Position numbers and translations under genes: made by a program. The notes beneath the pieces are model-generated. The model was not told where the DNA came from. It worked only from the letters and a program-made list of their open reading frames with translations, and did not search any database. Shown piece after piece: positions 1-64,000 of a stretch of DNA of 64,000 bases. The stretch lies in assembly GCA_965237415.1 (NCBI GenBank), contig CBDEFM010000002.1:1856001-1920000 (forward strand), written 5' to 3'. The DNA comes from Alphaproteobacteria bacterium. GTDB taxonomy: Bacteria; Pseudomonadota; Alphaproteobacteria; UBA828. The first letter of the stretch is position 1. Each line of letters starts with the position of its first letter.

Positions 1-184
1 CCACGATGCCCTGATGAACCCCTGCCCCTTCGACGCAAGCGGCCACCCGGCGCTCACCATCCCCTGCGGAATGGCCGACGGTCTCCCCATCGGACTCTCG
101 CTGGTGTCCAGGCATTTCGGCGAGCCCGTCATGCTCCGCGCCGCCCAAGCGTTCGCCGACGCGGTCGACTGGCGGACCCTTTAG
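1..184 (+). CDS. Amidase signature family protein, C-terminal end (gene begins left of window)
   Basis: Frame starting at base 2 reads HDALMNPCPFDASGHPALTIPCGMADGLPIGLSLVSRHFGEPVMLRAAQAFADAVDWRTL then TAG at 182-184. This parallels the C-terminus of the amidase at 52143-53714 ([26 protein letters not shown]). Confidence 0.85.
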   Translation, partial: HDALMNPCPFDASGHPALTIPCGMADGLPIGLSLVSRHFGEPVMLRAAQAFADAVDWRTL

Positions 185-241
185 AGCGAGTCCGTCTTTG
201 ACGGGCTCGCGACAGGCCGCGACCCTGGTGAGAAATGCGAG

Positions 242-1635
242 CTAAGCGTCTTCCCTGAACACGGCCAGCGGCGAGCAGGGCGGCGGTATCGAGATGGCCT
301 GGATGACGGTCTCGGGCTGGCGCAGGTAGTCGCCGAGCGCGCGGTCCTCTGCGCTGCGCTCCGGGGTCTCGATATGCGTGCCCAGGCGCCGGCCGAAACG
401 GACCAGAGAGCGCCCGTAGCGCATCCGCTCCGCATCGTAACGGGAGAGAGCGCGCGAAATCTCGCCGGGATGGGCCTCGATGGCGTCGGTGAGGCAAACC
501 GCGTCGCCGGTCGCCTTCACGACGCCCATTCCGGTGTGGGGCCGCGCGGAAAACGCGCATCGTAACGGGAGAGAGCGCGCGAAATCTCGCCGGGATGGGC
601 CTCGATGGCGTCGGTGAGGCAAACCGCGTCGCCGGTCGCCTTCACGACGCCCATTCCGGTGTGGGGCCGCGCGGAAAACGCCGCGTCCCCCAGCATGGCC
701 ACGCGCCCCTGCACCATCTGCGGCACCTCCAGATCCACGATGGTCTGGAAGAAGAGTCCGCGTGCAAGGGTCATCGGCTCCGCGAGCGCAGGCGGCAGGC
801 GCTCCTCCGCCGCGCGATGAATTTCGTCGATCCACGAGCGAGCGATAAGGTCCGGCGCGATCCCTGCCTCGTGATAGTTGCCGGCCTCATCGGTCTGCAT
901 CCGCCGCAACTCGTCGGCCGTGGCCAGCCTGTACCAGACGATATTGAAGCGGCGCTTGCCGGGGCTCAGGTCGCCATCCGGCCCCGCGACGGGGTAGCCC
1001 ACGACATGCTCACCGGGCGGCAGGCAGACGATAAAACGCGTAAGCAGAATATCGCGGTGCTCTGCCGAGAGCCGGTCCTCGTCCACGATGCCGCGCCACG
1101 CCACATAGCCTGCGTACTCCGGCACCGCCTCCGGCCAGAGCTGGGCGCGAACGGTGGAGCGCACGCCGTCGGCACCGATCAGGAGATCGGCCTCGACCCT
1201 GGAGCCGTCCGCGAAGTGCGCCAGCACGCCCTCTCCATGCGGCTCGACCCGCGTAAAGTTGGCGCCGGCAACGTAGCGCTCGTCGGGAAAGTTGCCGCGC
1301 AGAAGGTGGTAGAGATGCCCCCAGGTCGCTTGAATCTGCGGCAGGCGATAGCGGGCGAGGATGCGTCCGTCGGTCCCGAGGGTGATGCGCTCCTCGAGCC
1401 TGACGCCGAAGGCCTCGTCGATGGAGAGCCCCAGGCTCTCCAGCGCGGCATGAAGCCCCGGATGGGTCGCGATACCGACGCCCCGCTCGGCGAGCTCCGT
1501 GCCGATCCGCTCGTGCACCGTCACGTCGCAGCCAGCGCGCTGCAGCATGTTGCCGGCGAGCAGGCCGCCCATCGACCCGCCGACGACGACCACGCGCAAT
1601 CCCTTGGCTGAACGGCCGGTCGAACTATCTGTCAT
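242..1635 (-). pseudogene. FAD-dependent aromatic monooxygenase (2,6-dihydroxypyridine 3-hydroxylase-like), frameshifted by an internal 125-bp duplication
   Basis: GGSMGG dinucleotide-binding motif, DGVRS, YAGYVAWRG and GDAAFSARPHTGMGVVKA motifs in ORF 517..1635. The natural C-terminus (ERMRYGRSLVRFGRRLG...) is in another frame ending at 242. Removing one repeat copy gives a continuous 422-aa ORF. Could be an assembly artefact. Confidence 0.8.
431..680. repeat. Perfect 125-bp direct tandem duplication (431-555 and 556-680)
   Basis: cgcatcgtaacgggagagag...gccgcgcggaaaacg occurs twice head to tail, read directly from the sequence. Confidence 0.97.
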
Positions 1636-1659
1636 GGCAGCGGGTCTCCGTTCGAAGCG

Positions 1660-2859
1660 TTAGTGCGCAGACGGGCGGCCCCAGAGGCGCCGCGATGCGA
1701 TCGCGGCACCTTCGACCAGCGCCCCGAGCTTGCCCCAGGCCACGTCGTTCGCCACGAACTCGTAGCTCGCGAAGGTGCCGAAGCCGCAATCGGTCCCCGC
1801 GATGACCCGGCTCCGCTCGCCGATCGCCTCGACGGCAGCGCAGATACGATTGGCGACGAGCTCCGGATGTTCCAGATAGTTTGTCGTTACGTCGATGACG
1901 CCGGGGATGAACACCATGTCGTCTGGCAACGGTAGTTTCTTGAAGGCTGCCGTCTCATGCTCATGCCGGGGATTCCCAAGTGGGATGCTGAGGGCGCCGA
2001 CCTTGGCGCGATAGAGGATGGGCAACAGCTCCTCCACCGGTACGTCGTCCTGGTGTGGGCCTTGCCAGTTGCCCCAGCAGACATGCAGCCGGACCTTCTC
2101 GGGCGGGATGTCCGCGAGCGCGAGGTTCATCGCCTCGACGTGAAGCTCGACCCGCTCGAGAAAGTCGCCGAGCGGCCGCTCGCCGAACATGATGACGCGC
2201 TCCATGGCGAGATCGGGCGCGTCGATCTGCAGGATGTGGCCCTGGGAGACGACGTAGTCGTATTCCTTCTTGAGCTCCCGCGCGACACCCATCACGTAGT
2301 CACGATCGGCCGCGTAGACGGGATTGTCCTCTGCCCGGAGCAGCGTCGTCGTCACGATGCCGGGTGAGGCGGCCGTCATGAAGACATCCTCGAATCCTGT
2401 CGGCTGCCTGGCGAGGGAGCGGGCGAAAGAGTCGCACTCCGCCGCCACGCCGCTCAGCGTCTCGTCGTAGCGCACCGCACCCAGCGCCTGCGGCGCGTTC
2501 CACACTCGCGCCAGGTTCTCCGACGTGCCGATCTGGCGGCCGAGGAACGCCGCGAAGTCGGGAAACTTGATCATGTCGGTCGGCGTGTTGCGCTTCGATT
2601 CACCGCCGAAGCCGCTCATGCGCTCGGCCACGTAGGTGGAAAACCCGATCCGCGGCATCTCGCCGTCGTTGCCGATGTCGAGTCCGCAGACAAGCTGCTT
2701 GCCGACCGCGACATCCAGCGCGCGGTCGACCTCGCGGTCGAATTCGGCTTGTTCGAAGGGCTTTCCCTGCTCGCGACGAATCAGCAGGTCGGTTAGCGCC
2801 GTCGTGCGAGGAAGACTTCCCGCGTGCGTTGTCAGGATGCGCTCGTCGCTTGCCTTCAT
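1660..2859 (-). CDS. Cobalamin-independent methionine synthase II family (MetE C-terminal domain-like) zinc protein
   Basis: Starts MKASDERILTTHAGSLPR. Contains QIDAPDLA, RLHVCWGN (HxC), PGVIDVTTNYLEHPELVA and GTDCGFGTF. Single-barrel length of about 399 aa. Confidence 0.88.
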   Translation of the reverse strand: MKASDERILTTHAGSLPRTTALTDLLIRREQGKPFEQAEFDREVDRALDVAVGKQLVCGLDIGNDGEMPRIGFSTYVAERMSGFGGESKRNTPTDMIKFPDFAAFLGRQIGTSENLARVWNAPQALGAVRYDETLSGVAAECDSFARSLARQPTGFEDVFMTAASPGIVTTTLLRAEDNPVYAADRDYVMGVARELKKEYDYVVSQGHILQIDAPDLAMERVIMFGERPLGDFLERVELHVEAMNLALADIPPEKVRLHVCWGNWQGPHQDDVPVEELLPILYRAKVGALSIPLGNPRHEHETAAFKKLPLPDDMVFIPGVIDVTTNYLEHPELVANRICAAVEAIGERSRVIAGTDCGFGTFASYEFVANDVAWGKLGALVEGAAIASRRLWGRPSAH

Positions 2860-3052
2860 CGGCAATGCCTCGCTCTTCTGCGGCCAATCCTCCGCGCATA
2901 AGCCTACGCGATGCGCTCGCCTCCCACCATTCGGCAACGCGTTTCACTGGCGGGTCTCCCGTCCGGGCTCGTTCCGGTATACCCTTTGGGCGACCATGGA
3001 TCGGTGGTCGCCGGTTGTTTTCAGGTAGCGCGCGTTATGGGGAGGTTGGCCC

Positions 3053-3364
3053 ATGCATCTCACTGTACGGGAAGAGGAACGTATTCAGATCTGGGCCGCC
3101 GCCGAGATGGCGCGGCGGCGCCTCGAGCGCGGCGTCAAGCTGAACTACCCCGAGGCGATCGCGCTGATCTGCGACGAGCTCCTGGAGCGGGCGCGCGAGG
3201 GCAGCATCCCGATGCTGACCGACTTGATGGAATACGGCGCCACGATCCTGAAGCGGGACGACGTGATGACCGGCGTGCCCGAGATGATGAAGGTGGTGCA
3301 GGTCGAGGCGCTCTTCCCGGACGGGACGAAGCTCGTCACGGTCATGAACCCGATCCGCGAATAG
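3053..3364 (+). CDS. ureA: Urease subunit gamma
   Basis: MHLTVRE..., [26 protein letters not shown] motifs; GGGAGG RBS upstream. Confidence 0.95.
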
Positions 3365-3389
3365 CGCGGGCCACGCGAGGAGAAGGCCG

Positions 3390-3896
3390 ATGGCCGAGAG
3401 GAAATGGAGCCCGCCGCCGCTGCCCGAGTCGGTCGTGCCCGACGAGGCCTTCGACGTGGGCGAGCCGGAGAGGTGCGGGGCGATCGACTTCGCCGACGGC
3501 GATATCGAGATCAACGTCGGGCGGCCCTCGATCGAGATCGTCATGGTCAACACCGGCGACCGGCCGATCCAGATCGGCGCCCACTACCACCTCGCCGAGT
3601 GCAACAAGGCAATGGCCTTCGACCGCGCGGCGGCGTTCGGCATGCGCCTCGACGTCCCGAGCGGCAGCGCGGTGCGCTTCGAGCCAGGCCAGAGCCGCAA
3701 GGTGCGGATCACCGGCTACGTCGGGCGCCAGGTCGCCTACGGCATGAACAATATGACCAACGGCTCGGTCCGCTCCGGCATCATCAAGGAGCAGACGATG
3801 CGCCGTCTCAAGGCCGAGGGCTTTTGCTTCGAGGGCGAGCGCTATCGGGTCGAGACGCCGCCGGACGAGAGGTTCGGCGGCAAAGACGGCTACTGA
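3390..3896 (+). CDS. ureB: Urease subunit beta with N- and C-terminal extensions
   Basis: NTGDRPIQIGAHYH, FDRAAAFGMRLDVPSGSAVRFEPG motifs; AGGAG RBS. Confidence 0.93.
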   Translation: MAERKWSPPPLPESVVPDEAFDVGEPERCGAIDFADGDIEINVGRPSIEIVMVNTGDRPIQIGAHYHLAECNKAMAFDRAAAFGMRLDVPSGSAVRFEPGQSRKVRITGYVGRQVAYGMNNMTNGSVRSGIIKEQTMRRLKAEGFCFEGERYRVETPPDERFGGKDGY

Positions 3897-3932
3897 CGCG
3901 AGGCACGCGAATGCTGAACCGGCGCCGGCCGC

Positions 3933-3968
3933 GCCAGGAGCGGGGCCGGGAGCAGGGCCAGGAGCAGG
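3933..3968 (+). repeat. 3 x 12-bp imperfect tandem repeat (gccaggagcggg / gccgggagcagg / gccaggagcagg) just upstream of ureC
   Basis: Read directly; each unit contains GGAG. Confidence 0.8.
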
Positions 3969-3978
3969 GAACCAGAGC

Positions 3979-5685
3979 ATGAGCACGAAGATCGCCCGCC
4001 CGGACTACGCCGCGCAGTACGGGCCGACCACCGGGGACAAGATCCACCTCGCCGACACCGGCCTCGTGGCGGAAATCGAGCACGATTACACGACCTACGG
4101 CGACGAGCTGGTCTTCGGCGGCGGCAAGACCATCCGCGACGGCATGGGCCAGGCGTCGAAGTGGAAGCAGAGCGACGGCGGGCTCGACATGGTGATCACG
4201 AACGCCGTGATCATCGACCCGATCCTGGGCGTCGTGAAGGGCGACATCGGCGTGCTGGATGGCGAGATCGTCGGCGTCGGCAAGGCGGGCAACCCGGACA
4301 CCATGAACATCACGCCGGGGCTCATCGTCTCGCCCAACACCGACATCCTCTCGGTGGAGGGAATGATCTGCACGCCGGGCTTCGTCGACATCCACCCCCA
4401 CTTCGATTCCGTGCAGCAGCTCTACGAGTATCAGAACGCGGGCTTCACCACGGTGATCGGCGGCGGCTCGGGGCCGAAGACGGTGGGCATCGAGTGCCCC
4501 GGCGTCTTCAACATCCAGCGCATGCTGGAGGCGATGGCGGACATTCCGCTCAACTTCGGCAACTTCGGCAAGGGCAACGCGGCGACGCCGGGCTCGCTGG
4601 TCGAGCAGATCCTGGCCGGCGCCACGGGGCTCAAGATCCACGAGGACTGGTCGTCCTCGCCCGCCGCCATCGAGACCACGATGGAGCTCGCGGACGAATA
4701 CGACTTCCAGGTCCAGATCCACGCCGACACGCTGAACGAGACCGGCTACTACGAGGACACGATCGCGGCGATCAACGGCCGCGTCATGCACATTTATCAC
4801 TGTGAGGGGGCGGGCGGGGGCAACGCGCCTGACATGATGCGGGTCTGCGGCGAGCCCAACCTGCTGCCGAGCTCGACCAACCCGACCAACCCGTTCTCGA
4901 TCAACACGTACGACGAAGAGATCGACATGTTGATCACCTGCCACAACCTGAACAAGAGCGTGCCGACGGACATCGCCTTCATTCAGGGCCGGGCCAGGGC
5001 GGAGACCATGCGGGCGGAGGACGTGCTGCACGACATGGGGGCGATCAGCATGATCGGCTCCGACAGCCAGGGTGTAGGCCGCGCGGCGGAGAGCGCGCAG
5101 CGCTCCTTCCAGCTTGCGGCGGTGAACAAGGTGCGCTTCGGGCGTCTGTCTGAGGACGGTTCGGGCAACGACAACTTCAGGATCAAACGCTATCTCGCCA
5201 AGGTCACGATCAACCCATCGATCTGCTTCGGCGTCGATTCCTATGTGGGCTCGATCACGCCGGGCAAGCTTGCGGATCTGGTGTTCTGGCGGCCCGAGTT
5301 CTTCATCGCGAAGCCCGAGGTGACGCTGAAGGGCGGCTTCATCTCGCACGCGGTCATGGGCGATCCGGCGGGCTCGCTGATGACCGGCCAGCCGCTCAAG
5401 TACCGCCCGCAATACGGCTCCCTCGGCGTCAATCCGAAGCGGACCTGCTACTCCTTCGTGACCAAGGCAGCGATCGACAATGGCCTCGAGGACGTGCTCG
5501 AGACCCAGCAGCTCAAGCCTGTGAAGCGCTGCCGCACGATCTCCAAGCGCGACATGATCCACAACGACGCGCTGCCGGATATCGAGATCGACCCCGAGAC
5601 CTACAATGTCTACGTCGATGGCGAGCGCGTCACGGTGAAGCCGGCAAAGACCCTGCCCCTCACCCAGCTCTTTTACTTCCGATAG
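3979..5685 (+). CDS. ureC: Urease subunit alpha (divergent active-site pocket)
   Basis: YGPTTGD, FGGGKTIRDGMGQ, GKAGNPD, H139/H141, K219 (GLKIHEDW), H248, H274, C321-H322 and D362 (SDSQ) all present; 568 aa. Confidence 0.95.
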   Translation: MSTKIARPDYAAQYGPTTGDKIHLADTGLVAEIEHDYTTYGDELVFGGGKTIRDGMGQASKWKQSDGGLDMVITNAVIIDPILGVVKGDIGVLDGEIVGVGKAGNPDTMNITPGLIVSPNTDILSVEGMICTPGFVDIHPHFDSVQQLYEYQNAGFTTVIGGGSGPKTVGIECPGVFNIQRMLEAMADIPLNFGNFGKGNAATPGSLVEQILAGATGLKIHEDWSSSPAAIETTMELADEYDFQVQIHADTLNETGYYEDTIAAINGRVMHIYHCEGAGGGNAPDMMRVCGEPNLLPSSTNPTNPFSINTYDEEIDMLITCHNLNKSVPTDIAFIQGRARAETMRAEDVLHDMGAISMIGSDSQGVGRAAESAQRSFQLAAVNKVRFGRLSEDGSGNDNFRIKRYLAKVTINPSICFGVDSYVGSITPGKLADLVFWRPEFFIAKPEVTLKGGFISHAVMGDPAGSLMTGQPLKYRPQYGSLGVNPKRTCYSFVTKAAIDNGLEDVLETQQLKPVKRCRTISKRDMIHNDALPDIEIDPETYNVYVDGERVTVKPAKTLPLTQLFYFR

Positions 5686-5709
5686 GCGGCGGCGGGCGCG
5701 ACAGTACGC

Positions 5710-6183
5710 ATGGCAGTCGTCACCGCGGTCCTCGGCACCGTCGACAGTCTGCGCGATCGGATCGAGAGCGAGGATCCGGTCCTGCTCAACTCGGAGGAGC
5801 GCGCCAGCGCCCATCTCGTGGGGCGCTCAGCAGGGGGCCGTGCTGTCCGCATCTCGCTGCCGCGCGGCACCGAGATCAACGACGGCGATGTGCTGGCGTT
5901 AGACGGCACCACGGCGCTGGTGGCGCGCGCGGCACCGGAGGCGCTCTACGTCGTCAGCCCCGACGATGCCTACACCTGGGGCGTCGCGGGCTATCAGCTC
6001 GGCAATCTGCACCGGCCCGTCCGCTTCACCGATGAGGGCATGCTGACGCCGGCCGACCCCATGGTGGCTGATCTGCTCACGCGCCTCGACATCGCCTTCG
6101 AGGAGCGCACGATTCCCTTCGTCGGCAGGCGCTACGGCGCCCACGGCGCCCATCACCACCACGACCATCACCATGACCGCTGA
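5710..6183 (+). CDS. ureE: Urease accessory protein UreE
   Basis: YQLGNLH metal site, LPRGTEINDGDVL, His-rich C-terminal tail. Confidence 0.9.
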   Translation: MAVVTAVLGTVDSLRDRIESEDPVLLNSEERASAHLVGRSAGGRAVRISLPRGTEINDGDVLALDGTTALVARAAPEALYVVSPDDAYTWGVAGYQLGNLHRPVRFTDEGMLTPADPMVADLLTRLDIAFEERTIPFVGRRYGAHGAHHHHDHHHDR

Positions 6184-6871
6184 CGGTCCCGACCGGCTCC
6201 TCTACCTGCTGCAGGTCGCGAACGCCTCGTTCCCGACCGGCGCGTTCAACCATTCTTACGGCTTCGAGACCTGGATCGACTCAGGCGCCCTCGACGACGG
6301 CGCGCGCTTCGAGAGCGCGTGCCGGGACTGGCTCCGCTATTGCGCCGTGCCGACGGACGGAGCCGCGGTCGCGCACGCCCACCGTCGCGCCGCCGCAAGC
6401 GATCTCGACGCCCTCGTGGACCTCGACCGCATCGTCGGCGCGCTCAAGCTGAGCCGGGAGGCGCGCGAGGCCTCGTTCAAGACCGGGCGCGCGCTGCTCG
6501 GCGCCTATCGCGACATCTTCTCGACCGAGTCCCTTGCGCCCTTTGCCGCGGCGGTGCGCGACGGGCGCTCTGAGGGGCATCAGGCCGTGGTCTTCGGCGC
6601 CGCGGCGGAAGCGCAGGGAATCGCCGCGGACGATGCGATCCTCGCCTTCCTCCACGCCGCGCTTTCCAACCTCGTCAGTGTCGGTGCGCGGCTGATCCCG
6701 CTCGGCCAGATCCAGAGCCAGCGGATCATCAGGGAGGCCTGGCCGCTGCTGACGCAGGGCACCGACGAGGCCTGCGCCATGGAGCTGGATGCGCTCGGCA
6801 GCGCCACCGCCGGCCTCGATATCGCCGGCATGCGGCACGAGCGCCTGCATACGCGGCTTTGTATGTCGTGA
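6173..6871 (+). CDS. ureF: Urease accessory protein UreF
   Basis: FPTGAFNHSYGFE, RLIPLGQ, C-terminal HERLHTRLCMS. Confidence 0.92.
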   Translation: MTADGPDRLLYLLQVANASFPTGAFNHSYGFETWIDSGALDDGARFESACRDWLRYCAVPTDGAAVAHAHRRAAASDLDALVDLDRIVGALKLSREAREASFKTGRALLGAYRDIFSTESLAPFAAAVRDGRSEGHQAVVFGAAAEAQGIAADDAILAFLHAALSNLVSVGARLIPLGQIQSQRIIREAWPLLTQGTDEACAMELDALGSATAGLDIAGMRHERLHTRLCMS

Positions 6872-6930
6872 GCCTCTGCTCACGCGGTATTCAGGTCGTG
6901 AGCTCCTGCTCACGCGGATTTATGTCGTGA
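6851..6930. repeat. About 2.6 copies of a 30-31-bp unit spanning the ureF stop; two copies carry the palindrome CGTGAGC-N4-GCTCACG
   Basis: Units acgcggctttgtatgtcgtgagcctctgctc / acgcggtattcaggtcgtgagctcctgctc / acgcggatttatgtcgtga. Confidence 0.85.
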
Positions 6931-6966
6931 TACGGTAAGATCGGAGCAATCGGGGAGATTTTGGTC

Positions 6967-7611
6967 ATGCGCAGGCCGGTCAGGATCGGCATCGGCGGGC
7001 CGGTGGGGTCGGGCAAGACGGCGCTGCTGGTGTCGCTCTGCCGCAGCATGGGGCGGGACCATTCGCTGGCCGCCATCACCAACGACATCTACACCAAGGA
7101 AGACGCCGAGTTCGTGATCAAGTCGGGCGCGATTGCGCCGGACCGCGTGGCCGGTGTCGAGACCGGCGGCTGCCCGCACACCGCCATCCGCGAGGATGTC
7201 TCGATGAACGCCCATGCCATCGAGGAGATGGCGGCGCTGCATCCCGACCTCGACATCGTCTTCGTCGAGAGCGGGGGCGACAATCTGGCTGCGACCTTCA
7301 GCCCGGAGCTGGTGGACAGCTACGTCTACGTGATCGACGTGGCCGAGGGCGACAAGATCCCGCGCAAGGGGGGGCCCGCCATCACCAAGTCGCCGCTGCT
7401 GGTCATCAACAAGATCGACCTCGCGCCCTTCGTCGGCGCCGACCTGGGTGTGATGGAGCGGGATTCGAAGAAGATGCGGGGCGAGCGGCCCTTCCTCTTC
7501 ACCAACCTGCGCGCGGGCGAGGGGCTGGGCGAGGTGATCGCCTGGATCGAGCGCGACGTTCTCCTGATGGAAGGCCACGGTGGAGCCGAGCGTCGCGCCC
7601 ATACAGCCTGA
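6967..7611 (+). CDS. ureG: Urease accessory GTPase UreG
   Basis: GPVGSGKT P-loop, [22 protein letters not shown]. Confidence 0.96.
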
Positions 7612-8449
7612 TCCCCAATGGATCGTCGGTAAGTACGCGCTGATGAACGTCCGCGCGCTGAGCCGGCGCGGGCGCACGGAGATCGACCCGCTCTGCTGGC
7701 GCATTCCCTTCCAGTGGCAGGGCTATCACTACCAGGATCACGACGACCAGCCCTTCATGCTGCTGGTGAACAGCGGCGGCGGCTTCGTCGAGGGCGATGT
7801 CGCGCACTTCCACGGCGTGCTGGAGCCCGGCACGCGCGCCCTCTTCACTACCACGGCATCGAGCAAGTTCTACAAGTGCCCGGGCGGCGCCGTGTCGCGC
7901 GAGATCGTCGATCTCCATGTCGGCGAAGACGCGCTTCTGGAGTTCTGTCCGGACGAGGCGATCCCCTTCGCCCGCAGCCGGGCGCATCGGATCAACCGGA
8001 TCGACATGGCGCCGTCGTCCCGGCTCTTCGCCACCGATATGATTTCGGCCGGGCGTGTGCACTACGGCGCGGGCGAGATCTTCCGCTTCGACCATCTGAT
8101 CTCCGAGTTCCGCATCACCATCGGCGGCCGCCTGGCCGCACTCGACCGCCTGGTTGCGACCGCGCCCGAGACCATCGCCGCGCTCGAGCGGCTGTGGCTG
8201 GGGCGGCTGCACATGGCGACGGCCTTTGCTTATGCACCGGTTCTCGCGCCCGGCGTCGAGGACGGCGTTCACGAGGCCATCGACGGTGTGGACGGCACCG
8301 AGGCGGGCGTCACCCGCATCGGCAACCTGGTGATCGTCCGTATCCTGAGCCACGAGACGTGGCAGGCCCACGAGGCGCTCTTCAACGCGTGGACCGCGCT
8401 CCGCCCTGCCATCGCAGGCAAGAGCGCGCGCCCGATACGCAAGTGCTAG
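7580..8449 (+). CDS. ureD: Urease accessory protein UreD
   Basis: [41 protein letters not shown]; position after ureG; GTG start approximate. Confidence 0.85.
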
Positions 8450-8472
8450 CGACAGGCTGAACGGGAACCCTC

Positions 8473-9201
8473 ATGGGCGGCGTGCTCGTTCTCGGACTCC
8501 TGGTCGGCATGCGCCATGCGCTGGAGGCGGACCATGTCGCAGCGATTGCGGCGCTCACGCAACGGAGCCGCGGCTTCCGCAGCGCCCTTCGCCTCGGCGC
8601 GGCGTGGGGTATCGGGCATACGCTGACCCTCTTCGCCGCCGGCACCATCGTGCTCTCGCTGGATGGGGTCATGCCCGAGCAGATCGCGCGCATCTTCGAG
8701 TTCGCCGTCGGCATCATGCTGGTTCTGCTCGGCGCCGATCTGCTCCGGCGTCTGATCGCGGCACGCGTTCACGTTCACGTCCATCGCCACGGCGATGGCA
8801 CGACCCACTTCCACGCGCACTCCCACGCCGGCGAGGCGGACCACACGTCATCCCGCCACGACCACGTGCATGTGCGCGGCCTGCCCGCGCGGGCGCTGGC
8901 GGTGGGGCTAATGCACGGCCTCGCGGGGTCGGCGGCGTTGATCCTGCTCACGGTGGGGCAGATCGACTCGTTCTTCTGGGCACTGGCCTATCTCGCGCTC
9001 TTCGGCATCGGCTCGATGATCGGCATGGCCGCGCTCTCCGTCGTCATCGCCATCCCGTTGCAGCGGGTGGCGCGGAGCCTCTCATGGGCGCACAACGCGC
9101 TGGGCGCGGCCATAGGGCTCGGGACGATCGGGCTTGGCGCCTGGGTTTCCTACCGGATCGGCGTCGTCGAAGGGCTGACGCTGACCGGCCTCGCCTCATA
9201 G
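8473..9201 (+). CDS. UreH-type nickel/cobalt permease
   Basis: GMRHALEADH (HX4DH), WGIGH, His-rich loop, GLMHGLAGSAAL; multiple hydrophobic helices; last gene of the ure operon. Confidence 0.85.
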   Translation: MGGVLVLGLLVGMRHALEADHVAAIAALTQRSRGFRSALRLGAAWGIGHTLTLFAAGTIVLSLDGVMPEQIARIFEFAVGIMLVLLGADLLRRLIAARVHVHVHRHGDGTTHFHAHSHAGEADHTSSRHDHVHVRGLPARALAVGLMHGLAGSAALILLTVGQIDSFFWALAYLALFGIGSMIGMAALSVVIAIPLQRVARSLSWAHNALGAAIGLGTIGLGAWVSYRIGVVEGLTLTGLAS

Positions 9202-9250
9202 CGGCTGTGGGCCGATTGACTGCCGGCTCCTGCACTATGTCTCGAAGCGC

Positions 9251-9943
9251 TCACGACATATGCTGCGCGGCCGGAAAGTCGGGGATGGGTTTCCCGGGCC
9301 CGATACCGGATCGCAAGACCCCGTACGGCGGCAATACGACGCAAGGCTGGGAAGACATTGTGAGGCCGGATTCGATCAGCTCGCGCTGGACCGCGAGCGT
9401 GTTGTCGAGGATCAGGGCGACGAGGAAGAAGAAGCAGCCGAGGAAGAGCAGCGCCATTTTGGCGAAGTCGGACGGCCCGAACCATACCAGCAGCAGCGGC
9501 GCGAAGGAGGCCGCCGGCAGATAGCGCCAGCCCCCGGTGGTGGGGCTGATGAGGGCGCGCAGTTTGACGAAGCAGCCCATCAGGACGCCGAGCGGCACCG
9601 CGATCAGGCTGGCGGCGAAGAAGCTCGCATAGATGCGGTAAAGGCTGGTGCCGACATCGGCGATGAAGTTCTTCTCGGCGAACAGGTAGGAGATCTCGCC
9701 CACCACCAGCTCGACGCTCGGCAGGAAGCGCTGCTTCTCCTCGGGCGTCACGTAGTGGGCGACTTCCCAGACGGCGAAGAAGACGATGACGCCCACGATC
9801 CCCAGCACGACGGCGCGCTGCTGGCTGAGCTTGCCGAGAACGTCGAGAAAGGGCGCGCGCGGCGGTCTGAAGACCGGCGCGGCACCGCTTGGCTGAGTGC
9901 CCGTCTCGGTCTGCGGTGCGCCCCCGGCGTGCTCCGGCGCCAT
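9251..9943 (-). pseudogene. ABC transporter permease (SsuC/TauC-like), 3'-truncated at about 9355
   Basis: SLYRI...AVPLGVLMG...RYLPAASFAPLLLVWFG...VQRELIESGLTM. The reading then runs into non-permease sequence at the EAA loop, so the final helices are missing. Confidence 0.75.
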
Positions 9944-9995
9944 TCATGTCGCCCCGGAGCCCGGCGGTCGTTCAGGGAGCGCGTTCGCCGCATCG

Positions 9996-10872
9996 TCACT
10001 CGACCACCGCAATCGCCTCGACCTCGATCAACAGGTCCTCGAAGGCGTAGCCGTCGACGCGGACCGCCGTCGCCGCCGGCCCGAGCGGCGGGAAGTAGCG
10101 GCGCCGCACTTCCGTCATCTTCTCCCAGTACTCGGTGGGCGAGGCGCCGCTGTCGTCGTACTGGTAATAGGTGTTGAGCTTGATCACGTCGCTCATCGCG
10201 GCGCCGGCCTCTTTCAACACTGCGATCAGGCTCTCGAACACGTTCGCGGTCTGCACGGCGATGTCGCCGGGGCCTATGGTGCGCCCCGCCTGGTCGGCGG
10301 AGATCTGGCCGCCGGCGAACACCACGTTGCCGACCCGCCAGCCCTGGGAGAACTTTACCGGCATGCTCCAGTCCCAGTGGCCCGCCGGCATGATGCGCCG
10401 GCGTTCTTGCCCGAGGTGGGCGACGCCTTCGAGCTGGATCAGCTCGCCAGGATTCGAGAAATCCTTGACCCTGACCCCCGTGCCGGCGGGCCCCGGATCC
10501 GGCAGTTGCTCCATGCGCACCCGCGTCAGCGCCTCCCAGAACTGGGTGACCTCAGGGCCGGCGCTCTCGTGCCGGTAGTAGGTGTTGAGACGCAGAAGGT
10601 CGTTCATCGAGGCCCCGGCCTCGGCGAGGACGCCCGCCACGCCGGCGAAGCAGTTGCGGGTCTGGGCTGCGATGTCGCCGGCATCCCTGAGCGAGCCGTC
10701 GGCATTGAGAGAGCGCTGGCCGCCCACGAAGACCCAGTCGCCGGCCTGCCATCCCTGCACACAGGCCACGCCGTTGCCGCGCGACCAGTGTCCCTTTGGC
10801 ATGAGCGGGCGCTTGTCCGCGCCGACGACGGCGAACGCGTCGATCTCAAGCAGGAGTCCTTCGTACCCGGCC
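9996..10872 (-). pseudogene. Multi-domain Rid (YjgF/UK114) family protein, 5'-truncated
   Basis: Two full Rid domains (GDWVFVGGQ...LIQLEGVA; GNVVFAGGQ...LLIEVEAIAVV) preceded by only the last strand of a third (EGLLLEIDAFAVV). Confidence 0.75.
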
Positions 10873-11568
10873 TGGTGCATGGAGCGTTATCCGCATCTGG
10901 TGGATGCCATCCTTGAGGGCGGGCACGAGATCGCTGCCCACGGCTATCTCCACGAGAACCCCAACGACGAATCGCGCGACCGTCAGGAATACTGGCTCGA
11001 CCGGCAGATCGACGTGATCAAGCGTATGACCGGCCAGGCGCCACGCGGCTGGCGCGCACCGCTCTACAACGCGTCCAAGCATTCGCCGACGCTGCTTGCC
11101 GAGCGCGGCATGCTCTACGACGCGAGCCTGATGGGCGACGATGTCCCCTACGTGCTGACCACGCCCAAGGGCGAGGTCATCTGCCTGCCCTCCCATTGGG
11201 GCATGGACGACTGGCCGCACTACATGCACAGCCTCGATTTCCACTACACCATGACCATCAAGTCGCCGGACGAGGCCATGCTGGTCTTCGATTCCGAGTT
11301 CGAGGCCATGTACGAGAACGGCGGCATGTTGATCACCGTCTGGCACCCCTTCGTCTCCGGCAGGCTCGCGCGGATGCGCCGCGTGGCCGCGTGGATCGAG
11401 GCGTTGCAGAAGAAGGGCGGCGTCTGGTTCGCGACGATGGACGAGATCGCGAGCCACGTGCGCAAGTGCATCGATGACGGCTCGTGGACCCCGCGGGTCG
11501 AGCAGATGCCCTACTACGACGGCCGCATCCCGGAGTGGGAGCCGCAGGAGGCCGCCGCCGCCGAGTAG
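10864..11568 (+). pseudogene. Polysaccharide deacetylase/PuuE-like CE4 hydrolase, 5'-truncated
   Basis: PAWCMERYP, GHEIAAHGYLHE, PRGWRAP, YDASLMGDDVPY, WHPFVSGR are present. The N-terminal Asp-Asp motif region is absent and upstream in-frame sequence is the antisense of the Rid gene. Confidence 0.78.
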
Positions 11569-11727
11569 CGCCGGCTTAGCCCAGGGCGCGTCGAGGCGCG
11601 AGCATCCGCGCCTGCGGCGTCTCCTGGCGTTCGTGGCCGAACGAGGCAGCCTTTCCATGTCGGCCCCCCAGTGTGCGTCGGCCCGCAAATTGCGCTATCG
11701 AGAGGCCGGAAGCACGAGGTGCCACGC

Positions 11728-13614
11728 ATGACCGATATGCCCGAGAGCAGTGAGACGGGGCAGGCGACCGGGTCGACACCTCCGTCCAACAGGGTCTTCC
11801 CGAGCCCCTTCGATCTACCCACGCCCGATGGCGCAGAAGGCTGGGAAGAACTCTATCCCTATTACTGCCTGATCAGCGACGAGCGTCGCGAGATGGAGGA
11901 GGGAAAGTTCTGGTTCTTCGACGGGATGCACAACCCGGAACCGCTCTATCCCTTCGACACCATCATGACCGAGAACTGGTGGGTGGCTGCCAGTCAGATG
12001 GCGAGCCGCGTGTGGCCCATTCCCGTTGCCATGGGCATCGATCAGCGCCTGGTCAACGGCTACATCTATGTGAGCCCCAACAGCGTCACCGACCCCGACC
12101 AGATCGCCGCGCGCCACGAGCATTTTGCCCGCCGCGCCGGCCACTACTTCGAGAATTGGGACGAGATCTACGGCAACTGGGTCGAGAAGGCGAAGGATTG
12201 CATCGCGCGCTTGACGGAGATCGAGTTCCGTCCGCTACCGGAGTTGGAGCCGGAGGAGAACGTCTTCGGTCATCGCGGCGTCTACTCCTCGCACGACCTG
12301 CTCAGCGCCTATAACAGGCTGATCGAGAACATGCTCGAGATGGGGTCCTACCATTTCGAGATGCTGAACCTCGGCTACGGCGCCTACCTGACGTTCCGCG
12401 AATTCTGCCAGCAGGCGTTTCCGGGCATCACCGACCGGACGCTCACGCAAATCGTCTGCGGCATCGATAATCTATTGCTGCGGCCCGACGACAAGGTCCG
12501 TGAACTGGCCGCACTCGCGGTCGAGCGGAACCTCACCGACGTCGTACTCGGCCATCACGATCCCGACGCGATGCTGGCGGCCATGGCGAAGGCGCAGGGC
12601 GGGGCGGCGTGGCTGGAGGCGTTCGAGGAGGCGAAGGAGCCGTGGTTCCACTTCTCCACAGGCGTCGGCTACGACCATTCCGATCCGGTGTGGATCGACG
12701 ATCTGCGGCTGCCGTTCATTGCGCTCCGCGGCTATGTCGAGGCATTGCAGCGCGGCGAGGACATCCGCCGCCCGCTCGACCGCTTGCTGGCGGAGCGCAG
12801 CCGGGTGACGGAGGAATACCGCGCCCTTCTGCCCACCGATGAGGACCGCGAAGCGTTCGACGGCCTGCTGGCCCTCACCTGCAAGGTCTTCCCCTACGTC
12901 GAGGATCACAACTTCTACGTCGAGCACTGGCACCACACGATCTTCTGGTCGAAGGTGCGCGAGCTCGCGGACGTCTTCGTCGCGCACGACTTCTTCGACG
13001 ATCGCGAGGACTTCTTCTACCTGCACCGCCATGAGGTTTACGACGCGCTCTACGATCTGCTGATCGGCTGGGCCACGGGCACGCCGCCGAGAGGAGAAGT
13101 GTATTGGCGCCCAATCGTCGCGCGGCGACGGCGAATTCGCGACTCACTGAGAGCGTGGACGCCGCTGCCGGCGTTGGGAACGCCGCCGTCTGTCGTCACC
13201 GAGCCCATCACCATCATGCTGTGGGGGATCACCGAGAAGACGATCGAGGAGTGGCTCGGCGTCGATCCCGCCGCCAGCAGCGATGTCCTGCGCGGCGTGC
13301 CCGCCTCGGCCGGCAAGGTGAGAGGCCCGGCCCGCGTGATAACCCGGTCCGAGGATCTCTATGACATCGACGAGGGCGAGATCCTGGTGTGCCGGATTAC
13401 GGCGCCGAGCTGGGCGGCCGTCTTCTCCCGCATCGCCGCGGCGGTCTCCGATGTCGGCGGCATGATGGCGCACACCGCGATCATCTCGCGCGAGTACGGC
13501 CTCCCCGCGGTTGTGGGCGTGGGCTTCGCGACGGCAACGATTCGGACCGGCGATCGGGTCGAGGTCGACGGCAACGAGGGCATAGTAACGGTGCTGGAGA
13601 GAGCCGCGACGTGA
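11728..13614 (+). CDS. PEP-utilising enzyme with swivelling phospho-His domain and large substrate-binding domain (phenylphosphate synthase alpha / rifampin phosphotransferase-like)
   Basis: C-terminal GEILVCRITAPSW...GGMMAHTAIISREYGLPAVVG...GDRVEVDGNEGIV. Confidence 0.88.
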   Translation: MTDMPESSETGQATGSTPPSNRVFPSPFDLPTPDGAEGWEELYPYYCLISDERREMEEGKFWFFDGMHNPEPLYPFDTIMTENWWVAASQMASRVWPIPVAMGIDQRLVNGYIYVSPNSVTDPDQIAARHEHFARRAGHYFENWDEIYGNWVEKAKDCIARLTEIEFRPLPELEPEENVFGHRGVYSSHDLLSAYNRLIENMLEMGSYHFEMLNLGYGAYLTFREFCQQAFPGITDRTLTQIVCGIDNLLLRPDDKVRELAALAVERNLTDVVLGHHDPDAMLAAMAKAQGGAAWLEAFEEAKEPWFHFSTGVGYDHSDPVWIDDLRLPFIALRGYVEALQRGEDIRRPLDRLLAERSRVTEEYRALLPTDEDREAFDGLLALTCKVFPYVEDHNFYVEHWHHTIFWSKVRELADVFVAHDFFDDREDFFYLHRHEVYDALYDLLIGWATGTPPRGEVYWRPIVARRRRIRDSLRAWTPLPALGTPPSVVTEPITIMLWGITEKTIEEWLGVDPAASSDVLRGVPASAGKVRGPARVITRSEDLYDIDEGEILVCRITAPSWAAVFSRIAAAVSDVGGMMAHTAIISREYGLPAVVGVGFATATIRTGDRVEVDGNEGIVTVLERAAT

Positions 13615-14705
13615 CCGACGATCCCCTCATCCTCTGGCTGGACCACGGGAGCGCGCCGGGGAATCCGCTGCTTGGCGGAAAGTTCGCCAGTCTCGCCGAG
13701 ATGACGGCGGCCGGTTTCTCCGTTCCTCCGGGTTTCGGCGTGACCACCGCCGCCTATCGCGCCTTCATGGAGCACGCGGACCTGCGACCGGAGGCGGAGC
13801 GGGTGCGGGACGCGGCTCGCGATATGGCGGTCGTGGACATCGGGAAGGATCGGGCGCGGCTCGTGGAGGCCATTGGCGCGTCCCCCATGCCGGAGGCGCT
13901 GGAGACGGCGATCCGACACGGCTATCGCCTTCTCGAAGAGAGGACGAATCGAGCCGGTGTGCCGGTCGCCGTGCGCTCCAGCGGCGAGGCGGAAGACCTC
14001 GCCGATGCAAGCTTCGCCGGCCAGTACGATACCTATCTCTGGATCGTCGGCGCCGATGCGGTGCTCCGCCAAGTCAGGGCGTGCTGGGCCAGCATGTTCG
14101 GCGATACGGCCCTCACTTACCGGGCGGGCGGTGATGACGCCGCGGTCGCTGGCGGCGGCATCTGCGTCGGTATCCAGCAGATGGTGGAGGCGCGCGCCGC
14201 CGGCGTCATGTTCACCCTCGACCCGCTGAACGGCGACCGTTCGAAGATTGTCATGGAGGCGTGCTGGGGTCTCGGCGAGGGGGTGGTGAAAGGCGACGTG
14301 ACACCGAGCCGGTTCACGATCGACAAGGTGACGTTGGAGATCGTCAAACGGGATGTCGTTCCTCAATCGGAGGAGTACCGCTTCGATCCCGCCTCGAGCG
14401 CGGTAAGGCTGATGCCGATCGCGCCCGAGCGGACACGCACGGCCTGCATCGAGGACGCCGAGGCGCTCGCGCTCGCGAAACTCGCGAAACAGATCGAGGG
14501 ACGGCGCGGCGCAGCGCAGGATATCGAATGGGCGATCGGCGCAGACGGCGATGTGCGCATCCTCCAGGTCCGGCCCGAAACGGTATGGAGCCAACGAGAG
14601 AGCGCGGGCCTCGTCTCCGAGAGCAGGACCGCCGTCGGACACGTGCTCGCACGGCTCTCGGGCGGCCGGGTGGCAGCGGCAGGCCCCGGACACCGAAACT
14701 CGTGA
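13611..14705 (+). CDS. PEP synthase/PPDK ATP-grasp N-terminal domain protein (phenylphosphate synthase beta-like)
   Basis: GGKFASL, VPPGF, VAVRSSGEAEDLADASFAGQYDT, AGVMFT, WGLGEGVVKG, QDIEWA, ILQVRPET; GTGA overlap with the upstream stop. Confidence 0.9.
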   Translation: MTDDPLILWLDHGSAPGNPLLGGKFASLAEMTAAGFSVPPGFGVTTAAYRAFMEHADLRPEAERVRDAARDMAVVDIGKDRARLVEAIGASPMPEALETAIRHGYRLLEERTNRAGVPVAVRSSGEAEDLADASFAGQYDTYLWIVGADAVLRQVRACWASMFGDTALTYRAGGDDAAVAGGGICVGIQQMVEARAAGVMFTLDPLNGDRSKIVMEACWGLGEGVVKGDVTPSRFTIDKVTLEIVKRDVVPQSEEYRFDPASSAVRLMPIAPERTRTACIEDAEALALAKLAKQIEGRRGAAQDIEWAIGADGDVRILQVRPETVWSQRESAGLVSESRTAVGHVLARLSGGRVAAAGPGHRNS

Positions 14706-15566
14706 AGAGCGCCGACTTCGCCTATCACCGCCCCGGCGACATCGCGGACGCCGTGCGCTGCCTGCAAGACTACGACGGCGGCGCCCGCATTCTGGCGGGC
14801 GGGCAGAGCTTGGTGCCGATGATGAACATGCGGCTCTGGCGACCCGAGGCGCTGATCGACATCAACGGGCTGACCGGCCTCGCCGGCGTGACGGGGCACG
14901 GGGACGAAACGCGGATCGGCGCGCTGGTCCGCTACACCACGCTGGAGTTCTCGCCGGTCGTCGCCGAGCGCCTTCCCTTGTTGCGGGCGATGGTGGCGTT
15001 TGTCGGCGATCGCCAGGTGCGCAATCGCGGCACGATTGGGGGCAGCCTGGTGCAGGGGGACCCGACGGGGGAAATGCCGCTGGGTTGTCTGGTCCTCGAC
15101 GCAACGGTCAGCGTCCTCGGGCCTTCCGGCGCGCGCAGCATCGCGATGGCTGACCTCTACGAGGGCGCCTACGCGGCCACGCTCGCACCCGACGAGCTGC
15201 TGACGGAGGTCCGCTTTCCCCCGGCATCCACCGCACTTCGCCTTTCGCGAGTGCTGCCGCAGACACAATGATTTTTGCGTGCTCTCGGTGGCTGCGGCGG
15301 GGCGAGTCTCGGACGTCGGCCGCTGGAGCGGGCTCCGCATCGGGCTCGGCGGGGTCAACGACACGCCCGTTCTGGCCGACGCCAGCATGGCATTGCTGGA
15401 GGGGAGCCGCCTCGACGACGCGGACATCGCGGCGGCAGGCGAGGCTGCGCGCGGCGCCATCGATCCGCCGGACGACATCCGGGGGTCGGCCGAATACCGC
15501 GCCCACCTCGTGCTGCTCTACGTCGCGCGCGTGCTGCGCGATTTGCGTACCTCGGCGCGCGACTGA
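14702..15566 (+). pseudogene. Xanthine dehydrogenase-family FAD-binding (medium) subunit with a +1 frameshift in the C5 run at 15218-15222
   Basis: LAGGQSLVPMMNMRL and VRNRGTIGGS lie in the first frame. FAFRECCRRHNDFCVLSVAA...DDIRGSAEYRAHL continues in the +1 frame. Confidence 0.85.
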
Positions 15567-15593
15567 CTTCGGCCGGGCGCGAGAGGTCGAGCG

Positions 15594-16100
15594 ATGAAGT
15601 TTCGCCACGAGTTCCGCGTGCGGGAGAGCAGCGACAAGGTCTGGCGCTTCTTCGAGAGTCCGCTGGACGTCGCGCGCTGCATCCCCGGCGTCGAAGCGGT
15701 GGAGCCGATCGAGGACGGCGATGACAGCTATTCCGTCCGCGCGACCCAGAAGCTGGGTCCCATGTCGGCGACCTTTCAGGCCAAGGTTCGCATCACCGAG
15801 CGCGTCCACGGAGAACGGATCGAATTCACCGCGACGGGCAAGGCGGTGCGCGGCGCGGTCGGCAACTTCAGGGCCCAGAACGCGGTCACGCTCATACCGG
15901 AAGGCGACGAAACCTGCGTCGCGGTGGAGGGCGAGGTCGCGCTGGCCGGCGTGCTCGGCACTGTCGGAAGCGCGGTGATCAACAAGCAGGCCGCAAAGAC
16001 GACCGCCGCGTTCGCCTGCAACCTGGAGCAAGCGCTATCGGCTGCGGGAGAGCCGCGCGCCGGATCCCAGTCGGAGGAGACCGTCGTTGAGCGGGAATGA
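15594..16100 (+). CDS. CoxG/SRPBCC family protein
   Basis: VWRFFESPLDVARCIPG, LGPMSATFQ, GVLGTVGSAVI; located between Mo-hydroxylase subunits. Confidence 0.85.
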   Translation: MKFRHEFRVRESSDKVWRFFESPLDVARCIPGVEAVEPIEDGDDSYSVRATQKLGPMSATFQAKVRITERVHGERIEFTATGKAVRGAVGNFRAQNAVTLIPEGDETCVAVEGEVALAGVLGTVGSAVINKQAAKTTAAFACNLEQALSAAGEPRAGSQSEETVVERE

Positions 16101-16596
16101 GCGCGCGATCAGCTTCCGGCTGAACGGAGACCCGGTGTCGGCGGACGCGCCCACCCGCATGCACGCGGCCGACTTCCTGCGCCATCGCCTGGGCTGGACC
16201 GGCACCCACGTCGGTTGCGAGCAGGGCGTCTGCGGCATGTGCACGATCCTGGTCGACGGCGCCGCGATCAAGTCCTGCTTGATGCTCGCGGTGCAGTTGG
16301 ACGGCGCGGACGTGCTAACGGTCGAATCCCTGGCCGAGGACGACCGCCTCAATGACGCGCAAGACGCCTTCAAGAGGCACCACGCGCTGCAATGCGGCTA
16401 CTGCACGCCCGGCTTCCTCATGGTGGCGGTGAGCCTGAAGGCCAGCGGGCGCACGCTCTCCCGCGCGGAGGTCCGGGAGGAGCTCGCCGGTGTCCTCTGC
16501 CGCTGCACCGGCTACGAGAACATCCTGCGTGCGGTGGAGGATTATCTGGGCGCGGACCGCGTCAAGGAGCCGCCCGATGGCGAGGTATCGCGGTGA
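16087..16596 (+). CDS. Mo-hydroxylase 2Fe-2S (small) subunit
   Basis: GCEQGVCGMCT...SC and QCGYCTPG...LCRCTGY; TTG start with GGAGG RBS. Confidence 0.93.
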   Translation: MSGNERAISFRLNGDPVSADAPTRMHAADFLRHRLGWTGTHVGCEQGVCGMCTILVDGAAIKSCLMLAVQLDGADVLTVESLAEDDRLNDAQDAFKRHHALQCGYCTPGFLMVAVSLKASGRTLSRAEVREELAGVLCRCTGYENILRAVEDYLGADRVKEPPDGEVSR

Positions 16597-18965
16597 GCAG
16601 GTCGCGCCAGAGCCTGATCGGCGCAGCCCTCACGCGCAAGGAGGACGATCGTCTGCTGCGGGGCGACGGTCTCTTCACCGATGACGTGCACCTCGCCCAC
16701 CAGCTTGAGATGGCGGTCGGCCGCTGCCCTTTCCCCCGCGCCGCGATTGGCGCGATCGACGTGGCGCAAGCCCGCGCCGTGCCCGGCGTCCGTCACATTT
16801 TGACGGGTGCCGACGTGCGGGCCGCGAGCGGGCCGCTGACGGTTCTGAGGCCGGTGCCCGGCGCGCCGTTGCTGCCCTACTACGCGCTGGCGGCCGAGCA
16901 GGCGATCCACGAGGGCCAGCCGGTGGTGAGCGTGGTCGCGACGAGCCGCGCGATTGCAGAGGACGCGCTGGACCTCATCGACATCGACTACGAGCCGCTG
17001 CCGCATGTGACGGACACGCTGGGCGCGCTCGCCGACGACGCACCGGTTCTGCATCCCGAGACGCTGACGTCGAACCTGCTGGCGAGCAACGTGGACCGCG
17101 CGGGCGATCCGGAGGATCGCATGGTCGCCGCCGAGGTCGTCGTCGAGGGGCGCTTCCGTGTGAACCGGGTGAGCGCGCTCCCCATGGAGCCGCGCGGTAT
17201 CGTCGCCCATTGGCGGGCAGGCGCGCGCACGCTGGAGGTCCATGCCTCCACCCAGACGCCGCACTTGATCCGGCAGCAGTTGGCGGAGTGCCTGCCGCTC
17301 GATGAGGGGTGCATTCGGGTCATCGCATCCGATGTGGGCGGCGGCTTCGGCATGAAACTCGGCCTCTATCCGGAGGACGTGCTGGCGGTGCTGCATGCGA
17401 TGGCGCTGCGACGACCGGTCAAGTGGATCGAAGACCGCCTGGAGTTCTTCCGCGCCAGCACCCATGCGCGCGAGGCCGTGCACGACGTCCAGATCGGTGC
17501 GGAGGCCGATGGTCGCATCGTCGCGATTACCAACCAGTACACCACCGACCTGGGCGCCTGGAACTCGACGTACGGCTCGGCGCAGCTCTCGAGCGTGGTC
17601 TTCACCGGCCCCTACAAGGTGGCCGATGCAGCCGTCGAGCGCCGCGTCGCGCTCACCAACAAGACCCCGATCGGGGCCTATCGCGGCTACGGTCAGCCGG
17701 AAGTCAATTTTGCGCTGGAGGTCCTCATCGACCGGCTGGCGCGCCGCCTGAAGATCGACCCGCTGGAACTGCGCCGGAAGAACATGTTGCGGCCGGAAGA
17801 TCTGCCCTGGACCACGCCGAGCCGGGCCGTCTACGACAGCGGCGACTATCTGAAGACCCTGGAGATGGCCGCCGAGGCCGTCGATTACGACGCGCATCGC
17901 GCCGGCCGCCGGGAAGACCGGGGCGAGGGGCGGTTGACGGGCATCGGCTTCGCCTCCTTCGTCGAGCGCACGGGTTATGCCAGCGCGCGCTTCCTCGCGG
18001 GCCGTGGCTCACGCTTCGGCGCCCACGAGAGCGTGATCCTGCGGGCGAACCGCTCCGGCGGCATCGACCTCTACACCGGCGTCTCGACCTTCGGCCAGGG
18101 GAGCGAGACGGCGTTCGCCCAGATCTGCGCCGAGGTCTTCGGCATCGACTACGAGGCGATCCACGTCCATGCCGGCGACAGCGGAGCATCGCCCCTCAAC
18201 ACCGGCGCCTTCGCCTCGCGCACCCTGATCGCGGCTGCCGGCGCCATCCGCGAGGCCGCGGACGCGCTCCGCAACAAGACCCTGCGCATCGCGGCCATGG
18301 TCCTGCAATCGACGCCGGAGGCGCTGGAGGTAAGCAGCCGCGCCGTCCGCGTCCGCGACGAGCCTGGGCGCACCGTCCCCCTCGCCGAGATCTTCACCCG
18401 GGCGATCATCGGGCAGGGTATTCCGGAGAGCGAGGAGCCGGGTCTCGACGCGACCGCGCACTTCGAGCCCTCGCACGCGGCGTTCTCGTTCGGGACCGCC
18501 GCCGCCGTCGTCTCGGTCGATCCCGAGAGCGGCGCGTTCGACGTGGAGCGCTTCGTCATGGCCCACGACTGCGGCGTCGCGGTCAACCCGCCCCTGGTGG
18601 AGGGCCAGGTGCGCGGCGGCCTGGTGCAGGGGCTCGGCGCGGCGCTGGCGGAGGAGCTTCGCTACGACGAGGGCACCGGCCAGCTCGTGAGCGGCAGCAT
18701 GCTGGATTACTTCGCGCCGACCATCATGGATGTCCCGCGCATCGACCTGGTGCACACGGAGGTTCCGTCCCCGGTCACGACCTTCGGGGTCCGTGGCGTC
18801 GGCGAGGTCGGCACGATCCCGCCGGCGGCAGCGGTCACCAACGCCGTCTGCGACGCGCTGGCGGACTTCGGCGTGGAATTCTCGGACCTGCCGCTGACCC
18901 CGGAGCGCGTCTGGCAGGCGCTGTCGCAGGCGAGGGACGCCCGCGCGGCCCGCGCGCCACGATGA
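16593..18965 (+). CDS. Xanthine dehydrogenase-family molybdopterin-binding (large) subunit
   Basis: RKEDDRLLRG, DVGGGFGMK, AYRGYGQPE, GQGSET, GAFASR, EGQVRGG, RGVGEVG. Confidence 0.95.
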   Translation: MSRSRQSLIGAALTRKEDDRLLRGDGLFTDDVHLAHQLEMAVGRCPFPRAAIGAIDVAQARAVPGVRHILTGADVRAASGPLTVLRPVPGAPLLPYYALAAEQAIHEGQPVVSVVATSRAIAEDALDLIDIDYEPLPHVTDTLGALADDAPVLHPETLTSNLLASNVDRAGDPEDRMVAAEVVVEGRFRVNRVSALPMEPRGIVAHWRAGARTLEVHASTQTPHLIRQQLAECLPLDEGCIRVIASDVGGGFGMKLGLYPEDVLAVLHAMALRRPVKWIEDRLEFFRASTHAREAVHDVQIGAEADGRIVAITNQYTTDLGAWNSTYGSAQLSSVVFTGPYKVADAAVERRVALTNKTPIGAYRGYGQPEVNFALEVLIDRLARRLKIDPLELRRKNMLRPEDLPWTTPSRAVYDSGDYLKTLEMAAEAVDYDAHRAGRREDRGEGRLTGIGFASFVERTGYASARFLAGRGSRFGAHESVILRANRSGGIDLYTGVSTFGQGSETAFAQICAEVFGIDYEAIHVHAGDSGASPLNTGAFASRTLIAAAGAIREAADALRNKTLRIAAMVLQSTPEALEVSSRAVRVRDEPGRTVPLAEIFTRAIIGQGIPESEEPGLDATAHFEPSHAAFSFGTAAAVVSVDPESGAFDVERFVMAHDCGVAVNPPLVEGQVRGGLVQGLGAALAEELRYDEGTGQLVSGSMLDYFAPTIMDVPRIDLVHTEVPSPVTTFGVRGVGEVGTIPPAAAVTNAVCDALADFGVEFSDLPLTPERVWQALSQARDARAARAPR

Positions 18966-18975
18966 GGTAGCTGAC

Positions 18976-19650
18976 ATGGATTATCCCGTCCGCGGCCGCT
19001 ATGCGAACGCTGCGCTCTCGCCGCTGGAAGACGCGGCCATGGCGTGGTTGGACGGCTTCTATCAGCTGGAGCATCTCATCGCGACCCGGATGTGGGCGAT
19101 CAAGATCTGCCCCGAAGCCTCGCCGGAAGTACAATTTGCAGCGCTGGTGCATGACGCCGAGCGGTTCTTTCCCGGCGGCCCCTCCAGCACGCCGAGCAAC
19201 GGCTTCGACGATCCGGATTATCTCTTCGCGCATTCCACCCGGTCGGCGGATATCGTCGAGGAATGGTTGCGCAACCGCTCGCCGGCGCCGCCTGAGAGCT
19301 TCATCCGGCGCGTGCGCCGGCTCATCCTGCGGCACGAAATCGGCGGCGGATGGGAGGCCGATTTCGTGCAAGCCGCGGATTCGCTCTCCTTCCTGGAGAC
19401 CCTGGATTGGATCACCGTCGATTGGGTGCGGAGCGGCCCTTACACCGTCGCCCAGGCGCGGGAGAAGCTGGACTTCACCGTCGAGCGCATCCGGCCTTCC
19501 ATCGCCGTCGCCGCGGCGCTCCCGCTCTACGAGAGCGCCGTGCGCGCCCTGGACGCCGCCGAAGACTGCACGATGGACTTGAAACGACGGCGCGCGTTGG
19601 CGAGCAGCCGATCGTTCCTGTTCGGACTGCCTGTCTCGAAGGCGGGATGA
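18976..19650 (+). CDS. HD-domain-like protein (DUF4202-like)
   Basis: EHL...AALVHDAER...AHSTRSA...ILRHE...AADSLSFLE gives an H...HD...H...D pattern; GAGG RBS directly after the large subunit. Confidence 0.6.
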   Translation: MDYPVRGRYANAALSPLEDAAMAWLDGFYQLEHLIATRMWAIKICPEASPEVQFAALVHDAERFFPGGPSSTPSNGFDDPDYLFAHSTRSADIVEEWLRNRSPAPPESFIRRVRRLILRHEIGGGWEADFVQAADSLSFLETLDWITVDWVRSGPYTVAQAREKLDFTVERIRPSIAVAAALPLYESAVRALDAAEDCTMDLKRRRALASSRSFLFGLPVSKAG

Positions 19651-19812
19651 AGGCGACCGGCCGGCTCATGCGCCAAGCCTAAGCGAACGCAGCTTCCCCC
19701 AAGTTCGCTCCCGCGCCGGCGCGGATCGTCCATCCTGAATTGCGTCAGGGGATCACACCCCTCGGTCTCGCCGCACGCCGTCAATGGAGGGGCACTGCGG
19801 CCCAAATTCATA

Positions 19813-19872
19813 TTGACAGGCAGTGCGACACCAGCGCATCGTTATCGAGATATCGAAATTGTTTTCGATATC
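19813..19872 (+). promoter_or_regulatory. Putative sigma70 promoter (TTGACA at 19813) followed by a perfect inverted repeat GATATCGAAA-N4-TTTCGATATC (19849-19872)
   Basis: Read directly. The -10 element is weak (CATCGT at 19837). It lies 70 bp upstream of the hydantoinase operon. Confidence 0.65.
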
Positions 19873-19941
19873 CGTAAGTTCGGGCTGCCGCGATAGACCA
19901 TCGACGGGAAGCCTAAAGGCCCGGCATCCGGAGGCAGCGCC

Positions 19942-21957
19942 ATGCCGAATGGATGGCAAGTCGGTATCGATGTCGGCGGTACGTTTACCGACGTGATCGC
20001 CGTGCACCGGGCGCGCGGCGAGGTGAGAGCCGCGAAGGTTCCCTCCCGCACCGACGATCGCATCGCCGGACTGGTGTCAGCGCTCGGCGCGGTCGATCTC
20101 GCTTGGTCGGACGTGGACGATCTGATCCACGGCACGACCATCGTCACCAACGCCATCATCCAAGGCGACCACGCCAACGTCGCGCTGATCGCAACCCGAG
20201 GGTTCTCGGACACGCTCGCAATCGGGCGCCAGAACCGGCGCCACCTCTACCGGCTCGACCTGCCGCCCAAGCTCACGCCCCAGGTCCCCGCCGAGCGCCG
20301 CTTCGAGGTGACCGAGAGGCTCGACCACGACGGCCGGGTCCTGGTCGCGCTGGACCCGGCGTCGGTCGAAGACGCGATCGGGCGCGTCGCGGCGAGTGGT
20401 GCGGAGGCGGTTGCCGTGTCGCTTCTCCATTCTTACGCCAACCCTGCCCACGAGGAGGCGTTGGGCGAGCGCCTGCGCGCAAGGGTCCCCTACGTCGCGC
20501 TCTCGCACCGGGTCAATCCCGAGGCCCGGGAGTACGAGCGTACGGCGACGACGGCACTCAGCGCCGGAGTCATGCCGCTGGCGGCGGCGTATATGGATGA
20601 TCTGGACAGGGCAAAGCCGGAGGAATCCCGGCTGCACCTCTTCCATTCTGCCGGCGGCATGGCATCGCCCGCGGCCTTGCGCGATCTGCCGCTCGGCCTC
20701 GCCGCCTCGGGCCCTGCCGCCGGCGTCGCTGCGGCGGGCCGCATGGCGCGTGCGCTCGGGATCGAGCGTGCCATCAGCTTCGACATGGGCGGCACCACCA
20801 CCGATGTCTGCCTGATCCTCGACGGCGAGGCGCAGATCGCGAGCGACCGCTCCCTCGGCGGACGGCCTTTGCGCCAACCCATGGTCGCCGTGGAGTCCAT
20901 CGGCGCGGGCGGCGGGTCCATCGCCCGGTTGGATCACGGCTCCCTGCTCGTGGGGCCCGAGAGCGCCGGCGCCGAACCCGGACCCGCCTGCTACGCCAAG
21001 GGCGGCGACCGGCCCACCGTGACCGACGCCAATCTGGTGCTCGGATATATGGACGTGGAGCGCGTCCTCGGCGGAAACGTACGCCTCGATGCGGCTCTCG
21101 CCCACGATGTCATCGCACCGCTGTCTGAGGCGATGCACATGACGCGGGAGGCTGCGGCGCTGGGGGTCGTCAAGGTCGCCAACGCGGCCATGCTGCGGGC
21201 GCTGCGTCGGGTCACCGTGGAGCGCGGCGTCGACGGGCGCACCTGCACCCTCCTCGCCTTCGGCGGCGCAGGCCCCATGCACGCGGTGGCGTTGGCCCGC
21301 GCCTTCTCCATCGACAAGGTGGTCGTCCCTGCCCACTCCAGCATGTTCTCCGCCCTCGGCTGCGTCGGCGCTGAGATGAGCTACGCGCAGCAGCGCACGC
21401 TGCGGGTCGCCTCGGACGCGTGGGACGGCGAACGCGTGGACCGGGCACGGCGGGAGCTCCGCTCGACCCTCGCTGCCCCCATACAGGCGGCCGGCCATGA
21501 CGACGACCATCTAACGGTCGAGGAGGTGGCGTCGATCCGCTACCGGGGCCAGAGCTACGCCATCGAGATCGCGGGCGCCGCCTTCGACGATCCGGTGCGC
21601 CTGGGCCGCGCCTTCATGGACCGCCATCGGACGCTCTATGGCTTCGCCACGGAGGAGCCGTGGGAGCTGGAGTCGATCCGGGTGCGAGTCTCGGCGCCCC
21701 GCAACGGCGAGGCCCATCTGCCTGCCGCCAAGACCAACGAAGCCCCCTCACTCACCAAGATGTTCCGGTGCACGTTCGGCGCCGGCGAAGCCACGATGAC
21801 GCCGCGCTACGACCGCGCGGGCTTGGGTGCCGATTGCCCGCTGGAGGGGCCGGTCATCGTCGATGACGCATGGTCGACCGTCGTCGTGCCGCCCGGCGCG
21901 ACGCTGACCGCCGACGCCGCCGGTCATCTTCACATCGCCACCGGGATCGAGCCATGA
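19942..21957 (+). CDS. Hydantoinase/oxoprolinase family subunit A (ATP-dependent cyclic amide hydrolase)
   Basis: GIDVGGTFTD, HGTT, REYERTATT, SGPAAG, DMGGTTTD, IGAGGGS, SAGAEPGPACY, FGGAG. Confidence 0.93.
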   Translation: MPNGWQVGIDVGGTFTDVIAVHRARGEVRAAKVPSRTDDRIAGLVSALGAVDLAWSDVDDLIHGTTIVTNAIIQGDHANVALIATRGFSDTLAIGRQNRRHLYRLDLPPKLTPQVPAERRFEVTERLDHDGRVLVALDPASVEDAIGRVAASGAEAVAVSLLHSYANPAHEEALGERLRARVPYVALSHRVNPEAREYERTATTALSAGVMPLAAAYMDDLDRAKPEESRLHLFHSAGGMASPAALRDLPLGLAASGPAAGVAAAGRMARALGIERAISFDMGGTTTDVCLILDGEAQIASDRSLGGRPLRQPMVAVESIGAGGGSIARLDHGSLLVGPESAGAEPGPACYAKGGDRPTVTDANLVLGYMDVERVLGGNVRLDAALAHDVIAPLSEAMHMTREAAALGVVKVANAAMLRALRRVTVERGVDGRTCTLLAFGGAGPMHAVALARAFSIDKVVVPAHSSMFSALGCVGAEMSYAQQRTLRVASDAWDGERVDRARRELRSTLAAPIQAAGHDDDHLTVEEVASIRYRGQSYAIEIAGAAFDDPVRLGRAFMDRHRTLYGFATEEPWELESIRVRVSAPRNGEAHLPAAKTNEAPSLTKMFRCTFGAGEATMTPRYDRAGLGADCPLEGPVIVDDAWSTVVVPPGATLTADAAGHLHIATGIEP

Positions 21958-23549
21958 ATGGCGCTATCGATCCGGTGACCCTGGAGGTGATCCGCCACGC
22001 CCTGACGGCGACGGCGGAGGAAATGTCGCTCGTGGTCATGCGCTCGGCGCGCTCGCCGCTGCTGCGCGAGGCGGGCGATCTCTCGTCCGCGCTCACCGAT
22101 GCAGACGGCCACCTCATCGCCCAGGGCCGCGACATCCCGATGCACATGGGGGTCATGAGCTTCACCGTCCGCGAGTTCCTGAAGCGGGTGCCCAAGGCAC
22201 AGCTGGAGCCCGGCGACGTATGGTTCCTCAATCTGCCGGAAGTCGGCGGCAACCACTTGCCCGACGTGAAGGCGATCCGGCCGATCTACGCGGAGGGTGA
22301 GATCGTCGCCTTCGCGGAAAGTCTCGCCCATTGGGCGGATATCGGCGGCGCCGTGCCCGGCAGCTATGTCGCCGGCGCCACGGACGCGTGGCAGGAGGGG
22401 CTCCGCATTCCGCCCTTCCGGCTCTTCACCGCAGCGGGCCCCGACCGCGAAAAGCTCGACATGATCTGCGCCAACGTGCGGGGCGCAGACGAGCGCGAGG
22501 GCGACATTCTGGCGCAGCTCGCAGCCAGCCGGGCCGCGGAGGAGCGCGTGCACCACATCGTCGCCGAGCATGGCAGGGAGACGGTGTTGGACGCCATCGC
22601 CGCGATCCACGACCGGGCCGAGGCGCAGATGCGGGCGGCGCTCGCGGCGATTCCCGACGGCACCTATAGGGGCGAGGACTGGCTCGACGACGATGCCGGC
22701 GGAGGCGGGCCGGTTGCCGTTCGCGTTCTGGTGACGATCGAAGGCGACCGGGCGCGCTTCGATTTTTCCGAGACCGACGACGCGGCGCGAGGGCCCTTGA
22801 ACACCACGCCCTTCATCGCCGCGGCGTCCGTCTTCTATGTGGTCAAGACCCTGTTCGGGCCCGACATCCAGCCGAGCGGCGGCTGCTACCGCCCGCTTGA
22901 GATCGTGACCCGTCCCGGCTCCCTGCTCGATCCGTCCCCCGAAAGCCCCGTGGTGGGCGGCAATCACGAAACCTCGCAACGGATCGCCGACGCCGTGTTC
23001 AAGGCCCTCGAAGCCACCGGGCCGGAGCGCATTTCCGCCGGCGGGCCGACTACGTCGGGGCTGGTGCTCTTCGGCGGACGACGGGCCGACGGCGCCTGGA
23101 CCACCCTCTACGAGGTCCATGGCGGCGGCGAGGGCGCGCGGCACGACCGCGACGGTGCGCCGGTGGTGCGCGTTCACATGTCCAACGTGATGAACACCCC
23201 GGCCGAGGTGGTGGAAGCCGAATACCCCATCCGTATCGAATGCCAGCGCCTGCGCCAGGGCTCGGGCGGCGCGGGCCGGCGGCAAGGTGGCGAAGGCCTG
23301 CACCGCGAGTATCGCGTGCTCACCGACGACATGTCGGTCACCTCCATGTTCGAGCGCCGTGTGGTGCCGCCCTACGGCCTGCAAGGCGGCGACGACGGTG
23401 CGCCCTTCCGGGTCACCATCGACCACGCGGACGGCCGCCGCTCGGTGATGCCGGGCAAGGCGAACCTCCGGCTCGGCACCGACGACGTGGTCATCGTCGA
23501 GAGCTGCGGCGGCGGCGGTTACGGCGAGCCGGAACCGACAGGCCAGTGA
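21954..23549 (+). CDS. Hydantoinase/oxoprolinase family subunit B
   Basis: IDPVTLEV, RSARSPLLRE, GGNHLPD, HWADIGGAVPGS, QEGLRIPP, NTPAEVVEAEYP, GGGGYG; ATGA overlap. Confidence 0.93.
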   Translation: MNGAIDPVTLEVIRHALTATAEEMSLVVMRSARSPLLREAGDLSSALTDADGHLIAQGRDIPMHMGVMSFTVREFLKRVPKAQLEPGDVWFLNLPEVGGNHLPDVKAIRPIYAEGEIVAFAESLAHWADIGGAVPGSYVAGATDAWQEGLRIPPFRLFTAAGPDREKLDMICANVRGADEREGDILAQLAASRAAEERVHHIVAEHGRETVLDAIAAIHDRAEAQMRAALAAIPDGTYRGEDWLDDDAGGGGPVAVRVLVTIEGDRARFDFSETDDAARGPLNTTPFIAAASVFYVVKTLFGPDIQPSGGCYRPLEIVTRPGSLLDPSPESPVVGGNHETSQRIADAVFKALEATGPERISAGGPTTSGLVLFGGRRADGAWTTLYEVHGGGEGARHDRDGAPVVRVHMSNVMNTPAEVVEAEYPIRIECQRLRQGSGGAGRRQGGEGLHREYRVLTDDMSVTSMFERRVVPPYGLQGGDDGAPFRVTIDHADGRRSVMPGKANLRLGTDDVVIVESCGGGGYGEPEPTGQ

Positions 23550-23582
23550 ACGGATGAACGACGCAAGCAAGGGAACGATGCA

Positions 23583-24365
23583 GTGAAAGTGGATGGCAAG
23601 AAGGCGATCGTCACCGGCGCCGCGAAGGGCATGGGCGCGGCCATCACCACGACGCTGGCACGCGAGGGCGCCGACGTCGTGCTCACGGCCCGCGAGACCG
23701 ACGCGCTCGATCGGGTTGCCGGGGATGTCCGCGCGCTCGGGCGCGAGGCCCACGTCGTAGCCTGCGATGTCACCGACGATGCGCAAGTGAAGGCAATGGT
23801 CGATCGGGCGCTCGCGGCCTTCGACGGGCGCATCGACATTCTGGTCAATATCGCCGGCGTCACCGGCCCCATCGAGACGCCGGTGCAGGATATTGACGTG
23901 GCCGACTTCGACTACGTCATCACGGCCAACGAAATCGGTACCTTCCTGCCCATCAAGTATGTGGTGCCGACCATGATCGCGCAGAGGAGCGGCAAGATCG
24001 TCAATATCGGCGGCACGTCGGGCCTGCGCGGCTACGCCATGCGGACCGCCTACAGCGCGTCCAAATGGGCGGTGCGCGGGATTACCCGCACGGTCGCGCT
24101 CGAGGTCGGCAAGTACAACGTCAACGTCAACGCTGTCTGCCCCGGCATCGTCGAGACGCCGCGCATGCAGAAGCTCTGCGAGGAGAAAGCCAGAGTGCGC
24201 GGCTGGACGATCGACCAAGTGTACGACGAATACGTTCAGGAGATGTGCCTGAAGCGTGTGACCACGCCGGACGACGTGGCCAACGCCGTGTTGTTCATGG
24301 CGAGCGAGGACAGCCGCCAGATCACCGGCCAGGCCATCACGGTCGACGGCGGCTGGGACGTGTGA
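23583..24365 (+). CDS. Short-chain dehydrogenase/reductase (SDR)
   Basis: VTGAAKGMG, YSASK catalytic YxxxK, NAVCPG, ITGQAITVDGG. Confidence 0.93.
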   Translation: MKVDGKKAIVTGAAKGMGAAITTTLAREGADVVLTARETDALDRVAGDVRALGREAHVVACDVTDDAQVKAMVDRALAAFDGRIDILVNIAGVTGPIETPVQDIDVADFDYVITANEIGTFLPIKYVVPTMIAQRSGKIVNIGGTSGLRGYAMRTAYSASKWAVRGITRTVALEVGKYNVNVNAVCPGIVETPRMQKLCEEKARVRGWTIDQVYDEYVQEMCLKRVTTPDDVANAVLFMASEDSRQITGQAITVDGGWDV

Positions 24366-24399
24366 GGCGGCAGCGCAGGCGATAACGGGAGGCGTCACG

Positions 24400-25287
24400 A
24401 TGTACACGCCGTTCGAGTTGGACATTCCGAACGACCTGGCCGGCGCTCTGGCGGCCCTCGCCAACGGTGCCGGCGAGACCGTTCTGCCCCTTGCCGGGGG
24501 CACGAACCTCATCGTCGACATTCGCGCCAAGCGCGAGCGGCCCGACCGGATGGTGGGCCTCGGCGAGGTCGACGAGTTGCTTGGCATGGACTTCGGAGCA
24601 GAGCGCATAACCATCGGCGGTCGCACCACGGTGAGCGACCTCCTGCGCTCGCCCGAGATCGCCCGGGCGGCGCCGTCGCTGATCGAGTCCGCCCGACTCT
24701 TCGGCGGCCTGATGGTGCGCAACACCGGGACTGTCGCCGGGAACATCGCGAGCGGCTCGCCCGCGGCGGATCTGGTGCCGCCGCTTCTCGCTCTCGATGC
24801 CGAGCTGACGCTGGTGAGTGCGTCGTCCACGCGCACGTTGGCGTTGGATGACTATTACCTCGGCTACAAACAGGATGCGCGGCGGCGGGACGAGCTGATC
24901 ACCCGGATTTCCTGGCCGCACCTGCCCGAGAATTCCGTCAACACCTTCTACAAGCTGGCCCGCCGCAAGGGCGATGCGATTACCGTCACCGGCGTGGCAG
25001 TGACGCTGGCGGCCGCGGGCGGCCGCTGCACCAAGGCGCGGATCGCACTTGGGGCCGTCGCGCCCATCGTCTTCCGCGCCAAGGAGGCCGAGGCGCTGCT
25101 GGAGGGCGAGGCGCTGACGCCGACGCTGATCGACGAAGCAGCGGCAGTGGCGGTATCCGCGTGCAGCCCCATCGACGATATCCGGGCTTCGGCCGACTAC
25201 CGCCGCCATACGGCCCAGGCCCTGACACGGCGACTGGTTGCCCAAGCGTGGGATCGGCTCGCCCAGGGGAGTAACGCGCATGCCTGA
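24400..25287 (+). CDS. Mo-hydroxylase FAD-binding subunit
   Basis: LAGGTNL, VRNTGTVAGN, GSPAAD, PIDDIRASADYR. Confidence 0.92.
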   Translation: MYTPFELDIPNDLAGALAALANGAGETVLPLAGGTNLIVDIRAKRERPDRMVGLGEVDELLGMDFGAERITIGGRTTVSDLLRSPEIARAAPSLIESARLFGGLMVRNTGTVAGNIASGSPAADLVPPLLALDAELTLVSASSTRTLALDDYYLGYKQDARRRDELITRISWPHLPENSVNTFYKLARRKGDAITVTGVAVTLAAAGGRCTKARIALGAVAPIVFRAKEAEALLEGEALTPTLIDEAAAVAVSACSPIDDIRASADYRRHTAQALTRRLVAQAWDRLAQGSNAHA

Positions 25288-25768
25288 CGAACGGACCATC
25301 ACACTCCGCATCAACGGCCGCGAGGAGGAAGGGCGCTTCCCCGCGCATCGCACGCTGTTGGAAGCGCTGCGGCAGCTCGGGCACATGGAAGTGAAGTGCG
25401 GTTGCGAGAAGGGCGATTGCGGCGCCTGCGCCGTGCTGCTTGACGGCATGGCCGTGGACAGCTGCCTGACCGTGGCCTGGATGGCGGCCGGCAAGGAGGT
25501 CACGACCATCTCCGGCCTCGGCGACCTCGATTCGCCCCATCCCTTGCAGCAGGCGTTTGCCGAAACCGGTGCCGCGCAGTGCGGCTACTGCATTCCAGGC
25601 ATCATCATCGCGGCGAAGGCGATCATCGACGAGAACCCGGAGCCCCGCGAAGACGACATCCGCTTAGGTCTCAGCGGCAATCTCTGCCGCTGCACCGGCT
25701 ACACCAAGATCTTCGAGGCCATCGCCGACGCGGCCGCCGCGATGCGCGCCGAGGGAGGTGAGCAATGA
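25280..25768 (+). CDS. Mo-hydroxylase 2Fe-2S subunit
   Basis: GCEKGDCGAC, QCGYCIPG, GNLCRCTGY. Confidence 0.94.
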   Translation: MPDERTITLRINGREEEGRFPAHRTLLEALRQLGHMEVKCGCEKGDCGACAVLLDGMAVDSCLTVAWMAAGKEVTTISGLGDLDSPHPLQQAFAETGAAQCGYCIPGIIIAAKAIIDENPEPREDDIRLGLSGNLCRCTGYTKIFEAIADAAAAMRAEGGEQ

Positions 25769-28089
25769 CCCACACCGACATCGACGCAGGCGCGCTGGCC
25801 AACGTCCAATACCGGCAGATCGGCAAGCCGCTCACCCGCACCGACGCGCCAGGCAAGGTTACGGGCCGCACGCCCTATGCCGGCGATTACGTGATGCCCA
25901 ACATGCTGCACATGCGGGTGCTCCGCGCCGACATCGCGAGCGCCCGTCTCGTGCGTCTCGATGTCTCGAAGGCGCGGGCGCTCAAGGGCGTCGCCAGCGT
26001 GCTCACCGCCACCGATCTCGCCGACCGCACGGCGGCCACCGACATCCCCGGCCAGACCGGCCAGAAGAGGCTGGATACGGATCAGCCGGTTCTGGTGAAG
26101 GAGCGGGTCCGCTATTTCGGCGAGCCACTGGCGTTGATTGCTGCTGAAACCCGCGATCTCGCCGACCGGGCGGCGGACTTGATCGAGTTCGAGCTTGAGC
26201 CGATCCCTGGCGTCTACGACCCGCTGGAAGCGCTGCAGCCCGGCGCGCCGCTCGTCTACGGCAGCGACAACATCGTCGCCGAGCGCAAGATCAAGAAGGG
26301 CGATGTCGAGGCGGGCTTCGCCAAGGCCGACCTCATCGTCGAGAACACCTACAAGACACCCTTCCAGGAGCACGCCTTCCTGGAGCCGGAGGTCGGCCTC
26401 GCCTGGGTGGATGAGAACGACGTGGTCAACATCCGCGTCTCGACCCAGGTCATCGAGCACTTCCGGCCGATCGCCGATGCCATCGGCGTGCCGCACAACA
26501 AGGTCCGCGTGCGCGGCGCGCTGGTCGGCGGCGGCTTCGGCGGCAAGGAGGACATGACCGTTGAGGTCTATCTGGCGTTGCTTGCCAAGCACACCGGGCG
26601 GCCGGTGCGGCTGGAATACTCCCGCGAGGATTCCTTCGTGGGCCACGGCAAGCGTCACCCCTTTATCCTGACCTACCGCACGGGCGTCACGAAGGAGGGC
26701 AAGATCACGGCGCTCGACGTGCAGATGATCGCCGATGCCGGCGCCTACGTGTTCCTGAGCCCCTACGTCATCCTCTACGCGCTGGTCGCAGCACCCGGCC
26801 CCTACCGCGTCGACAACCTCAATGTCTTCGCCCGGGCCGTGGCGACCAACAACATGTACACCAGCGCCTTCCGAGGCTTCGGCGCGTTGCAGGCCTGCAC
26901 GGCCTACGAGCAGCAGATGGACGAGATCGCCGAGACGCTCGGCATCGATCGCCTGGAGCTCAGACGGCGGAATTTCCTGAAGACCGGCGAGCCCATGTCC
27001 ACGGGTTTCGTGCCGCCGAGCGCCATCTGGACCGAGCAGTGCGCGGAGAAGGCCTGGGCCGCGCTCGGCGAGCCCACGCCGGCGGAGGGGCCGATACGGA
27101 CAGGCCGCGGCCTTGCCTGCTATCAGCAGAGCTACGGGCGCCTCACCTTCCTGCACGACACCTCGGAGGCCTGGGTCGGCGTCGAGATGGACGGCACCGT
27201 TGTGGTGCGCTCCGGCGTCACCGACATCGGCGCCGGGCAAATTTCGGCGCTGGGCCAGATCGCGGTGGAGGTGCTGGGCGTCACCCTCGACAACGTGGTC
27301 ATCTACAGCAGCGATTCCGCGGTGACCCCGCTCGCCGGCACGACCACGGCGACACGCGCGCTCTACATGACCGGCAACGCCGCCAAGCAGGCGGCCGAGG
27401 GGCTTCGCGCCCGGCTCGCCGAACGCGCGGCGCAGGAATTCGGCGTCGCCCCCGACGAGATCGACATGGGCTTCAACGAGGTCTTCGTCATCGATAAGCC
27501 TGAAGCATCCATGCCCCTCGTCGACCTGGTGCGCATCTGCGCGGCCGAGGGCATCCACCGCTCCGAGCTCGCAATCTTCCGCGCGCCGTTCGGCGAATTT
27601 CTCGACCCCGAGACGGGCCAGGGTCAGGCCCATCCCGACTATGCCTACGGCGCGCATGCCGTCGAAGTCTCCGTCGATGTGGAGACCGGCGAGGTCGAGG
27701 TGCTGAAGAGCGTGGCCGCTCACGATGTCGGCCAGTGCATCAATCCGGCGGCGGTCGAGGGCCAGATCCAGGGCGGCGCGCAGAACGGCCAGGGCTACGC
27801 GCTCAGCGAAGAGATGCTCTACGAGGAGGGCCGCCTGGTGACGCCGTCGTTCAGCGAATACCTCATGCCGACCGCGATGGACATGCCGAAGGTCGAGTGC
27901 ATCATCCTCGAATCCCGCAGCGGCGTGGGCCCCTTCGGCGCAAAGGGCATCGGCGAGCCGGCCATGACCGCCGTCGCACCCGCCATCGCCAACGCCGTCG
28001 CCGATGCCATTGGCGTGCGCGTCTTCGAGATGCCGATCACGCCGGAGCGCGTGGTCCGGGCGTTGAAGCGGCGCGATGCCCCGCAATGA
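25765..28089 (+). CDS. Xanthine/nicotinate dehydrogenase-family molybdopterin-binding subunit
   Basis: HAFLEPE, VGGGFGGKED, SAFRGFG, EGQIQGG, GPFGAKGIGEP. Confidence 0.94.
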   Translation: MTHTDIDAGALANVQYRQIGKPLTRTDAPGKVTGRTPYAGDYVMPNMLHMRVLRADIASARLVRLDVSKARALKGVASVLTATDLADRTAATDIPGQTGQKRLDTDQPVLVKERVRYFGEPLALIAAETRDLADRAADLIEFELEPIPGVYDPLEALQPGAPLVYGSDNIVAERKIKKGDVEAGFAKADLIVENTYKTPFQEHAFLEPEVGLAWVDENDVVNIRVSTQVIEHFRPIADAIGVPHNKVRVRGALVGGGFGGKEDMTVEVYLALLAKHTGRPVRLEYSREDSFVGHGKRHPFILTYRTGVTKEGKITALDVQMIADAGAYVFLSPYVILYALVAAPGPYRVDNLNVFARAVATNNMYTSAFRGFGALQACTAYEQQMDEIAETLGIDRLELRRRNFLKTGEPMSTGFVPPSAIWTEQCAEKAWAALGEPTPAEGPIRTGRGLACYQQSYGRLTFLHDTSEAWVGVEMDGTVVVRSGVTDIGAGQISALGQIAVEVLGVTLDNVVIYSSDSAVTPLAGTTTATRALYMTGNAAKQAAEGLRARLAERAAQEFGVAPDEIDMGFNEVFVIDKPEASMPLVDLVRICAAEGIHRSELAIFRAPFGEFLDPETGQGQAHPDYAYGAHAVEVSVDVETGEVEVLKSVAAHDVGQCINPAAVEGQIQGGAQNGQGYALSEEMLYEEGRLVTPSFSEYLMPTAMDMPKVECIILESRSGVGPFGAKGIGEPAMTAVAPAIANAVADAIGVRVFEMPITPERVVRALKRRDAPQ

Positions 28090-28109
28090 GAGACGGGGCG
28101 CCCTGAGCG

Positions 28110-28871
28110 ATGGCCGATAGCAACGACAAGCCGCTCGGGCGATACATCCGGGTGCTTGAGACGGTGGCCGCCGCGCGAACCGGGCTCACGCTCACGGACA
28201 TCGCCAAGGAGCTCGAACTGCAACCGGGAACGGCACATCGCCTGATCCGCGGCCTCCTGGACCTCGACCTGTTGCGCAGCGCGCCTGGCACCAAGAGCTA
28301 CGTGACCGGGCCTCGCCTGCAAACCCTCCTCCACGCGACCATGGACGGCGCCGGCTATGCGGGGCTGGCGAAGTCGGTGCTGGACGGGCTCGTTGCGGAG
28401 TTCGGCGAGACCGCGCATCTGGCCCGGCTGAACGGCGACTTCGCCGAGTCCGTGCTGATGGAGCAGCCCGTGGGCTCCGACCGCGCCTTCGTGCAGCCGG
28501 GCCGGCAACTGCCGTTGCACGCGGCGGCCTCCGGCAAGGCGATCCTGGCGTTCCAGGACGAGGAGTTCGTCGCGCGCTACCTCTCGCGCCCGCGCACGCG
28601 CTACACGGAGAAGACCAGGGTCGGGGAAGCGGAGATCCGCACTGAGCTCGGTCAAATCCGCGCGGACGGCATGGCGGTATGCGACAACGAACTCGATGCC
28701 GGCGTGCTGAGCTACGGACATCCGATCCGGGTGAGCAGCGGCTATGTCGTCTATTCGGTCGGCATCACCGGCCTCGCGGACCGCTTCCGCCCCATGGAAC
28801 GAACCCGGATCAAGCAGAAGTTATCCGAGGCGGCGGCCGACCTCGGCAGGAGGCTCGGATTTACGAGCTGA
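28110..28871 (+). CDS. IclR family transcriptional regulator
   Basis: N-terminal HTH (LTLTDIAKELELQPGTAHRL), GETAHL, LPLHAAASGKAILAF. Confidence 0.92.
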   Translation: MADSNDKPLGRYIRVLETVAAARTGLTLTDIAKELELQPGTAHRLIRGLLDLDLLRSAPGTKSYVTGPRLQTLLHATMDGAGYAGLAKSVLDGLVAEFGETAHLARLNGDFAESVLMEQPVGSDRAFVQPGRQLPLHAAASGKAILAFQDEEFVARYLSRPRTRYTEKTRVGEAEIRTELGQIRADGMAVCDNELDAGVLSYGHPIRVSSGYVVYSVGITGLADRFRPMERTRIKQKLSEAAADLGRRLGFTS

Positions 28872-28883
28872 TGGGAGTTCGCG

Positions 28884-29822
28884 ATGGTTGACGCACGCTT
28901 GGCAGAGATTATTCGGAATTGCCGGAACGGTACGGGAAGCAACTGCGGCGGATATCTGGAACCCACCGCCACGGGCCAACCGGGGGCCTACATCTCGACG
29001 ATCTTGCTATCGACGGGCAGTGTGAACCTTGAACAATTTCCAGGTTACCCATTCGACGAGGACTTAGACCAGGGCATGGCCAAAATCGTGTCCTACGATC
29101 GCGCCGAATGTAACGATTCCTATATCGGTCAAATCAATATGTTGCAGGCGTCGTCGTTCAGCGGCGTTAACGGAGCGATATGGGGCTACGACCTGGCAAT
29201 CGAACCCCGCATCGGGAAGACGTATCCTGTCGGCCGTATCGAGAATATACCCATCTACTCCCTCATTCCCTTACGCGATGCAACCCGGCAGCTCTTTGGA
29301 GTCGCCGAAAACCGGCATTTCCCTCCGCAAGAAGGCGCCATGGTCGTTTGCGCCGAGAAGTACCTCACAAGCGCGGTCTCCGACGGAAATTTGTGGATTT
29401 GGTGCGCTCTCGGGTTCGCGATTGCGGAAGACCGCGATAATCATGCTTGCTTGTTTATGGAAGACACGGGGTCGTTGAGGCTCGGGGAAGACGAAGAACA
29501 GACCGTGCGGCACAAGCTCGACGATAGGCTCAACAGGATCGCCTATGCGGCGTATCTATGCGGCGAGAATCAGGGCGCACGCTACAAGAAGATCTACATC
29601 GGCTGGAAGGCGTCCTACATACCGAAGAATCACGTGGGTTGTGCGCTCGCCTGCGCCCCATACGTGACGCTTCCGTCCGGCGCATTCAAGAACATTACTC
29701 CGGAGACCGACATCCTCGAGCTTTCGACCGAGGACTGGCTATCCAGAGTGGGCTTTTCCGAGGTGGACGAGCCCGACTATGCGCTCAAGACCCTGACCGG
29801 GCCGAATATCCCTCTCCAATAA
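28884..29822 (+). CDS. hdcA: Pyruvoyl-dependent histidine decarboxylase proenzyme
   Basis: IVSYDRAE..SYIGQINMLQASSFSG (Ser-Ser autocleavage site), GYDL, VCAEK, LFMEDTG, CAPYVTLP. These match the Lactobacillus 30a HdcA motifs as I recall them (SYDRAE, QINMTTASSF, MFVEDAG, VAPYVSLP); 312 aa. Confidence 0.9.
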   Translation: MVDARLAEIIRNCRNGTGSNCGGYLEPTATGQPGAYISTILLSTGSVNLEQFPGYPFDEDLDQGMAKIVSYDRAECNDSYIGQINMLQASSFSGVNGAIWGYDLAIEPRIGKTYPVGRIENIPIYSLIPLRDATRQLFGVAENRHFPPQEGAMVVCAEKYLTSAVSDGNLWIWCALGFAIAEDRDNHACLFMEDTGSLRLGEDEEQTVRHKLDDRLNRIAYAAYLCGENQGARYKKIYIGWKASYIPKNHVGCALACAPYVTLPSGAFKNITPETDILELSTEDWLSRVGFSEVDEPDYALKTLTGPNIPLQ

Positions 29823-29918
29823 ACGCGGATTCACGGGCCTAGGGAGAGACATCGTGATCGACGAATTGGGACGCCGGCCGGCGTCCGGCCGGTCTCCTCG
29901 CTGACCGGGAGAGGCACG

Positions 29919-31007
29919 TTGGTCGAGGACAGCATAGCGATCGAGGTACGCGATGCCGTCAAACGCTTCGGCTCGGTGACCGCACTCGCCGGGGCGAGTC
30001 TGACGATCCGGGACAACGAGTTTTTCACGCTGCTCGGGCCTTCGGGCTGCGGCAAGACCACCCTGCTTCGCCTGATCGCAGGCTTTGAGGACATCACCGA
30101 GGGGACGATCCTCCTCTACGGCGAGGAACTCGGCGACCTCCCTCCCAACAAGCGGCCGATCAACACCGTCTTCCAGCACTACGCGCTTTTTCCGCACATG
30201 ACGGTGGCGGAGAACGTGGCCTTCGGCATGCGGAGGCTCGGCTGGAGCAAGGCCGATATCGAGGACCAGACCGCCCGCATCCTCGACCTCGTGAAGCTCG
30301 GCGACCTCGCAGCCCGCAGACCGTCTCAGCTCTCCGGCGGGCAACAGCAGCGGGTGGCACTGGCGCGGGCGATGGCACCTCGGCCCCGGGTGCTGTTGCT
30401 CGACGAGCCGCTGTCCGCGCTCGATCTCAAGCTCCGGCAGGCGATGCGCATCGAGCTGAAGCAGATTCAGAAGGATACCGGCATCACCTTCGTCTTCGTC
30501 ACCCACGACCAGGAAGAAGCACTGACGATGTCGGACCGCATCGCCGTCATGTCGGCGGGCGAGATCCGGCAGATCGGGACGCCGCACGAAATCTATGAGG
30601 CGCCCGTCGACCGCTTCGTGGCCAACTTCATCGGCGAGACCAACGTCCTCGACGTGACCGTGCTGCGGGGGCCGGACGGCGCCTACACGTGCCGCCTGAG
30701 CAACGGCGCGGTGTTTCCGTGCCAAGCCGCCGGCACTCCGTCGGAGGACGGGGCCACCGCGCATGTGCTGATCCGGCCCGAGCGTCTGTCTTTTGTGGCC
30801 GCGGAACAGGGTGATCGCGGCCTCACGGGCGTGGTCGACCAGATCGTCTATCTCGGCACCGACATCCAGTACGGCGTCCGGCTCGACGGAGGGCCCGACG
30901 TCCTGGTCCGGACGCAAAATGCCGGCGAGGACGTGAGGCCTTACCAGTCCGGCGACCGGGTGGGCCTCACCATCGCCCCCGGCGCCGCCCGGCTGCTGGT
31001 GGACTGA
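29919..31007 (+). CDS. Polyamine-type ABC transporter ATP-binding protein (PotA-like)
   Basis: GPSGCGKTT, VFQHYALFPH, LSGGQQQRVALARA, VTHDQEEALTMSDRI, C-terminal TOBE domain; TTG start. Confidence 0.93.
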   Translation: MVEDSIAIEVRDAVKRFGSVTALAGASLTIRDNEFFTLLGPSGCGKTTLLRLIAGFEDITEGTILLYGEELGDLPPNKRPINTVFQHYALFPHMTVAENVAFGMRRLGWSKADIEDQTARILDLVKLGDLAARRPSQLSGGQQQRVALARAMAPRPRVLLLDEPLSALDLKLRQAMRIELKQIQKDTGITFVFVTHDQEEALTMSDRIAVMSAGEIRQIGTPHEIYEAPVDRFVANFIGETNVLDVTVLRGPDGAYTCRLSNGAVFPCQAAGTPSEDGATAHVLIRPERLSFVAAEQGDRGLTGVVDQIVYLGTDIQYGVRLDGGPDVLVRTQNAGEDVRPYQSGDRVGLTIAPGAARLLVD

Positions 31008-31933
31008 TGACGGCCGAGCTCAGCAGCACCAGGGCAGTCTCCCGCACCTTCGCGCCGGTGCGCACCGGATTGCTGATCCCCACCTGGGTGGTGATCGGTT
31101 TCTTCCTCCTGGCCCCGGTGCTGATGATGCTCGTCTACTCCTTTCTGACGAAGGAGTTCCGCGGCGGGGTGATCTGGGAGTTCTCGCTCGCGGCTTACGA
31201 CCAATTCATCTTCGACCGCGGCCTCTTCGGCGACGATCCGCCCAAGATCGAGTGGACGTACATCGTCATCTTCGCACGCTCGATAATTCAGGCCGCCGTT
31301 GCCACCGTCCTCTGCCTCATCATCGGCTTCCCGACCGCATACTTCATCGCCACCCGGTCGCCCGAGACGCGCTCGATCTGGCTCTTCCTGGTCACGGTGC
31401 CCTATTGGGTGAACCTGCTCATCCGCACCGTTTCGATGAAGTTCCTCATCCGCGACAACGGGCCGCTCAACAAAGCCTTGATGGGTCTCGGACTCATCAA
31501 CGAGCCGATCGCGCTCATCAACACCGATTTCGCCGTGCAGCTCGGTCTCTTCTACTCGTACCTGCCCTTCATGGTGCTGCCCATCTATGCATCGGTGGAG
31601 CGTTACGACTTCGCGCTTTCCGAAGCGGCGGCCGACCTCTACGCCGGGCGCTGGACGATCCTCCGCCGGGTGATTCTGCCGATCGTGCGGCCTGGCATCG
31701 TGGCCGGTTGCATACTGGTCTTCGTGCCGAGCCTCGGCGCGTTCCTTGCGCCCGATCTTCTCGGCGGCGCCAAGTCATTCCTGATCGGCTCCCTGATCGA
31801 AGAGCAGTTCAAGGGCAACGCCGGCAATTGGCCGTTCGGCGCGGCCGCGTCGATGATTCTCCTCACTCTCGTGCTGATCGTGCTCTTGATCTATGCGCGC
31901 CGGCAAGCGCGGCGCAGCGCGAAGCAGGGCTGA
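31007..31933 (+). CDS. Polyamine-type ABC transporter permease (PotB-like)
   Basis: [38 protein letters not shown]. Confidence 0.92.
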
Positions 31934-31934
31934 G

Positions 31935-32768
31935 ATGCGGCGCAGCCTCAATATCAGGCGCTACCCCGGCTTCCTGCCGATGACGATCCTCTGTCTGGTG
32001 GTGCTCTACGCCCCCCTCCTGGTGGTGATGGTTTACAGCTTCAACGATTCGCTCTCCATCACCCGCTGGGGTGGGTTCAGCTTCCGCTGGTACATGGACG
32101 TCTTCACCGGGCCGGAATCGGCGAAATTCAAGGACGCCGCGTGGAACTCGCTGACCATCGCGCTCTCCGCCGCCGTCACCAGCACGACCATCGCCACCGC
32201 CGCCGCCATCGCCATGGTGCGCGGCGGCGCCTTTCGCGGCAAATCGTTGAATTTCGCGTTGATCAGCATGCCGATCATGGTGCCCGAAATCGTCACCGCC
32301 GTGGCGACTCTGGTCTTCTTCAGCGCCATCGGATTCGCGCTCGGGTACCTGTCAATTCTCGTGGCCCATATCGTCTTCTGTATTCCGTTCGCCTACCTGC
32401 CCATCGCGGCTCGGCTGCAGGGTATCGACGGCAGTTACGAGGAAGCCGCTCAGGATCTATACGCCAGCCGGTTCCAGGCATTTCTTCGTGTTCTCATGCC
32501 CTTGATGGCACCCGGAATCCTCGCTGGTTTTCTGTTGGCATTCATCATCTCTCTCGACGATTTCATCATCACGAACTTCATCAAGGGCGCTGGCATCGAA
32601 ACCCTGCCCACGGCGATCTTCGGGGCCGTGAAGCAGGGGATCAAGCCCAACATCATGGCTCTCAGCACACTCATGCTCTCCGTCTCGATACTCATCGTCA
32701 CACTTTCCTATCTCATCGGTCGTTACGGTCGTTATGGAACGAAGACGGAGGCATCGGAATCTGGTTAA
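31935..32768 (+). CDS. Polyamine-type ABC transporter permease (PotC-like)
   Basis: [39 protein letters not shown]. Confidence 0.92.
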
Positions 32769-32791
32769 CTGGCTCAACAAAGGAGGTCAAC

Positions 32792-33829
32792 ATGCGATAC
32801 ATGTTCAAAGCTGGAATGGTGGCAGTAGCACTGATCTTTGCCGCGAGTGCGGCCCACGCTCAGGAGAAGATCTCGATTTACCACTGGTTCGAGTACATTC
32901 CGCAGGAGCTGCTCGACAAGTTCGCTGCCGAAACGGGGATCGAGGTCACGATGGACACCTTCGATTCCAACGAGGCCATGCTCGCCACGCTCAAGGCCGG
33001 CAAGCTCGGCTCCTACGACGTGGCGGTGCCGGGCGATTATATGGTCGAGATCATGACGGGCGAAGGCATGCTCGACACCATCGCAGAGGGCGAGCTCGCC
33101 AACTTCGCCAACATCGAGCCGCAATGGGTGGACGTGCCCTTCGATCCGGGCCGCATGCACTCGATCCCCTATCAGTGGGGCTCGACCAGCTTCTCGGTGA
33201 ACCGGGACGTCTATGCGGGCGACATCAACGACACCAGCATCATCTTCGACCCGCCGGAGGAGGTGAAGGGCAAGATCAACGTCCTGGACTCCCAGGGCGA
33301 GGTCATGCTCTTGGCCTCCCTCCATCTCGGCATTCCGCAATGCTCGACGGACCGCGAGCAGCTGAAGGCGCTCGACGCGCTCTTGCAGTCCGCCAAGCCG
33401 CACTGGGCCTCCTTCGGCTCCGACATCGCCAAGGACGTGCTCGTCTCGGGCGATGCCGCGGTGGGGATGATTTGGAACGGGTTCTCCGCCAAGGCGCGCG
33501 CGGAGGGCGCCAACATCGAGTACGCCTATCCGCGTCAGGGCTTCGTCGTCTGGATGGACAATGTCGTGCTCCTGAAGGACGCGCCCAACCGGGCGAGCGC
33601 GCTCAAGTTCATGGACTTCCTGCTGGAGCCGGAGAATATCGCCGCGGTGACCAACTACGCGCGCTATGCGGCAGGCGTTGAGGGTGTCACGCCGCTTCTG
33701 GATCCGGAGCTCGCCTCGGCGCCCGAATCCGTTCCGCCCGCCGATGCCCCTGCGGGCAGCTTCATCGCGGTCTGCGATCAGGCGACGCAGGAGGTCTACG
33801 ACACGATGTGGACCCGCCTGAAGAAGTAG
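32792..33829 (+). CDS. Polyamine-type ABC transporter substrate-binding protein (PotD/PotF-like)
   Basis: Signal peptide, YHWFEYIP, FDSNEAMLA, DPGRMHSIPYQWG, WNG, WMDN; AAGGAGG RBS. Confidence 0.92.
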   Translation: MRYMFKAGMVAVALIFAASAAHAQEKISIYHWFEYIPQELLDKFAAETGIEVTMDTFDSNEAMLATLKAGKLGSYDVAVPGDYMVEIMTGEGMLDTIAEGELANFANIEPQWVDVPFDPGRMHSIPYQWGSTSFSVNRDVYAGDINDTSIIFDPPEEVKGKINVLDSQGEVMLLASLHLGIPQCSTDREQLKALDALLQSAKPHWASFGSDIAKDVLVSGDAAVGMIWNGFSAKARAEGANIEYAYPRQGFVVWMDNVVLLKDAPNRASALKFMDFLLEPENIAAVTNYARYAAGVEGVTPLLDPELASAPESVPPADAPAGSFIAVCDQATQEVYDTMWTRLKK

Positions 33830-33912
33830 ACGTCCGTTTCCTGTTGCCGGGCGGCGCACCCCAACGGGGCGCGCCGCCCGGCTCAACCTGCCGCGACCAG
33901 TCGGGTGATCCC

Positions 33913-35988
33913 ATGAGCCTGGAGTCTCGTTACGACATCCTGCTTCAACCCATCGAGATCGGGCCGGTCACCGCCCGAAATCGCTTCTACCAGGTGCCCC
34001 ACTGCACCGGCATGGGCTATCGCGACCCGACCGCGCTCGCCCATATGCGGGGCGTGAAGGCCGAGGGTGGCTGGGCGGTCGTCTGTACCGAACAGGTCGA
34101 GATCCACTGGACCTCGGAGATCACGCCCTTCATCGAGCTCCGGCTCTGGGACGACCGCGACATCCCGATGCTCGCCAGGATGGCGGACCACATCCACGCG
34201 CACGGCGCGCTCGCCGGGCTGGAGCTCTGCTACAACGGCCTGCACGGCCCCAACTTCTATTCGCGCGAAGTGCCGATGGCGCCGACCGGGCGCGCGATCG
34301 CGAGCTTCACTTACGAACCCCTCCAGGCGCGCACCATGGACAAGGAGGACATCCGCAACGTCCGCCGCTGGCACAAGGCGGCGGCGCTTCGCGCCCGGCG
34401 GGCGGGTTTCGACCTGATCTATGTGTATGCCGGCCACGGGCTGAGCTTCCTGCATCACTTCCTCTCCAGGGAGTTCAATCACCGCACCGACGAATACGGC
34501 GGCTCGCTCGAAAACCGCGTGCGGCTCCTCAAGGAGCTCCTGATCGACACCAAGGAAGCGGTGGGCGACAGCTGCGCCGTTCCCTGCCGCCTCTCGATGG
34601 ACGAGCTTCGCGGCGCGGACGGGCTGGAGAAGGCCGAGACCGAGGACATGATCGGTCTCGTCGCGGAGATTCCGGACCTCTGGGACGTTTGCCTCGCCGG
34701 CTGGGAGAACGACAGCCTCTCGTCCCGCTTCGGCGAGGAGGGAGGGCAGGAACCCTTCATCGCCGGCGTCAAGAAGCTCACCACGAAGCCGGTGGTCGGC
34801 GTCGGCCGCTATACGTCGCCGGACCGCATGGTCTCCATCGTCAAGAAGGGCATCGTCGATCTGATCGGCTGTGCCCGGCCCTCCATCGCCGATCCCTTCC
34901 TGCCGCGAAAGGTGGCCGAGGGGCGCCTCGAGGACATCCGCGAGTGTATCGGCTGCAACATCTGCGTATCGGGCGATTTCACCATGTCGCCCATCCGCTG
35001 CACCCAGAACCCGACCATGGGGGAGGAATGGCGCCGGGGCTGGCATCCCGAGTTCATTCGGCCGAAGGAGAGCGAGAAGCCCGTCCTGATCGTGGGCGCC
35101 GGCCCCGCCGGCCTCGAAGCCGCGCAGGCGCTCGGCAAGCGCGGCTACGACGTAACCCTGGCCGAGCAGGGCAGAGAGTTGGGCGGGCGGGTCGCCCGCG
35201 AATGTCGCCTGCCGGGCCTCGCCGCCTGGGGCCGGGTGCGAGATTACCGCGCCGAGCAGCTTCGGAAGCTTCCCAACGTCGCCCTCTATCTGGAATCCCA
35301 ACTCGATGCGGAGACCGTTCTCGAATTCGGCTGCCCCCGCGTCGTGATCGCCACAGGCGCGCGCTGGCGCAGCGACGGGGTCGGCCACCACTGGACCGCG
35401 CCCCTGCCCATCGAGGACGGATCGCAGGTCCTCACGCCCGACGACCTCATGGAGGGTCGCTTGCCCGAGGGAACGCGCGTCGTCGTCTGGGACGACGATC
35501 ACTACTACATGGGCGGCGTGCTGGCCGAGCTCTTGGCCGACAAAGGCTATGAGACCACCTACATGACGCCCGCATCGGAGGCCTGCACCTGGAGCCGCAA
35601 CACCATGGAGCAGCACTTCGTCCAGGCGCGCATGCTGGAGAAGGGAATAGCCATCGAGGCGTTCCGGACCCTGAGCCGTATTTCTCCGGGCACCGTCGCC
35701 ATGTCATGCGTCCATACCGGCCGGGTCGAAGAGCTGGAGGCCGATGCGGTGGTTCTCGTCACCAGCCGAACATCCTCGGACGAGATCGCGGCCGATCTCT
35801 TGCGGCAACAGGACCGCTGGCCGGACTCCGGCCTCGAAGCCGTCGAGGCCATCGGCGACGCGCTTGCGCCGGCCACCATCGCCCATGCTGTCTACGCCGG
35901 GCGACGCTACGCCGAAGACCTCGACGGCGTCGCCGTTGCGATGGACGAGGTGCCCTTCAAGCGCGAGATCGCAGAGTTGATCGAGTGA
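33913..35988 (+). CDS. Histamine dehydrogenase-like iron-sulfur flavoprotein (trimethylamine dehydrogenase family)
   Basis: RFYQVPHCTGMG (Cys for covalent FMN), KAEGGW, IYVYAGH, RTDEYGGSLENR, ARPSIADP, ECIGCNICVSGDFTMSPIRCTQNP (4Fe-4S), GEEWRRGWHPE, GAGPAG; 691 aa. Confidence 0.85.
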   Translation: MSLESRYDILLQPIEIGPVTARNRFYQVPHCTGMGYRDPTALAHMRGVKAEGGWAVVCTEQVEIHWTSEITPFIELRLWDDRDIPMLARMADHIHAHGALAGLELCYNGLHGPNFYSREVPMAPTGRAIASFTYEPLQARTMDKEDIRNVRRWHKAAALRARRAGFDLIYVYAGHGLSFLHHFLSREFNHRTDEYGGSLENRVRLLKELLIDTKEAVGDSCAVPCRLSMDELRGADGLEKAETEDMIGLVAEIPDLWDVCLAGWENDSLSSRFGEEGGQEPFIAGVKKLTTKPVVGVGRYTSPDRMVSIVKKGIVDLIGCARPSIADPFLPRKVAEGRLEDIRECIGCNICVSGDFTMSPIRCTQNPTMGEEWRRGWHPEFIRPKESEKPVLIVGAGPAGLEAAQALGKRGYDVTLAEQGRELGGRVARECRLPGLAAWGRVRDYRAEQLRKLPNVALYLESQLDAETVLEFGCPRVVIATGARWRSDGVGHHWTAPLPIEDGSQVLTPDDLMEGRLPEGTRVVVWDDDHYYMGGVLAELLADKGYETTYMTPASEACTWSRNTMEQHFVQARMLEKGIAIEAFRTLSRISPGTVAMSCVHTGRVEELEADAVVLVTSRTSSDEIAADLLRQQDRWPDSGLEAVEAIGDALAPATIAHAVYAGRRYAEDLDGVAVAMDEVPFKREIAELIE

Positions 35989-36075
35989 CTCTATTGGCAG
36001 GTGAGCAGCAGCCAATGGAGTGAACGCCCCCTCCTAACGGCATCCCCCGGCACGTACAATCTTTGTCGATCTGCC

Positions 36076-37620
36076 CTACGGCCGCATTGGAAAACTGGTC
36101 GGCCCCTTCAAATGCGGCAGCAGGGGTTGGACGCGGGCGATCCAGTCGCAGAGCACGGGGCGGGTCTCGCGCGGGTCGATGAGCTCGTGGATCGAGAAGC
36201 TCTCGGCGCGGGGCACCGGGGACTGGCGCGCGAGCATGGCTTCTTCGAGGCGCTCGCGCTCGGCGGCGGGATCGTCGGCCCGTGCGATTTGACGGCCGAA
36301 GGCCACCGCCACGCCGCCCTCGACCGGGAGCGCCCCCATCTCGGCCGAGGGCCAGGCGACGACGAACCCATCCGGGCCGAAATGCGCGGCGACGGCAACA
36401 CCGTGCGCCTTGCGCACGATCACCGACGCCCAAGGCACCACGGAGCTCGCCGCTGCGAGCACGGCGGCAGCGCCGAAGCGGATCGTGCCGGCCTTCTCCG
36501 CCTCCGTCCCGATCATGAAGCCGGGCTCGTCCACCAGACTCACAATCGGCAGGTGGAACGTGTCGCAGAGCTCGATGAAGCGGCGCGTCTTCTGCGAGCC
36601 CGCTGCGGTCATGGCGCCGGCAAGGTGCCAGCAGTCGTTGGCGAGCACGCCGACGGGCTGGCCGGAGAGCCGGGCGAGGCCGGTGATCGTACCTTGCCCA
36701 TAGAGCCGGCCGATCTCGAAGAATGAGCCCTCATCCAGCACCAGCGCGATCACGCGCCGCATGTCGTAGAGCTTGCGCCGGTTGCGCGGCACGATCCCGA
36801 TCAGCGCCTCGGCACGCCGGTCCGCCGGATCGTCGGCCGACGTGCAGGGAGGAAGCTCCCAGACGTTGGGCGGCAGATAGCTCAGGAACCGGCGGATCTC
36901 GGCGAAGGCTGCCGGCTCGTCCGCGACCAGATTGTCGATGACGCCGTTCCTCGCGTGCACCGCCGGGCCGCCGAGCGCCTCCTTGCTCGGGCGCCGCCCG
37001 AGCGCGCGTTCGACCACGGCGGGGCCTGCGATCAGGATTTGCGAGTTCTCGGTCATCACCGAGAAGTGCGAGGCCACCAGGCGCGCGGCGGGAAGGCCCG
37101 CGACCGCACCGAGCCCCGCCGAGGCAACGGGCACGGTTGCCATCGCCTGGGCTACGGACTTGAAGCGCGGCGGGGCGTTGACCGGCGTGCCCACCGTCTT
37201 CGAGCCGGTCCCGGCGACGCTCCCGCCTGCGCCTTGATGGAGCCGCACCAGCGGCACGCGGTAGGTGCAGGCGAGCTCCTCCGCGTAGACGCTCTTGCGC
37301 AGGCCCGCCTCGTTGGGCGAGCCGCCGCCGAGCGTGAAATCCTCGCCGCCGATGACGCAGCGGCGCCCGTCGATCGCGCCGAAGCCGAGCACGAAGTTGG
37401 CCGGATTAAAGTCGGTGAGCCGCCCCTCGCCATCGCGGGTCGCATCGCCGGAGGCGCCGCCCAGCTCCCGAAAGGAGCCTGGGTCGAGCATGGCGTCGAT
37501 CCGTTCGCGGATCGTGAGAAGCCCCCTGGCGTGCTGGCGGGCGACGCCCTCCTCCCCGCCCTGCGCCTGTGCGAGCGCCCGCTTGCGTGCGAGCTCCTCG
37601 ACCTCCCTCTCCCAGCTCAT
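36076..37620 (-). CDS. Acyl-CoA carboxylase, carboxyltransferase (beta) subunit
   Basis: GLLTIRERI..LDPGSFRE, EDFTLGGG, IAGPAVVE, LGGPAVH, CDTFHLPIVSLVDEPGFMIG, IDPRETR. Confidence 0.9.
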   Translation of the reverse strand: MSWEREVEELARKRALAQAQGGEEGVARQHARGLLTIRERIDAMLDPGSFRELGGASGDATRDGEGRLTDFNPANFVLGFGAIDGRRCVIGGEDFTLGGGSPNEAGLRKSVYAEELACTYRVPLVRLHQGAGGSVAGTGSKTVGTPVNAPPRFKSVAQAMATVPVASAGLGAVAGLPAARLVASHFSVMTENSQILIAGPAVVERALGRRPSKEALGGPAVHARNGVIDNLVADEPAAFAEIRRFLSYLPPNVWELPPCTSADDPADRRAEALIGIVPRNRRKLYDMRRVIALVLDEGSFFEIGRLYGQGTITGLARLSGQPVGVLANDCWHLAGAMTAAGSQKTRRFIELCDTFHLPIVSLVDEPGFMIGTEAEKAGTIRFGAAAVLAAASSVVPWASVIVRKAHGVAVAAHFGPDGFVVAWPSAEMGALPVEGGVAVAFGRQIARADDPAAERERLEEAMLARQSPVPRAESFSIHELIDPRETRPVLCDWIARVQPLLPHLKGPTSFPMRP

Positions 37621-37637
37621 GCGTGGCTCATGGAGGC

Positions 37638-38822
37638 TCAGGCGACGACGCCGGCGTCGCGCAGCGCGGCGATCTCGGTCACGGAGAGCCCGGCCTCGGC
37701 AAGCAGCTCCTCCGTGTGCTCGCCGAGGAGCGGTGCGCCCCGCCGGATCGAGCTCGGCGTGGCCTCGAAGCGCGTCGCCGGCCGCGCCTGGCGCAGCCTT
37801 CCGGCGATGGGATGATCGACTTCGACGAGCGTGCCGGCGGCGGCAACCTGCGGGTGCTCGACGAGCGCGCTCCGGGTCAGCACCGGCGCGCAGGGCACGC
37901 CCTCGGCTTCCAGACGCTCCATCCACTCGGCGGTGGTCCTTGCGCGAAGCACCTCCTGGGTGAGCGAGAGGCGGTCGTCGATATTCTCGTCACGGAGCGC
38001 CGGCGTCTTGAATCGCGCGTCCTGGAGCCACTCCGGCCGCTCGAGCGCACGCGTGAGGCCGACCCATTCGCCGTCGCTCATCACCGCGACGCTCATGTGG
38101 CCGTCCTTCGTCTCGTAGATGAGGTCGATGAAACTCGCCGCTCGTTGCTCCGTCGCCGCCTGCTCGAGGAAGGTCTGGCCGCCCATGTCCGATGCCCAGA
38201 GGAACGACACAACAGCATCCAGCATCGAAAGGCGCACGTGCTGGCCTTGGCCCGTACGCTCGCGGGCGAGCAGCGCGGCGGTGACCGCCTGTGCTGCGGT
38301 CACGCCGGTAAGCTTATCGGGCAATATCGTGCGGACGAGACGGGGGCGCACATCGTCCGAACCGCCCTGGACCGACGCCAGGCCGGAGGCCGCCTGGATG
38401 ATCGGATCGTAGACCCGCTTGTGCGCGTAGGGGCCCGTCTCGCCGAAGCCATTGATCGAGACGTAGACGATCCCTGGGTTTACCGCCCGGATGTCGGGCT
38501 CGCCGACCCCCAGTCGCTCGACCACGCCCGGCCGGAAATTCTGGATGAAGACGTCGGCATGCGCGGCGAGGCCGATCACCGCGTCGCGCCCGCGCGGATC
38601 CTTTAGATTGACGGCAATCGAGCGCTTGTTGCGGTTGACATTTAGAAAGCCCGAGGAGAGTCCGTTGGAGCGGTTGCTGCCCGCCCGCGTGCGATCGCCC
38701 TGGCCTATCGCTTCTACCTTGATCACGTCGGCGCCCTGGTCGCCCAGCATCATGGTGGCCAAGGGGCCCGAAACCATCGATGTGAGGTCGACGACGCGGT
38801 AACCGTCGAGCGGTCCTGGCAC
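37638..38822 (-). CDS. CaiB/BaiF family III CoA transferase
   Basis: PLDGYRVVDLT, GADVIKVE, NRNKRSI, QNFRPG, GFGETGPY, YDPIIQA, APLLGEHT; GTG start with AGGAG RBS. Confidence 0.93.
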   Translation of the reverse strand: MPGPLDGYRVVDLTSMVSGPLATMMLGDQGADVIKVEAIGQGDRTRAGSNRSNGLSSGFLNVNRNKRSIAVNLKDPRGRDAVIGLAAHADVFIQNFRPGVVERLGVGEPDIRAVNPGIVYVSINGFGETGPYAHKRVYDPIIQAASGLASVQGGSDDVRPRLVRTILPDKLTGVTAAQAVTAALLARERTGQGQHVRLSMLDAVVSFLWASDMGGQTFLEQAATEQRAASFIDLIYETKDGHMSVAVMSDGEWVGLTRALERPEWLQDARFKTPALRDENIDDRLSLTQEVLRARTTAEWMERLEAEGVPCAPVLTRSALVEHPQVAAAGTLVEVDHPIAGRLRQARPATRFEATPSSIRRGAPLLGEHTEELLAEAGLSVTEIAALRDAGVVA

Positions 38823-39019
38823 TGGTTCTCTCCTCGCCTTGCCGAATGGCGCGATCGTATCCGGGGAGCGGCGATTTCGGAACCGGCCTGCCACCGATGA
38901 GGACCGGCCACTCATTCATTGACTCATTCCCGCCGCGCTCCCATGTGCATGCTTCAAACCCCGAATGTCGGTGGGCGGATCAGCGCCCGCGATCGCCGTC
39001 ACCGAATGAGCGCCGCCTC

Positions 39020-40540
39020 ATGCCCCGAGACTACGTGACGAAGATACTGAAAGCGCGCGTCTACGACGTGGCGCGCGAGACACCGCTTGAGCTTGCGCCG
39101 AAACTCTCCTCCCGGCTCGGCAGCGAGGTTTGGCTCAAGCGTGAGGACCTCCAGCCGGTCTTCTCGTTCAAGCTGCGCGGCGCCTACAACAAGCTCGCGT
39201 CGCTCAAGCCTGAGGAACGCGCACGGGGGGTCATCGCGTCGTCGGCCGGCAATCATGCGCAGGGCGTGGCGCTTGCGGCGCAGCGGCTCGGCACTCGCGC
39301 GCTCATCGTCATGCCGGAGACGGCACCCCGCATCAAGGTGGACGCGGTCGAGCGGCTGGGCGCCGAGGTGCTCCTCGCGGGCGATACGTATGACGGCGCG
39401 AGAGAGCGGGCCGAGGCCCTCGCCGCCGAGCGCGGGATGATCCTGATCCCCCCCTATGACGACGAGCACGTCATTGCAGGCCAGGGCACCGTGGCGATGG
39501 AGATCGTGCGCCAGCAGGGCGAGGCCTTCGACGCGATCTTCGTGAGCGTGGGCGGCGGCGGCCTCATCGCCGGCATCGCCGCTTACATCAAGGCTCTGTG
39601 GCCCGAGACACTCATCATCGGTGTCGAGCCACAGGACGCGCCGACCCTGCACGCAGCGCTCGCGGCGGGCGAGAGGGTCGTCTTGGATCAGGTCGGCACC
39701 TTTGCCGACGGCGTGGCGGTGAAGCAGATCGGGGCCGAGCCCTTCCGCATCGCACGCGAATGCATCGATGAGGTGGTGCTCGTCTCCACCGACGAAATTT
39801 GCGCGGCGATCAAGGACATCTTCGAGGACACCCGGGCGATCGCCGAGCCCGCAGGGGCGCTCGCGGTCGCAGGGCTCAAGCGCTACGTCGAGCGGGAGGG
39901 CATAACGGATGGCCGGCGCTTCGCCGCGGTCGTTAGCGGCGCGAACGTCAACTTCGACCGCCTCCGCCACATTGCCCAGCGGGCCCAGCTTGGCGAGCAG
40001 CGGGAGATCCTGCTCGCGGTCACCATCCCCGAGCGCCCCGGAAGCCTGCTTCGGTTCTGCGAGCTTATCGGCAAGCGCTCGATCACCGAGTTCAACTACC
40101 GCTTTGCCGACGACGCGGACGCGCACATCTTCGTGGGCGTGGAGATCAGCGGTACCGGGGCAGACGGGCAGTCCCTCGTGGAATCGCTAGAGCGCGACGG
40201 CTATCCGGTGCTCGACCTGACAGACAACGAGATGGCCAAGCTCCACGTGCGCTACATGGTGGGCGGCCATGCGCCGGGGGAGCTGGACGAAATCCTCTAT
40301 CGCTTCGACTTCCCGGAGCGGCCGGGCGCCCTGATGCACTTTCTCACCCAGATGGGACGCAAGCCCTGGAACATCAGCATGTTCCACTACCGCAACCACG
40401 GCTCGGACTACGGCCGGGTGCTGATCGGCCTGCAGGTGCCGCAGGACGAACGCGGGGACTTCCAGGCGTTTCTCGAGCAGGTGGGCTACGACTGCCGCGA
40501 AGAGACGGCTAATCCCGCGTACCGCCTGTTCCTGCGGTGA
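39020..40540 (+). CDS. ilvA: Threonine ammonia-lyase, biosynthetic
   Basis: KREDLQPVFSFKLRGAYN, SAGNHAQG, GGGGL, two ACT-like domains (PERPG twice), FHYRNHG. Confidence 0.96.
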   Translation: MPRDYVTKILKARVYDVARETPLELAPKLSSRLGSEVWLKREDLQPVFSFKLRGAYNKLASLKPEERARGVIASSAGNHAQGVALAAQRLGTRALIVMPETAPRIKVDAVERLGAEVLLAGDTYDGARERAEALAAERGMILIPPYDDEHVIAGQGTVAMEIVRQQGEAFDAIFVSVGGGGLIAGIAAYIKALWPETLIIGVEPQDAPTLHAALAAGERVVLDQVGTFADGVAVKQIGAEPFRIARECIDEVVLVSTDEICAAIKDIFEDTRAIAEPAGALAVAGLKRYVEREGITDGRRFAAVVSGANVNFDRLRHIAQRAQLGEQREILLAVTIPERPGSLLRFCELIGKRSITEFNYRFADDADAHIFVGVEISGTGADGQSLVESLERDGYPVLDLTDNEMAKLHVRYMVGGHAPGELDEILYRFDFPERPGALMHFLTQMGRKPWNISMFHYRNHGSDYGRVLIGLQVPQDERGDFQAFLEQVGYDCREETANPAYRLFLR

Positions 40541-40595
40541 GGAGAGCGTAGGAGCGACTGCAGGCGCCGCCCGAGCGCGGCGACCCGCGCCGTGG

Positions 40596-42956
40596 CTACG
40601 CCGAGGCGGCGCGAACTGCGCGCCAGACGCGCTCGGCCGTGAACGGCATCTCGACATGGCGGACGCCCAGGTGCCAGAGCGCATCGAGAATGGCATTGCC
40701 GATCGCGGCCGGCGGCCCGCTGGTGCCGAGCTCGCCCACGCCCTTGACCCCGAGCGGGTTGGTCTCGGTCAGCGTCACGTGGCTGTCGAGCGCGAAGGCC
40801 GGCAGATCGTCGGCGCGCGGCAGCGCGTAGTCCATGAACGAGCCGGAGAGAAGCTGGCCCGACTCCGGGTCGTAGCGCACATCCTCCAGCAGCGCCTGGC
40901 CGATGCCCTGGGCGGCGGCCCCGTGGCGCTGGCCGTCGACCACGAGCGGGTTGATCACCAGCCCCGCATCCTCCACCGAATAGTAGCCTGTAAGCCGCAC
41001 CGCGCCGGTTTCGCGATCGACCGTGATGGTCGCGACATGAGTGCCGTAGGGATAGTTGAAGTCGTCCGGGTCGAAGAACGCCGCCTCTTCCAGCCCGAGC
41101 TCGAAGCCCTCGGGATAGTCGGCGCCGCGGTAGGCCATGTCGGCGATCTCCACGAACGTCATCCGCCGGTCGGTGCCGCGCACGGCGTAGGCGCCGGCCC
41201 CGAAATCGATATCGTCGACGGCGCATTCCATGAGGTGGGCGGCAAGGCGCCGGCCCTTCTCGATGATGCGGTCCGACGCCACGGCAAGGGCAGAGCCCAC
41301 GACCGTGATCGAGCGCGAGGCCCAGGTGCCGAGGCCGTGGGGAATCCGGTCCGTGTCGCCCTCCACGACATCAATGTCTTCGAGCGCGCAACCGAAGCGG
41401 TCGGCGACGATCTGCGCATACGTCGTGGCATGGGATTGGCCGTGGCTGTGGCTGCCGCAGAGCACCGTGATCTTGCCGCTGGGGTGGACGCGCACGGTGG
41501 CGACGTCCCAGAGCCCCATGCGGCTGCCGAGGGCTGCCGCAAGACGGCTCGGCCCGGCACCGCCGGAGCGAACGAAGGCCGCCATGCCGATCCCCATCAG
41601 CACGCCGTCTTCCTGGAGCCGCGTCTGCTCGGCCCGGAGCGCGTCGAGATCGGCAAGCTCACGGGCCTTGTCGAGGACCGCCGGGAAATCGCCGACATCG
41701 TAGGTGACTCCGGTCGCACTGCCATAGGGCATGTCGGCAGCGGGCACGAGGTTGAGGGCGCGCGCCTCGACCGAGTCGCGAGCCCGCTCACGCGCGCCAT
41801 TCTCGATCAGGCGCTCGATGACGTAGGTGATCTCGGGATTGCCGGCGCCGCGGTAGGCGTCGACCGGCGTGGTGTTTGTGTAGACGCCGAGCACCCGGCA
41901 ATGGAGCGCGGGGATCGCATACTGGCCTGAGAACATGGTGACGCAGAAGAGCGAGGGGATGCACGCAGCGAACTGGCTTTGATAGGCGCCGAGGTTGGCG
42001 ATGATCTCCGCCTCGATGGCGACGATACGCCCATCCTCGTCGAAGGCCATGCGCGCCTCGGTAACGTGGTCGCGCGCGTGGATGTCCACCGTCAGGGTTT
42101 CGGCACGGGTCGCGGTCCAGCGCACCGGCCGGCCCACCAGCCGCGCGGCCCAGGGGAGGCTCGCCTCCTCCGGATAGTGATAGGTCTTCTGGCCGAAGCC
42201 GCCGCCCACGTCGGGCGCGACCACCCTGATCGACTGCTCGGGCGCACGCAGCGTGTCGCGCGAGAGCCACTGGCGGACGAGATGCGGGTTCTGGGTGGTG
42301 GACCAGAGCGTGTAGCGCTCGCTGCCGCGATCGTACGCGCCGATTGCCGCGCGGGGCTCAATGGCGCTCGGCGCGAGACGGTTGTTGACGAGCTTGAGAG
42401 CCGTCACATGGGCGGCAGAGGCGAAGGCGGCCTTGACCGCCTCGGCGTCGCCGAGCCGCCAGTCGTAGGAGACGTTGCTCCCGAATTCCTGGTGCACCAG
42501 CGGCGCGCCTGCCAGGGCGGCGGCTGCGAGGTCCGTCACCGAGGCAAGCGGCTCCCACGAGACATCGACCACCGCGGCAGCGTCGGCGGCCGCGTGCGTG
42601 TCTTCGGCGACGACGAGGGCCACCGTATCGCCCACATGGCGCGCTTGATCCGTGGCGAAGACCGGCCTTCGGGCGAGCGCCATCGGCGTGCCGTCGTGGG
42701 AGGTGATGTCCCACAACACGTCGGTATCGCCGCCGCCATCCCGGCGCCAGTCCTCCCCGGTGAGCACGGCCAGCACGCCTGGCATGGAGCGCGCGCGCGC
42801 GGTGGCAATCGCCCTGATGCGGGCATGGGCGTGCGGACTGCGCACGAAGGCGGCGTGTACCTCCCCAGGAAGCCGGATATCGTCCACGAACTGACCTCGG
42901 CCAGTCAGAAAGCGATCGTCTTCCAGGCGCGTATGCGCTGTGCCGACATGCCCCAT
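40596..42956 (-). CDS. Stand-alone xanthine dehydrogenase-family molybdopterin subunit (form II CoxL-like)
   Basis: EDDRFLTGRG, DVGGGFGQK, DAYRGAGNPE, HGQSHATTYAQI, GTWASRS, NPLGVKGVGE. Confidence 0.92.
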   Translation of the reverse strand: MGHVGTAHTRLEDDRFLTGRGQFVDDIRLPGEVHAAFVRSPHAHARIRAIATARARSMPGVLAVLTGEDWRRDGGGDTDVLWDITSHDGTPMALARRPVFATDQARHVGDTVALVVAEDTHAAADAAAVVDVSWEPLASVTDLAAAALAGAPLVHQEFGSNVSYDWRLGDAEAVKAAFASAAHVTALKLVNNRLAPSAIEPRAAIGAYDRGSERYTLWSTTQNPHLVRQWLSRDTLRAPEQSIRVVAPDVGGGFGQKTYHYPEEASLPWAARLVGRPVRWTATRAETLTVDIHARDHVTEARMAFDEDGRIVAIEAEIIANLGAYQSQFAACIPSLFCVTMFSGQYAIPALHCRVLGVYTNTTPVDAYRGAGNPEITYVIERLIENGARERARDSVEARALNLVPAADMPYGSATGVTYDVGDFPAVLDKARELADLDALRAEQTRLQEDGVLMGIGMAAFVRSGGAGPSRLAAALGSRMGLWDVATVRVHPSGKITVLCGSHSHGQSHATTYAQIVADRFGCALEDIDVVEGDTDRIPHGLGTWASRSITVVGSALAVASDRIIEKGRRLAAHLMECAVDDIDFGAGAYAVRGTDRRMTFVEIADMAYRGADYPEGFELGLEEAAFFDPDDFNYPYGTHVATITVDRETGAVRLTGYYSVEDAGLVINPLVVDGQRHGAAAQGIGQALLEDVRYDPESGQLLSGSFMDYALPRADDLPAFALDSHVTLTETNPLGVKGVGELGTSGPPAAIGNAILDALWHLGVRHVEMPFTAERVWRAVRAASA

Positions 42957-43088
42957 ACTTGCTTCCCTCTTTACTTCGGCCGCGGCCGATTTCCATTGTC
43001 AGGCTAATGAGCGGGCGCGTGGGCGTCCACCCTCGGCGCCGGCCGCGTGCTACGGTGGGATCAGCACGGCAAACCGTGGAGACCGAGG

Positions 43089-44147
43089 ATGCTGAATCCG
43101 GAGACCGACGCTCTCGCATCGCATCTCGACCGTGTGTTGAGCGAGCACGTGGCGAAGGGCGTGATCGGCGCCTCGCTCGCCCTCATCCGGCCGGGCGGGG
43201 AGGTTCTGACCCTCGCAGCCGGCTGCGCTGACCGCGCGACGGGAGCGCCGCTCACCCCGGATCATCTGTTCAAGACCGCCAGCACCAGGAAGACCTGGAC
43301 CGCGGTCGCCGTGCTCGCACTGGTGAGCGAAGGGCGTATCGACCTCGACCAGACCATCGAGGGGTGGTTCCCACATCTGCCGCGGGCGGACGAAATTCGC
43401 GTGCGGCATCTGCTCAGCCACCGGAGCGGCCTGCCCGAATACGAGTCCTTCATGCCCAAGGGCTCGGCGGACGACTGGACGCCGGGGCGGATCGTCGAGT
43501 TCGCGCTCGCCGACGGCACGCAGATCACGCCCGGCGAGACCTTCGTCTATTCCAACCCCGGCTACGTGCTGGCGGGCGAGATCGTCGCCAGCGAGCGGGG
43601 CGAGCCCCTCTCCCGCTGGCTCAGGCGCGAAGTCTTCGAGCCGAGCGGGATGGCCGAGACCTGGAGCGGCGGAGACGAAGACTTTCCGCGCGACCGTCTG
43701 GCGCGCGCCTACGTCTTCGATTCCGCCGAGCCCGGCGCCCCGCCGGAGGATTCGTCGGACTGGTTCCCGCTTTCCGGTATCGGGGCGGCGGGCGATCTCG
43801 TCACGACTCCCCGCGACCTCGCGCGGGGGTTCCATGCGCTCTTCACCGGCCAGGTGCTGGATCCTGCTGCCCTCGCCATGCTGCAGGGCCCGCTTCTGCC
43901 TGCCGGGTTCCCAGGCACCAGCATCACCCACTGCGCGCACGGCGTCCTGGTCTCGCGCTTCGGCGACCTCACGATCGTCGGTCATCTTGGCCAGTTGCGC
44001 GGGCACGTCACCATGGCCGGCCATCACGAGGCGAGCTGCCTCACCGCCGTGCTCAGCCAGAACTCGTGCTCGAGCGATCTTGAGGCGTTCGGCACGGCCG
44101 GCATCCACCCGGCGTATGCCGAGGTCTTCCGCCTGGCCGACGCGTGA
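43089..44147 (+). CDS. Serine hydrolase, beta-lactamase/class C PBP-like family
   Basis: ASTRK (SxxK), LLSHRSG, YSNPGY (YxN), GHLG; no signal peptide evident. Confidence 0.85.
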   Translation: MLNPETDALASHLDRVLSEHVAKGVIGASLALIRPGGEVLTLAAGCADRATGAPLTPDHLFKTASTRKTWTAVAVLALVSEGRIDLDQTIEGWFPHLPRADEIRVRHLLSHRSGLPEYESFMPKGSADDWTPGRIVEFALADGTQITPGETFVYSNPGYVLAGEIVASERGEPLSRWLRREVFEPSGMAETWSGGDEDFPRDRLARAYVFDSAEPGAPPEDSSDWFPLSGIGAAGDLVTTPRDLARGFHALFTGQVLDPAALAMLQGPLLPAGFPGTSITHCAHGVLVSRFGDLTIVGHLGQLRGHVTMAGHHEASCLTAVLSQNSCSSDLEAFGTAGIHPAYAEVFRLADA

Positions 44148-44229
44148 TCCCGCGCTGAACGCAGACCGGCGCCCCTGAGCGCGCGAACGCGCCCAGGCGG
44201 CACCGGCGTTAGGTCGGAAGGAGCGCGCT

Positions 44230-44649
<420 letters not shown>

Positions 44650-44733
44650 GGTCCTGTTCCCCCTGACTTTACGGTTAGAGACGTGTGGCCGCCGCACTGC
44701 GGGATGCAAGCACGGCCGGTGCATTCGCCGCTC

Positions 44734-44782
44734 TATATGACGCAGCGCACCGCCGCCGTCAACGGATTGGAATCATTCCAGG
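44734..44782 (-). promoter_or_regulatory. Putative rubrerythrin promoter (TTGACG-N17-CATATA) with adjacent Irr box (ICE)-like palindrome ATTGGAATCATTCCAGG
   Basis: On the minus strand the -35 is at 44762-44757 and the -10 at 44739-44734. The motif at 44766-44782 matches 14 of 17 positions of TTTRGAAYNRTTCYAAA. Confidence 0.6.
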
Positions 44783-45234
44783 GTGCGTGCGTCGCCCGGC
44801 GCCGCCGCGCCGTCCTCCGCCCCCCTGCCGGTCACGCGAATGATGATGTCGATCCGCGAGACCGTGGTCCCCGGCGGCGGCGGCGGCAGGACGCTCACCG
44901 ACACGCGATCGCCCGGCACATCGACCAGACGGCCGGTCTCCTCCACGAAGAAATGCTGGTGATGCGCGGTGTTGGTGTCGAAGAAGGAGGGCCCAGCGTC
45001 CACCACCAGCTCGCGCAAGAGGCCAGCCTTCGTGAACTGGTGAAGGGTGTTGTAGACCGTGGCGAGGGAGACGCCCGCCTCCTCCCGCAGCACCTCTGCA
45101 TGAAGCTCCGCGGCCGTGACGTGACGGTGCGGCCCGCCGAAGAGTCGGCGGGCGAGGACGATGCGCTGGCGCGTAGGCCGTAGGCCGGCTTCGCGCAGGC
45201 GCGCCCTTGCGTCGCTGTCAGGCGATGTCGTCAT
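44773..45234 (-). CDS. irr: Fur family iron response regulator (Irr-type)
   Basis: GLRPTRQR, RHVTAAELH, SLATVYNTLHQFTKAGLLRE, FDTNTAHHQHFF. Confidence 0.88.
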   Translation of the reverse strand: MTTSPDSDARARLREAGLRPTRQRIVLARRLFGGPHRHVTAAELHAEVLREEAGVSLATVYNTLHQFTKAGLLRELVVDAGPSFFDTNTAHHQHFFVEETGRLVDVPGDRVSVSVLPPPPPGTTVSRIDIIIRVTGRGAEDGAAAPGDARTLE

Positions 45235-45384
45235 CTCGAAACCGCGTCTCCGATACCACGCCTCAATACCACAAATTCGCGTGCGTTGCGCTGCCGGTCG
45301 CGGATTCGTGAGTGCGCATGTCGTAAGTGCCGGGCCACGCGGGATAGGCTACGATGCGGACTCGGATCGCGAGGAGAACGCGCC

Positions 45385-47472
45385 GTGTCGAGCGAATTCG
45401 TTGCCACCGCCTGCCCCCACGATTGCCCGTCGACCTGCGCGCTTGAGGTCGAGCTGCTCGCGCCGGACAGGATCGGCGCCGTCAGGGGCGCGCGGGAGAA
45501 CGACTACACCTCGGGCGTGATCTGCGCCAAGGTCGCGCGCTATGCCGAGCGCGTGCACCACCCTGGGCGCCTCGCGGAGCCGCTGCAACGCACCGGCGAG
45601 AAGGGCGCCGGCGAATTCCGACCCATCGGCTGGGACGATGCGCTCGACCTGATCGCCGATTCCTTCGTCCGCGCTACGGAGACGCACGGTCGCGAGGCGG
45701 TCTGGCCTTACTACTACGCCGGCACCATGGGCCTGGTGCAGCGCGACGGGATCAACCGCCTGCGCCATGTCATGGGCTATTCGCGGCAGGACGAGACCAT
45801 CTGCACGCGCCTTTCCAGCGACGGCTGGTGGGCCGGTGTCGGTACATATGTGGGCAGCGATCCGCGCGAGATGGCGAAGGCTGATCTGATCGTCGTCTGG
45901 GGCTGCAATCCGGCGTCGACCCAGGTCAACGTCATGACCCATATCGCCAAGGCGCGGAAGACGCGGGGCGCGGCGCTCGTGGTCGTGGACCCCTACGAGA
46001 CGCGGACCGCCAAGGTCGCCGACCATCACGTGGCGCTCCGGCCCGGCACGGACGGCGCGCTCGCCTGCGGCATCATGCACGTGCTCTTCGCCGAGGATTT
46101 CGCCGACCGCTCCTACCTCGCTCGCTTTACGGACCATCCGGACGAACTCGAGACCCACCTCGCGAGCCGGGGTCCCGAGTGGGCGGCGGCGATCACGGGG
46201 ATTCCGGCCGCCGAGATCACCGCGCTCGCCCGCATGATCGGCCGCATCAAGCGCACCTACATCCGCCTCGGCTACGGCTTCACCCGCTCGCGCAACGGCG
46301 CCGCCAACATGCACGCCGCCACCTGCATCGCGGCAGTCACCGGCGCCTGGCAGTACGAGGGCGGGGGCGCGATGCACACCAACAAGAGCATCTACGGCGT
46401 CGACGCCACCCTGATCGAGGGGCTCGACGCAAAGGACCGCTCGGTGCGGCTGCTCGACATGTCGCGGATCGGCCCGGTGCTGACCGGCGATTCGAGCGAC
46501 CTTGGGGACGGCCCCCCGGTCACCGCCATCGTCATGCAGAACGTCAACCCGGCGGCGGTCGCACCGGAATCGGCCAAGGTGCGCGAGGGCCTCGAGCGCG
46601 ACGACCTGTTCCTCGCCGTGCACGAGCAGTTCATGACCGACACCGCGCGCTACGCCGACATCGTGCTGCCGGCGACGACCTTCCTGGAGCATGACGACAT
46701 CTATGTGGGCGGCGGCCACAGTTACCTGCTCATGGGCGCACAAGTGATCGAGCCCTACGCCCAATCGCGCTCCAACCACGACGTCATCCGTGCGCTCGCC
46801 AAGCGGCTCGGCGCCGAGCATCCGGGCTTCGACATGACCGCGTGGGAGCTGATCGACGCGACGCTCAAGCGCTCGGGCCATCCCGACGCCGCGACGCTGA
46901 AGGCCCAGCGCTGGAAGGACTGCATGCCGGATTTCGAGAGCGCCCATCACCTGGGCGGCTTCGGCTGGCCGGACGGGCGCTTCCGCTTCAAGCCGGACTG
47001 GGCCGCCATGGGGCCGCGCGGCGCCGAGATGCCGGCCTTCCCCGACCACATGGCGGCGATCGAGGCGCCGGACGCCGAGCATCCCTTCCGCCTCGTCACC
47101 GCGCCCGCGCACAACTACCTCAATTCGAGCTTCACCGAGACGCGAACCAGCCAGGCCAAGGAGACGCGGCCCTCCGCCCTTTTCCACCCCGGCGACGCGC
47201 GCGACCTCGGTTTCGACGACGGCGACCGCATCCGCATCGGCAACCGGCGCGGTTCCATCCTGATCCATGCGCGCATCGCCGGCAGCAACGGAAAAGCGGT
47301 CGCCACGACCCACGGTCAGCAGCGCGGCACGGTCATCGTCGAGAGCATCTGGCCCAACACCGCCTTCGAGGAAGGGCTCGGCATCAACACGCTGACCTCG
47401 GCCGATCCCGGCTATCCCAACGGCGGTGCTGTGTTCCACGACACCGCCATCTGGGCCCGGCCGGCGAACTAG
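45385..47472 (+). CDS. Molybdopterin oxidoreductase (DMSO reductase superfamily) with N-terminal 4Fe-4S motif
   Basis: TACPHDCPSTC...ICAK, YAGTMG, WGCNP, FMTDTARYADIVLPA, LNSSF; GTG start with GAGGAG RBS. Confidence 0.9.
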   Translation: MSSEFVATACPHDCPSTCALEVELLAPDRIGAVRGARENDYTSGVICAKVARYAERVHHPGRLAEPLQRTGEKGAGEFRPIGWDDALDLIADSFVRATETHGREAVWPYYYAGTMGLVQRDGINRLRHVMGYSRQDETICTRLSSDGWWAGVGTYVGSDPREMAKADLIVVWGCNPASTQVNVMTHIAKARKTRGAALVVVDPYETRTAKVADHHVALRPGTDGALACGIMHVLFAEDFADRSYLARFTDHPDELETHLASRGPEWAAAITGIPAAEITALARMIGRIKRTYIRLGYGFTRSRNGAANMHAATCIAAVTGAWQYEGGGAMHTNKSIYGVDATLIEGLDAKDRSVRLLDMSRIGPVLTGDSSDLGDGPPVTAIVMQNVNPAAVAPESAKVREGLERDDLFLAVHEQFMTDTARYADIVLPATTFLEHDDIYVGGGHSYLLMGAQVIEPYAQSRSNHDVIRALAKRLGAEHPGFDMTAWELIDATLKRSGHPDAATLKAQRWKDCMPDFESAHHLGGFGWPDGRFRFKPDWAAMGPRGAEMPAFPDHMAAIEAPDAEHPFRLVTAPAHNYLNSSFTETRTSQAKETRPSALFHPGDARDLGFDDGDRIRIGNRRGSILIHARIAGSNGKAVATTHGQQRGTVIVESIWPNTAFEEGLGINTLTSADPGYPNGGAVFHDTAIWARPAN

Positions 47473-47570
47473 CGCGGCATTTTTCACCTCGGCCACGGCC
47501 TGCGTCACGTCCCGCGCGTCTTCCGTCAACGTGCGCGGACGCACGATGCGAGCGGTAAGTTAATTTTCAT

Positions 47571-47619
47571 GCGGGATTCGGCGGGATTAAGTGGGATAAG
47601 TGGGATTCCGTGGGACAGG
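47571..47619 (+). repeat. Five GYGGGA direct repeats at 9-10-bp period
   Basis: gcgggattcg gcgggattaa gtgggataa gtgggattcc gtgggacagg, read directly. Confidence 0.85.
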
Positions 47620-48117
47620 GTCGGGCACGCCCGCAGGGTCGTGCGGGCGGAATATGTGGTCGCGCACGCCCGGGTCGCCCGCGCCTGAAAGGTCGCGGGC
47701 GCGCCAGATAGGGTCGTGCGCGCGGAATCGGGTCGCTCACGCCCACTCATCCTGTCTGCCGTGCCCCGCGTGCTCTCGCACTGCGTCGCGCGGATAGGCG
47801 CGCGGGAAATTGGTCGACCCATCGCGCAATCCTGGCGCGCACGCCGCCCACCGTGCACCGCACCATGGTTCTGGGAAAATTAGCGGGGCGGGCTGCGCGA
47901 CCGGGTGCAATCCGGGTGTCGCGGCAGCCCTTCGACTCCTCCTGTCCATAGCGCTCGACCATCCGCGCGCCGCGTCATATGCCTGGACTGCACTACAGTC
48001 TGGAACTACACTAATGAGCGTTCACATAGTGCGTCCCCCTTCCCTGCCCCGAGGTCGTACCCTCCCACCCGGCAGACGCTGCGCCGCGATGGGGACCGAC
48101 AAAAGGACGGATCGACG

Positions 48118-49173
48118 ATGCAAGCGATTACTATACGCACCATAGCGTTCGCTGCGGCGCTGGTTCTCCTGTGCGGTGCGTTCTGGGCGCCGAGCGTCCT
48201 CTCCACGGACGATGGCAGGAGCGTAAACATCTACTCCGCGCGCAAGGAGGCGCTGATCCTGCCCATTCTGGAGCGCTTTCGCGACCAGACCGGGATCGAG
48301 TTCAGTCTGGTGACCGGCAAGGCCGACGCCTTGCTCAAGCGGCTCCGCATGGAAGGCGAGGCGTCACCGGCGGATGTCTTTATCACCGTCGACGCAGGCC
48401 GGCTGCACCGCGCCAAGGAGGCCGGGGTCCTCCAGAAGATCGGGAGCGAGAGCATCGACGCCGCCGTTCCGGCGCATCTGCGCGATGCCGATGGCTTCTG
48501 GGTGGCGCTCTCCAAGCGGGCCCGCACCATCGTCCATGCCCGGGACAGAGTCGACGCGACAGCGCTCTCGACCTATGAGGGACTGGCGGATCCCTCGTGG
48601 AAGGGGCGGATCTGCATTCGCTCCTCCGGCAACATCTACAACCAGTCCCTGGTCGCTTCGATGATCGAGGCGAGCGGCGTCGAACAGACCGAAGCCTGGG
48701 CCGAAGGGCTCGTCGGCAATTTCGCCCGCCCGCCCGCCGGCGGCGATACCGATCAGCTAAGAGCGGTTGCCGCAGGCGAATGCGATGTGGCCGTGGCCAA
48801 CACCTACTATTTCGGACGCCTCGCCGCGAGCAGCAAGGAAGAGGATCAGGCGGTCGCCGCCGCGCTCAAGGTCTTCTGGCCGAATCAGGGCGAGGGCGAT
48901 CGCGGCGTCCACATGAACGTGAGCGGCGTCGGCATCACAGCCAGTGCGCAGAACCGCGACAGTGCGATTCGCCTGCTCGAGTTCCTGGTCTCGCCCGAGG
49001 CGCAGAGGTGGTACGCGGAGGTCAACCATGAATACCCGGTCGTCCCCAGCGTGGCGGCGTCGGAGACGCTGGAGTCCTTCGGTGCCTTCAATGAAGACAC
49101 CCTGAACCTGACGGCGCTCGGCGCGAACAACCGGCAGGCCGTGGAGTTGATGGACCGGGCCGGCTGGCGTTAA
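48118..49173 (+). CDS. Fe(III) ABC transporter substrate-binding protein (FutA/FbpA-like)
   Basis: Signal peptide, NIYSARKE, SPADVFITVDAGRL, RSSGNIYNQSL, GGDTDQ, ANTYY (Tyr-Tyr iron ligands), NHEYP. Confidence 0.92.
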   Translation: MQAITIRTIAFAAALVLLCGAFWAPSVLSTDDGRSVNIYSARKEALILPILERFRDQTGIEFSLVTGKADALLKRLRMEGEASPADVFITVDAGRLHRAKEAGVLQKIGSESIDAAVPAHLRDADGFWVALSKRARTIVHARDRVDATALSTYEGLADPSWKGRICIRSSGNIYNQSLVASMIEASGVEQTEAWAEGLVGNFARPPAGGDTDQLRAVAAGECDVAVANTYYFGRLAASSKEEDQAVAAALKVFWPNQGEGDRGVHMNVSGVGITASAQNRDSAIRLLEFLVSPEAQRWYAEVNHEYPVVPSVAASETLESFGAFNEDTLNLTALGANNRQAVELMDRAGWR

Positions 49174-49248
49174 CGGCGTAGGCCGCCGCGTTCCCAATCG
49201 TGCGTTGGCCGTGACGGGTCCGGCGATGCAAGCGGCCTGCACACCGCC

Positions 49249-50916
49249 TTGATGGCCCGGCTCGCGATGATTGCCTCGTCACCATTGTCGGTCTCGAGAT
49301 TCGTTACCGCATCGGCGCCGCTGCTCGCCTTCATCGTGGCCTTGCCGGTGCTCATCATCGTCGCATCGATGTTCGGAGCCGACAGCGGGGCGACGTGGGG
49401 GCACCTTTGGCGCACCGTCCTCGCCGACTACGTCGTCAATTCGCTCGTCCTCATGCTGGGCGTGGGGGCGCTGACCCTGATCCTGGGGGTGCCCGCCGCC
49501 TGGTACACGGCCGTCTGCGAGTTTCCGGGGCGAAGGCTCTTCATCTGGCTCTTGCCGCTGCCGCTGGCGTTCCCGGCCTACATCATCGCTTACACCTACT
49601 CGGGCCTCCTCGACTATCCCGGACCGGTCCAAACTTTCATCCGCGACGTGACCGGGTGGGGACACGGGGACTACTGGTTTCCGCCGATCCGCTCCCTCGG
49701 CGGGGCGATCGTCATGCTCGGGCTGGTGCTTTACCCCTACGTGTTCCTGCTGGCCCGCGCGTCCTTCCTCGAACGCTCGGCCTCGGCGCTCGAAGTGAGC
49801 CGCACGCTTGGCTACGGCGTGCGGCAGAGTTTCTTTCGCCTCGCGCTGCCGTTGGCGCGCCCGGCGATCGTCACCGGCGTCTCGCTCGCGCTGATGGAGA
49901 CCCTGGCCGACTACGGGACGGTGCAGTATTTCGGCGTGAGCACCTTCACCACCGGGATATTCCGCACCTTCTACGGCTTCGACGACATCACTGCCGCGTC
50001 GCAGCTCTCGGCGGCGCTGCTGCTGTTCGTCGTCCTGCTGATCTTCATGGAGCGCTATTCGCGCCGCAGAGCCCGCTACGACACGAGCGGCCCCGCCCGC
50101 TACGAGCATCGCATTCGGCTGAGCGGCGGGCAGGCCGTCTGGGCCTGGGTCTCGTGCTTGGTGCCAGTGGTGCTGGGATTCATTCTTCCCGGTGCGGTTC
50201 TTCTGAAGTGGGCGCTCTACGACGCAGCCTGGGACGGCTCCTCCTTCCTGTCGTTGATCTGGAACTCCTTCTACCTGGCATTTCTCGCTGCGGTGATTGC
50301 CGTGGCGTGCGCTCTGGTGCTCGGCTATGCGCGGCGCAACCGCAACACGAGGCTGGTGCGCGCATCGCTCGGCGTCTCTGGCCTCGGTTACGCGATCCCC
50401 GGCGCCATCGTCGCGATCGGTGTCATCGTGCCCCTCGCGTGGCTGGACCATCGCCTGATCGACCTCGCGAAGTTCGTCACGGGAGAGCAGATCGGACTCG
50501 TGCTCTCAGGCAGCATCGTCGCGCTTCTCTTCGCCTATACGGTGAGGTTTCTCGCGATTTCCTTGGGCGCTGTGCAGAACGGCTTGGACAAGATCAAGCC
50601 GAGCCTCGACTATGCGACACGGTCGCTCGGGCGGAGGCCGATCCAGGTGCTGGCCGAGATCCATGTTCCCCTGATGAGGAGCACGGTGTTGACGGCGTTG
50701 CTGATCGTGTTTGTCGATGTCATGAAGGAGCTGCCGGCGACCCTGATCCTCCGGCCGTTCGACTTCAACACGCTCGCGGTGCGCGCCTACGAACTCGCCT
50801 CCGACGAGCGGCTTGCGGATGCAGCGGTGCCCTCGCTTATGATCGTGCTGGTCGGGGTTCTTCCGGTAATCCTCTTGAGTCGCACGATTTCGCGCGGCCA
50901 TTCAGGGCAGGAATAG
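49249..50916 (+). CDS. Fe(III) ABC transporter permease (FbpB-like); start uncertain
   Basis: PLAFPAYIIAY, LYPYVFLLARA, METLADYGTV, KELPATLILRPFDFNTLA. Confidence 0.92.
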   Translation: MMARLAMIASSPLSVSRFVTASAPLLAFIVALPVLIIVASMFGADSGATWGHLWRTVLADYVVNSLVLMLGVGALTLILGVPAAWYTAVCEFPGRRLFIWLLPLPLAFPAYIIAYTYSGLLDYPGPVQTFIRDVTGWGHGDYWFPPIRSLGGAIVMLGLVLYPYVFLLARASFLERSASALEVSRTLGYGVRQSFFRLALPLARPAIVTGVSLALMETLADYGTVQYFGVSTFTTGIFRTFYGFDDITAASQLSAALLLFVVLLIFMERYSRRRARYDTSGPARYEHRIRLSGGQAVWAWVSCLVPVVLGFILPGAVLLKWALYDAAWDGSSFLSLIWNSFYLAFLAAVIAVACALVLGYARRNRNTRLVRASLGVSGLGYAIPGAIVAIGVIVPLAWLDHRLIDLAKFVTGEQIGLVLSGSIVALLFAYTVRFLAISLGAVQNGLDKIKPSLDYATRSLGRRPIQVLAEIHVPLMRSTVLTALLIVFVDVMKELPATLILRPFDFNTLAVRAYELASDERLADAAVPSLMIVLVGVLPVILLSRTISRGHSGQE

Positions 50917-50920
50917 GCCG

Positions 50921-52027
50921 TTGTTGACGATCGAAACATTGACGCTCGGGTACGGGGGCAAGGTCGTGGTGACGGATGCCACGTTTGCTCTCGAAACCGG
51001 GCAGATCGGGAGTCTGCTGGGGCCGAGCGGCTGCGGCAAATCGACTCTGCTGCGCGGGATCGCCGGTTTCGAGCGGCCGCTGAGCGGGACCGTCTCCATG
51101 GACGGTGAGCGTCTCTCCGCGCCGGACTCCGTGGTGGAGCCCGAGCGCCGGCAGATAGGCATGGTGTTTCAGGACGTGGCCCTCTTCCCGCATCTCGATG
51201 TCGGCCGCAACATCGCGTTCGGGCTGCGAGGGTCGACGAAGACGGAGCAACGCCGCCGGGTCGGAGAGCTGTTGGAGCTTTTCGGGCTGGCGGGCTACGC
51301 CGAGCGCATGCCGCATTCGCTCTCGGGCGGCGAGCAGCAGCGCGTTGCCTTGGCGCGGGCGATGGCGCCCAAACCGAAGCTCCTGCTGATGGACGAGGCG
51401 TTCTCCAGCCTCGATACAGAGCTACGCCTGGCGATCGTGCCGGAAGTCAGGCAAATCCTGAAGCACGAGAACATGAGCGCGATACTGGTCACCCACGATC
51501 ACAACGAAGCCTTCGCCATGGCGGACCAGGTCGGCGTGATGGACGCCGGGCGGATTCATCAGTGGGACGAGCCCTACGTGCTCTATCACCTGCCGAACTC
51601 TAAATTCGTAGCGCAGTTCGTCGGCGAAGGGCAGTTGATCGAGGCGACGGCCATCGACGGGACGAAGTTACGGTCGGTTCTCGGCATCCATAGTGTGCAC
51701 AAAGGCCACGATATCGCGTTGGGAAGCAGCGTAGAAATACTGGTAAGACCCGACGATATCGTGCACGACCATATAAGCGAAATGATGGGAGAAATCGTCG
51801 AGATTTCGTTTCGAGGCTCGCACTATCAATACTTGACGAGACTGGAGAACAACGAGCGGCTGTTATGCATTGCCGAGTCGCATCACAAGCATAAGATAGG
51901 AGACCGTATCGAGCTGGTTCCTAAATTGGAACACCTCGTTGTCTTCGACGACGACGGGGTGGGGACCGCTTACGATTCCACGCTGGATACATTCCTGAAA
52001 ACCCTCTCCGCCAGGCCCTTCTTTTAG
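50921..52027 (+). CDS. Fe(III) ABC transporter ATP-binding protein (FbpC-like)
   Basis: GPSGCGKST, LSGGEQQRVALARA, VTHD, C-terminal TOBE-like region. Confidence 0.92.
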   Translation: MLTIETLTLGYGGKVVVTDATFALETGQIGSLLGPSGCGKSTLLRGIAGFERPLSGTVSMDGERLSAPDSVVEPERRQIGMVFQDVALFPHLDVGRNIAFGLRGSTKTEQRRRVGELLELFGLAGYAERMPHSLSGGEQQRVALARAMAPKPKLLLMDEAFSSLDTELRLAIVPEVRQILKHENMSAILVTHDHNEAFAMADQVGVMDAGRIHQWDEPYVLYHLPNSKFVAQFVGEGQLIEATAIDGTKLRSVLGIHSVHKGHDIALGSSVEILVRPDDIVHDHISEMMGEIVEISFRGSHYQYLTRLENNERLLCIAESHHKHKIGDRIELVPKLEHLVVFDDDGVGTAYDSTLDTFLKTLSARPFF

Positions 52028-52142
52028 TTTGCCGCGACTCGGCGCGGCCGGAGCGTCGCCGATGCCGCCGCCTTGCGCTCGGAGATGGCGGTGGCACGGG
52101 GGCACCGCCGCGATGAGCGACGGCGCCCCGAGCCGATAGCGA

Positions 52143-53714
52143 TCAGCAGCTCTTCCAGTCTTTCGCCGCCTCCAGCGCCGCCGCCACCTGGAGCACCTTG
52201 GCGTCCTCGAATTGGCGGCCGACGATCATGCAGCCGATGGGCAGGTCGTCCGAGACCCCGCACGGCACCGAGATCGCCGGATGGCCGGTCACGTCGAACT
52301 GGCAGGTGTTGTGGATCATGTCGAGCGTGCGAATGATGCGCTCCTTGAGCGGCGCGTCGTTGTCGGGGATCGGCGTCGGCAGGATCGACGTGCTGGGCAT
52401 CACCAGCACGTCGCAGGACTCCAGCAAATCGTCGTAGCTCTGCGTGATCTGGCCCCGGATGTTCTGCGCCTTCGCGTAGTAGCGGTTGTAGTACTCCGAC
52501 TGCATGTATTCGCCGAAGAGCAGCACGTACTTCACCATCACGCCCATGTCGTTGGGCCGGGCGCGCGCGCCCTTCGCCACGTTGTCGAGGAGCTGCGTGT
52601 TGTAGAAGCCGCGCCAGTTGGTGCCGGTGTTGTTGCCCTTCAGCATGACCGACTGCGCACCCTCGACGCAGAGCGGCACCCACACGTGAAAGGCGTCCTC
52701 GTGGCGCGGGTTGGAGACCTCGGTCACCTCGGCACCGGCGCCCGCAAGGCGGTCAACGGCGGCGCGGACACTGTCCGAGACCACCGTGTCGCCGGGCGGG
52801 AGCCCGGTTTCGCCCCAGGTGTCCTCGCCCGCACCCTGGTCGAAGCCTTCCTTCAGCACCCCGATCTGGACGCCCTTGCAGCCCCTGTCGAGGCCGGTGA
52901 CGTAGTCCATGTCCAGCCCTGCCGGGATCACCCCCCGCTGGCGCGGATCGAGCGGGTCTTCGCCGGCGATCGCGGTGAGCATGCGTGCGGTGTTCTCCAC
53001 CGTATCCGCCATGGGGCCGAGATGGTCCATGGTCATCTCGATCATCATGGCGCCGGTATAGGGCACGAGGCCATACGTAGGCTTGTGACCGACGATGCCG
53101 CTCCAGCTCGCGGGAATGCGGATCGAGCCGCCCTGGTCGCCGCCGATCGACACGTCGATATCGCCGGCCGCGATGGCGGCGCCGTTGCCGTTGGACGACG
53201 CGCCGGTCGAATGGGTCGGCTTGTGCGGGTTGCGCACGGGCCCGTAGGCCGAGGTGTGGCTGCCGCCCGAGAACGAGCAGTCCTCGCTGTTGGTCTTGCC
53301 GAGGATGGTCCCGCCGGCATCGAGCACGCGTGTCACCACGGTGGCGTCGATATCCGGAATGTAGCCCTCCATCCCCTTGGCGCCGTTGATCATGGGGAAG
53401 CCTGCGACGCAGATCGCATCCTTGATGCCGATCCGCTTGCCGGCGAGCACGCCGTCCGCCGCGCCCTTGATCTCGCCCTTCACGAACCACGCGTTGTAGG
53501 GGTCCTCCTCGGGCCCCGGCCGGTAGGAGCCGCAGCGCGGATACTTCACGGGCGGCTTGGTCTCCTGCATCGTGTCGAGGCGGCGGTAGCTGTTCAGCGT
53601 CCCCGCCATCATCTCGCTGTAGAGGTCGGCGTCCGCGTCGCTCATTGTGAAGCCGAACGACTCGGCCAACTCCTGGACCTTCTTCGCGCTCGGCGGTACT
53701 GGACCTGTCGGCAT
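52143..53714 (-). CDS. Amidase signature family amidase
   Basis: IKDAICVAG (Lys), STGASSNG, GGDQGGSIRIPASWSG, KPTYGLVPYTG, DHLGPM. Confidence 0.93.
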   Translation of the reverse strand: MPTGPVPPSAKKVQELAESFGFTMSDADADLYSEMMAGTLNSYRRLDTMQETKPPVKYPRCGSYRPGPEEDPYNAWFVKGEIKGAADGVLAGKRIGIKDAICVAGFPMINGAKGMEGYIPDIDATVVTRVLDAGGTILGKTNSEDCSFSGGSHTSAYGPVRNPHKPTHSTGASSNGNGAAIAAGDIDVSIGGDQGGSIRIPASWSGIVGHKPTYGLVPYTGAMMIEMTMDHLGPMADTVENTARMLTAIAGEDPLDPRQRGVIPAGLDMDYVTGLDRGCKGVQIGVLKEGFDQGAGEDTWGETGLPPGDTVVSDSVRAAVDRLAGAGAEVTEVSNPRHEDAFHVWVPLCVEGAQSVMLKGNNTGTNWRGFYNTQLLDNVAKGARARPNDMGVMVKYVLLFGEYMQSEYYNRYYAKAQNIRGQITQSYDDLLESCDVLVMPSTSILPTPIPDNDAPLKERIIRTLDMIHNTCQFDVTGHPAISVPCGVSDDLPIGCMIVGRQFEDAKVLQVAAALEAAKDWKSC

Positions 53715-53858
53715 TCTGCTCTCCCTTGATTCCCGAGGCCGTTGGGCAGTGCTCAAACGGCGACGGGCGGCATTCTAGCGATTGCCAGGGTGCGCGGCCA
53801 TTGCAGCGGAGTCGCTTCCTGTTGCCCGCCCGGCGAATCGGGATAATGTTGCGGCGCT

Positions 53859-54614
53859 GTGACTCTAATCCCCACGATTCGGCCCGGTAAGCGCGCGTGC
53901 GCAGGGGTCCTCCTGTGCCTCGCCGCGGCCGCCCTCTGGGCGGCGGCCGCGGGGCCGGCGGCGGCCGACCTGCTCGAAGACGGCGCCGCTGCTTACGAGG
54001 CCGGCGACTATGGCGAGGCCGCGAAGGCCTGGCGCCCGCTCGCCGAAGGGGGCGACGCGATGGCGCAGTTCAACCTGGGCCTCCTCCACGAGACCGGGCG
54101 CGGCGTGGCCGAGGACCTTGCTCAGGCCGCGGCGTGGTACGAGCGCGCGGCCCTGCAGGGCGCAACCCAGGCGCAGTTCAATCTGGCGCTGCTCCATCAG
54201 ACCGGGCGCGGCGTCGAGAAGGACGGGACGCAGGCGCTCTACTGGCTCGAAGTGGCGGCGCGCCACGGCGCGGGCGCGGAGCAGGAGCAGGCGGCCGACG
54301 CTGCGGCCCGACTGGCCGAGATTCTGCTTGCGGAGGACGTGGACAATGCCCGCGCCCGTGCTGACGAATTCGCGCCGCGCCCGGAGGGGGCGTCGGTCCG
54401 GGCTCAGGAGATCACCCTGATCCTCTCCGAGAGCCAGGTCGAGGAGCTGCAACGCCGCCTCGCGGCCCATGGCTACGACCCGGGGCCGCTGGACGGCGTT
54501 CCCGGAGAGCAGACGCGCAACGCCGTGCGCCGCTATCTCGCCGACCGGGGCCTCACCTGGCCCGAGGGCGAGAACCTGTCCCAGCGTCTGCTGGACCTCG
54601 TGCGCGCGCCCTAG
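53859..54614 (+). CDS. Exported Sel1-like repeat protein with C-terminal peptidoglycan-binding domain
   Basis: Signal peptide-like N-terminus, AQFNLG..GRGV..D..A..WY repeats, LQRRLAAHGYDPGPLDG..GEQTRNAVRRY. Confidence 0.85.
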   Translation: MTLIPTIRPGKRACAGVLLCLAAAALWAAAAGPAAADLLEDGAAAYEAGDYGEAAKAWRPLAEGGDAMAQFNLGLLHETGRGVAEDLAQAAAWYERAALQGATQAQFNLALLHQTGRGVEKDGTQALYWLEVAARHGAGAEQEQAADAAARLAEILLAEDVDNARARADEFAPRPEGASVRAQEITLILSESQVEELQRRLAAHGYDPGPLDGVPGEQTRNAVRRYLADRGLTWPEGENLSQRLLDLVRAP

Positions 54615-54644
54615 CCGGGAAATCCCTCCTCGGTCAGCGCCGTG

Positions 54645-55586
54645 CTAAACGGCGCCGGGACCGCGGCGGGTCACCAGAAAGAGGCCGGCGAAGAGCAGCG
54701 CCAGGGCGCCCCAGATGTAGACGCTGTGACTCTCGGCCAGGATCAGGATGCCCCAGCCGATCCCCGCCAGTGTGGCGACGTAGTTCTGTGTCGAGAAGAA
54801 GACCGGCCCCGCACGCCTGACGATCTCCAGGAGCAGATAGAAGAAAGCGGCGTTGATCAGAATGGCGCCGATCTGCGCCCAGTCGCTGTCGCTCATCGGG
54901 CCGGAAAAGAACCACCACTGCCCGCTCCCCGCCATGAAGGGGAAGACCATGATCGACGAGGCGAAGAGCAGCCCGCTCCCCATAGTGAGCGAATCGCCCT
55001 CGGCGGGTGCCAGGCGGGCGGCCGAAATCGTGCCGGAGGCATAGCTGACCGGGACCAACAGGCTGAGCAGCACCCAGCCGGCCATGTCGGAATCCGGCAG
55101 GCTCGTCTCCGGCAGGACCACCAGCAGAACGCCGGCGAGGCCGAGCGCAATTCCGCCGATCCGAAGCCAGCGAAAGCGATCCATCGCGAGCGCCAGCGCC
55201 AGGATATAGGTGATCGTCGGGCTGAGCGTCCCGCCCAGGCCGATCACCCCGGCCGGTAGCTTGGGAGCGATGAAGGCCAGGAGAACGAAGGGGAAGGCGA
55301 GCGTGAAAAAGCCGATCACGAAATAGGCCCGCACATAGGGCCAGCTCAAGCGCGGGCGCCGGCGGAGCAGAGCGGCAAACAACAACAGAACGAGGCCCGC
55401 GCCCACCGTCTGCCAGAAGACATAGGCGAAGAACGGAATGCCCCCGGTGACGGCGATCTTGTTGGCCGAGAAGATCAGCCCGAACGTGCCGCCGCAGACG
55501 ATGAGGAGGACGAACGAGACAAGCCGGTGTCCACGCGGCGGCGGCGGCACCGGCTCTTGCGCGGTGGTCGCTTCGCCGGCTGCCAT
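54645..55586 (-). CDS. DMT/EamA family transporter
   Basis: About 10 hydrophobic helices in two repeats; IVRRAGPVFFS..NY...GWGILILAE. Confidence 0.88.
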   Translation of the reverse strand: MAAGEATTAQEPVPPPPRGHRLVSFVLLIVCGGTFGLIFSANKIAVTGGIPFFAYVFWQTVGAGLVLLLFAALLRRRPRLSWPYVRAYFVIGFFTLAFPFVLLAFIAPKLPAGVIGLGGTLSPTITYILALALAMDRFRWLRIGGIALGLAGVLLVVLPETSLPDSDMAGWVLLSLLVPVSYASGTISAARLAPAEGDSLTMGSGLLFASSIMVFPFMAGSGQWWFFSGPMSDSDWAQIGAILINAAFFYLLLEIVRRAGPVFFSTQNYVATLAGIGWGILILAESHSVYIWGALALLFAGLFLVTRRGPGAV

Positions 55587-55769
55587 GTCCCTCACTTCGC
55601 CGTTGCCGAGGGACCATAGCACGCGTTGGCTAACCGCGCGGCGCGGCGTCCCCACCGCATGGCGAGATGAGAGAGAATTCTAATTGTTACTTTAAATCAG
55701 ATGATTACGTGAAATTGGCTTCGTTTTGTAATTTTCTCCGATCGCGTCGTCGTCTCTTCCACCGCTCGC

Positions 55770-57761
<1,992 letters not shown>

Positions 57762-57929
57762 GCGGATCTTTCCTTTCCGGCCCTCGGGATCGGGCGGGCT
57801 CCGGTTGGCCACGCGGGAGGCGCATTCGGCCCCTCGTCGGACGGCTCGGGGGCGCGCATGCGCCGCTTGCGCCCGATTCGCGTAATGTGGGGTCGGAGGC
57901 CTCCAGGTCAAGCCTCTTGGTCGTGCGAA

Positions 57930-57958
57930 AGTCTGTAAGACACGCGGAAGAGTGTCAA
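57930..57958 (-). promoter_or_regulatory. Putative rpoD promoter TTGACA-N17-CAGACT
   Basis: Minus-strand match in the dnaG-rpoD intergenic region. Confidence 0.5.
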
Positions 57959-58007
57959 GCGCTCTGCGACTGGCGGCATAGCACCGCCGATGGAGCCGCG
58001 CGCCCTG

Positions 58008-59843
58008 TTATGGCCCGCCGGTCCGGGAGCGCCCGACATCGTCCGGAAGCTCCATTTCCACCTTCTCCATGTCGCGCTTGCGGCGGATGGCTTCCTGGAG
58101 GCGTTCCCAATTCTCCTCGCTCGTCTCGTCGGCAAGCGCCTTCTCGGCCTCGGACAGCGCCGCCGGCAGCTCGATTCGGAGTCGCTGCAGTTCCAGGGCG
58201 TGAGCGAGCGTGTTGCGCGCGTCGTCGAGGCTGGCCGCTCTGTTGAGATAGTGCGTGTCGGCCTCCGCGAGTTCCTCGACAACGCCGCCGAGGCCGTGGC
58301 GCGCAAGCGCGTCGCGCAGCCCGGTGCCCTCCGGCTCGGGGCCGGTCTCTGCCCACTCGATCAACGCCGCCATGACTGCGGCGAAACGCGGCGTCTCGAG
58401 GCGGATTCGGGCCAACGTCTCCTGCTGCTCGATGGCCAATGCAGGGAAATCGAGCAGGGTCTGGAGCAAGGTACGCTCCCGGACCTGAGCCGTGCCCTGC
58501 CCGCCGGGCCCGAGCGCATTCCCTGTCAACACCGGTGCCTCGGCGGCAATGAACGATGGCGAACCGCCCTGCCCCCGCCCTTGCCACGGCAGCCGCAGCC
58601 GCTGCCGGAAATCTTCCCGGTAGCGGAAACCAAGATCGCGGTCGGGAATCCGCGCGATCTGGTCCAGGAGCTGCTTGTTGACCCGCGCGCGGGCCTCCGG
58701 CGTGTCGAGCGCCCGGCCGGTGAGCGCCATCCTCCAGAGCTGGTCGGAGAGGGGGATCGCGGCATCGACGATCTCGGCCATCGCCTGGCGGCCGCGATCG
58801 CGCACCATCGTGTCGGGGTCCTGGCCCGAGGGCAGCGTCGCGAAGCGCAGCGAACGCTTCGCGTTGAGCTGGGGCAAGGCGCGCTCGACTGCGCGCGCCG
58901 CGGCGCGGACGCCAGCCTCGTCGCCATCGAAGCAGAGGACAGGCTCCTCGGCGAGGCGCCAGAGCGACTCCAATTGCTGCTCGGTGAGCGCGGTGCCGAG
59001 CGGCGCCACGGCCCAGGCGATGCCTGCCTGGTGCAGCGCGATCACGTCCATGTAGCCCTCGACCGCGATGACCCGGCCCGCCTTGCGGGCGGCTGGCGCG
59101 ACGAGATGCTGGCCGTAGAGCAGGCTGCCCTTGGCGAAGAGCGGGGTCTCCGGCGAGTTGAGATATTTGGGCTGGCCGTCGCCCAGCGCCCGGCCGCCGA
59201 AGGCGACGACCCGCCCGCGCCGGTCGCAGATGGGGAAGATCACGCGCCCACGAAAACGATCGTAAGGCGTGCGGTCATCCTCCGGCGCGATGACGAGCCC
59301 CGCTTCCCGCATCATCGCTTCGGTGACGCCGCCCTGCTCCAGCTTGGTGCGGAGCGCCGTGCGGCTGTCTGGCGCGTAGCCGAGGCGGAAATGGGCGCGG
59401 GCTTCCTCGTCCACGCCGCGGGCGTCGAGGTAGCGCCGGGCGGCCACGCCGCGCGGCCCCGCAAGCTCCGCCTCGAACCAGGCAGCCGCAGCCTCCACCA
59501 CGCCGTAGAGCGAGTGGCGCTCCCGCTCCTTCGCCTCGGCGCGCGGGTCGCGCGCGGGCAACGCGAGCCCCGCATCGCCCGCCAGCCGCTCCACCGCTTC
59601 CGGGAACGAGAGGCCCTCGTCCCGCATGATGAAGCCGATGACATCGCCGTGGGCGCCGCAGCCGAAGCAGTGGAAGAAGCCCTTGTCCTCGTTCACGGTG
59701 AAGGAGGGCGTCTTCTCCTTATGGAATGGGCAGAGCCCGAGCAGTTCGCGCCCGCGGCGCAAGAGCCGCACGCGTTTGCCGATCACGCCTTCCAGCGGAA
59801 CGCGTGCGCGAATCTCGTCCAGAAATTGCGGCGGGAACGTCAT
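58008..59843 (-). CDS. dnaG: DNA primase
   Basis: CPFHKEKTPSF..HCFGC zinc finger, DRFRGRVIFPI, KYLNSPET, VEGYMDV, FDGDEAG, DPD. Confidence 0.97.
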   Translation of the reverse strand: MTFPPQFLDEIRARVPLEGVIGKRVRLLRRGRELLGLCPFHKEKTPSFTVNEDKGFFHCFGCGAHGDVIGFIMRDEGLSFPEAVERLAGDAGLALPARDPRAEAKERERHSLYGVVEAAAAWFEAELAGPRGVAARRYLDARGVDEEARAHFRLGYAPDSRTALRTKLEQGGVTEAMMREAGLVIAPEDDRTPYDRFRGRVIFPICDRRGRVVAFGGRALGDGQPKYLNSPETPLFAKGSLLYGQHLVAPAARKAGRVIAVEGYMDVIALHQAGIAWAVAPLGTALTEQQLESLWRLAEEPVLCFDGDEAGVRAAARAVERALPQLNAKRSLRFATLPSGQDPDTMVRDRGRQAMAEIVDAAIPLSDQLWRMALTGRALDTPEARARVNKQLLDQIARIPDRDLGFRYREDFRQRLRLPWQGRGQGGSPSFIAAEAPVLTGNALGPGGQGTAQVRERTLLQTLLDFPALAIEQQETLARIRLETPRFAAVMAALIEWAETGPEPEGTGLRDALARHGLGGVVEELAEADTHYLNRAASLDDARNTLAHALELQRLRIELPAALSEAEKALADETSEENWERLQEAIRRKRDMEKVEMELPDDVGRSRTGGP

Positions 59844-59964
59844 CCCCTCTCGCCTGGCTGAGCGGCCATCATGGCCCGGCTCGCGTCGGTTTCCCAGCCT
59901 TTGTAACCTTTACGGGGCGGGTCTCTCCCCGCCTGTCGGCGCGGCGTCAGGCGGTCCCGTCGGA

Positions 59965-60429
59965 TCAGCTCGGAGCGAGCAGCTCCCTCACCAATCCACT
60001 CGCCTTGGCGAAGTCCATGCGGCCCGGATATTTTTGCTTCAGGCACGCCATCGTGCGGCCCATGTCTTTGATAGTGCAGGCATTTAAGTCGTCCACGACG
60101 CCGCGCACGGCTGACACCAGATCATCGCCCTCGATTGCCGCCGGCAGGAATGTCTGGATGACGACGATCTCCTCGGCTTCTCGTTCCGCAAGGTCGATGC
60201 GGCCGCCCCGCTCGTACTGCTCGATGCTCTCGCGCCGCTGGCGGATCATCGTTTGCAGCAGAGCCAGGATGTGCGGGTCGTCCAGCTCGCCATTGCCATT
60301 GCCATTGCCGCGCTCGGCAATGCCGCGATCCTTGAGCGCTGCAAGAATGAGCCTGACTGTCGCCACCCGACAGGGTTCGCGCGCTTTCATTGCAAGCGTA
60401 AGCGCGTCCTCCAGCTGCCGTCGCAGCAT
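59965..60429 (-). CDS. GatB/YqeY domain-containing protein
   Basis: MIRQRRESIEQYERGGRIDLAERE, IKDMGRTM, GRMDF; usual position upstream of dnaG. Confidence 0.92.
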   Translation of the reverse strand: MLRRQLEDALTLAMKAREPCRVATVRLILAALKDRGIAERGNGNGNGELDDPHILALLQTMIRQRRESIEQYERGGRIDLAEREAEEIVVIQTFLPAAIEGDDLVSAVRGVVDDLNACTIKDMGRTMACLKQKYPGRMDFAKASGLVRELLAPS

Positions 60430-60460
60430 GGGCACCCTCCCCTCGCTTGGAATGTTGCGG

Positions 60461-60488
60461 ACTATAGACACCCGGCGGCGGCGATCAA
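60461..60488 (-). promoter_or_regulatory. Putative yqeY-dnaG promoter TTGATC-N16-TATAGT
   Basis: Minus-strand match about 30 bp upstream of the yqeY ATG. A divergent TTGACA toward carA lies at 60502. Confidence 0.5.
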
Positions 60489-60674
60489 CGACGATTCGCC
60501 CTTGACAAGAATGTCGTTTCTCTACGGGTGCTTCCGGCGACGAACTTGGCCCCCGGCGCGCCCGCAATGGGAGAATGGGGTCGATGCTTGACCCCGGCAA
60601 GGCCCCGACTACACTGCGCGCACCACTGATCGGACAGGGCGGCGGCAAGGCGCGGCCGGTCCGCAGGAAAATCG

Positions 60675-61826
60675 ATGTCCGGGACTGGATCGCCCACCGC
60701 CACTGCGGCGCTCGCGCTCGCCGACGGAACGGTCTTTCACGGCCGCGGCCTCGGCGCGCAGGGCGAAGCCGTGGGCGAGATCTGCTTCAACACCGCGATG
60801 AGCGGCTACCAGGAGATCCTGACCGATCCGTCCTACGCCGGGCAGATCATCACCTTCACCTTTCCCCATATCGGCAATGTCGGAACCAACGAGGACGACC
60901 TGGAGTCAGGCACGCCGGCGGCGCTCGGGCTGGTGCTCCGCGCCGACGTCACCGAGCCATCCAACTGGCGCGCCGTGCAGCACCTCGAACGCTGGCTCGA
61001 ACGGCGCGGCCTCATCGGCATCGCCGGCGTCGATACGCGGCGCCTGACCCGCCTGCTGCGCACGGCCGGCGCACAGGACGGCGCGCTCGTTTACACGTCC
61101 GAGCCGAAGGCGATCGACGAGGCCCAGCTCATCGCCAAGGCCCGCGCCTGGCCGGGGCTGGAGGGCATGGACCTCGCCAAGGAGGTCAGCTGCCGCCAAG
61201 TCCACGATTGGACCGAGACCGCCTGGGATTTCGGGACCGGCGCCTACGGCACCGTCTCCGCGCCGCGCCACCATGTCGTCGCGGTGGATTACGGCGCCAA
61301 GCGGAACATCCTGCGCTCGCTCGCCTCGGCCGGCTGCCGGGTGACCGTCGTGCCCGCCACGGCGGACGCCGGGTCGATCCTCGTGCACGAGCCGGACGGC
61401 ATCTTTCTCTCCAACGGGCCGGGCGACCCGGCCGCGACCGGCGACTATGCGGTGCCGGTCATCCGGTCGCTGATGGCGAGCGGCTTGCCGATCTTCGGCA
61501 TCTGCCTCGGCCACCAGTTGCTCGCGCTCGCGCTCGGCGCGGAGACGAGGAAGATGCCCTTCGGCCATCGCGGCGCCAATCACCCGGTCAAGGAGCTGGC
61601 GACCGGGCGGGTCGAGATCACGAGCCAGAACCACGGCTTCGAGGTGACGGCCGACTCGCTGCCGCGCGGCGTCACGGCGACGCACGTCTCCCTCTTCGAC
61701 GGCACGCTGGAGGGTCTTGCCGTCGATGATCGGCCGATCTTCTCGGTCCAGTACCATCCGGAGGCGTCGCCCGGACCGCAGGATGCCCAGCATCTCTTCG
61801 CCCGGTTCGTCGCGCTGATGGGCTGA
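60675..61826 (+). CDS. carA: Carbamoyl-phosphate synthase small subunit
   Basis: [53 protein letters not shown]. Confidence 0.97.
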
Positions 61827-61843
61827 CGGCCGGCGCTAACGCC

Positions 61844-64000
61844 ATGCCAAGGCGCACCGACATCGGCTCGATCATGGTGATCGGGGCCGGCCCCATCGTG
61901 ATCGGCCAGGCCTGCGAGTTCGACTATTCGGGCACGCAAGCCTGCAAGGCGCTCAAGGACGAAGGCTACCGGGTCGTCCTGGTGAACTCGAACCCGGCGA
62001 CGATCATGACCGATCCCGAGTTCGCCGATGCAACCTATATCGAGCCGATCACGCCCGACATCGTGGGGCAGATCGTCGCTGCCGAGAAGCCGGACGCCCT
62101 GCTGCCGACCATGGGCGGGCAGACCGCGCTGAACACGGCGCTGGCACTCGCCGACGACGGCACCCTCGCGCGCCATGGCGTGGACCTGATCGGCGCGTCG
62201 CGGGTCGCCATCGAGGTCGCGGAGGACCGCGAGGCTTTCCGCGAGGCGATGAAGGAGATCGGCCTGGAATGCCCGAAGAGCCGCATCGCGCGCTCGCTCG
62301 ACGAGGCCCGCCAGGCGCTCGATCTGGTGGGATTACCGACCATCATCCGGCCCTCCTACACGCTCGGCGGCACCGGCGGCGGGATCGCCTACAACCGTGC
62401 CGAGTTCGCCGAGCTTGCGGCTGCCGGCATCGCCGCCTCGCCTGCCGGCGAAATCCTGGTCGAGGAATCGGTCCTCGGCTGGAAAGAGTTCGAGATGGAG
62501 GTCGTGCGCGACAAGGCGGACAACGCCATCGTCGTCTGCTCCATCGAGAACCTCGACCCGATGGGCATCCATACCGGCGATTCGATCACCGTAGCGCCGG
62601 CGCTCACGCTCACCGACAAGGAGTATCAGTTGATGCGCAACGCCGCCATCGCGGTGCTGCGCAAGGTCGGCGTCGAGACCGGCGGCTCCAACGTCCAGTT
62701 CGCCGTCGATCCGGCCACCGGCCGGCTGCTGGTGATCGAGATGAACCCGCGGGTCTCGCGCTCGTCGGCCCTCGCCTCCAAGGCGACCGGGTTCCCCATC
62801 GCCAAGGTCGCGGCCAAGCTCGCGGTCGGCTACACCCTCGACGAGATCGCGAACGACATTACTGGCGTCACGCCCGCCTCCTTCGAGCCCGCCATCGACT
62901 ATGTGGTGACCAAGGTCCCGCGCTTCGCGTTCGAGAAGTTCCCCGGCGCCGAGCCCCTGCTCACCACCTCGATGAAGTCGGTCGGCGAGGCCATGGCGAT
63001 CGGACGCACCTTCTGCGAATCGCTGCAGAAGGCGCTGCGCTCCATGGAGACCGGGCTCACCGGCCTCGACGAGATCGACTTTCCCGGCGCCGAAGAAGGC
63101 GACGACGAGGCGATCCTGGCCGCGCTCGGCCAGCCGAGGCCCGATCGCCTGCTCATGATCGCGGAAGCGCTGAGGCGCGGCGTTACCATCGAGGCGGTCC
63201 ACCGGGCCTGCGCCGTCGATCCCTGGTTCCTGCGCGAGATCGAGGTGATCGTCCGGGCCGAGGCGGAGGTCCGCGCGAACGGACTGCCGGGCGACGTGCA
63301 CGCCCTGCGCCGGCTGAAGGCTTTGGGTTTCGGCGACCGAAGGCTCGCCACCCTCGCGGACACCGACGAAGCGGCGGTCGCGGCGAAACGCGCCGCGCTC
63401 GGCGTCCACCCGGTGTTCAAGCGGATCGACACCTGCGCGGCCGAGTTCGAATCGCGCACGCCCTACATGTATTCCTGCTACGAGACCGCGAGCGGCGACG
63501 CGCTGCCGGAATGCGAGGCGGAGCCCAGTGACCGGCGCAAGGTCGTCATCCTGGGCGGCGGGCCGAATCGGATCGGCCAGGGCATCGAGTTCGACTATTG
63601 CTGCGTCCACGCGGCCTACGCGCTCAAGGACGCGGGCTTCGAGACCATCATGGTCAACTGCAACCCGGAGACCGTCTCCACCGACTACGACACCTCCGAC
63701 CGGCTCTATTTCGAGCCGCTCACCATCGAGACCGTGCTCGACATCGTCCGCGTCGAGCAGAGCACAGGCGAATTGGTTGGCCTCAACATCCAGTTCGGCG
63801 GGCAGACGCCGCTCAGGCTTGCCAAGGCGCTGGAGGCGGCTGGGGTGCCCATCCTCGGTACGGCGCCCGATGCGATCGACCTGGCCGAGGACCGGGACCG
63901 TTTCCGGACCTTGCTGAGAGACCTGGGACTCAGACAGCCCGAGAACGAGACCTGCACCTCCAGCGCAGAGGCGCGCGCCATCGCCGAGCGCATCGGCTAC
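61844..64000 (+). CDS. carB: Carbamoyl-phosphate synthase large subunit (runs off the window)
   Basis: ATG at 61844: [30 protein letters not shown]..., [44 protein letters not shown]. Confidence 0.97.

Follow-up and report, generated by a model that had tools for sequence, protein, structure and literature searches.

Does an enzyme that keeps the metal centre of urease and replaces the shell around its substrate still act on urea? This question is raised by a urease-type operon in a 64,000-nucleotide stretch of alphaproteobacterial DNA (the window, meaning here the whole stretch analysed). As read from its genes, the window holds an intact nickel-urease-type system of UreABC, UreEFGD and a nickel permease. 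The changes in its UreC pocket define a tight group of proteins, the N-clade, at 74-98% identity. From sequence comparison we tentatively read the system as a working nickel amidohydrolase whose preferred substrate is a small derivative of urea, N-methylurea being the lead candidate.

Operon layout and gene products

The genes and coordinates of the initial annotation proved to be as stated, with products backed by Pfam and NCBIfam (Table 1). Matches were at family level, the permease being the weakest and below thresholds. All eight reading frames are open and in order, some stops and starts overlap, and UreD, UreE, UreF and UreG form a full maturation set. A further ORF overlapping ureB (3404-3982) was rejected as an out-of-frame, Arg-rich artefact.

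Table 1. Features of the urease-type operon in window coordinates.
Feature	Position	Strand	Product or description	Evidence
ureA	3053..3364	+	gamma subunit, 103 aa	Pfam Urease_gamma 136 bits; TIGR00193 135.9 bits (cut-off 82.3)
ureB	3390..3896	+	beta subunit, 168 aa	Pfam Urease_beta over residues 30-125
ureC	3979..5685	+	alpha subunit, N-clade, 568 aa	Pfam Urease_alpha and Amidohydro_1; TIGR01792 746 bits (cut-off 680)
shortened active-site loop GGGSGPKTVGIECPG	4459..4503	+	UreC residues 161-175; Gly170, then Ile171, Glu172	alignments
mobile flap	4903..5034	+	UreC residues about 309-352	holds C321, catalytic H322, R338
ureE	5710..6183	+	nickel metallochaperone	Pfam UreE_C and UreE_N
ureF	6173..6871	+	accessory protein; start overlaps ureE end	Pfam UreF 135.5 bits
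ureG	6961..7611	+	maturation GTPase	TIGR00101 335 bits (cut-off 204)
ureD	7580..8449	+	accessory protein; start overlaps ureG end	Pfam UreD 146.5 bits
NiCoT-like nickel/cobalt permease	8473..9201	+	small membrane protein, 242 aa	N-terminal H-x4-D-H motif and His-rich loop

UreB is extended (168 aa vs 101 aa in a canonical UreB, L154); its residues 1-29 and ~145-168 were unmatched, PDB matches spanning residues 30-145 only, and the C-terminal helix of Yersinia UreB gave no match to these extensions. UreE has a His-rich C-terminal tail, read in the translation, and the single UreE match in the whole genome was the operon copy. The permease had no Pfam hit (NicO included) and scored 19 bits on TIGR00802 against a cut-off of 333; weak N-terminal profile matches to NicT/HoxN were obtained (E about 5e-4), and its language-model neighbours were HoxN/HupN/NixA-family clusters (score 0.97). 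H-x4-D-H in an early transmembrane segment, which we take to be the NiCoT signature, is seen in the translation near the N-terminus. The permease is the variable part of the system: a homologue was found in 8/72 clade loci, and HupE/UreJ replaces it in 17/72. An iron urease is known in Helicobacter mustelae; a comparable change of metal was rejected here in view of the retained UreE, UreG and nickel permeases.

The gene order ABCEFGD, initially described as unlike the usual one, is kept in all complete clade loci; the canonical cluster of a Mesorhizobium genome that also carries an N-clade copy runs ureD-A-(hupE)-B-C-..-F-G. The urease of Yersinia enterocolitica has the order ureABCEFGD, as in the window. 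Searches for riboswitches and other RNAs, covering the window and six loci of the clade, returned nothing relevant to the operon. They matched only tRNAs, an ALIL element and, within a coding region, an echo of the H. pylori 5' ureB sRNA model.

Retained and replaced residues of the UreC active site

The nickel ligands and catalytic residues reported at first reading (H139, H141, K219, H221, H248, H274, C321, H322, R338 and D362) are all present in the window UreC (P0003), as are D223 and G279. Signature counts were made on 83 full-length clade representatives and 43 canonical UreCs. The ligands H139, H141, K219, H248, H274 and D362 occur in 83/83 clade rows each, and flap H322 and D223 in 76/83 each; C321 is lost in 16/83 members, H322 in 7/83 and D223 in 7/83, and one sub-branch (6/83) has the flap His replaced by Phe together with Asp223 by Asn. 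On TIGR01792, the equivalog model for urease alpha, the window UreC passes the cut-off and scores 170-280 bits below the canonical UreCs of related genomes (917-1030 bits). Since the dinickel centre, the carbamylated-Lys position, His221, the Asp223-His322-Arg338 triad and Gly279 are kept, a urease-type mechanism is expected, and by that mechanism the predicted enzyme should cleave a carbamoyl or amide C-N bond.

The substituted motifs listed in the initial annotation (HFDSVQQ, GGGSGPKTVGIECPG, HAD, GGGNAPD, MLITCHNL and SDSQGVGR) were all located in the window UreC, and the three-residue shortening of the loop was seen in alignment against the Yersinia urease. Numbering equals that of Yersinia up to the loop and Yersinia minus 3 beyond it; the flap range of 312-355 in Yersinia numbering (Yersinia urease preprint) thus corresponds to window UreC plus 3. 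The window UreC lacks the canonical loop G-G-G-T-G-P-x-x-G-T-x-A-T-T-x-T-P-G with Ala170, Gly170 being the equivalent of S. pasteurii Ala170, and it lacks the second-shell motifs SDSQAM, H-[TS]-D, GGGHAPD and H-x-I-[CSA]-P-Q, which hold in 42-43/43 canonical UreCs. Across the clade, D143, G170, I171 and N323 are found in 83/83 rows, E172 and G365 in 82/83, A249 and V366 in 81/83 and N282 in 73/83. Canonical UreCs have I at 143 (43/43), A at 170 (42/43), T at 171 and at 172 (43/43 each), T/S at 249 (43/43), H at 282 (43/43), H at 323 (42/43), A at 365 (43/43) and M at 366 (43/43). The clade signature is absent from these 43 proteins except for one Yersinia-like copy (L101), which has 11/64 of the N-fixed divergent positions. 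Within the flap the N-fixed changes are M319I, V320T, H323N, I328V, E336Q, S337G, I344M and A345R.

When proximity in 3-D was approximated by distance along the sequence, N-fixed positions were enriched near catalytic residues (23/79 near vs 41/283 far; OR 2.4, p=0.004), as were N-specific changes (14/79 near vs 21/283 far; OR 2.7, p=0.0095). The mobile flap, too, is enriched in N-fixed changes. According to PMC7433671, the backbone carbonyls of Ala170 and Ala366 contact urea, holding its nitrogens, and Met369 is among the residues lining the site (Yersinia urease preprint); the changed positions coincide with residues contacting urea or lining the site. Both Ala residues, the Met of SDSQAM, the residue following the flap His and those that follow two of the Ni-ligand histidines were swapped on the clade stem and then frozen. 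Nearly all pocket replacements reduce the size of the side chain.

These changes could mark a decaying or non-catalytic paralogue under relaxed selection, an explanation already disfavoured and in our judgement very improbable. The losses of C321, H322 and D223 in some members fit it; against it stand the eight open, ordered genes, the fixed signature residues, and the contrast between UreC, at 78-99% identity across phyla, and UreE and UreF, which fall to about 40% in the clade loci. Weak further evidence against decay comes from metatranscriptomic-library contigs (three studies) that match ureA-C, ureE, ureG and ureD of close relatives at 90-99% identity, DNA carry-over being possible; parts of ureE/ureF and the permease were uncovered in some runs, which has no bearing on expression. 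The original judgement of selection rather than decay is borne out by a concerted set of changes, fixed in a distinct clade and held by purifying selection, and by the full nickel maturation set.

A second explanation is that of a genuine urease, a second urea amidohydrolase lineage in which the changes tune kinetics (e.g. a higher affinity where urea is scarce), the pH optimum or assembly; such a true urease isozyme is a serious possibility, nearly as likely as the urea-derivative reading. It agrees with the retention of all Ni ligands and catalytic residues and with the TIGR01792 result, and the urea contacts at Ala170 and Ala366, being backbone carbonyls (PMC7433671), are ones that Gly can supply too. 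Gly170 and the CHN flap are also present in the Yersinia urease. It must be set against the concerted replacement of positions that are invariant in 43/43 canonical UreCs, and against the one sub-branch without the equivalents of the flap His and Asp224 needed for urea turnover.

Phylogeny and nearest known systems

The N-clade ranges over Alpha-, Beta- and Gammaproteobacteria and Actinobacteria and is carried by cultured Hansschlegelia, Methylopila, Chelatococcus and Mesorhizobium strains. In a quick IQ-TREE run of 50 rows, a canonical clade (SH-aLRT 98) was sister to a short-loop superclade (SH-aLRT 94), and the window UreC was placed outside the former and within the latter. The N-clade plus intermediates sit on a stem of 0.38 with support of 100 and have short internal branches; the distinct clade sharing the substitutions, for which a UreC phylogeny had been proposed as a check, was recovered on this long stem with its signature fixed. 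The pocket changes are in part more widespread than the initial annotation supposed: the short loop, HFDS and SDSQG are common to the much larger short-loop superclade, two further paralogs in this genome among them.

The N-clade is horizontally spread and mobile. In a plasmid collection it was present at >=60% identity in 0/164 UreC-bearing records. In a representative library, all ureases fell together in a handful of clusters at 50%. The article texts searched yielded no description of the N-clade and no data on the reaction of any member; the clade is previously undescribed and tightly conserved.

To our knowledge, every characterised member of the urease family is a urease, hydrolysing urea. 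The best solved match to the window UreC is the Yersinia enterocolitica urease (PDB 4Z42, 6YL3; 633 bits for 4z42), which shares the CHN flap, a Gly in place of Ala170, a long UreB and all Ni ligands and catalytic residues. Unlike the window enzyme, this verified urease has a full-length loop, H-x-I-S-P-Q-Q, HTD, GGGHAPD and SDSQAMGR. The substitutions are accordingly divided with respect to verified ureases: the CHN flap and Gly170 do occur in one, and the remaining listed motifs are canonical there. The ureases of Klebsiella aerogenes, Sporosarcina pasteurii and Helicobacter pylori have in common with the window system the three-domain architecture, the dinickel/carbamylated-Lys centre, the flap triad and UreDEFG-dependent maturation; against their structures the window UreC scored 606-624 bits and a canonical UreC (L080) 840-900.

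Short-loop relatives comprise the F-type, which has fused gamma-beta and is present in this genome as well, the second urease that fast-growing mycobacteria carry, the metagenomic clade S61 and the cluster on the Paracoccus plasmid pTT13-3. They share with the window UreC the three-residue-shorter loop, D143, Gly170 and Gly365, as well as sub-threshold Urt-like neighbours, but unlike the N-clade they retain T249, H282, H323 and M366; F-type systems differ further in their fused UreAB and incomplete accessory sets. The whole superclade at present carries the plain annotation 'urease subunit alpha', and a biochemical characterisation of any short-loop paralogue was not found in the literature searched. 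In Paracoccus yeei, PMC11578231 describes a second divergent cluster, 'URE type 2', beside a functional canonical urease; no ureolysis is reported there for the type-1 ureC mutant, and the authors speculate on other substrates or activators. This result counts against a genuine urease in the window to the extent that the two systems are comparable: URE type 2 (CP038076) differs from the window in its fused gamma-beta subunit, other accessory order and plasmid location. The similar Paracoccus cluster on pTT13-3 is short-loop and outside the N-clade.

Genomic context and candidate substrates

At least two UreC-type genes occur in 44/51 N-clade genomes and a canonical-range copy in 22/51, classes being assigned by bit score and not by motif; in a class sample, 13/100 UreC-bearing genomes had at least two. 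The N-clade protein is the sole UreC type in 7/51 genomes, one a complete chromosome. The window genome was searched for a second, canonical urease, as the first reading had suggested, and contained only two further short-loop paralogs.

A GmaS-family gene (methylamine ligase) scored above cut-off in 49/51 N-clade genomes, against a background of 16-19% (64/401 genomes of the class sample, 39/201 Burkholderiales). Within the sample it was found in 13/14 F/N-bearing, 20/86 other UreC-bearing and 31/301 UreC-less genomes. This link is one of co-occurrence at the level of the genome only, and the genomes are related and non-independent, many being MAGs; gmaS, mgs and amiE were present in the flanks of 0/72 genomic and 0/12 metagenomic N-clade loci. 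In the S61 sister clade the gene order is urtABC(D)E-amiE-mgsABC-like-gmaS-like-ureABC-ureD, the adjoining UrtB, UrtC and UrtE score above cut-offs, and the GS-like protein has 'glutamate--methylamine ligase' as its best PDB match. An aliphatic amidase lies beside 7/21 F-type and 4/9 S61 loci, with gmaS/mgs genes also near both; amidase and gmaS/mgs were beside 0/12 N-clade and 0/25 canonical loci.

Among 48 full-flank loci, 32 have an N-type SBP and permeases (Urt-like ABC) within 8-10 kb, 66-100% identical across classes, 26 have a LuxR-solo regulator gene beside the operon, and none has a canonical UrtA next to it. The linked SBP falls below both urea-SBP cut-offs, those of TIGR03407 and TIGR03669 (340 vs 495 and 160 vs 493), a canonical neighbour SBP scoring 554; its closest families and solved relatives are urea-binding proteins (125-128 bits; AmiC 70 bits). 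One genome has three UreC paralogs, each paired with an SBP subtype of its own. The window genome lacks the transporter and LuxR solo, the operon being accompanied by the nickel permease only: no urea-type SBP or transporter was found beside the operon, and nothing in the genome matches the N-type SBP at more than 34% identity. A match to the 'archaeal-type' urea SBP on contig C1, the best of its kind in this genome, was rejected as an unrelated branched-chain-type transporter locus.

If the enzyme were a genuine urease, the linked transporter would be a divergent high-affinity urea importer and the paralogs differently regulated isozymes. The resemblance of the Urt-like transporter to urea SBPs, the above-cut-off Urt proteins beside S61, the 7/51 genomes with a lone N-clade UreC and the absence of a canonical urease from the window genome are consistent with this. 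Opposed to it are the coexistence with canonical or other UreC types in 44/51 genomes, the lack of canonical UrtA (0/48), the failure of the linked SBP at both cut-offs and the strong GmaS co-occurrence. Taken from sequence, the genome comparisons favour a specialised paralogue that has a dedicated transporter and regulator, usually coexists with other UreC types and co-occurs with GmaS.

The initial annotation looked for the substrate in neighbouring N-heterocycle pathways (Mo-hydroxylases, hydantoinase, deacetylase) that would release an N-substituted urea, carbamate or amide. Downstream in the window there are indeed subunits of Mo-hydroxylases, a homologue of hydantoinase A, a protein of the polysaccharide-deacetylase family and PEP-utilising enzymes, and three lineages (the window's relatives, L031 and L071) have hydantoinase-like genes no more than 10 kb from the operon. 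Conservation across the clade, however, extends to none of the genes that flank the operon in the window. The FAD monooxygenase is common only to near relatives and the MetE-like gene only to L006, the deacetylase has 27-29% matches in just three other clade loci, and a 230-aa gene of unknown function and the PEP-utilising genes had no match in other clade loci. The conserved neighbours are instead the transporter, the LuxR regulator and nickel permeases. The proposed link is not supported, flanking genes, the Mo-hydroxylases and hydantoinase included, being shared by the nearest relatives only or by none of the other clade loci, and we consider this source of substrate improbable.

For the favoured small-urea-derivative reading, the preferred physiological substrate would be such a derivative rather than urea, most plausibly N-methylurea or another N-alkylurea cleaved to alkylamine and carbamate, with urea possibly retained as a secondary substrate. 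Methylamine would then be assimilated via GmaS and the N-methylglutamate pathway. In most relatives a dedicated Urt-like ABC transporter would import the substrate and the LuxR solo would sense it. The bolder version, in which nickel hydrolases of substituted ureas and amides rather than of urea make up the N-clade and possibly the entire short-loop superclade, and the window enzyme is an N-methylurea (N-alkylurea) amidohydrolase feeding GmaS, is unlikely. The N-clade UreC may be the first member of the urease family to be specialised for a non-urea substrate.

Urease is the textbook nickel enzyme, and here a cross-phylum clade keeps the metal centre and rewrites the substrate-contacting shell. 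If the enzyme is a true urease, residues treated as invariant elements of the pocket are dispensable. If the substrate is other than urea, the N-clade would be a new specificity class in the urease family, and counts of 'ureC' in genomes and metagenomes would need rereading as a measure of urea-use potential. If it is N-methylurea, this would be the first non-urea physiological substrate in the family and a new entry to methylated-amine cycling, carried on a unit that is mobile with its transporter and ligand-sensing LuxR solo.

The urease operon and its setting in the window

The operon consists of eight same-strand genes with tight spacing or overlap, namely ureA, ureB, ureC, ureE, ureF, ureG, ureD and a gene for a 242-aa membrane protein (see table). 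All seven urease products were matched by Pfam and NCBIfam models, and UreC (568 aa, here P0003) passed a curated urease-alpha model at 746 bits, against 917-1030 bits for canonical copies in related genomes. UreE carries a His-rich tail at its C-terminal end. The membrane protein had no Pfam match; its translation contains an H-x4-D-H motif and a His-rich loop, and it was grouped with HoxN/NixA-type nickel permeases by a protein language model. An ORF at 3404-3982 was rejected as an out-of-frame artefact, the real ureB being 3390-3896. Close relatives of most operon genes were covered by contigs from metatranscriptomic libraries of three studies, some spanning ureA-ureB-ureC and ureG-ureD, with DNA carry-over possible. 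On one metatranscriptome-library contig of a close relative, window position 8453 is joined to 9233 via 19 other letters and the permease gene is skipped exactly, which fits the patchy presence of this gene in related loci.

The FAD-dependent monooxygenase divergent from ureA keeps its position only in the window's closest relatives. The genes downstream of the operon look like a heterocycle or aromatic catabolic island, which is not conserved beside related ureases. Across loci of the UreC clade described below, no gene flanking the window's operon is conserved, so the initial proposal that neighbouring pathways release the substrate was left unsupported.

Features of the window, its genome assembly (G000, contigs C1 and C2) and the compared urease loci (L numbers)
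Feature	Location	Position in G000 or replicon	Strand
FAD-dependent monooxygenase and MetE-like (Meth_synt_2) protein, divergent from ureA	window 517-2937		minus
Urease operon, eight genes	window 3053-9201		
ureC (P0003)	window 3979-5685		plus
PEP-utilising enzyme pair, CoxG, two Mo-hydroxylase subunit sets, hydantoinase A homologue, SDR, IclR regulator	window 11671-28871		
Short-loop UreC and fused gamma-beta	L004 7729-10875	C2 about 2550700-2553900	
Short-loop UreC and fused gamma-beta	L005 8247-11522	C2 about 2574200-2577500	
Second ureG		C2:3327013	
DnaB-like helicase and 513-aa Acb2/Tad1 hairpin-domain protein	L153 13486-17054	C1 about 535500-539050	
SSF symporter or MFS transporter before N-clade operon	L081 7471-9018; L056 6289-7650		
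Two copies of one IS	L055 6958-7779; 14602-15423	Rhodobacteraceae QY30 chromosome	
AmiC-like SBP, ANTAR regulator, nitrilase-family protein, ABC transporter, fused gamma-beta, short-loop UreC, ureG-D-E-F	L152 896-13395	pTT13-3	
S61 cluster	L155 1-13289	metagenomic contig	

UreC pocket and phylogeny

The residues listed in the initial annotation (H139, H141, K219, H221, H248, H274, C321, H322, R338 and D362) were all found in P0003, as were D223 and every variant motif quoted there. Alignment confirmed that the loop after G-G-G-x-G-P is three residues shorter than in Yersinia urease, the best solved relative; up to the loop P0003 follows the numbering of the Yersinia cryo-EM preprint, and beyond it a P0003 number is three less than the Yersinia one and one less than that of S. 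pasteurii. In the Mazzei-Musiani-Ciurli review (PMC7433671), the urea nitrogen on Ni(2) is held by the carbonyls of Ala170 and Ala366, and the distal one by Gly280 and Ala366; the C-beta of Ala366 is in contact with active-site water, and the flap is locked by Asp224-His323-Arg339. P0003 has Gly at both urea-holding Ala positions (Ala170, Ala366) and Asn directly after the flap His. Val replaces the Met beside the second Ala; according to a passage of the Yersinia preprint, the Met next to the Ala366 equivalent can reach the active site.

The first 94 of the 120 best database relatives (74-98% identical; Rhodospirillales, Rhodobacteraceae, Hyphomicrobiales, Burkholderiales, Thermoleophilia, Mycobacterium and Gemmatimonadaceae) had the same signature or intermediates of it. 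The substitutions mark a clade, here termed the N-clade: signature residues are fixed in 73-83 rows of 83 full-length representatives, and the ancestral residues at these positions in 42-43 rows of 43 canonical UreCs. That P0003 is a decaying urease paralogue is unlikely. A 50-row likelihood tree (quick search, SH-aLRT support only) placed canonical UreCs in one clade (98) and short-loop types in a superclade of their own (94), with a distinct N-clade inside the latter; the N-clade and intermediates have a stem of 0.38 substitutions per site (support 100) and short internal branches. The shorter loop, D143, Gly170 and Gly365 are common to the entire superclade, and T249A, H282N, H323N, M366V, S337G, A345R and a Ser triplet after H-E-D-W are among the N-specific changes. 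The nearest outgroup, a metagenomic sister clade (S61), is 61-63% identical and has the short loop, yet a canonical flap and second shell; its comparison set of 26 rows took in one mislabelled N-clade fragment (P0106).

The flap carries six N-specific and two further N-fixed changes. With sequence distance as a proxy for space, N-fixed divergence was enriched in the loop and at positions no more than five residues from a catalytic one (23/79 vs 41/283 elsewhere, p=0.004), and so were N-specific changes (14/79 vs 21/283, p=0.0095). Yersinia urease, too, has Gly170 and the flap CHN, so on their own these two changes leave urea possible as substrate. A second reading, in which the enzyme is a genuine urease isozyme, is almost as probable as the specialisation favoured below.

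In six of the 83 representatives (metagenomic P0076, P0077, P0079, P0080, P0082 and P0087) the flap His is Phe and Asp223, the Asp224 equivalent, is Asn, so that two members of the lock triad are changed; Cys321 is Val in this sub-branch, and all Ni ligands and the remaining signature are intact.

Conserved neighbourhood and urease paralogs

The ureABCEFGD order is kept in 72 N-clade genomic loci wherever the contig permits; across these, UreC is 78-99% identical, and UreE and UreF fall to about 40%. Neighbours were counted in the 48 loci whose flanks reach 8 kb or more in both directions. One particular Urt-like ABC transporter is present in 32, its substrate-binding protein (SBP) being 66-100% identical across classes, and a LuxR-family regulator bearing an autoinducer-binding domain in 26; HupE/UreJ was found in 13, the window's permease type in four and canonical UrtA in none of the 48. 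Two urea-SBP models have cut-offs of 495 and 493 bits; the N-type SBP scored 340 and about 160 bits on them, respectively, compared with 554 bits for a canonical neighbour SBP. Among solved structures, the N-type SBP comes closest to urea-binding proteins, with scores of only 125-128 bits (AmiC, 70). Urt-like systems next to amidases, probably amide carriers, are already described in the portion of the SIMBAL paper available. The Urt-like transporter is missing from 16 of the 48 loci, which comprise close relatives of the window, two other MAGs and three actinobacterial loci, and no orthologue of the N-type SBP was found in the window's genome. Two annotated actinobacterial loci have an SSF or MFS carrier in place of the ABC transporter; such a gene precedes the operon in Mycobacterium sp. 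141 and in a MAG of Thermoleophilia. The MAG locus has, in addition, a CN-hydrolase on the upstream side and, 7 kb downstream, an N,N-dimethylformamidase-beta-like gene.

In Rhodobacteraceae QY30, where the N-clade copy is the sole UreC, a HupE-ureABCEFGD block lies between two IS copies whose integrase-core ORFs have identical domain scores, a composite-transposon-like arrangement. The N-clade was absent from all plasmids of the plasmid collection searched.

The window's assembly (two contigs, 96% complete) holds three UreC genes. A canonical urease was sought there and none was found, all three being non-canonical. At one of the two extra loci lie a UreF-like gene, an amidohydrolase of 441 aa and an ORF of 450 aa of no known kind; at the other, ureD alone is present, and the UreC there carries H-W-L-S, K-I-H-E-D-Y and C-H-L-L. 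UreE is unique to the window within its genome, and UreG, UreD and UreF have two copies each. On C1, the L153 pair of a helicase and an Acb2/Tad1 protein (35.7 bits) may be what is left of a prophage, including an anti-defence sponge-like gene.

At least two UreC-type genes were present in 44 of 51 N-clade genomes, many of them MAGs, and a canonical-range copy in 22, classes being checked by motif in the first eleven. Of 401 genomes sampled evenly from the window's class, 100 had UreC and 13 of these at least two; the N-clade occurred in three of the 401, all from the window's family. One Hansschlegelia genome carries a canonical UreC with a true UrtA (562 bits) 8 kb away, a short-loop UreC with fused gamma-beta subunits (F-type) near 317- and 343-bit SBPs, and an N-clade copy adjoining its own SBP type.

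Related ureases, a possible methylamine link and predicted function

The second urease of fast-growing mycobacteria is of a basal short-loop type, and the part of the M. smegmatis paper available assigns it no activity. In Paracoccus yeei, PMC11578231 (section 3.9) reports no ureolysis from a fused-subunit 'URE type 2' cluster after the canonical ureC was disrupted. The UreC of P. yeei TT13 plasmid pTT13-3 is short-loop, with Ser at the flap Cys position, and its cluster resembles 'URE type 2'; a 92.7% identical copy is found on Paracoccus versutus and P. ferrooxidans replicons.

Two S61 loci (L155 and L157, metagenomic contigs) have the order urtA-B-C-(D)-E, aliphatic amidase, GATase/GXGXG/glutamate-synthase-domain genes, glutamine-synthetase-like gene, ureA-B-C and ureD. 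The cluster is in a single orientation, and a dihydropyrimidinase and a hydantoin racemase come next. We take the GATase/GXGXG/glutamate-synthase-domain genes to be N-methylglutamate-synthase-like (mgsABC). The synthetase-like protein matched a PDB 'glutamate--methylamine ligase' (GmaS) at 430 bits and Rhodovulum GmaS at 371 bits, with true glutamine synthetases at 242 bits or less. The N-methylglutamate pathway begins with GmaS (excerpt of PMC7948447). In the flanks of 80 metagenomic loci, an amiE homologue occurred in 4/9 S61, 7/21 F-type, 0/12 N and 0/25 canonical loci, and gmaS in 4/9, 2/21, 0/12 and 0/25, respectively. Genome-wide, 49 of the 51 N-clade genomes passed the GmaS family model, the background being 64/401 in the class sample and 39/201 in Burkholderiales, where all six N-carriers had GmaS. 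By hand count of the class sample, GmaS was present in 13/14 genomes with an F or N copy, 20/86 other UreC-bearing genomes and 31/301 without UreC, a contrast that is no more than suggestive, the genomes being related to each other.

The operon is predicted to be functional and nickel-dependent. It represents a distinct, mobile subfamily of ureases for which literature searches on such paralogues turned up no description. The reading narrowly favoured is that the enzyme is specialised for a small urea derivative, N-methylurea being the lead candidate; it draws on the large-to-small pocket changes, judged from alignment and published structures, on the clade's own transporter and regulator, on paralogy and on the association with GmaS.

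Follow-up and report, generated by a model that had tools for sequence, protein, structure and literature searches.

A predicted histidine decarboxylase gene added to a putative histamine import and oxidation cluster in an alphaproteobacterial genus

Why would a bacterium keep a predicted gene for histamine formation beside predicted genes for histamine uptake and oxidation? The question is raised by positions 28884 to 35988 of the window, the whole stretch of 64,000 nucleotides analysed here, which encode an HdcA homologue, a PotA/B/C/D-like importer and an enzyme of the TMADH family.

Organisation of the locus

The preliminary description had read the six genes as one co-directional run, and this was borne out: all lie at these positions on the + strand, with gaps of 96 bp or less. 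The first, hdcA (28884–29822, PF02329), encodes a cytoplasmic homologue of pyruvoyl-type histidine decarboxylases of 312 aa. It is followed by genes for a PotA-like ATPase (29919–31007, ABC_tran and TOBE_2), PotB-like and PotC-like permeases (31007–31933 and 31893–32768, both BPD_transp_1), a PotD-like periplasmic binding protein with histamine as its proposed ligand (32792–33829, SBP_bac_8) and a 691-aa FMN/4Fe-4S amine dehydrogenase of the histamine dehydrogenase (HADH) clade (33913–35988, Oxidored_FMN and Pyr_redox_2). The potA/potB and potB/potC pairs overlap, the true start of potC being maybe slightly downstream, and gaps of 96, 23 and 83 bp separate hdcA from potA, potC from potD and potD from the HADH gene. 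No terminator-like site was found on the + strand between the six genes, and the gene 3′ of the HADH gene is convergent (36076–37926, − strand).

The hdcA-potA spacer (29823–29918, + strand) differs in length between species. It holds a GC-rich palindrome at 29869–29897 (inverted repeats I8/I9), and positions 29842–29864 form a weak copy of the potA ribosome-site and start region at 29907–29929 (direct repeat D2, 74% over 23 nt); no T-run terminator was found in this spacer. In four RNA libraries from a single study, contigs that are 95–99% identical to the locus span hdcA and its junction with iclR, the spacer before potA, potA itself, potC-potD and the HADH gene; contigs from such libraries can contain DNA, and they are no proof of a single transcript.

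Two upstream features had been overlooked in the preliminary description. A gene for an IclR-family regulator (28110–28871, + strand, HTH_IclR and IclR_C) stops 12 bp before hdcA, and is itself preceded by a co-directional six-gene block, recognised by Pfam, for HyuA, HyuB, an SDR and the FAD, FeS and Mo subunits of an XDH-family enzyme (19942–28089, + strand). The same six-gene order, without Pot or HADH genes, was found in all five genomes of other families that carry an orthologue of the Mo subunit (63–76%). IclR homologues (45–47%) accompany the block in three of five other families, and the IclR gene may belong to it. Across the genus, the block and the Pot cluster are present or absent together.

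Decarboxylase, importer and dehydrogenase

HdcA matched PF02329 with 159.3 bits (cut-off 25), covering 273 of 294 profile positions, and PDB entry 1hq6_B with an E-value of 2.2e-23. The score against TIGR00541, 157 bits, is under the equivalog cut-off of 346.65 that marks the same function as characterised enzymes, and identity to the latter is only about 35–40%. The motifs quoted earlier are all present, namely QASSFSG (with S90-S91), VSYDRAE, LFMED and CAPYV. The Ser-Ser cleavage site is intact, S90-S91-F92 aligning with S81-S82-F83 of the Lactobacillus 30a chains, and among 17 diverse homologues these three residues are invariant together with Y71, D72, E75, K159, F191 and E193. In the alignment, residues Y62, D63, E66, S81, K155, F195 and E197 of the Lactobacillus 30a enzyme, which we take to be its imidazole- and carboxylate-binding residues, are all identical in the window HdcA; Gallagher and colleagues reportedly described in 1989 the substrate-binding or catalytic roles of Y62, D63, E66, K155, F195 and E197. 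We know of no activity in PF02329 other than histidine decarboxylation. The protein belongs to a distinct clade (QASSF and CAEK motifs), the nearest other groups being 40–50% identical, and we propose it as a predicted pyruvoyl-type histidine decarboxylase. The earlier emphasis on Gram-positive fermenters, in which pyruvoyl HdcA is best characterised, has to be widened, as homologues were found to be widespread outside Gram-positives, in line with the available text of PMC8465708.

The importer is complete, with an ATPase, two permeases and a periplasmic binding protein, all of Pot families. PotA scored above the cut-off of the polyamine ATPase subfamily TIGR01187 (381.2 against 355.6 bits), while the best NCBIfam matches of the permeases, PotB (237 bits) and PotC (218 bits), were below cut-off, and PotD reached 214 bits against NF007048, whose equivalog cut-off is 582. 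The signal peptide of PotD was read as ending at AHA/QE. The four-component architecture is that of the spermidine-preferential E. coli PotABCD, and E. coli PotD was matched with 208 bits. Of the 12 pocket residues, whose roles in binding spermidine are presumably those of E. coli PotD, three are changed (T35F, S83G and D168S, by which the acidic D168 is lost), whereas neither the aromatic box nor E171/D257 is altered. Also unlike the E. coli system, the genomic partner here is the HADH gene, with no polyamine gene.

T35F, S83G and the loss of D168 are common to the PotD orthologues of six other alphaproteobacterial families (67–72% identical). Five of these six have an HADH gene no more than about 4 kb away; all five encoded enzymes carry the Rhizobium-type active-site signature, and the single one tested against 6de6 scored 1222 bits. 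The clusters in these families also hold genes for aldehyde dehydrogenase, flavin mono-oxygenase-family proteins, amidohydrolases and an aspartase-family (Lyase_1) protein, a set that fits the expectation for histamine-to-aspartate catabolism drawn from the available part of PMC8231116. Acetylpolyamine-amidohydrolase-like and CN-hydrolase genes accompany orthologous Pot clusters as well. These neighbourhoods support the view that, in other families, importers of this subtype are linked with true HADH orthologues.

The window dehydrogenase scored 912 bits against 3k30 and 882 against 6de6, the histamine dehydrogenases of Nocardioides simplex and Rhizobium sp. 4-9 respectively and its closest homologues of solved structure, compared with 727 against 6l6j and 546 against TMADH. 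It groups with the histamine dehydrogenases and away from TMADH, as had been suggested from its motifs VPHC and CIGCNICVSGD...SPIRCTQNP, both of which are present. The matches to these two enzymes extend over the full length, and it shares with them the FMN-linking C35 (6-S-cysteinyl-FMN), the Y176/H179/D270 triad and the Fe-S cysteines (CIGCNIC...C). From the N. simplex list of proposed histamine-binding residues in the accessible sections of PMC10180351, six of eight are kept (Q65, I74, F77, E79, W267 and D358); in the N. simplex numbering, N115 is replaced by H and Y181 by L. A mutagenesis screen reported there found that F176, the counterpart of Y181 in the Rhizobium enzyme, could not be substituted at all, so that the preferred substrate of the window enzyme could differ.

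Distribution of hdcA and of its partners

Of 21 genomes from the genus, 16 contain PF02329; none of 40 other relatives does. Among 17 genus loci, hdcA immediately precedes potA in 15 and follows the HADH gene in one (L014), and the remaining one is truncated where its contig ends; one genome (G003) has the cluster without hdcA. The proposed adjacency of hdcA and transporter extends well beyond this genome, hdcA being within the cluster in all 16 assessable genus loci. Its composition differs from that of its neighbours, with a GC of 0.56 and a GC3 of 0.70 in the window against 0.67 and 0.87, and over 12 loci a GC3 of 0.69–0.81 against 0.74–0.95 (0.85–0.95 without potC). A median dN/dS of 0.093 over 152 pairs indicates purifying selection, and the HdcA tree mostly agrees with that of the neighbouring genes. 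hdcA is a genus-specific addition to the cluster that has been retained there. As these loci are kin, they amount to about one evolutionary event, to which a single relocation and a single loss are added.

The inclusion of the HADH gene in the module was upheld in part: it adjoins the cluster in eight of 15 assessable loci but is absent from the locus in the other seven. In those seven species its place is taken by IS elements or unrelated genes, and a 73–74% identical copy is found elsewhere, beside putA. All 16 HdcA-positive members of the genus possess an HADH-type gene that is 73% or more identical, and HdcA is missing from both genomes in which HADH is entirely absent. The TMADH family is rich in paralogues at E ≤ 1e-100, with seven in the window genome and at least 19 in some related genomes.

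Among 64 distant HdcA loci, none had an HADH gene within 10 kb, and an alternative catabolic gene set was found beside HdcA in one alone, L016. In this unrelated MAG (46.6% GC), a 42% identical HdcA homologue abuts genes for DUF1028, RidA, M20, aldehyde dehydrogenase and class-III aminotransferase proteins, followed by PotABCD, and hutU was not found in its genome. The gene content supports the independent joining, in a second lineage, of an HdcA homologue to a putative histamine-type catabolic cluster.

A Hut-independent histidine route had also been put forward. No match to hutU was found in the window genome (96% complete), where the best hutH match reached 78.7 bits (cut-off 539), but this absence is not specific to HdcA carriers. 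Across the whole family hutU is rare (4 of 36 genomes) irrespective of HdcA, and two HdcA-positive genomes have it; its absence is therefore characteristic of the lineage and does not tightly complement hdcA.

Possible functions of the gene combination

It is fairly likely, as judged from these gene contents, that histidine is decarboxylated first and that the histamine is then fed into a catabolic module that was already in place. Histamine would be brought in by an ABC importer of the PotABCD type, with a binding protein tuned to a mono-amine instead of a polyamine, and a cytoplasmic histamine dehydrogenase would convert it to imidazole acetaldehyde and ammonia. Into this module a foreign pyruvoyl-dependent histidine decarboxylase gene would have been inserted in one genus of uncultured alphaproteobacteria and kept by selection. 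HdcA would decarboxylate intracellular histidine, and its product would be oxidised by the dehydrogenase that serves imported histamine. hdcA was probably grafted into a histamine import and oxidation operon in this way, by which Hut-less cells would degrade histidine via histamine. The HADH clade of the dehydrogenase, the link between importer and HADH, the retention of hdcA, the absence of hutU and the L016 cluster favour this Hut-independent catabolic reading. Against it, the window genome yielded no orthologues of the DUF1028 and RidA genes or of the aldehyde dehydrogenase gene linked to such clusters (best 39%), so that the genes identified do not explain the path past imidazole acetaldehyde; downstream imidazole-acetate genes were not identified either. 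The substrates of all three parts, their joint regulation and what becomes of imidazole acetaldehyde are inferred.

HdcA could instead make histamine for proton consumption, host signalling or induction, with the importer and dehydrogenase recapturing it and capping its level. In classical systems with a pyruvoyl HdcA, histidine/histamine exchange provides acid resistance and generates energy (PMC8465708), histamine is recognised as a signal in bacteria (PMC8231116), and a regulator gene lies 12 bp before hdcA. We nevertheless regard such homeostasis as unlikely: the cluster has no antiporter or exporter, the neighbours of hdcA being an importer and a degrading enzyme, the independent HdcA cluster of L016 is likewise made of catabolic enzymes, and full catabolic gene sets are found in the Pot-HADH clusters of other families. 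It is also quite improbable that a different amine (agmatine, putrescine or an N-acyl amine) is the substrate of importer and dehydrogenase and that the foreign hdcA landed there by chance. The N. simplex enzyme oxidises agmatine and putrescine too (excerpts of PMC10180351), and the two changed contact residues, the many TMADH-family paralogues, the amidohydrolase-like and CN-hydrolase genes near orthologous Pot clusters and the dispensability of HADH at the locus in seven species would all agree with this. However, orthologous importers adjoin enzymes with the complete Rhizobium signature, the one tested scoring as above against the histamine-specific enzyme, hdcA has stayed in the cluster through the L014 relocation under strong purifying selection, and the association is repeated in L016. 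Least probable, and hardly to be expected, is a non-histidine substrate of HdcA whose product the module degrades; the score below the TIGR00541 cut-off and the distinct clade speak for it, but the presumed imidazole- and carboxylate-binding residues are all identical.

The locus can be compared with several known systems. Pseudomonads catabolise arginine to agmatine and lysine to cadaverine by decarboxylation first, the amine then being oxidised or transaminated. By analogy, the same logic would apply here to histidine, with a pyruvoyl enzyme. The hdcA-hdcP(-hdcB-hisRS) clusters of lactic acid bacteria, clostridia and Bacteroides, as far as described in the available text of PMC8465708, share the PF02329 family, the Ser-Ser site, the catalytic residues and a cytoplasmic enzyme. 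The window locus differs in having no histidine/histamine antiporter, HdcB or hisRS nearby, but an ATP-driven importer and a histamine oxidiser instead, so histamine is probably consumed and not exported. No match to AA_permease, the antiporter family, was found among the window ORFs (21930–42956 and the remaining ORFs), while the Bacteroides HdcA loci examined have the classical permease partner.

The Hin pathway of Pseudomonas, as given in the available part of PMC8231116 (HinA permease, HinC aminotransferase, HinD aldehyde dehydrogenase, HinFLHG and HinK), performs the same task, from histamine uptake through imidazole acetaldehyde to central metabolism, and its aminotransferase and aldehyde dehydrogenase logic is shared by the L016 cluster. 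At the window locus, uptake would be by a PotABCD-type ABC system instead of an APC permease and deamination by an FMN/Fe-S dehydrogenase instead of an aminotransferase; HinD/F/L/H/G-like genes are absent, and a histidine decarboxylase, which Hin lacks in the same source, is built in. No description of bacterial histidine use by a decarboxylation-first route was found in the literature searched. The gain would be a decarboxylation-first use of histidine, at least of its amino nitrogen, in a lineage mostly without Hut.

Organisation and products of the hdcA-pot cluster

The cluster lies in chromosomal DNA on contig 2 of G000, the genome holding the window (4.75 Mb, 96% complete; window G+C about 0.68). 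Six genes are located on the + strand between 28884 and 35988, a real module with spacers of at most 96 bp, confirming the co-directional run with gaps under 100 bp of the preliminary description. They encode a pyruvoyl-type histidine decarboxylase homologue (HdcA, 28884–29822), PotA (above the TIGR01187 cut-off), PotB, PotC, a PotD-like binding protein with a signal peptide and a flavoprotein of 691 aa of the trimethylamine dehydrogenase (TMADH) family (33913–35988), and their homology at the sequence level is unambiguous. Upstream on the same strand, an IclR regulator gene ends with its stop codon 12 bp 5′ of hdcA and a HyuA-HyuB-SDR-XDH (FAD, FeS, Mo) block is found at 19942–28089. The gene after the dehydrogenase is convergent. 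No terminator-like site was found between the six genes in a terminator scan, and a promoter scan gave one site versus 2.2 expected, located inside the Mo-subunit gene. Genes for the catabolism of nitrogen compounds (amidase, hydantoinase, polyamine-type transporters) abound in the window. It contains, in the segments 3053–8449, 15594–18965 and 40596–42956, a urease cluster (ureB, ureC, ureE, ureF, ureG, ureD) and two more XDH/CO-dehydrogenase-family molybdoenzyme loci.

Contigs of 95–99% identity, from four metatranscriptome libraries belonging to a single study, map on the cluster. One spans the iclR/hdcA junction (28708–29041), several cover hdcA and continue through the spacer to 29946–29947, another runs from 29833 into potA, and others cover potC-potD, parts of the dehydrogenase gene and parts of the upstream block; no RNA contig had at least 31 letters in both hdcA and potA. 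Contigs are not transcripts and RNA libraries can hold DNA, so that expression of the cluster is only weakly indicated. As to habitat, several runs labelled as sponge metagenomes contained just 5–6% of the sampled words.

Upon comparison with the pyruvoyl histidine decarboxylase family, as proposed earlier, HdcA matched PF02329 (159 bits) and both chains of the Lactobacillus 30a enzyme (E 2.2e-23 and 8e-4), with S90-S91-F92 aligned to the cleavage site S81-S82-F83. The motifs quoted for HdcA and for the dehydrogenase in the preliminary description were present in both sequences. Residues Y62, D63, E66, K155, F195 and E197 (Lactobacillus 30a numbering), which we take to be the histidine pocket and proton donor of that enzyme, are identical in HdcA, and these six positions and the cleavage site are invariant over 17 homologues of 40–91% identity. 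With a TIGR00541 score of 157 versus a cut-off of 346.65, HdcA is, judged by sequence, a divergent member of the family.

A total of 336 HdcA-homologous proteins were found at E ≤ 0.001, named Rhodobacterales proteins among them, together with 139 genomic relatives spread over many phyla. Homologues outside the Gram-positives are common, which qualifies the earlier focus on Gram-positive fermenters. The closest homologues outside the genus of the window show 68% identity and the next 57% or less. Bacteroides loci carry the classical amino-acid permease partner. In four loci (L021, L027, L044 and L050) from Rhodobacterales, Roseibium and one alphaproteobacterial MAG, a TGL-domain gene (protein-glutamine gamma-glutamyltransferase, PF20085) lies directly 5′ of the HdcA-family gene, the pair being positioned at about 8.3–10.8 kb in each locus. 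A published survey reports pyruvoyl hdcA in six phyla, always searched jointly with an antiporter (PMC8465708).

The probable histamine dehydrogenase and its linkage to the importer

Against PDB entries, the dehydrogenase scored highest with the histamine dehydrogenases (HADH) of N. simplex (912 bits) and Rhizobium (882 bits), followed by 6l6j (727 bits) and TMADH (546 bits), which places it with HADH rather than TMADH, as first suggested. Of the residues listed in PMC10180351, it keeps Cys35, to which FMN is linked, the triad Y176/H179/D270 and six of the eight proposed histamine contacts; the two changed contacts are N115, replaced by His, and Y181, replaced by Leu. All orthologues at this locus within the genus have the same active-site signature, except that in L082, the locus of genome G003, N115 is replaced by Thr.

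The TMADH family has undergone strong expansion in these bacteria, with seven matches in G000 (E ≤ 1e-100) and up to 19 or more in related genomes, which makes paralogy a real concern. Other genera of the family and order possess HADH-like genes of 55–60% identity, which have no Pot, HdcA or XDH context and were discounted as paralogues. Two paralogues on contig 1 of G000 (12787–14835 and 258466–260514), each sharing 51% identity with the window HADH, have identical scores of 753.3 bits, which points to duplication of a large segment or to a repeat in the assembly.

The window PotD shares about 40% identity with its E. coli counterpart (208 bits) and scores far under the PotD equivalog cut-off. 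Within the class, 400 genomes were searched and yielded PotD orthologues of 67–72% identity in six other families. In five of these six, a HADH gene is located within about 4 kb of potABCD, and all five enzymes possess the exact Rhizobium-type active-site signature, the single one scored reaching 1222 bits with Rhizobium HADH (6de6); the Pot cluster of the sixth family has a class-III aminotransferase instead. T35F, S83G and the loss of the acidic D168 relative to E. coli PotD, where these residues presumably belong to the ligand pocket, are common to the window PotD and all orthologues from the six families. This linkage, combined with the shared PotD changes, is the strongest evidence that importer and dehydrogenase would constitute a histamine module. 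PF02329 was found in none of five such genomes of the other families.

The Pot clusters of other families also carry genes for aldehyde dehydrogenase, flavin mono-oxygenase-family proteins (FMO-like or HpaB-type), hydrolases (M20, CN-hydrolase, amidase or deacetylase family), an aspartase-family protein (Lyase_1) and LysR regulators. Catabolism of histamine to aspartate, as outlined for Pseudomonas (PMC8231116), would call for such a gene set. In L107–L112, Pot clusters from these families, PotABCD and the Rhizobium-type HADH are joined with M20 peptidase, acetylpolyamine-amidohydrolase-like and CN-hydrolase genes; speculatively, these clusters may also process conjugates, e.g. N-acetylhistamine or beta-alanyl-histamine.

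Addition of hdcA within the genus and in a second lineage

Of the 21 genomes of the genus, 16 carry PF02329, against none of 40 other relatives. Overall, the comparisons covered 79 HdcA loci and, within the class, 400 genomes. The 17 distinct loci of the genus comprise the window, L001–L015 and L088. In 15 of them hdcA lies directly 5′ of potA, so its position next to the transporter, which the preliminary description would have doubted if confined to one genome, extends beyond G000. In L014 hdcA is found 3′ of HADH, and L004 ends at a contig edge. The same cluster in G003 lacks hdcA, iclR being followed directly by potA; three further genomes (G013, G015 and G016) had no hdcA, no PotD orthologue and no Mo-subunit orthologue.

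In 12 loci the GC3 of hdcA is 0.69–0.81 versus 0.74–0.95 for its neighbours (0.85–0.95 without potC), and about 0.9 in the remaining loci; the G+C content of the window hdcA is 0.56 versus 0.67 in neighbouring genes. The median dN/dS of hdcA (0.093, 152 pairs) compared with 0.066–0.18 in the neighbours indicates purifying selection on both. The HdcA tree largely matches that of the neighbouring genes, with L014 branching first. This pattern is compatible with a single ancient acquisition plus one relocation and one loss. The spacer after hdcA resembles the 3′ end of iclR, and just 3′ of the hdcA stop a weak copy (29842–29864, 74% over 23 nt) of the potA ribosome-binding and start region (29907–29929) is followed by a GC-rich palindrome (29869–29897). 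The direct repeats flanking hdcA could be insertion scars, and the potA-start copy with the palindrome may be a scar or an operator, both being indistinguishable from chance. In the hdcA-less locus L082, the HADH gene (15537–17594) has a GC3 of 0.76 versus 0.87–0.93 for its neighbours, which hints at replacement via transfer.

HADH is a variable member of the locus: it lies 3′ of potD, as described for the window, in eight loci (the window, L001, L002, L011–L014 and L088) and is absent from seven (L005–L010 and L015); two more end at a contig edge. Its position is taken by an unrelated TPP enzyme gene in L010 and by four transposase/integrase genes (IS1595, phage integrase, IS91, DDE) in L005 (15458–20667). 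The seven genomes without the locus HADH, and three further genomes of the genus, carry a 73–74% identical HADH-type gene beside putA elsewhere in the genome, scoring 880 and 879 bits with two characterised HADHs. No genome has both types and all 16 HdcA-positive genomes have one; neither was found in G015 and G016.

Among distant HdcA loci (37–46% identical), none of 64 contained HADH within 10 kb. Locus L016, from an unrelated alphaproteobacterial MAG of 46.6% G+C, encodes an HdcA homologue of 42% identity with an intact TSSF site, adjoining DUF1028, RidA, M20, aldehyde dehydrogenase and class-III aminotransferase genes and then potABCD. Its gene content is that of the histamine cluster L107, with the aminotransferase where L107 has HADH, and it represents an independent second case of HdcA with a catabolic cluster. 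A search for hutU in this genome gave no match.

For G000, no hutU match and one weak hutH match (79 bits) were found, in line with the proposed absence of the Hut pathway. hutU occurs in three of 20 other genomes of the genus (G003, G006 and G007) and four of 36 in the family; with hutU rare across relatives, absence of Hut is a lineage trait and no tight counterpart of HdcA. Two of the HdcA-positive genomes carry hutU.

Extent and meaning of the proposed pathway

The Mo subunit of the upstream block is not close to characterised Mo-hydroxylases, its best match being 4-hydroxybenzoyl-CoA reductase (361 bits); HyuB is similar to N-methylhydantoinase and to a hydantoinase entry. Among the 400 genomes, six others encode a Mo-subunit orthologue (63–76% identity). 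Were the entire 16-kb run (19942–35988) a single histidine-to-aspartate pathway of a new kind, the XDH-family Mo enzyme with the SDR would, after HdcA and HADH, oxidise imidazole acetaldehyde, and the same Mo enzyme would hydroxylate the imidazole ring without O2. An ATP-dependent hydantoinase-type HyuAB would then open the ring, these steps replacing the mono-oxygenase and amidohydrolase of the Pseudomonas Hin histamine pathway. In its favour, the block adjoins the Pot cluster in all loci of the genus reaching far enough upstream, both are present or absent jointly in five genomes checked, and the aldehyde dehydrogenase, DUF1028 and RidA genes of Pot-HADH clusters elsewhere have no orthologues in G000 (no close match to these, nor to M20, APAH or CN-hydrolase; best 39%). 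Against it, the same six-gene order occurs without Pot or HADH in all five orthologue genomes examined, from five other families (L102–L106), beside Liv-type transporters or a creatinase-like or sarcosine-dehydrogenase-like gene. The block is thus a separate module and was rejected as an established part of the histamine module; the single 16-kb pathway is considered improbable. IclR homologues (45–47%) accompany the block in three of these five genomes, so IclR may belong to it and is doubtful as a dedicated histamine regulator.

For the cluster without this block, the gene context seen in other families lends good support to the histamine reading. The rivals, each considered much less likely, are histamine homeostasis or signalling, a different amine as the true substrate and another substrate of HdcA. 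We favour, with moderate confidence, catabolism as the most likely role, the added hdcA feeding histidine into the breakdown of histamine.

The usual teaching on histidine degradation in bacteria is the Hut pathway, and pyruvoyl histidine decarboxylases are viewed as histamine-exporting acid-resistance or energy devices. The module is a new combination built from known parts: no description of pyruvoyl hdcA clustered with histamine dehydrogenase or an ABC importer was found in a literature search covering the articles themselves, and among the matches listed both enzyme names occurred together in one seafood review only. The HdcA family was apparently recruited at least twice as a catabolic entry step toward histamine oxidation, in lineages where no hutU was found. 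If true, this would be a second route of bacterial histidine use, in which one horizontally acquired gene extends an existing amine pathway back to the amino acid. It would also provide the first candidate ABC-type histamine importer with a binding-protein signature; a review describes an APC permease as the transporter of histamine (PMC8231116). These bacteria would then be net histamine consumers also able to make histamine, which would be relevant wherever histamine is a signal.
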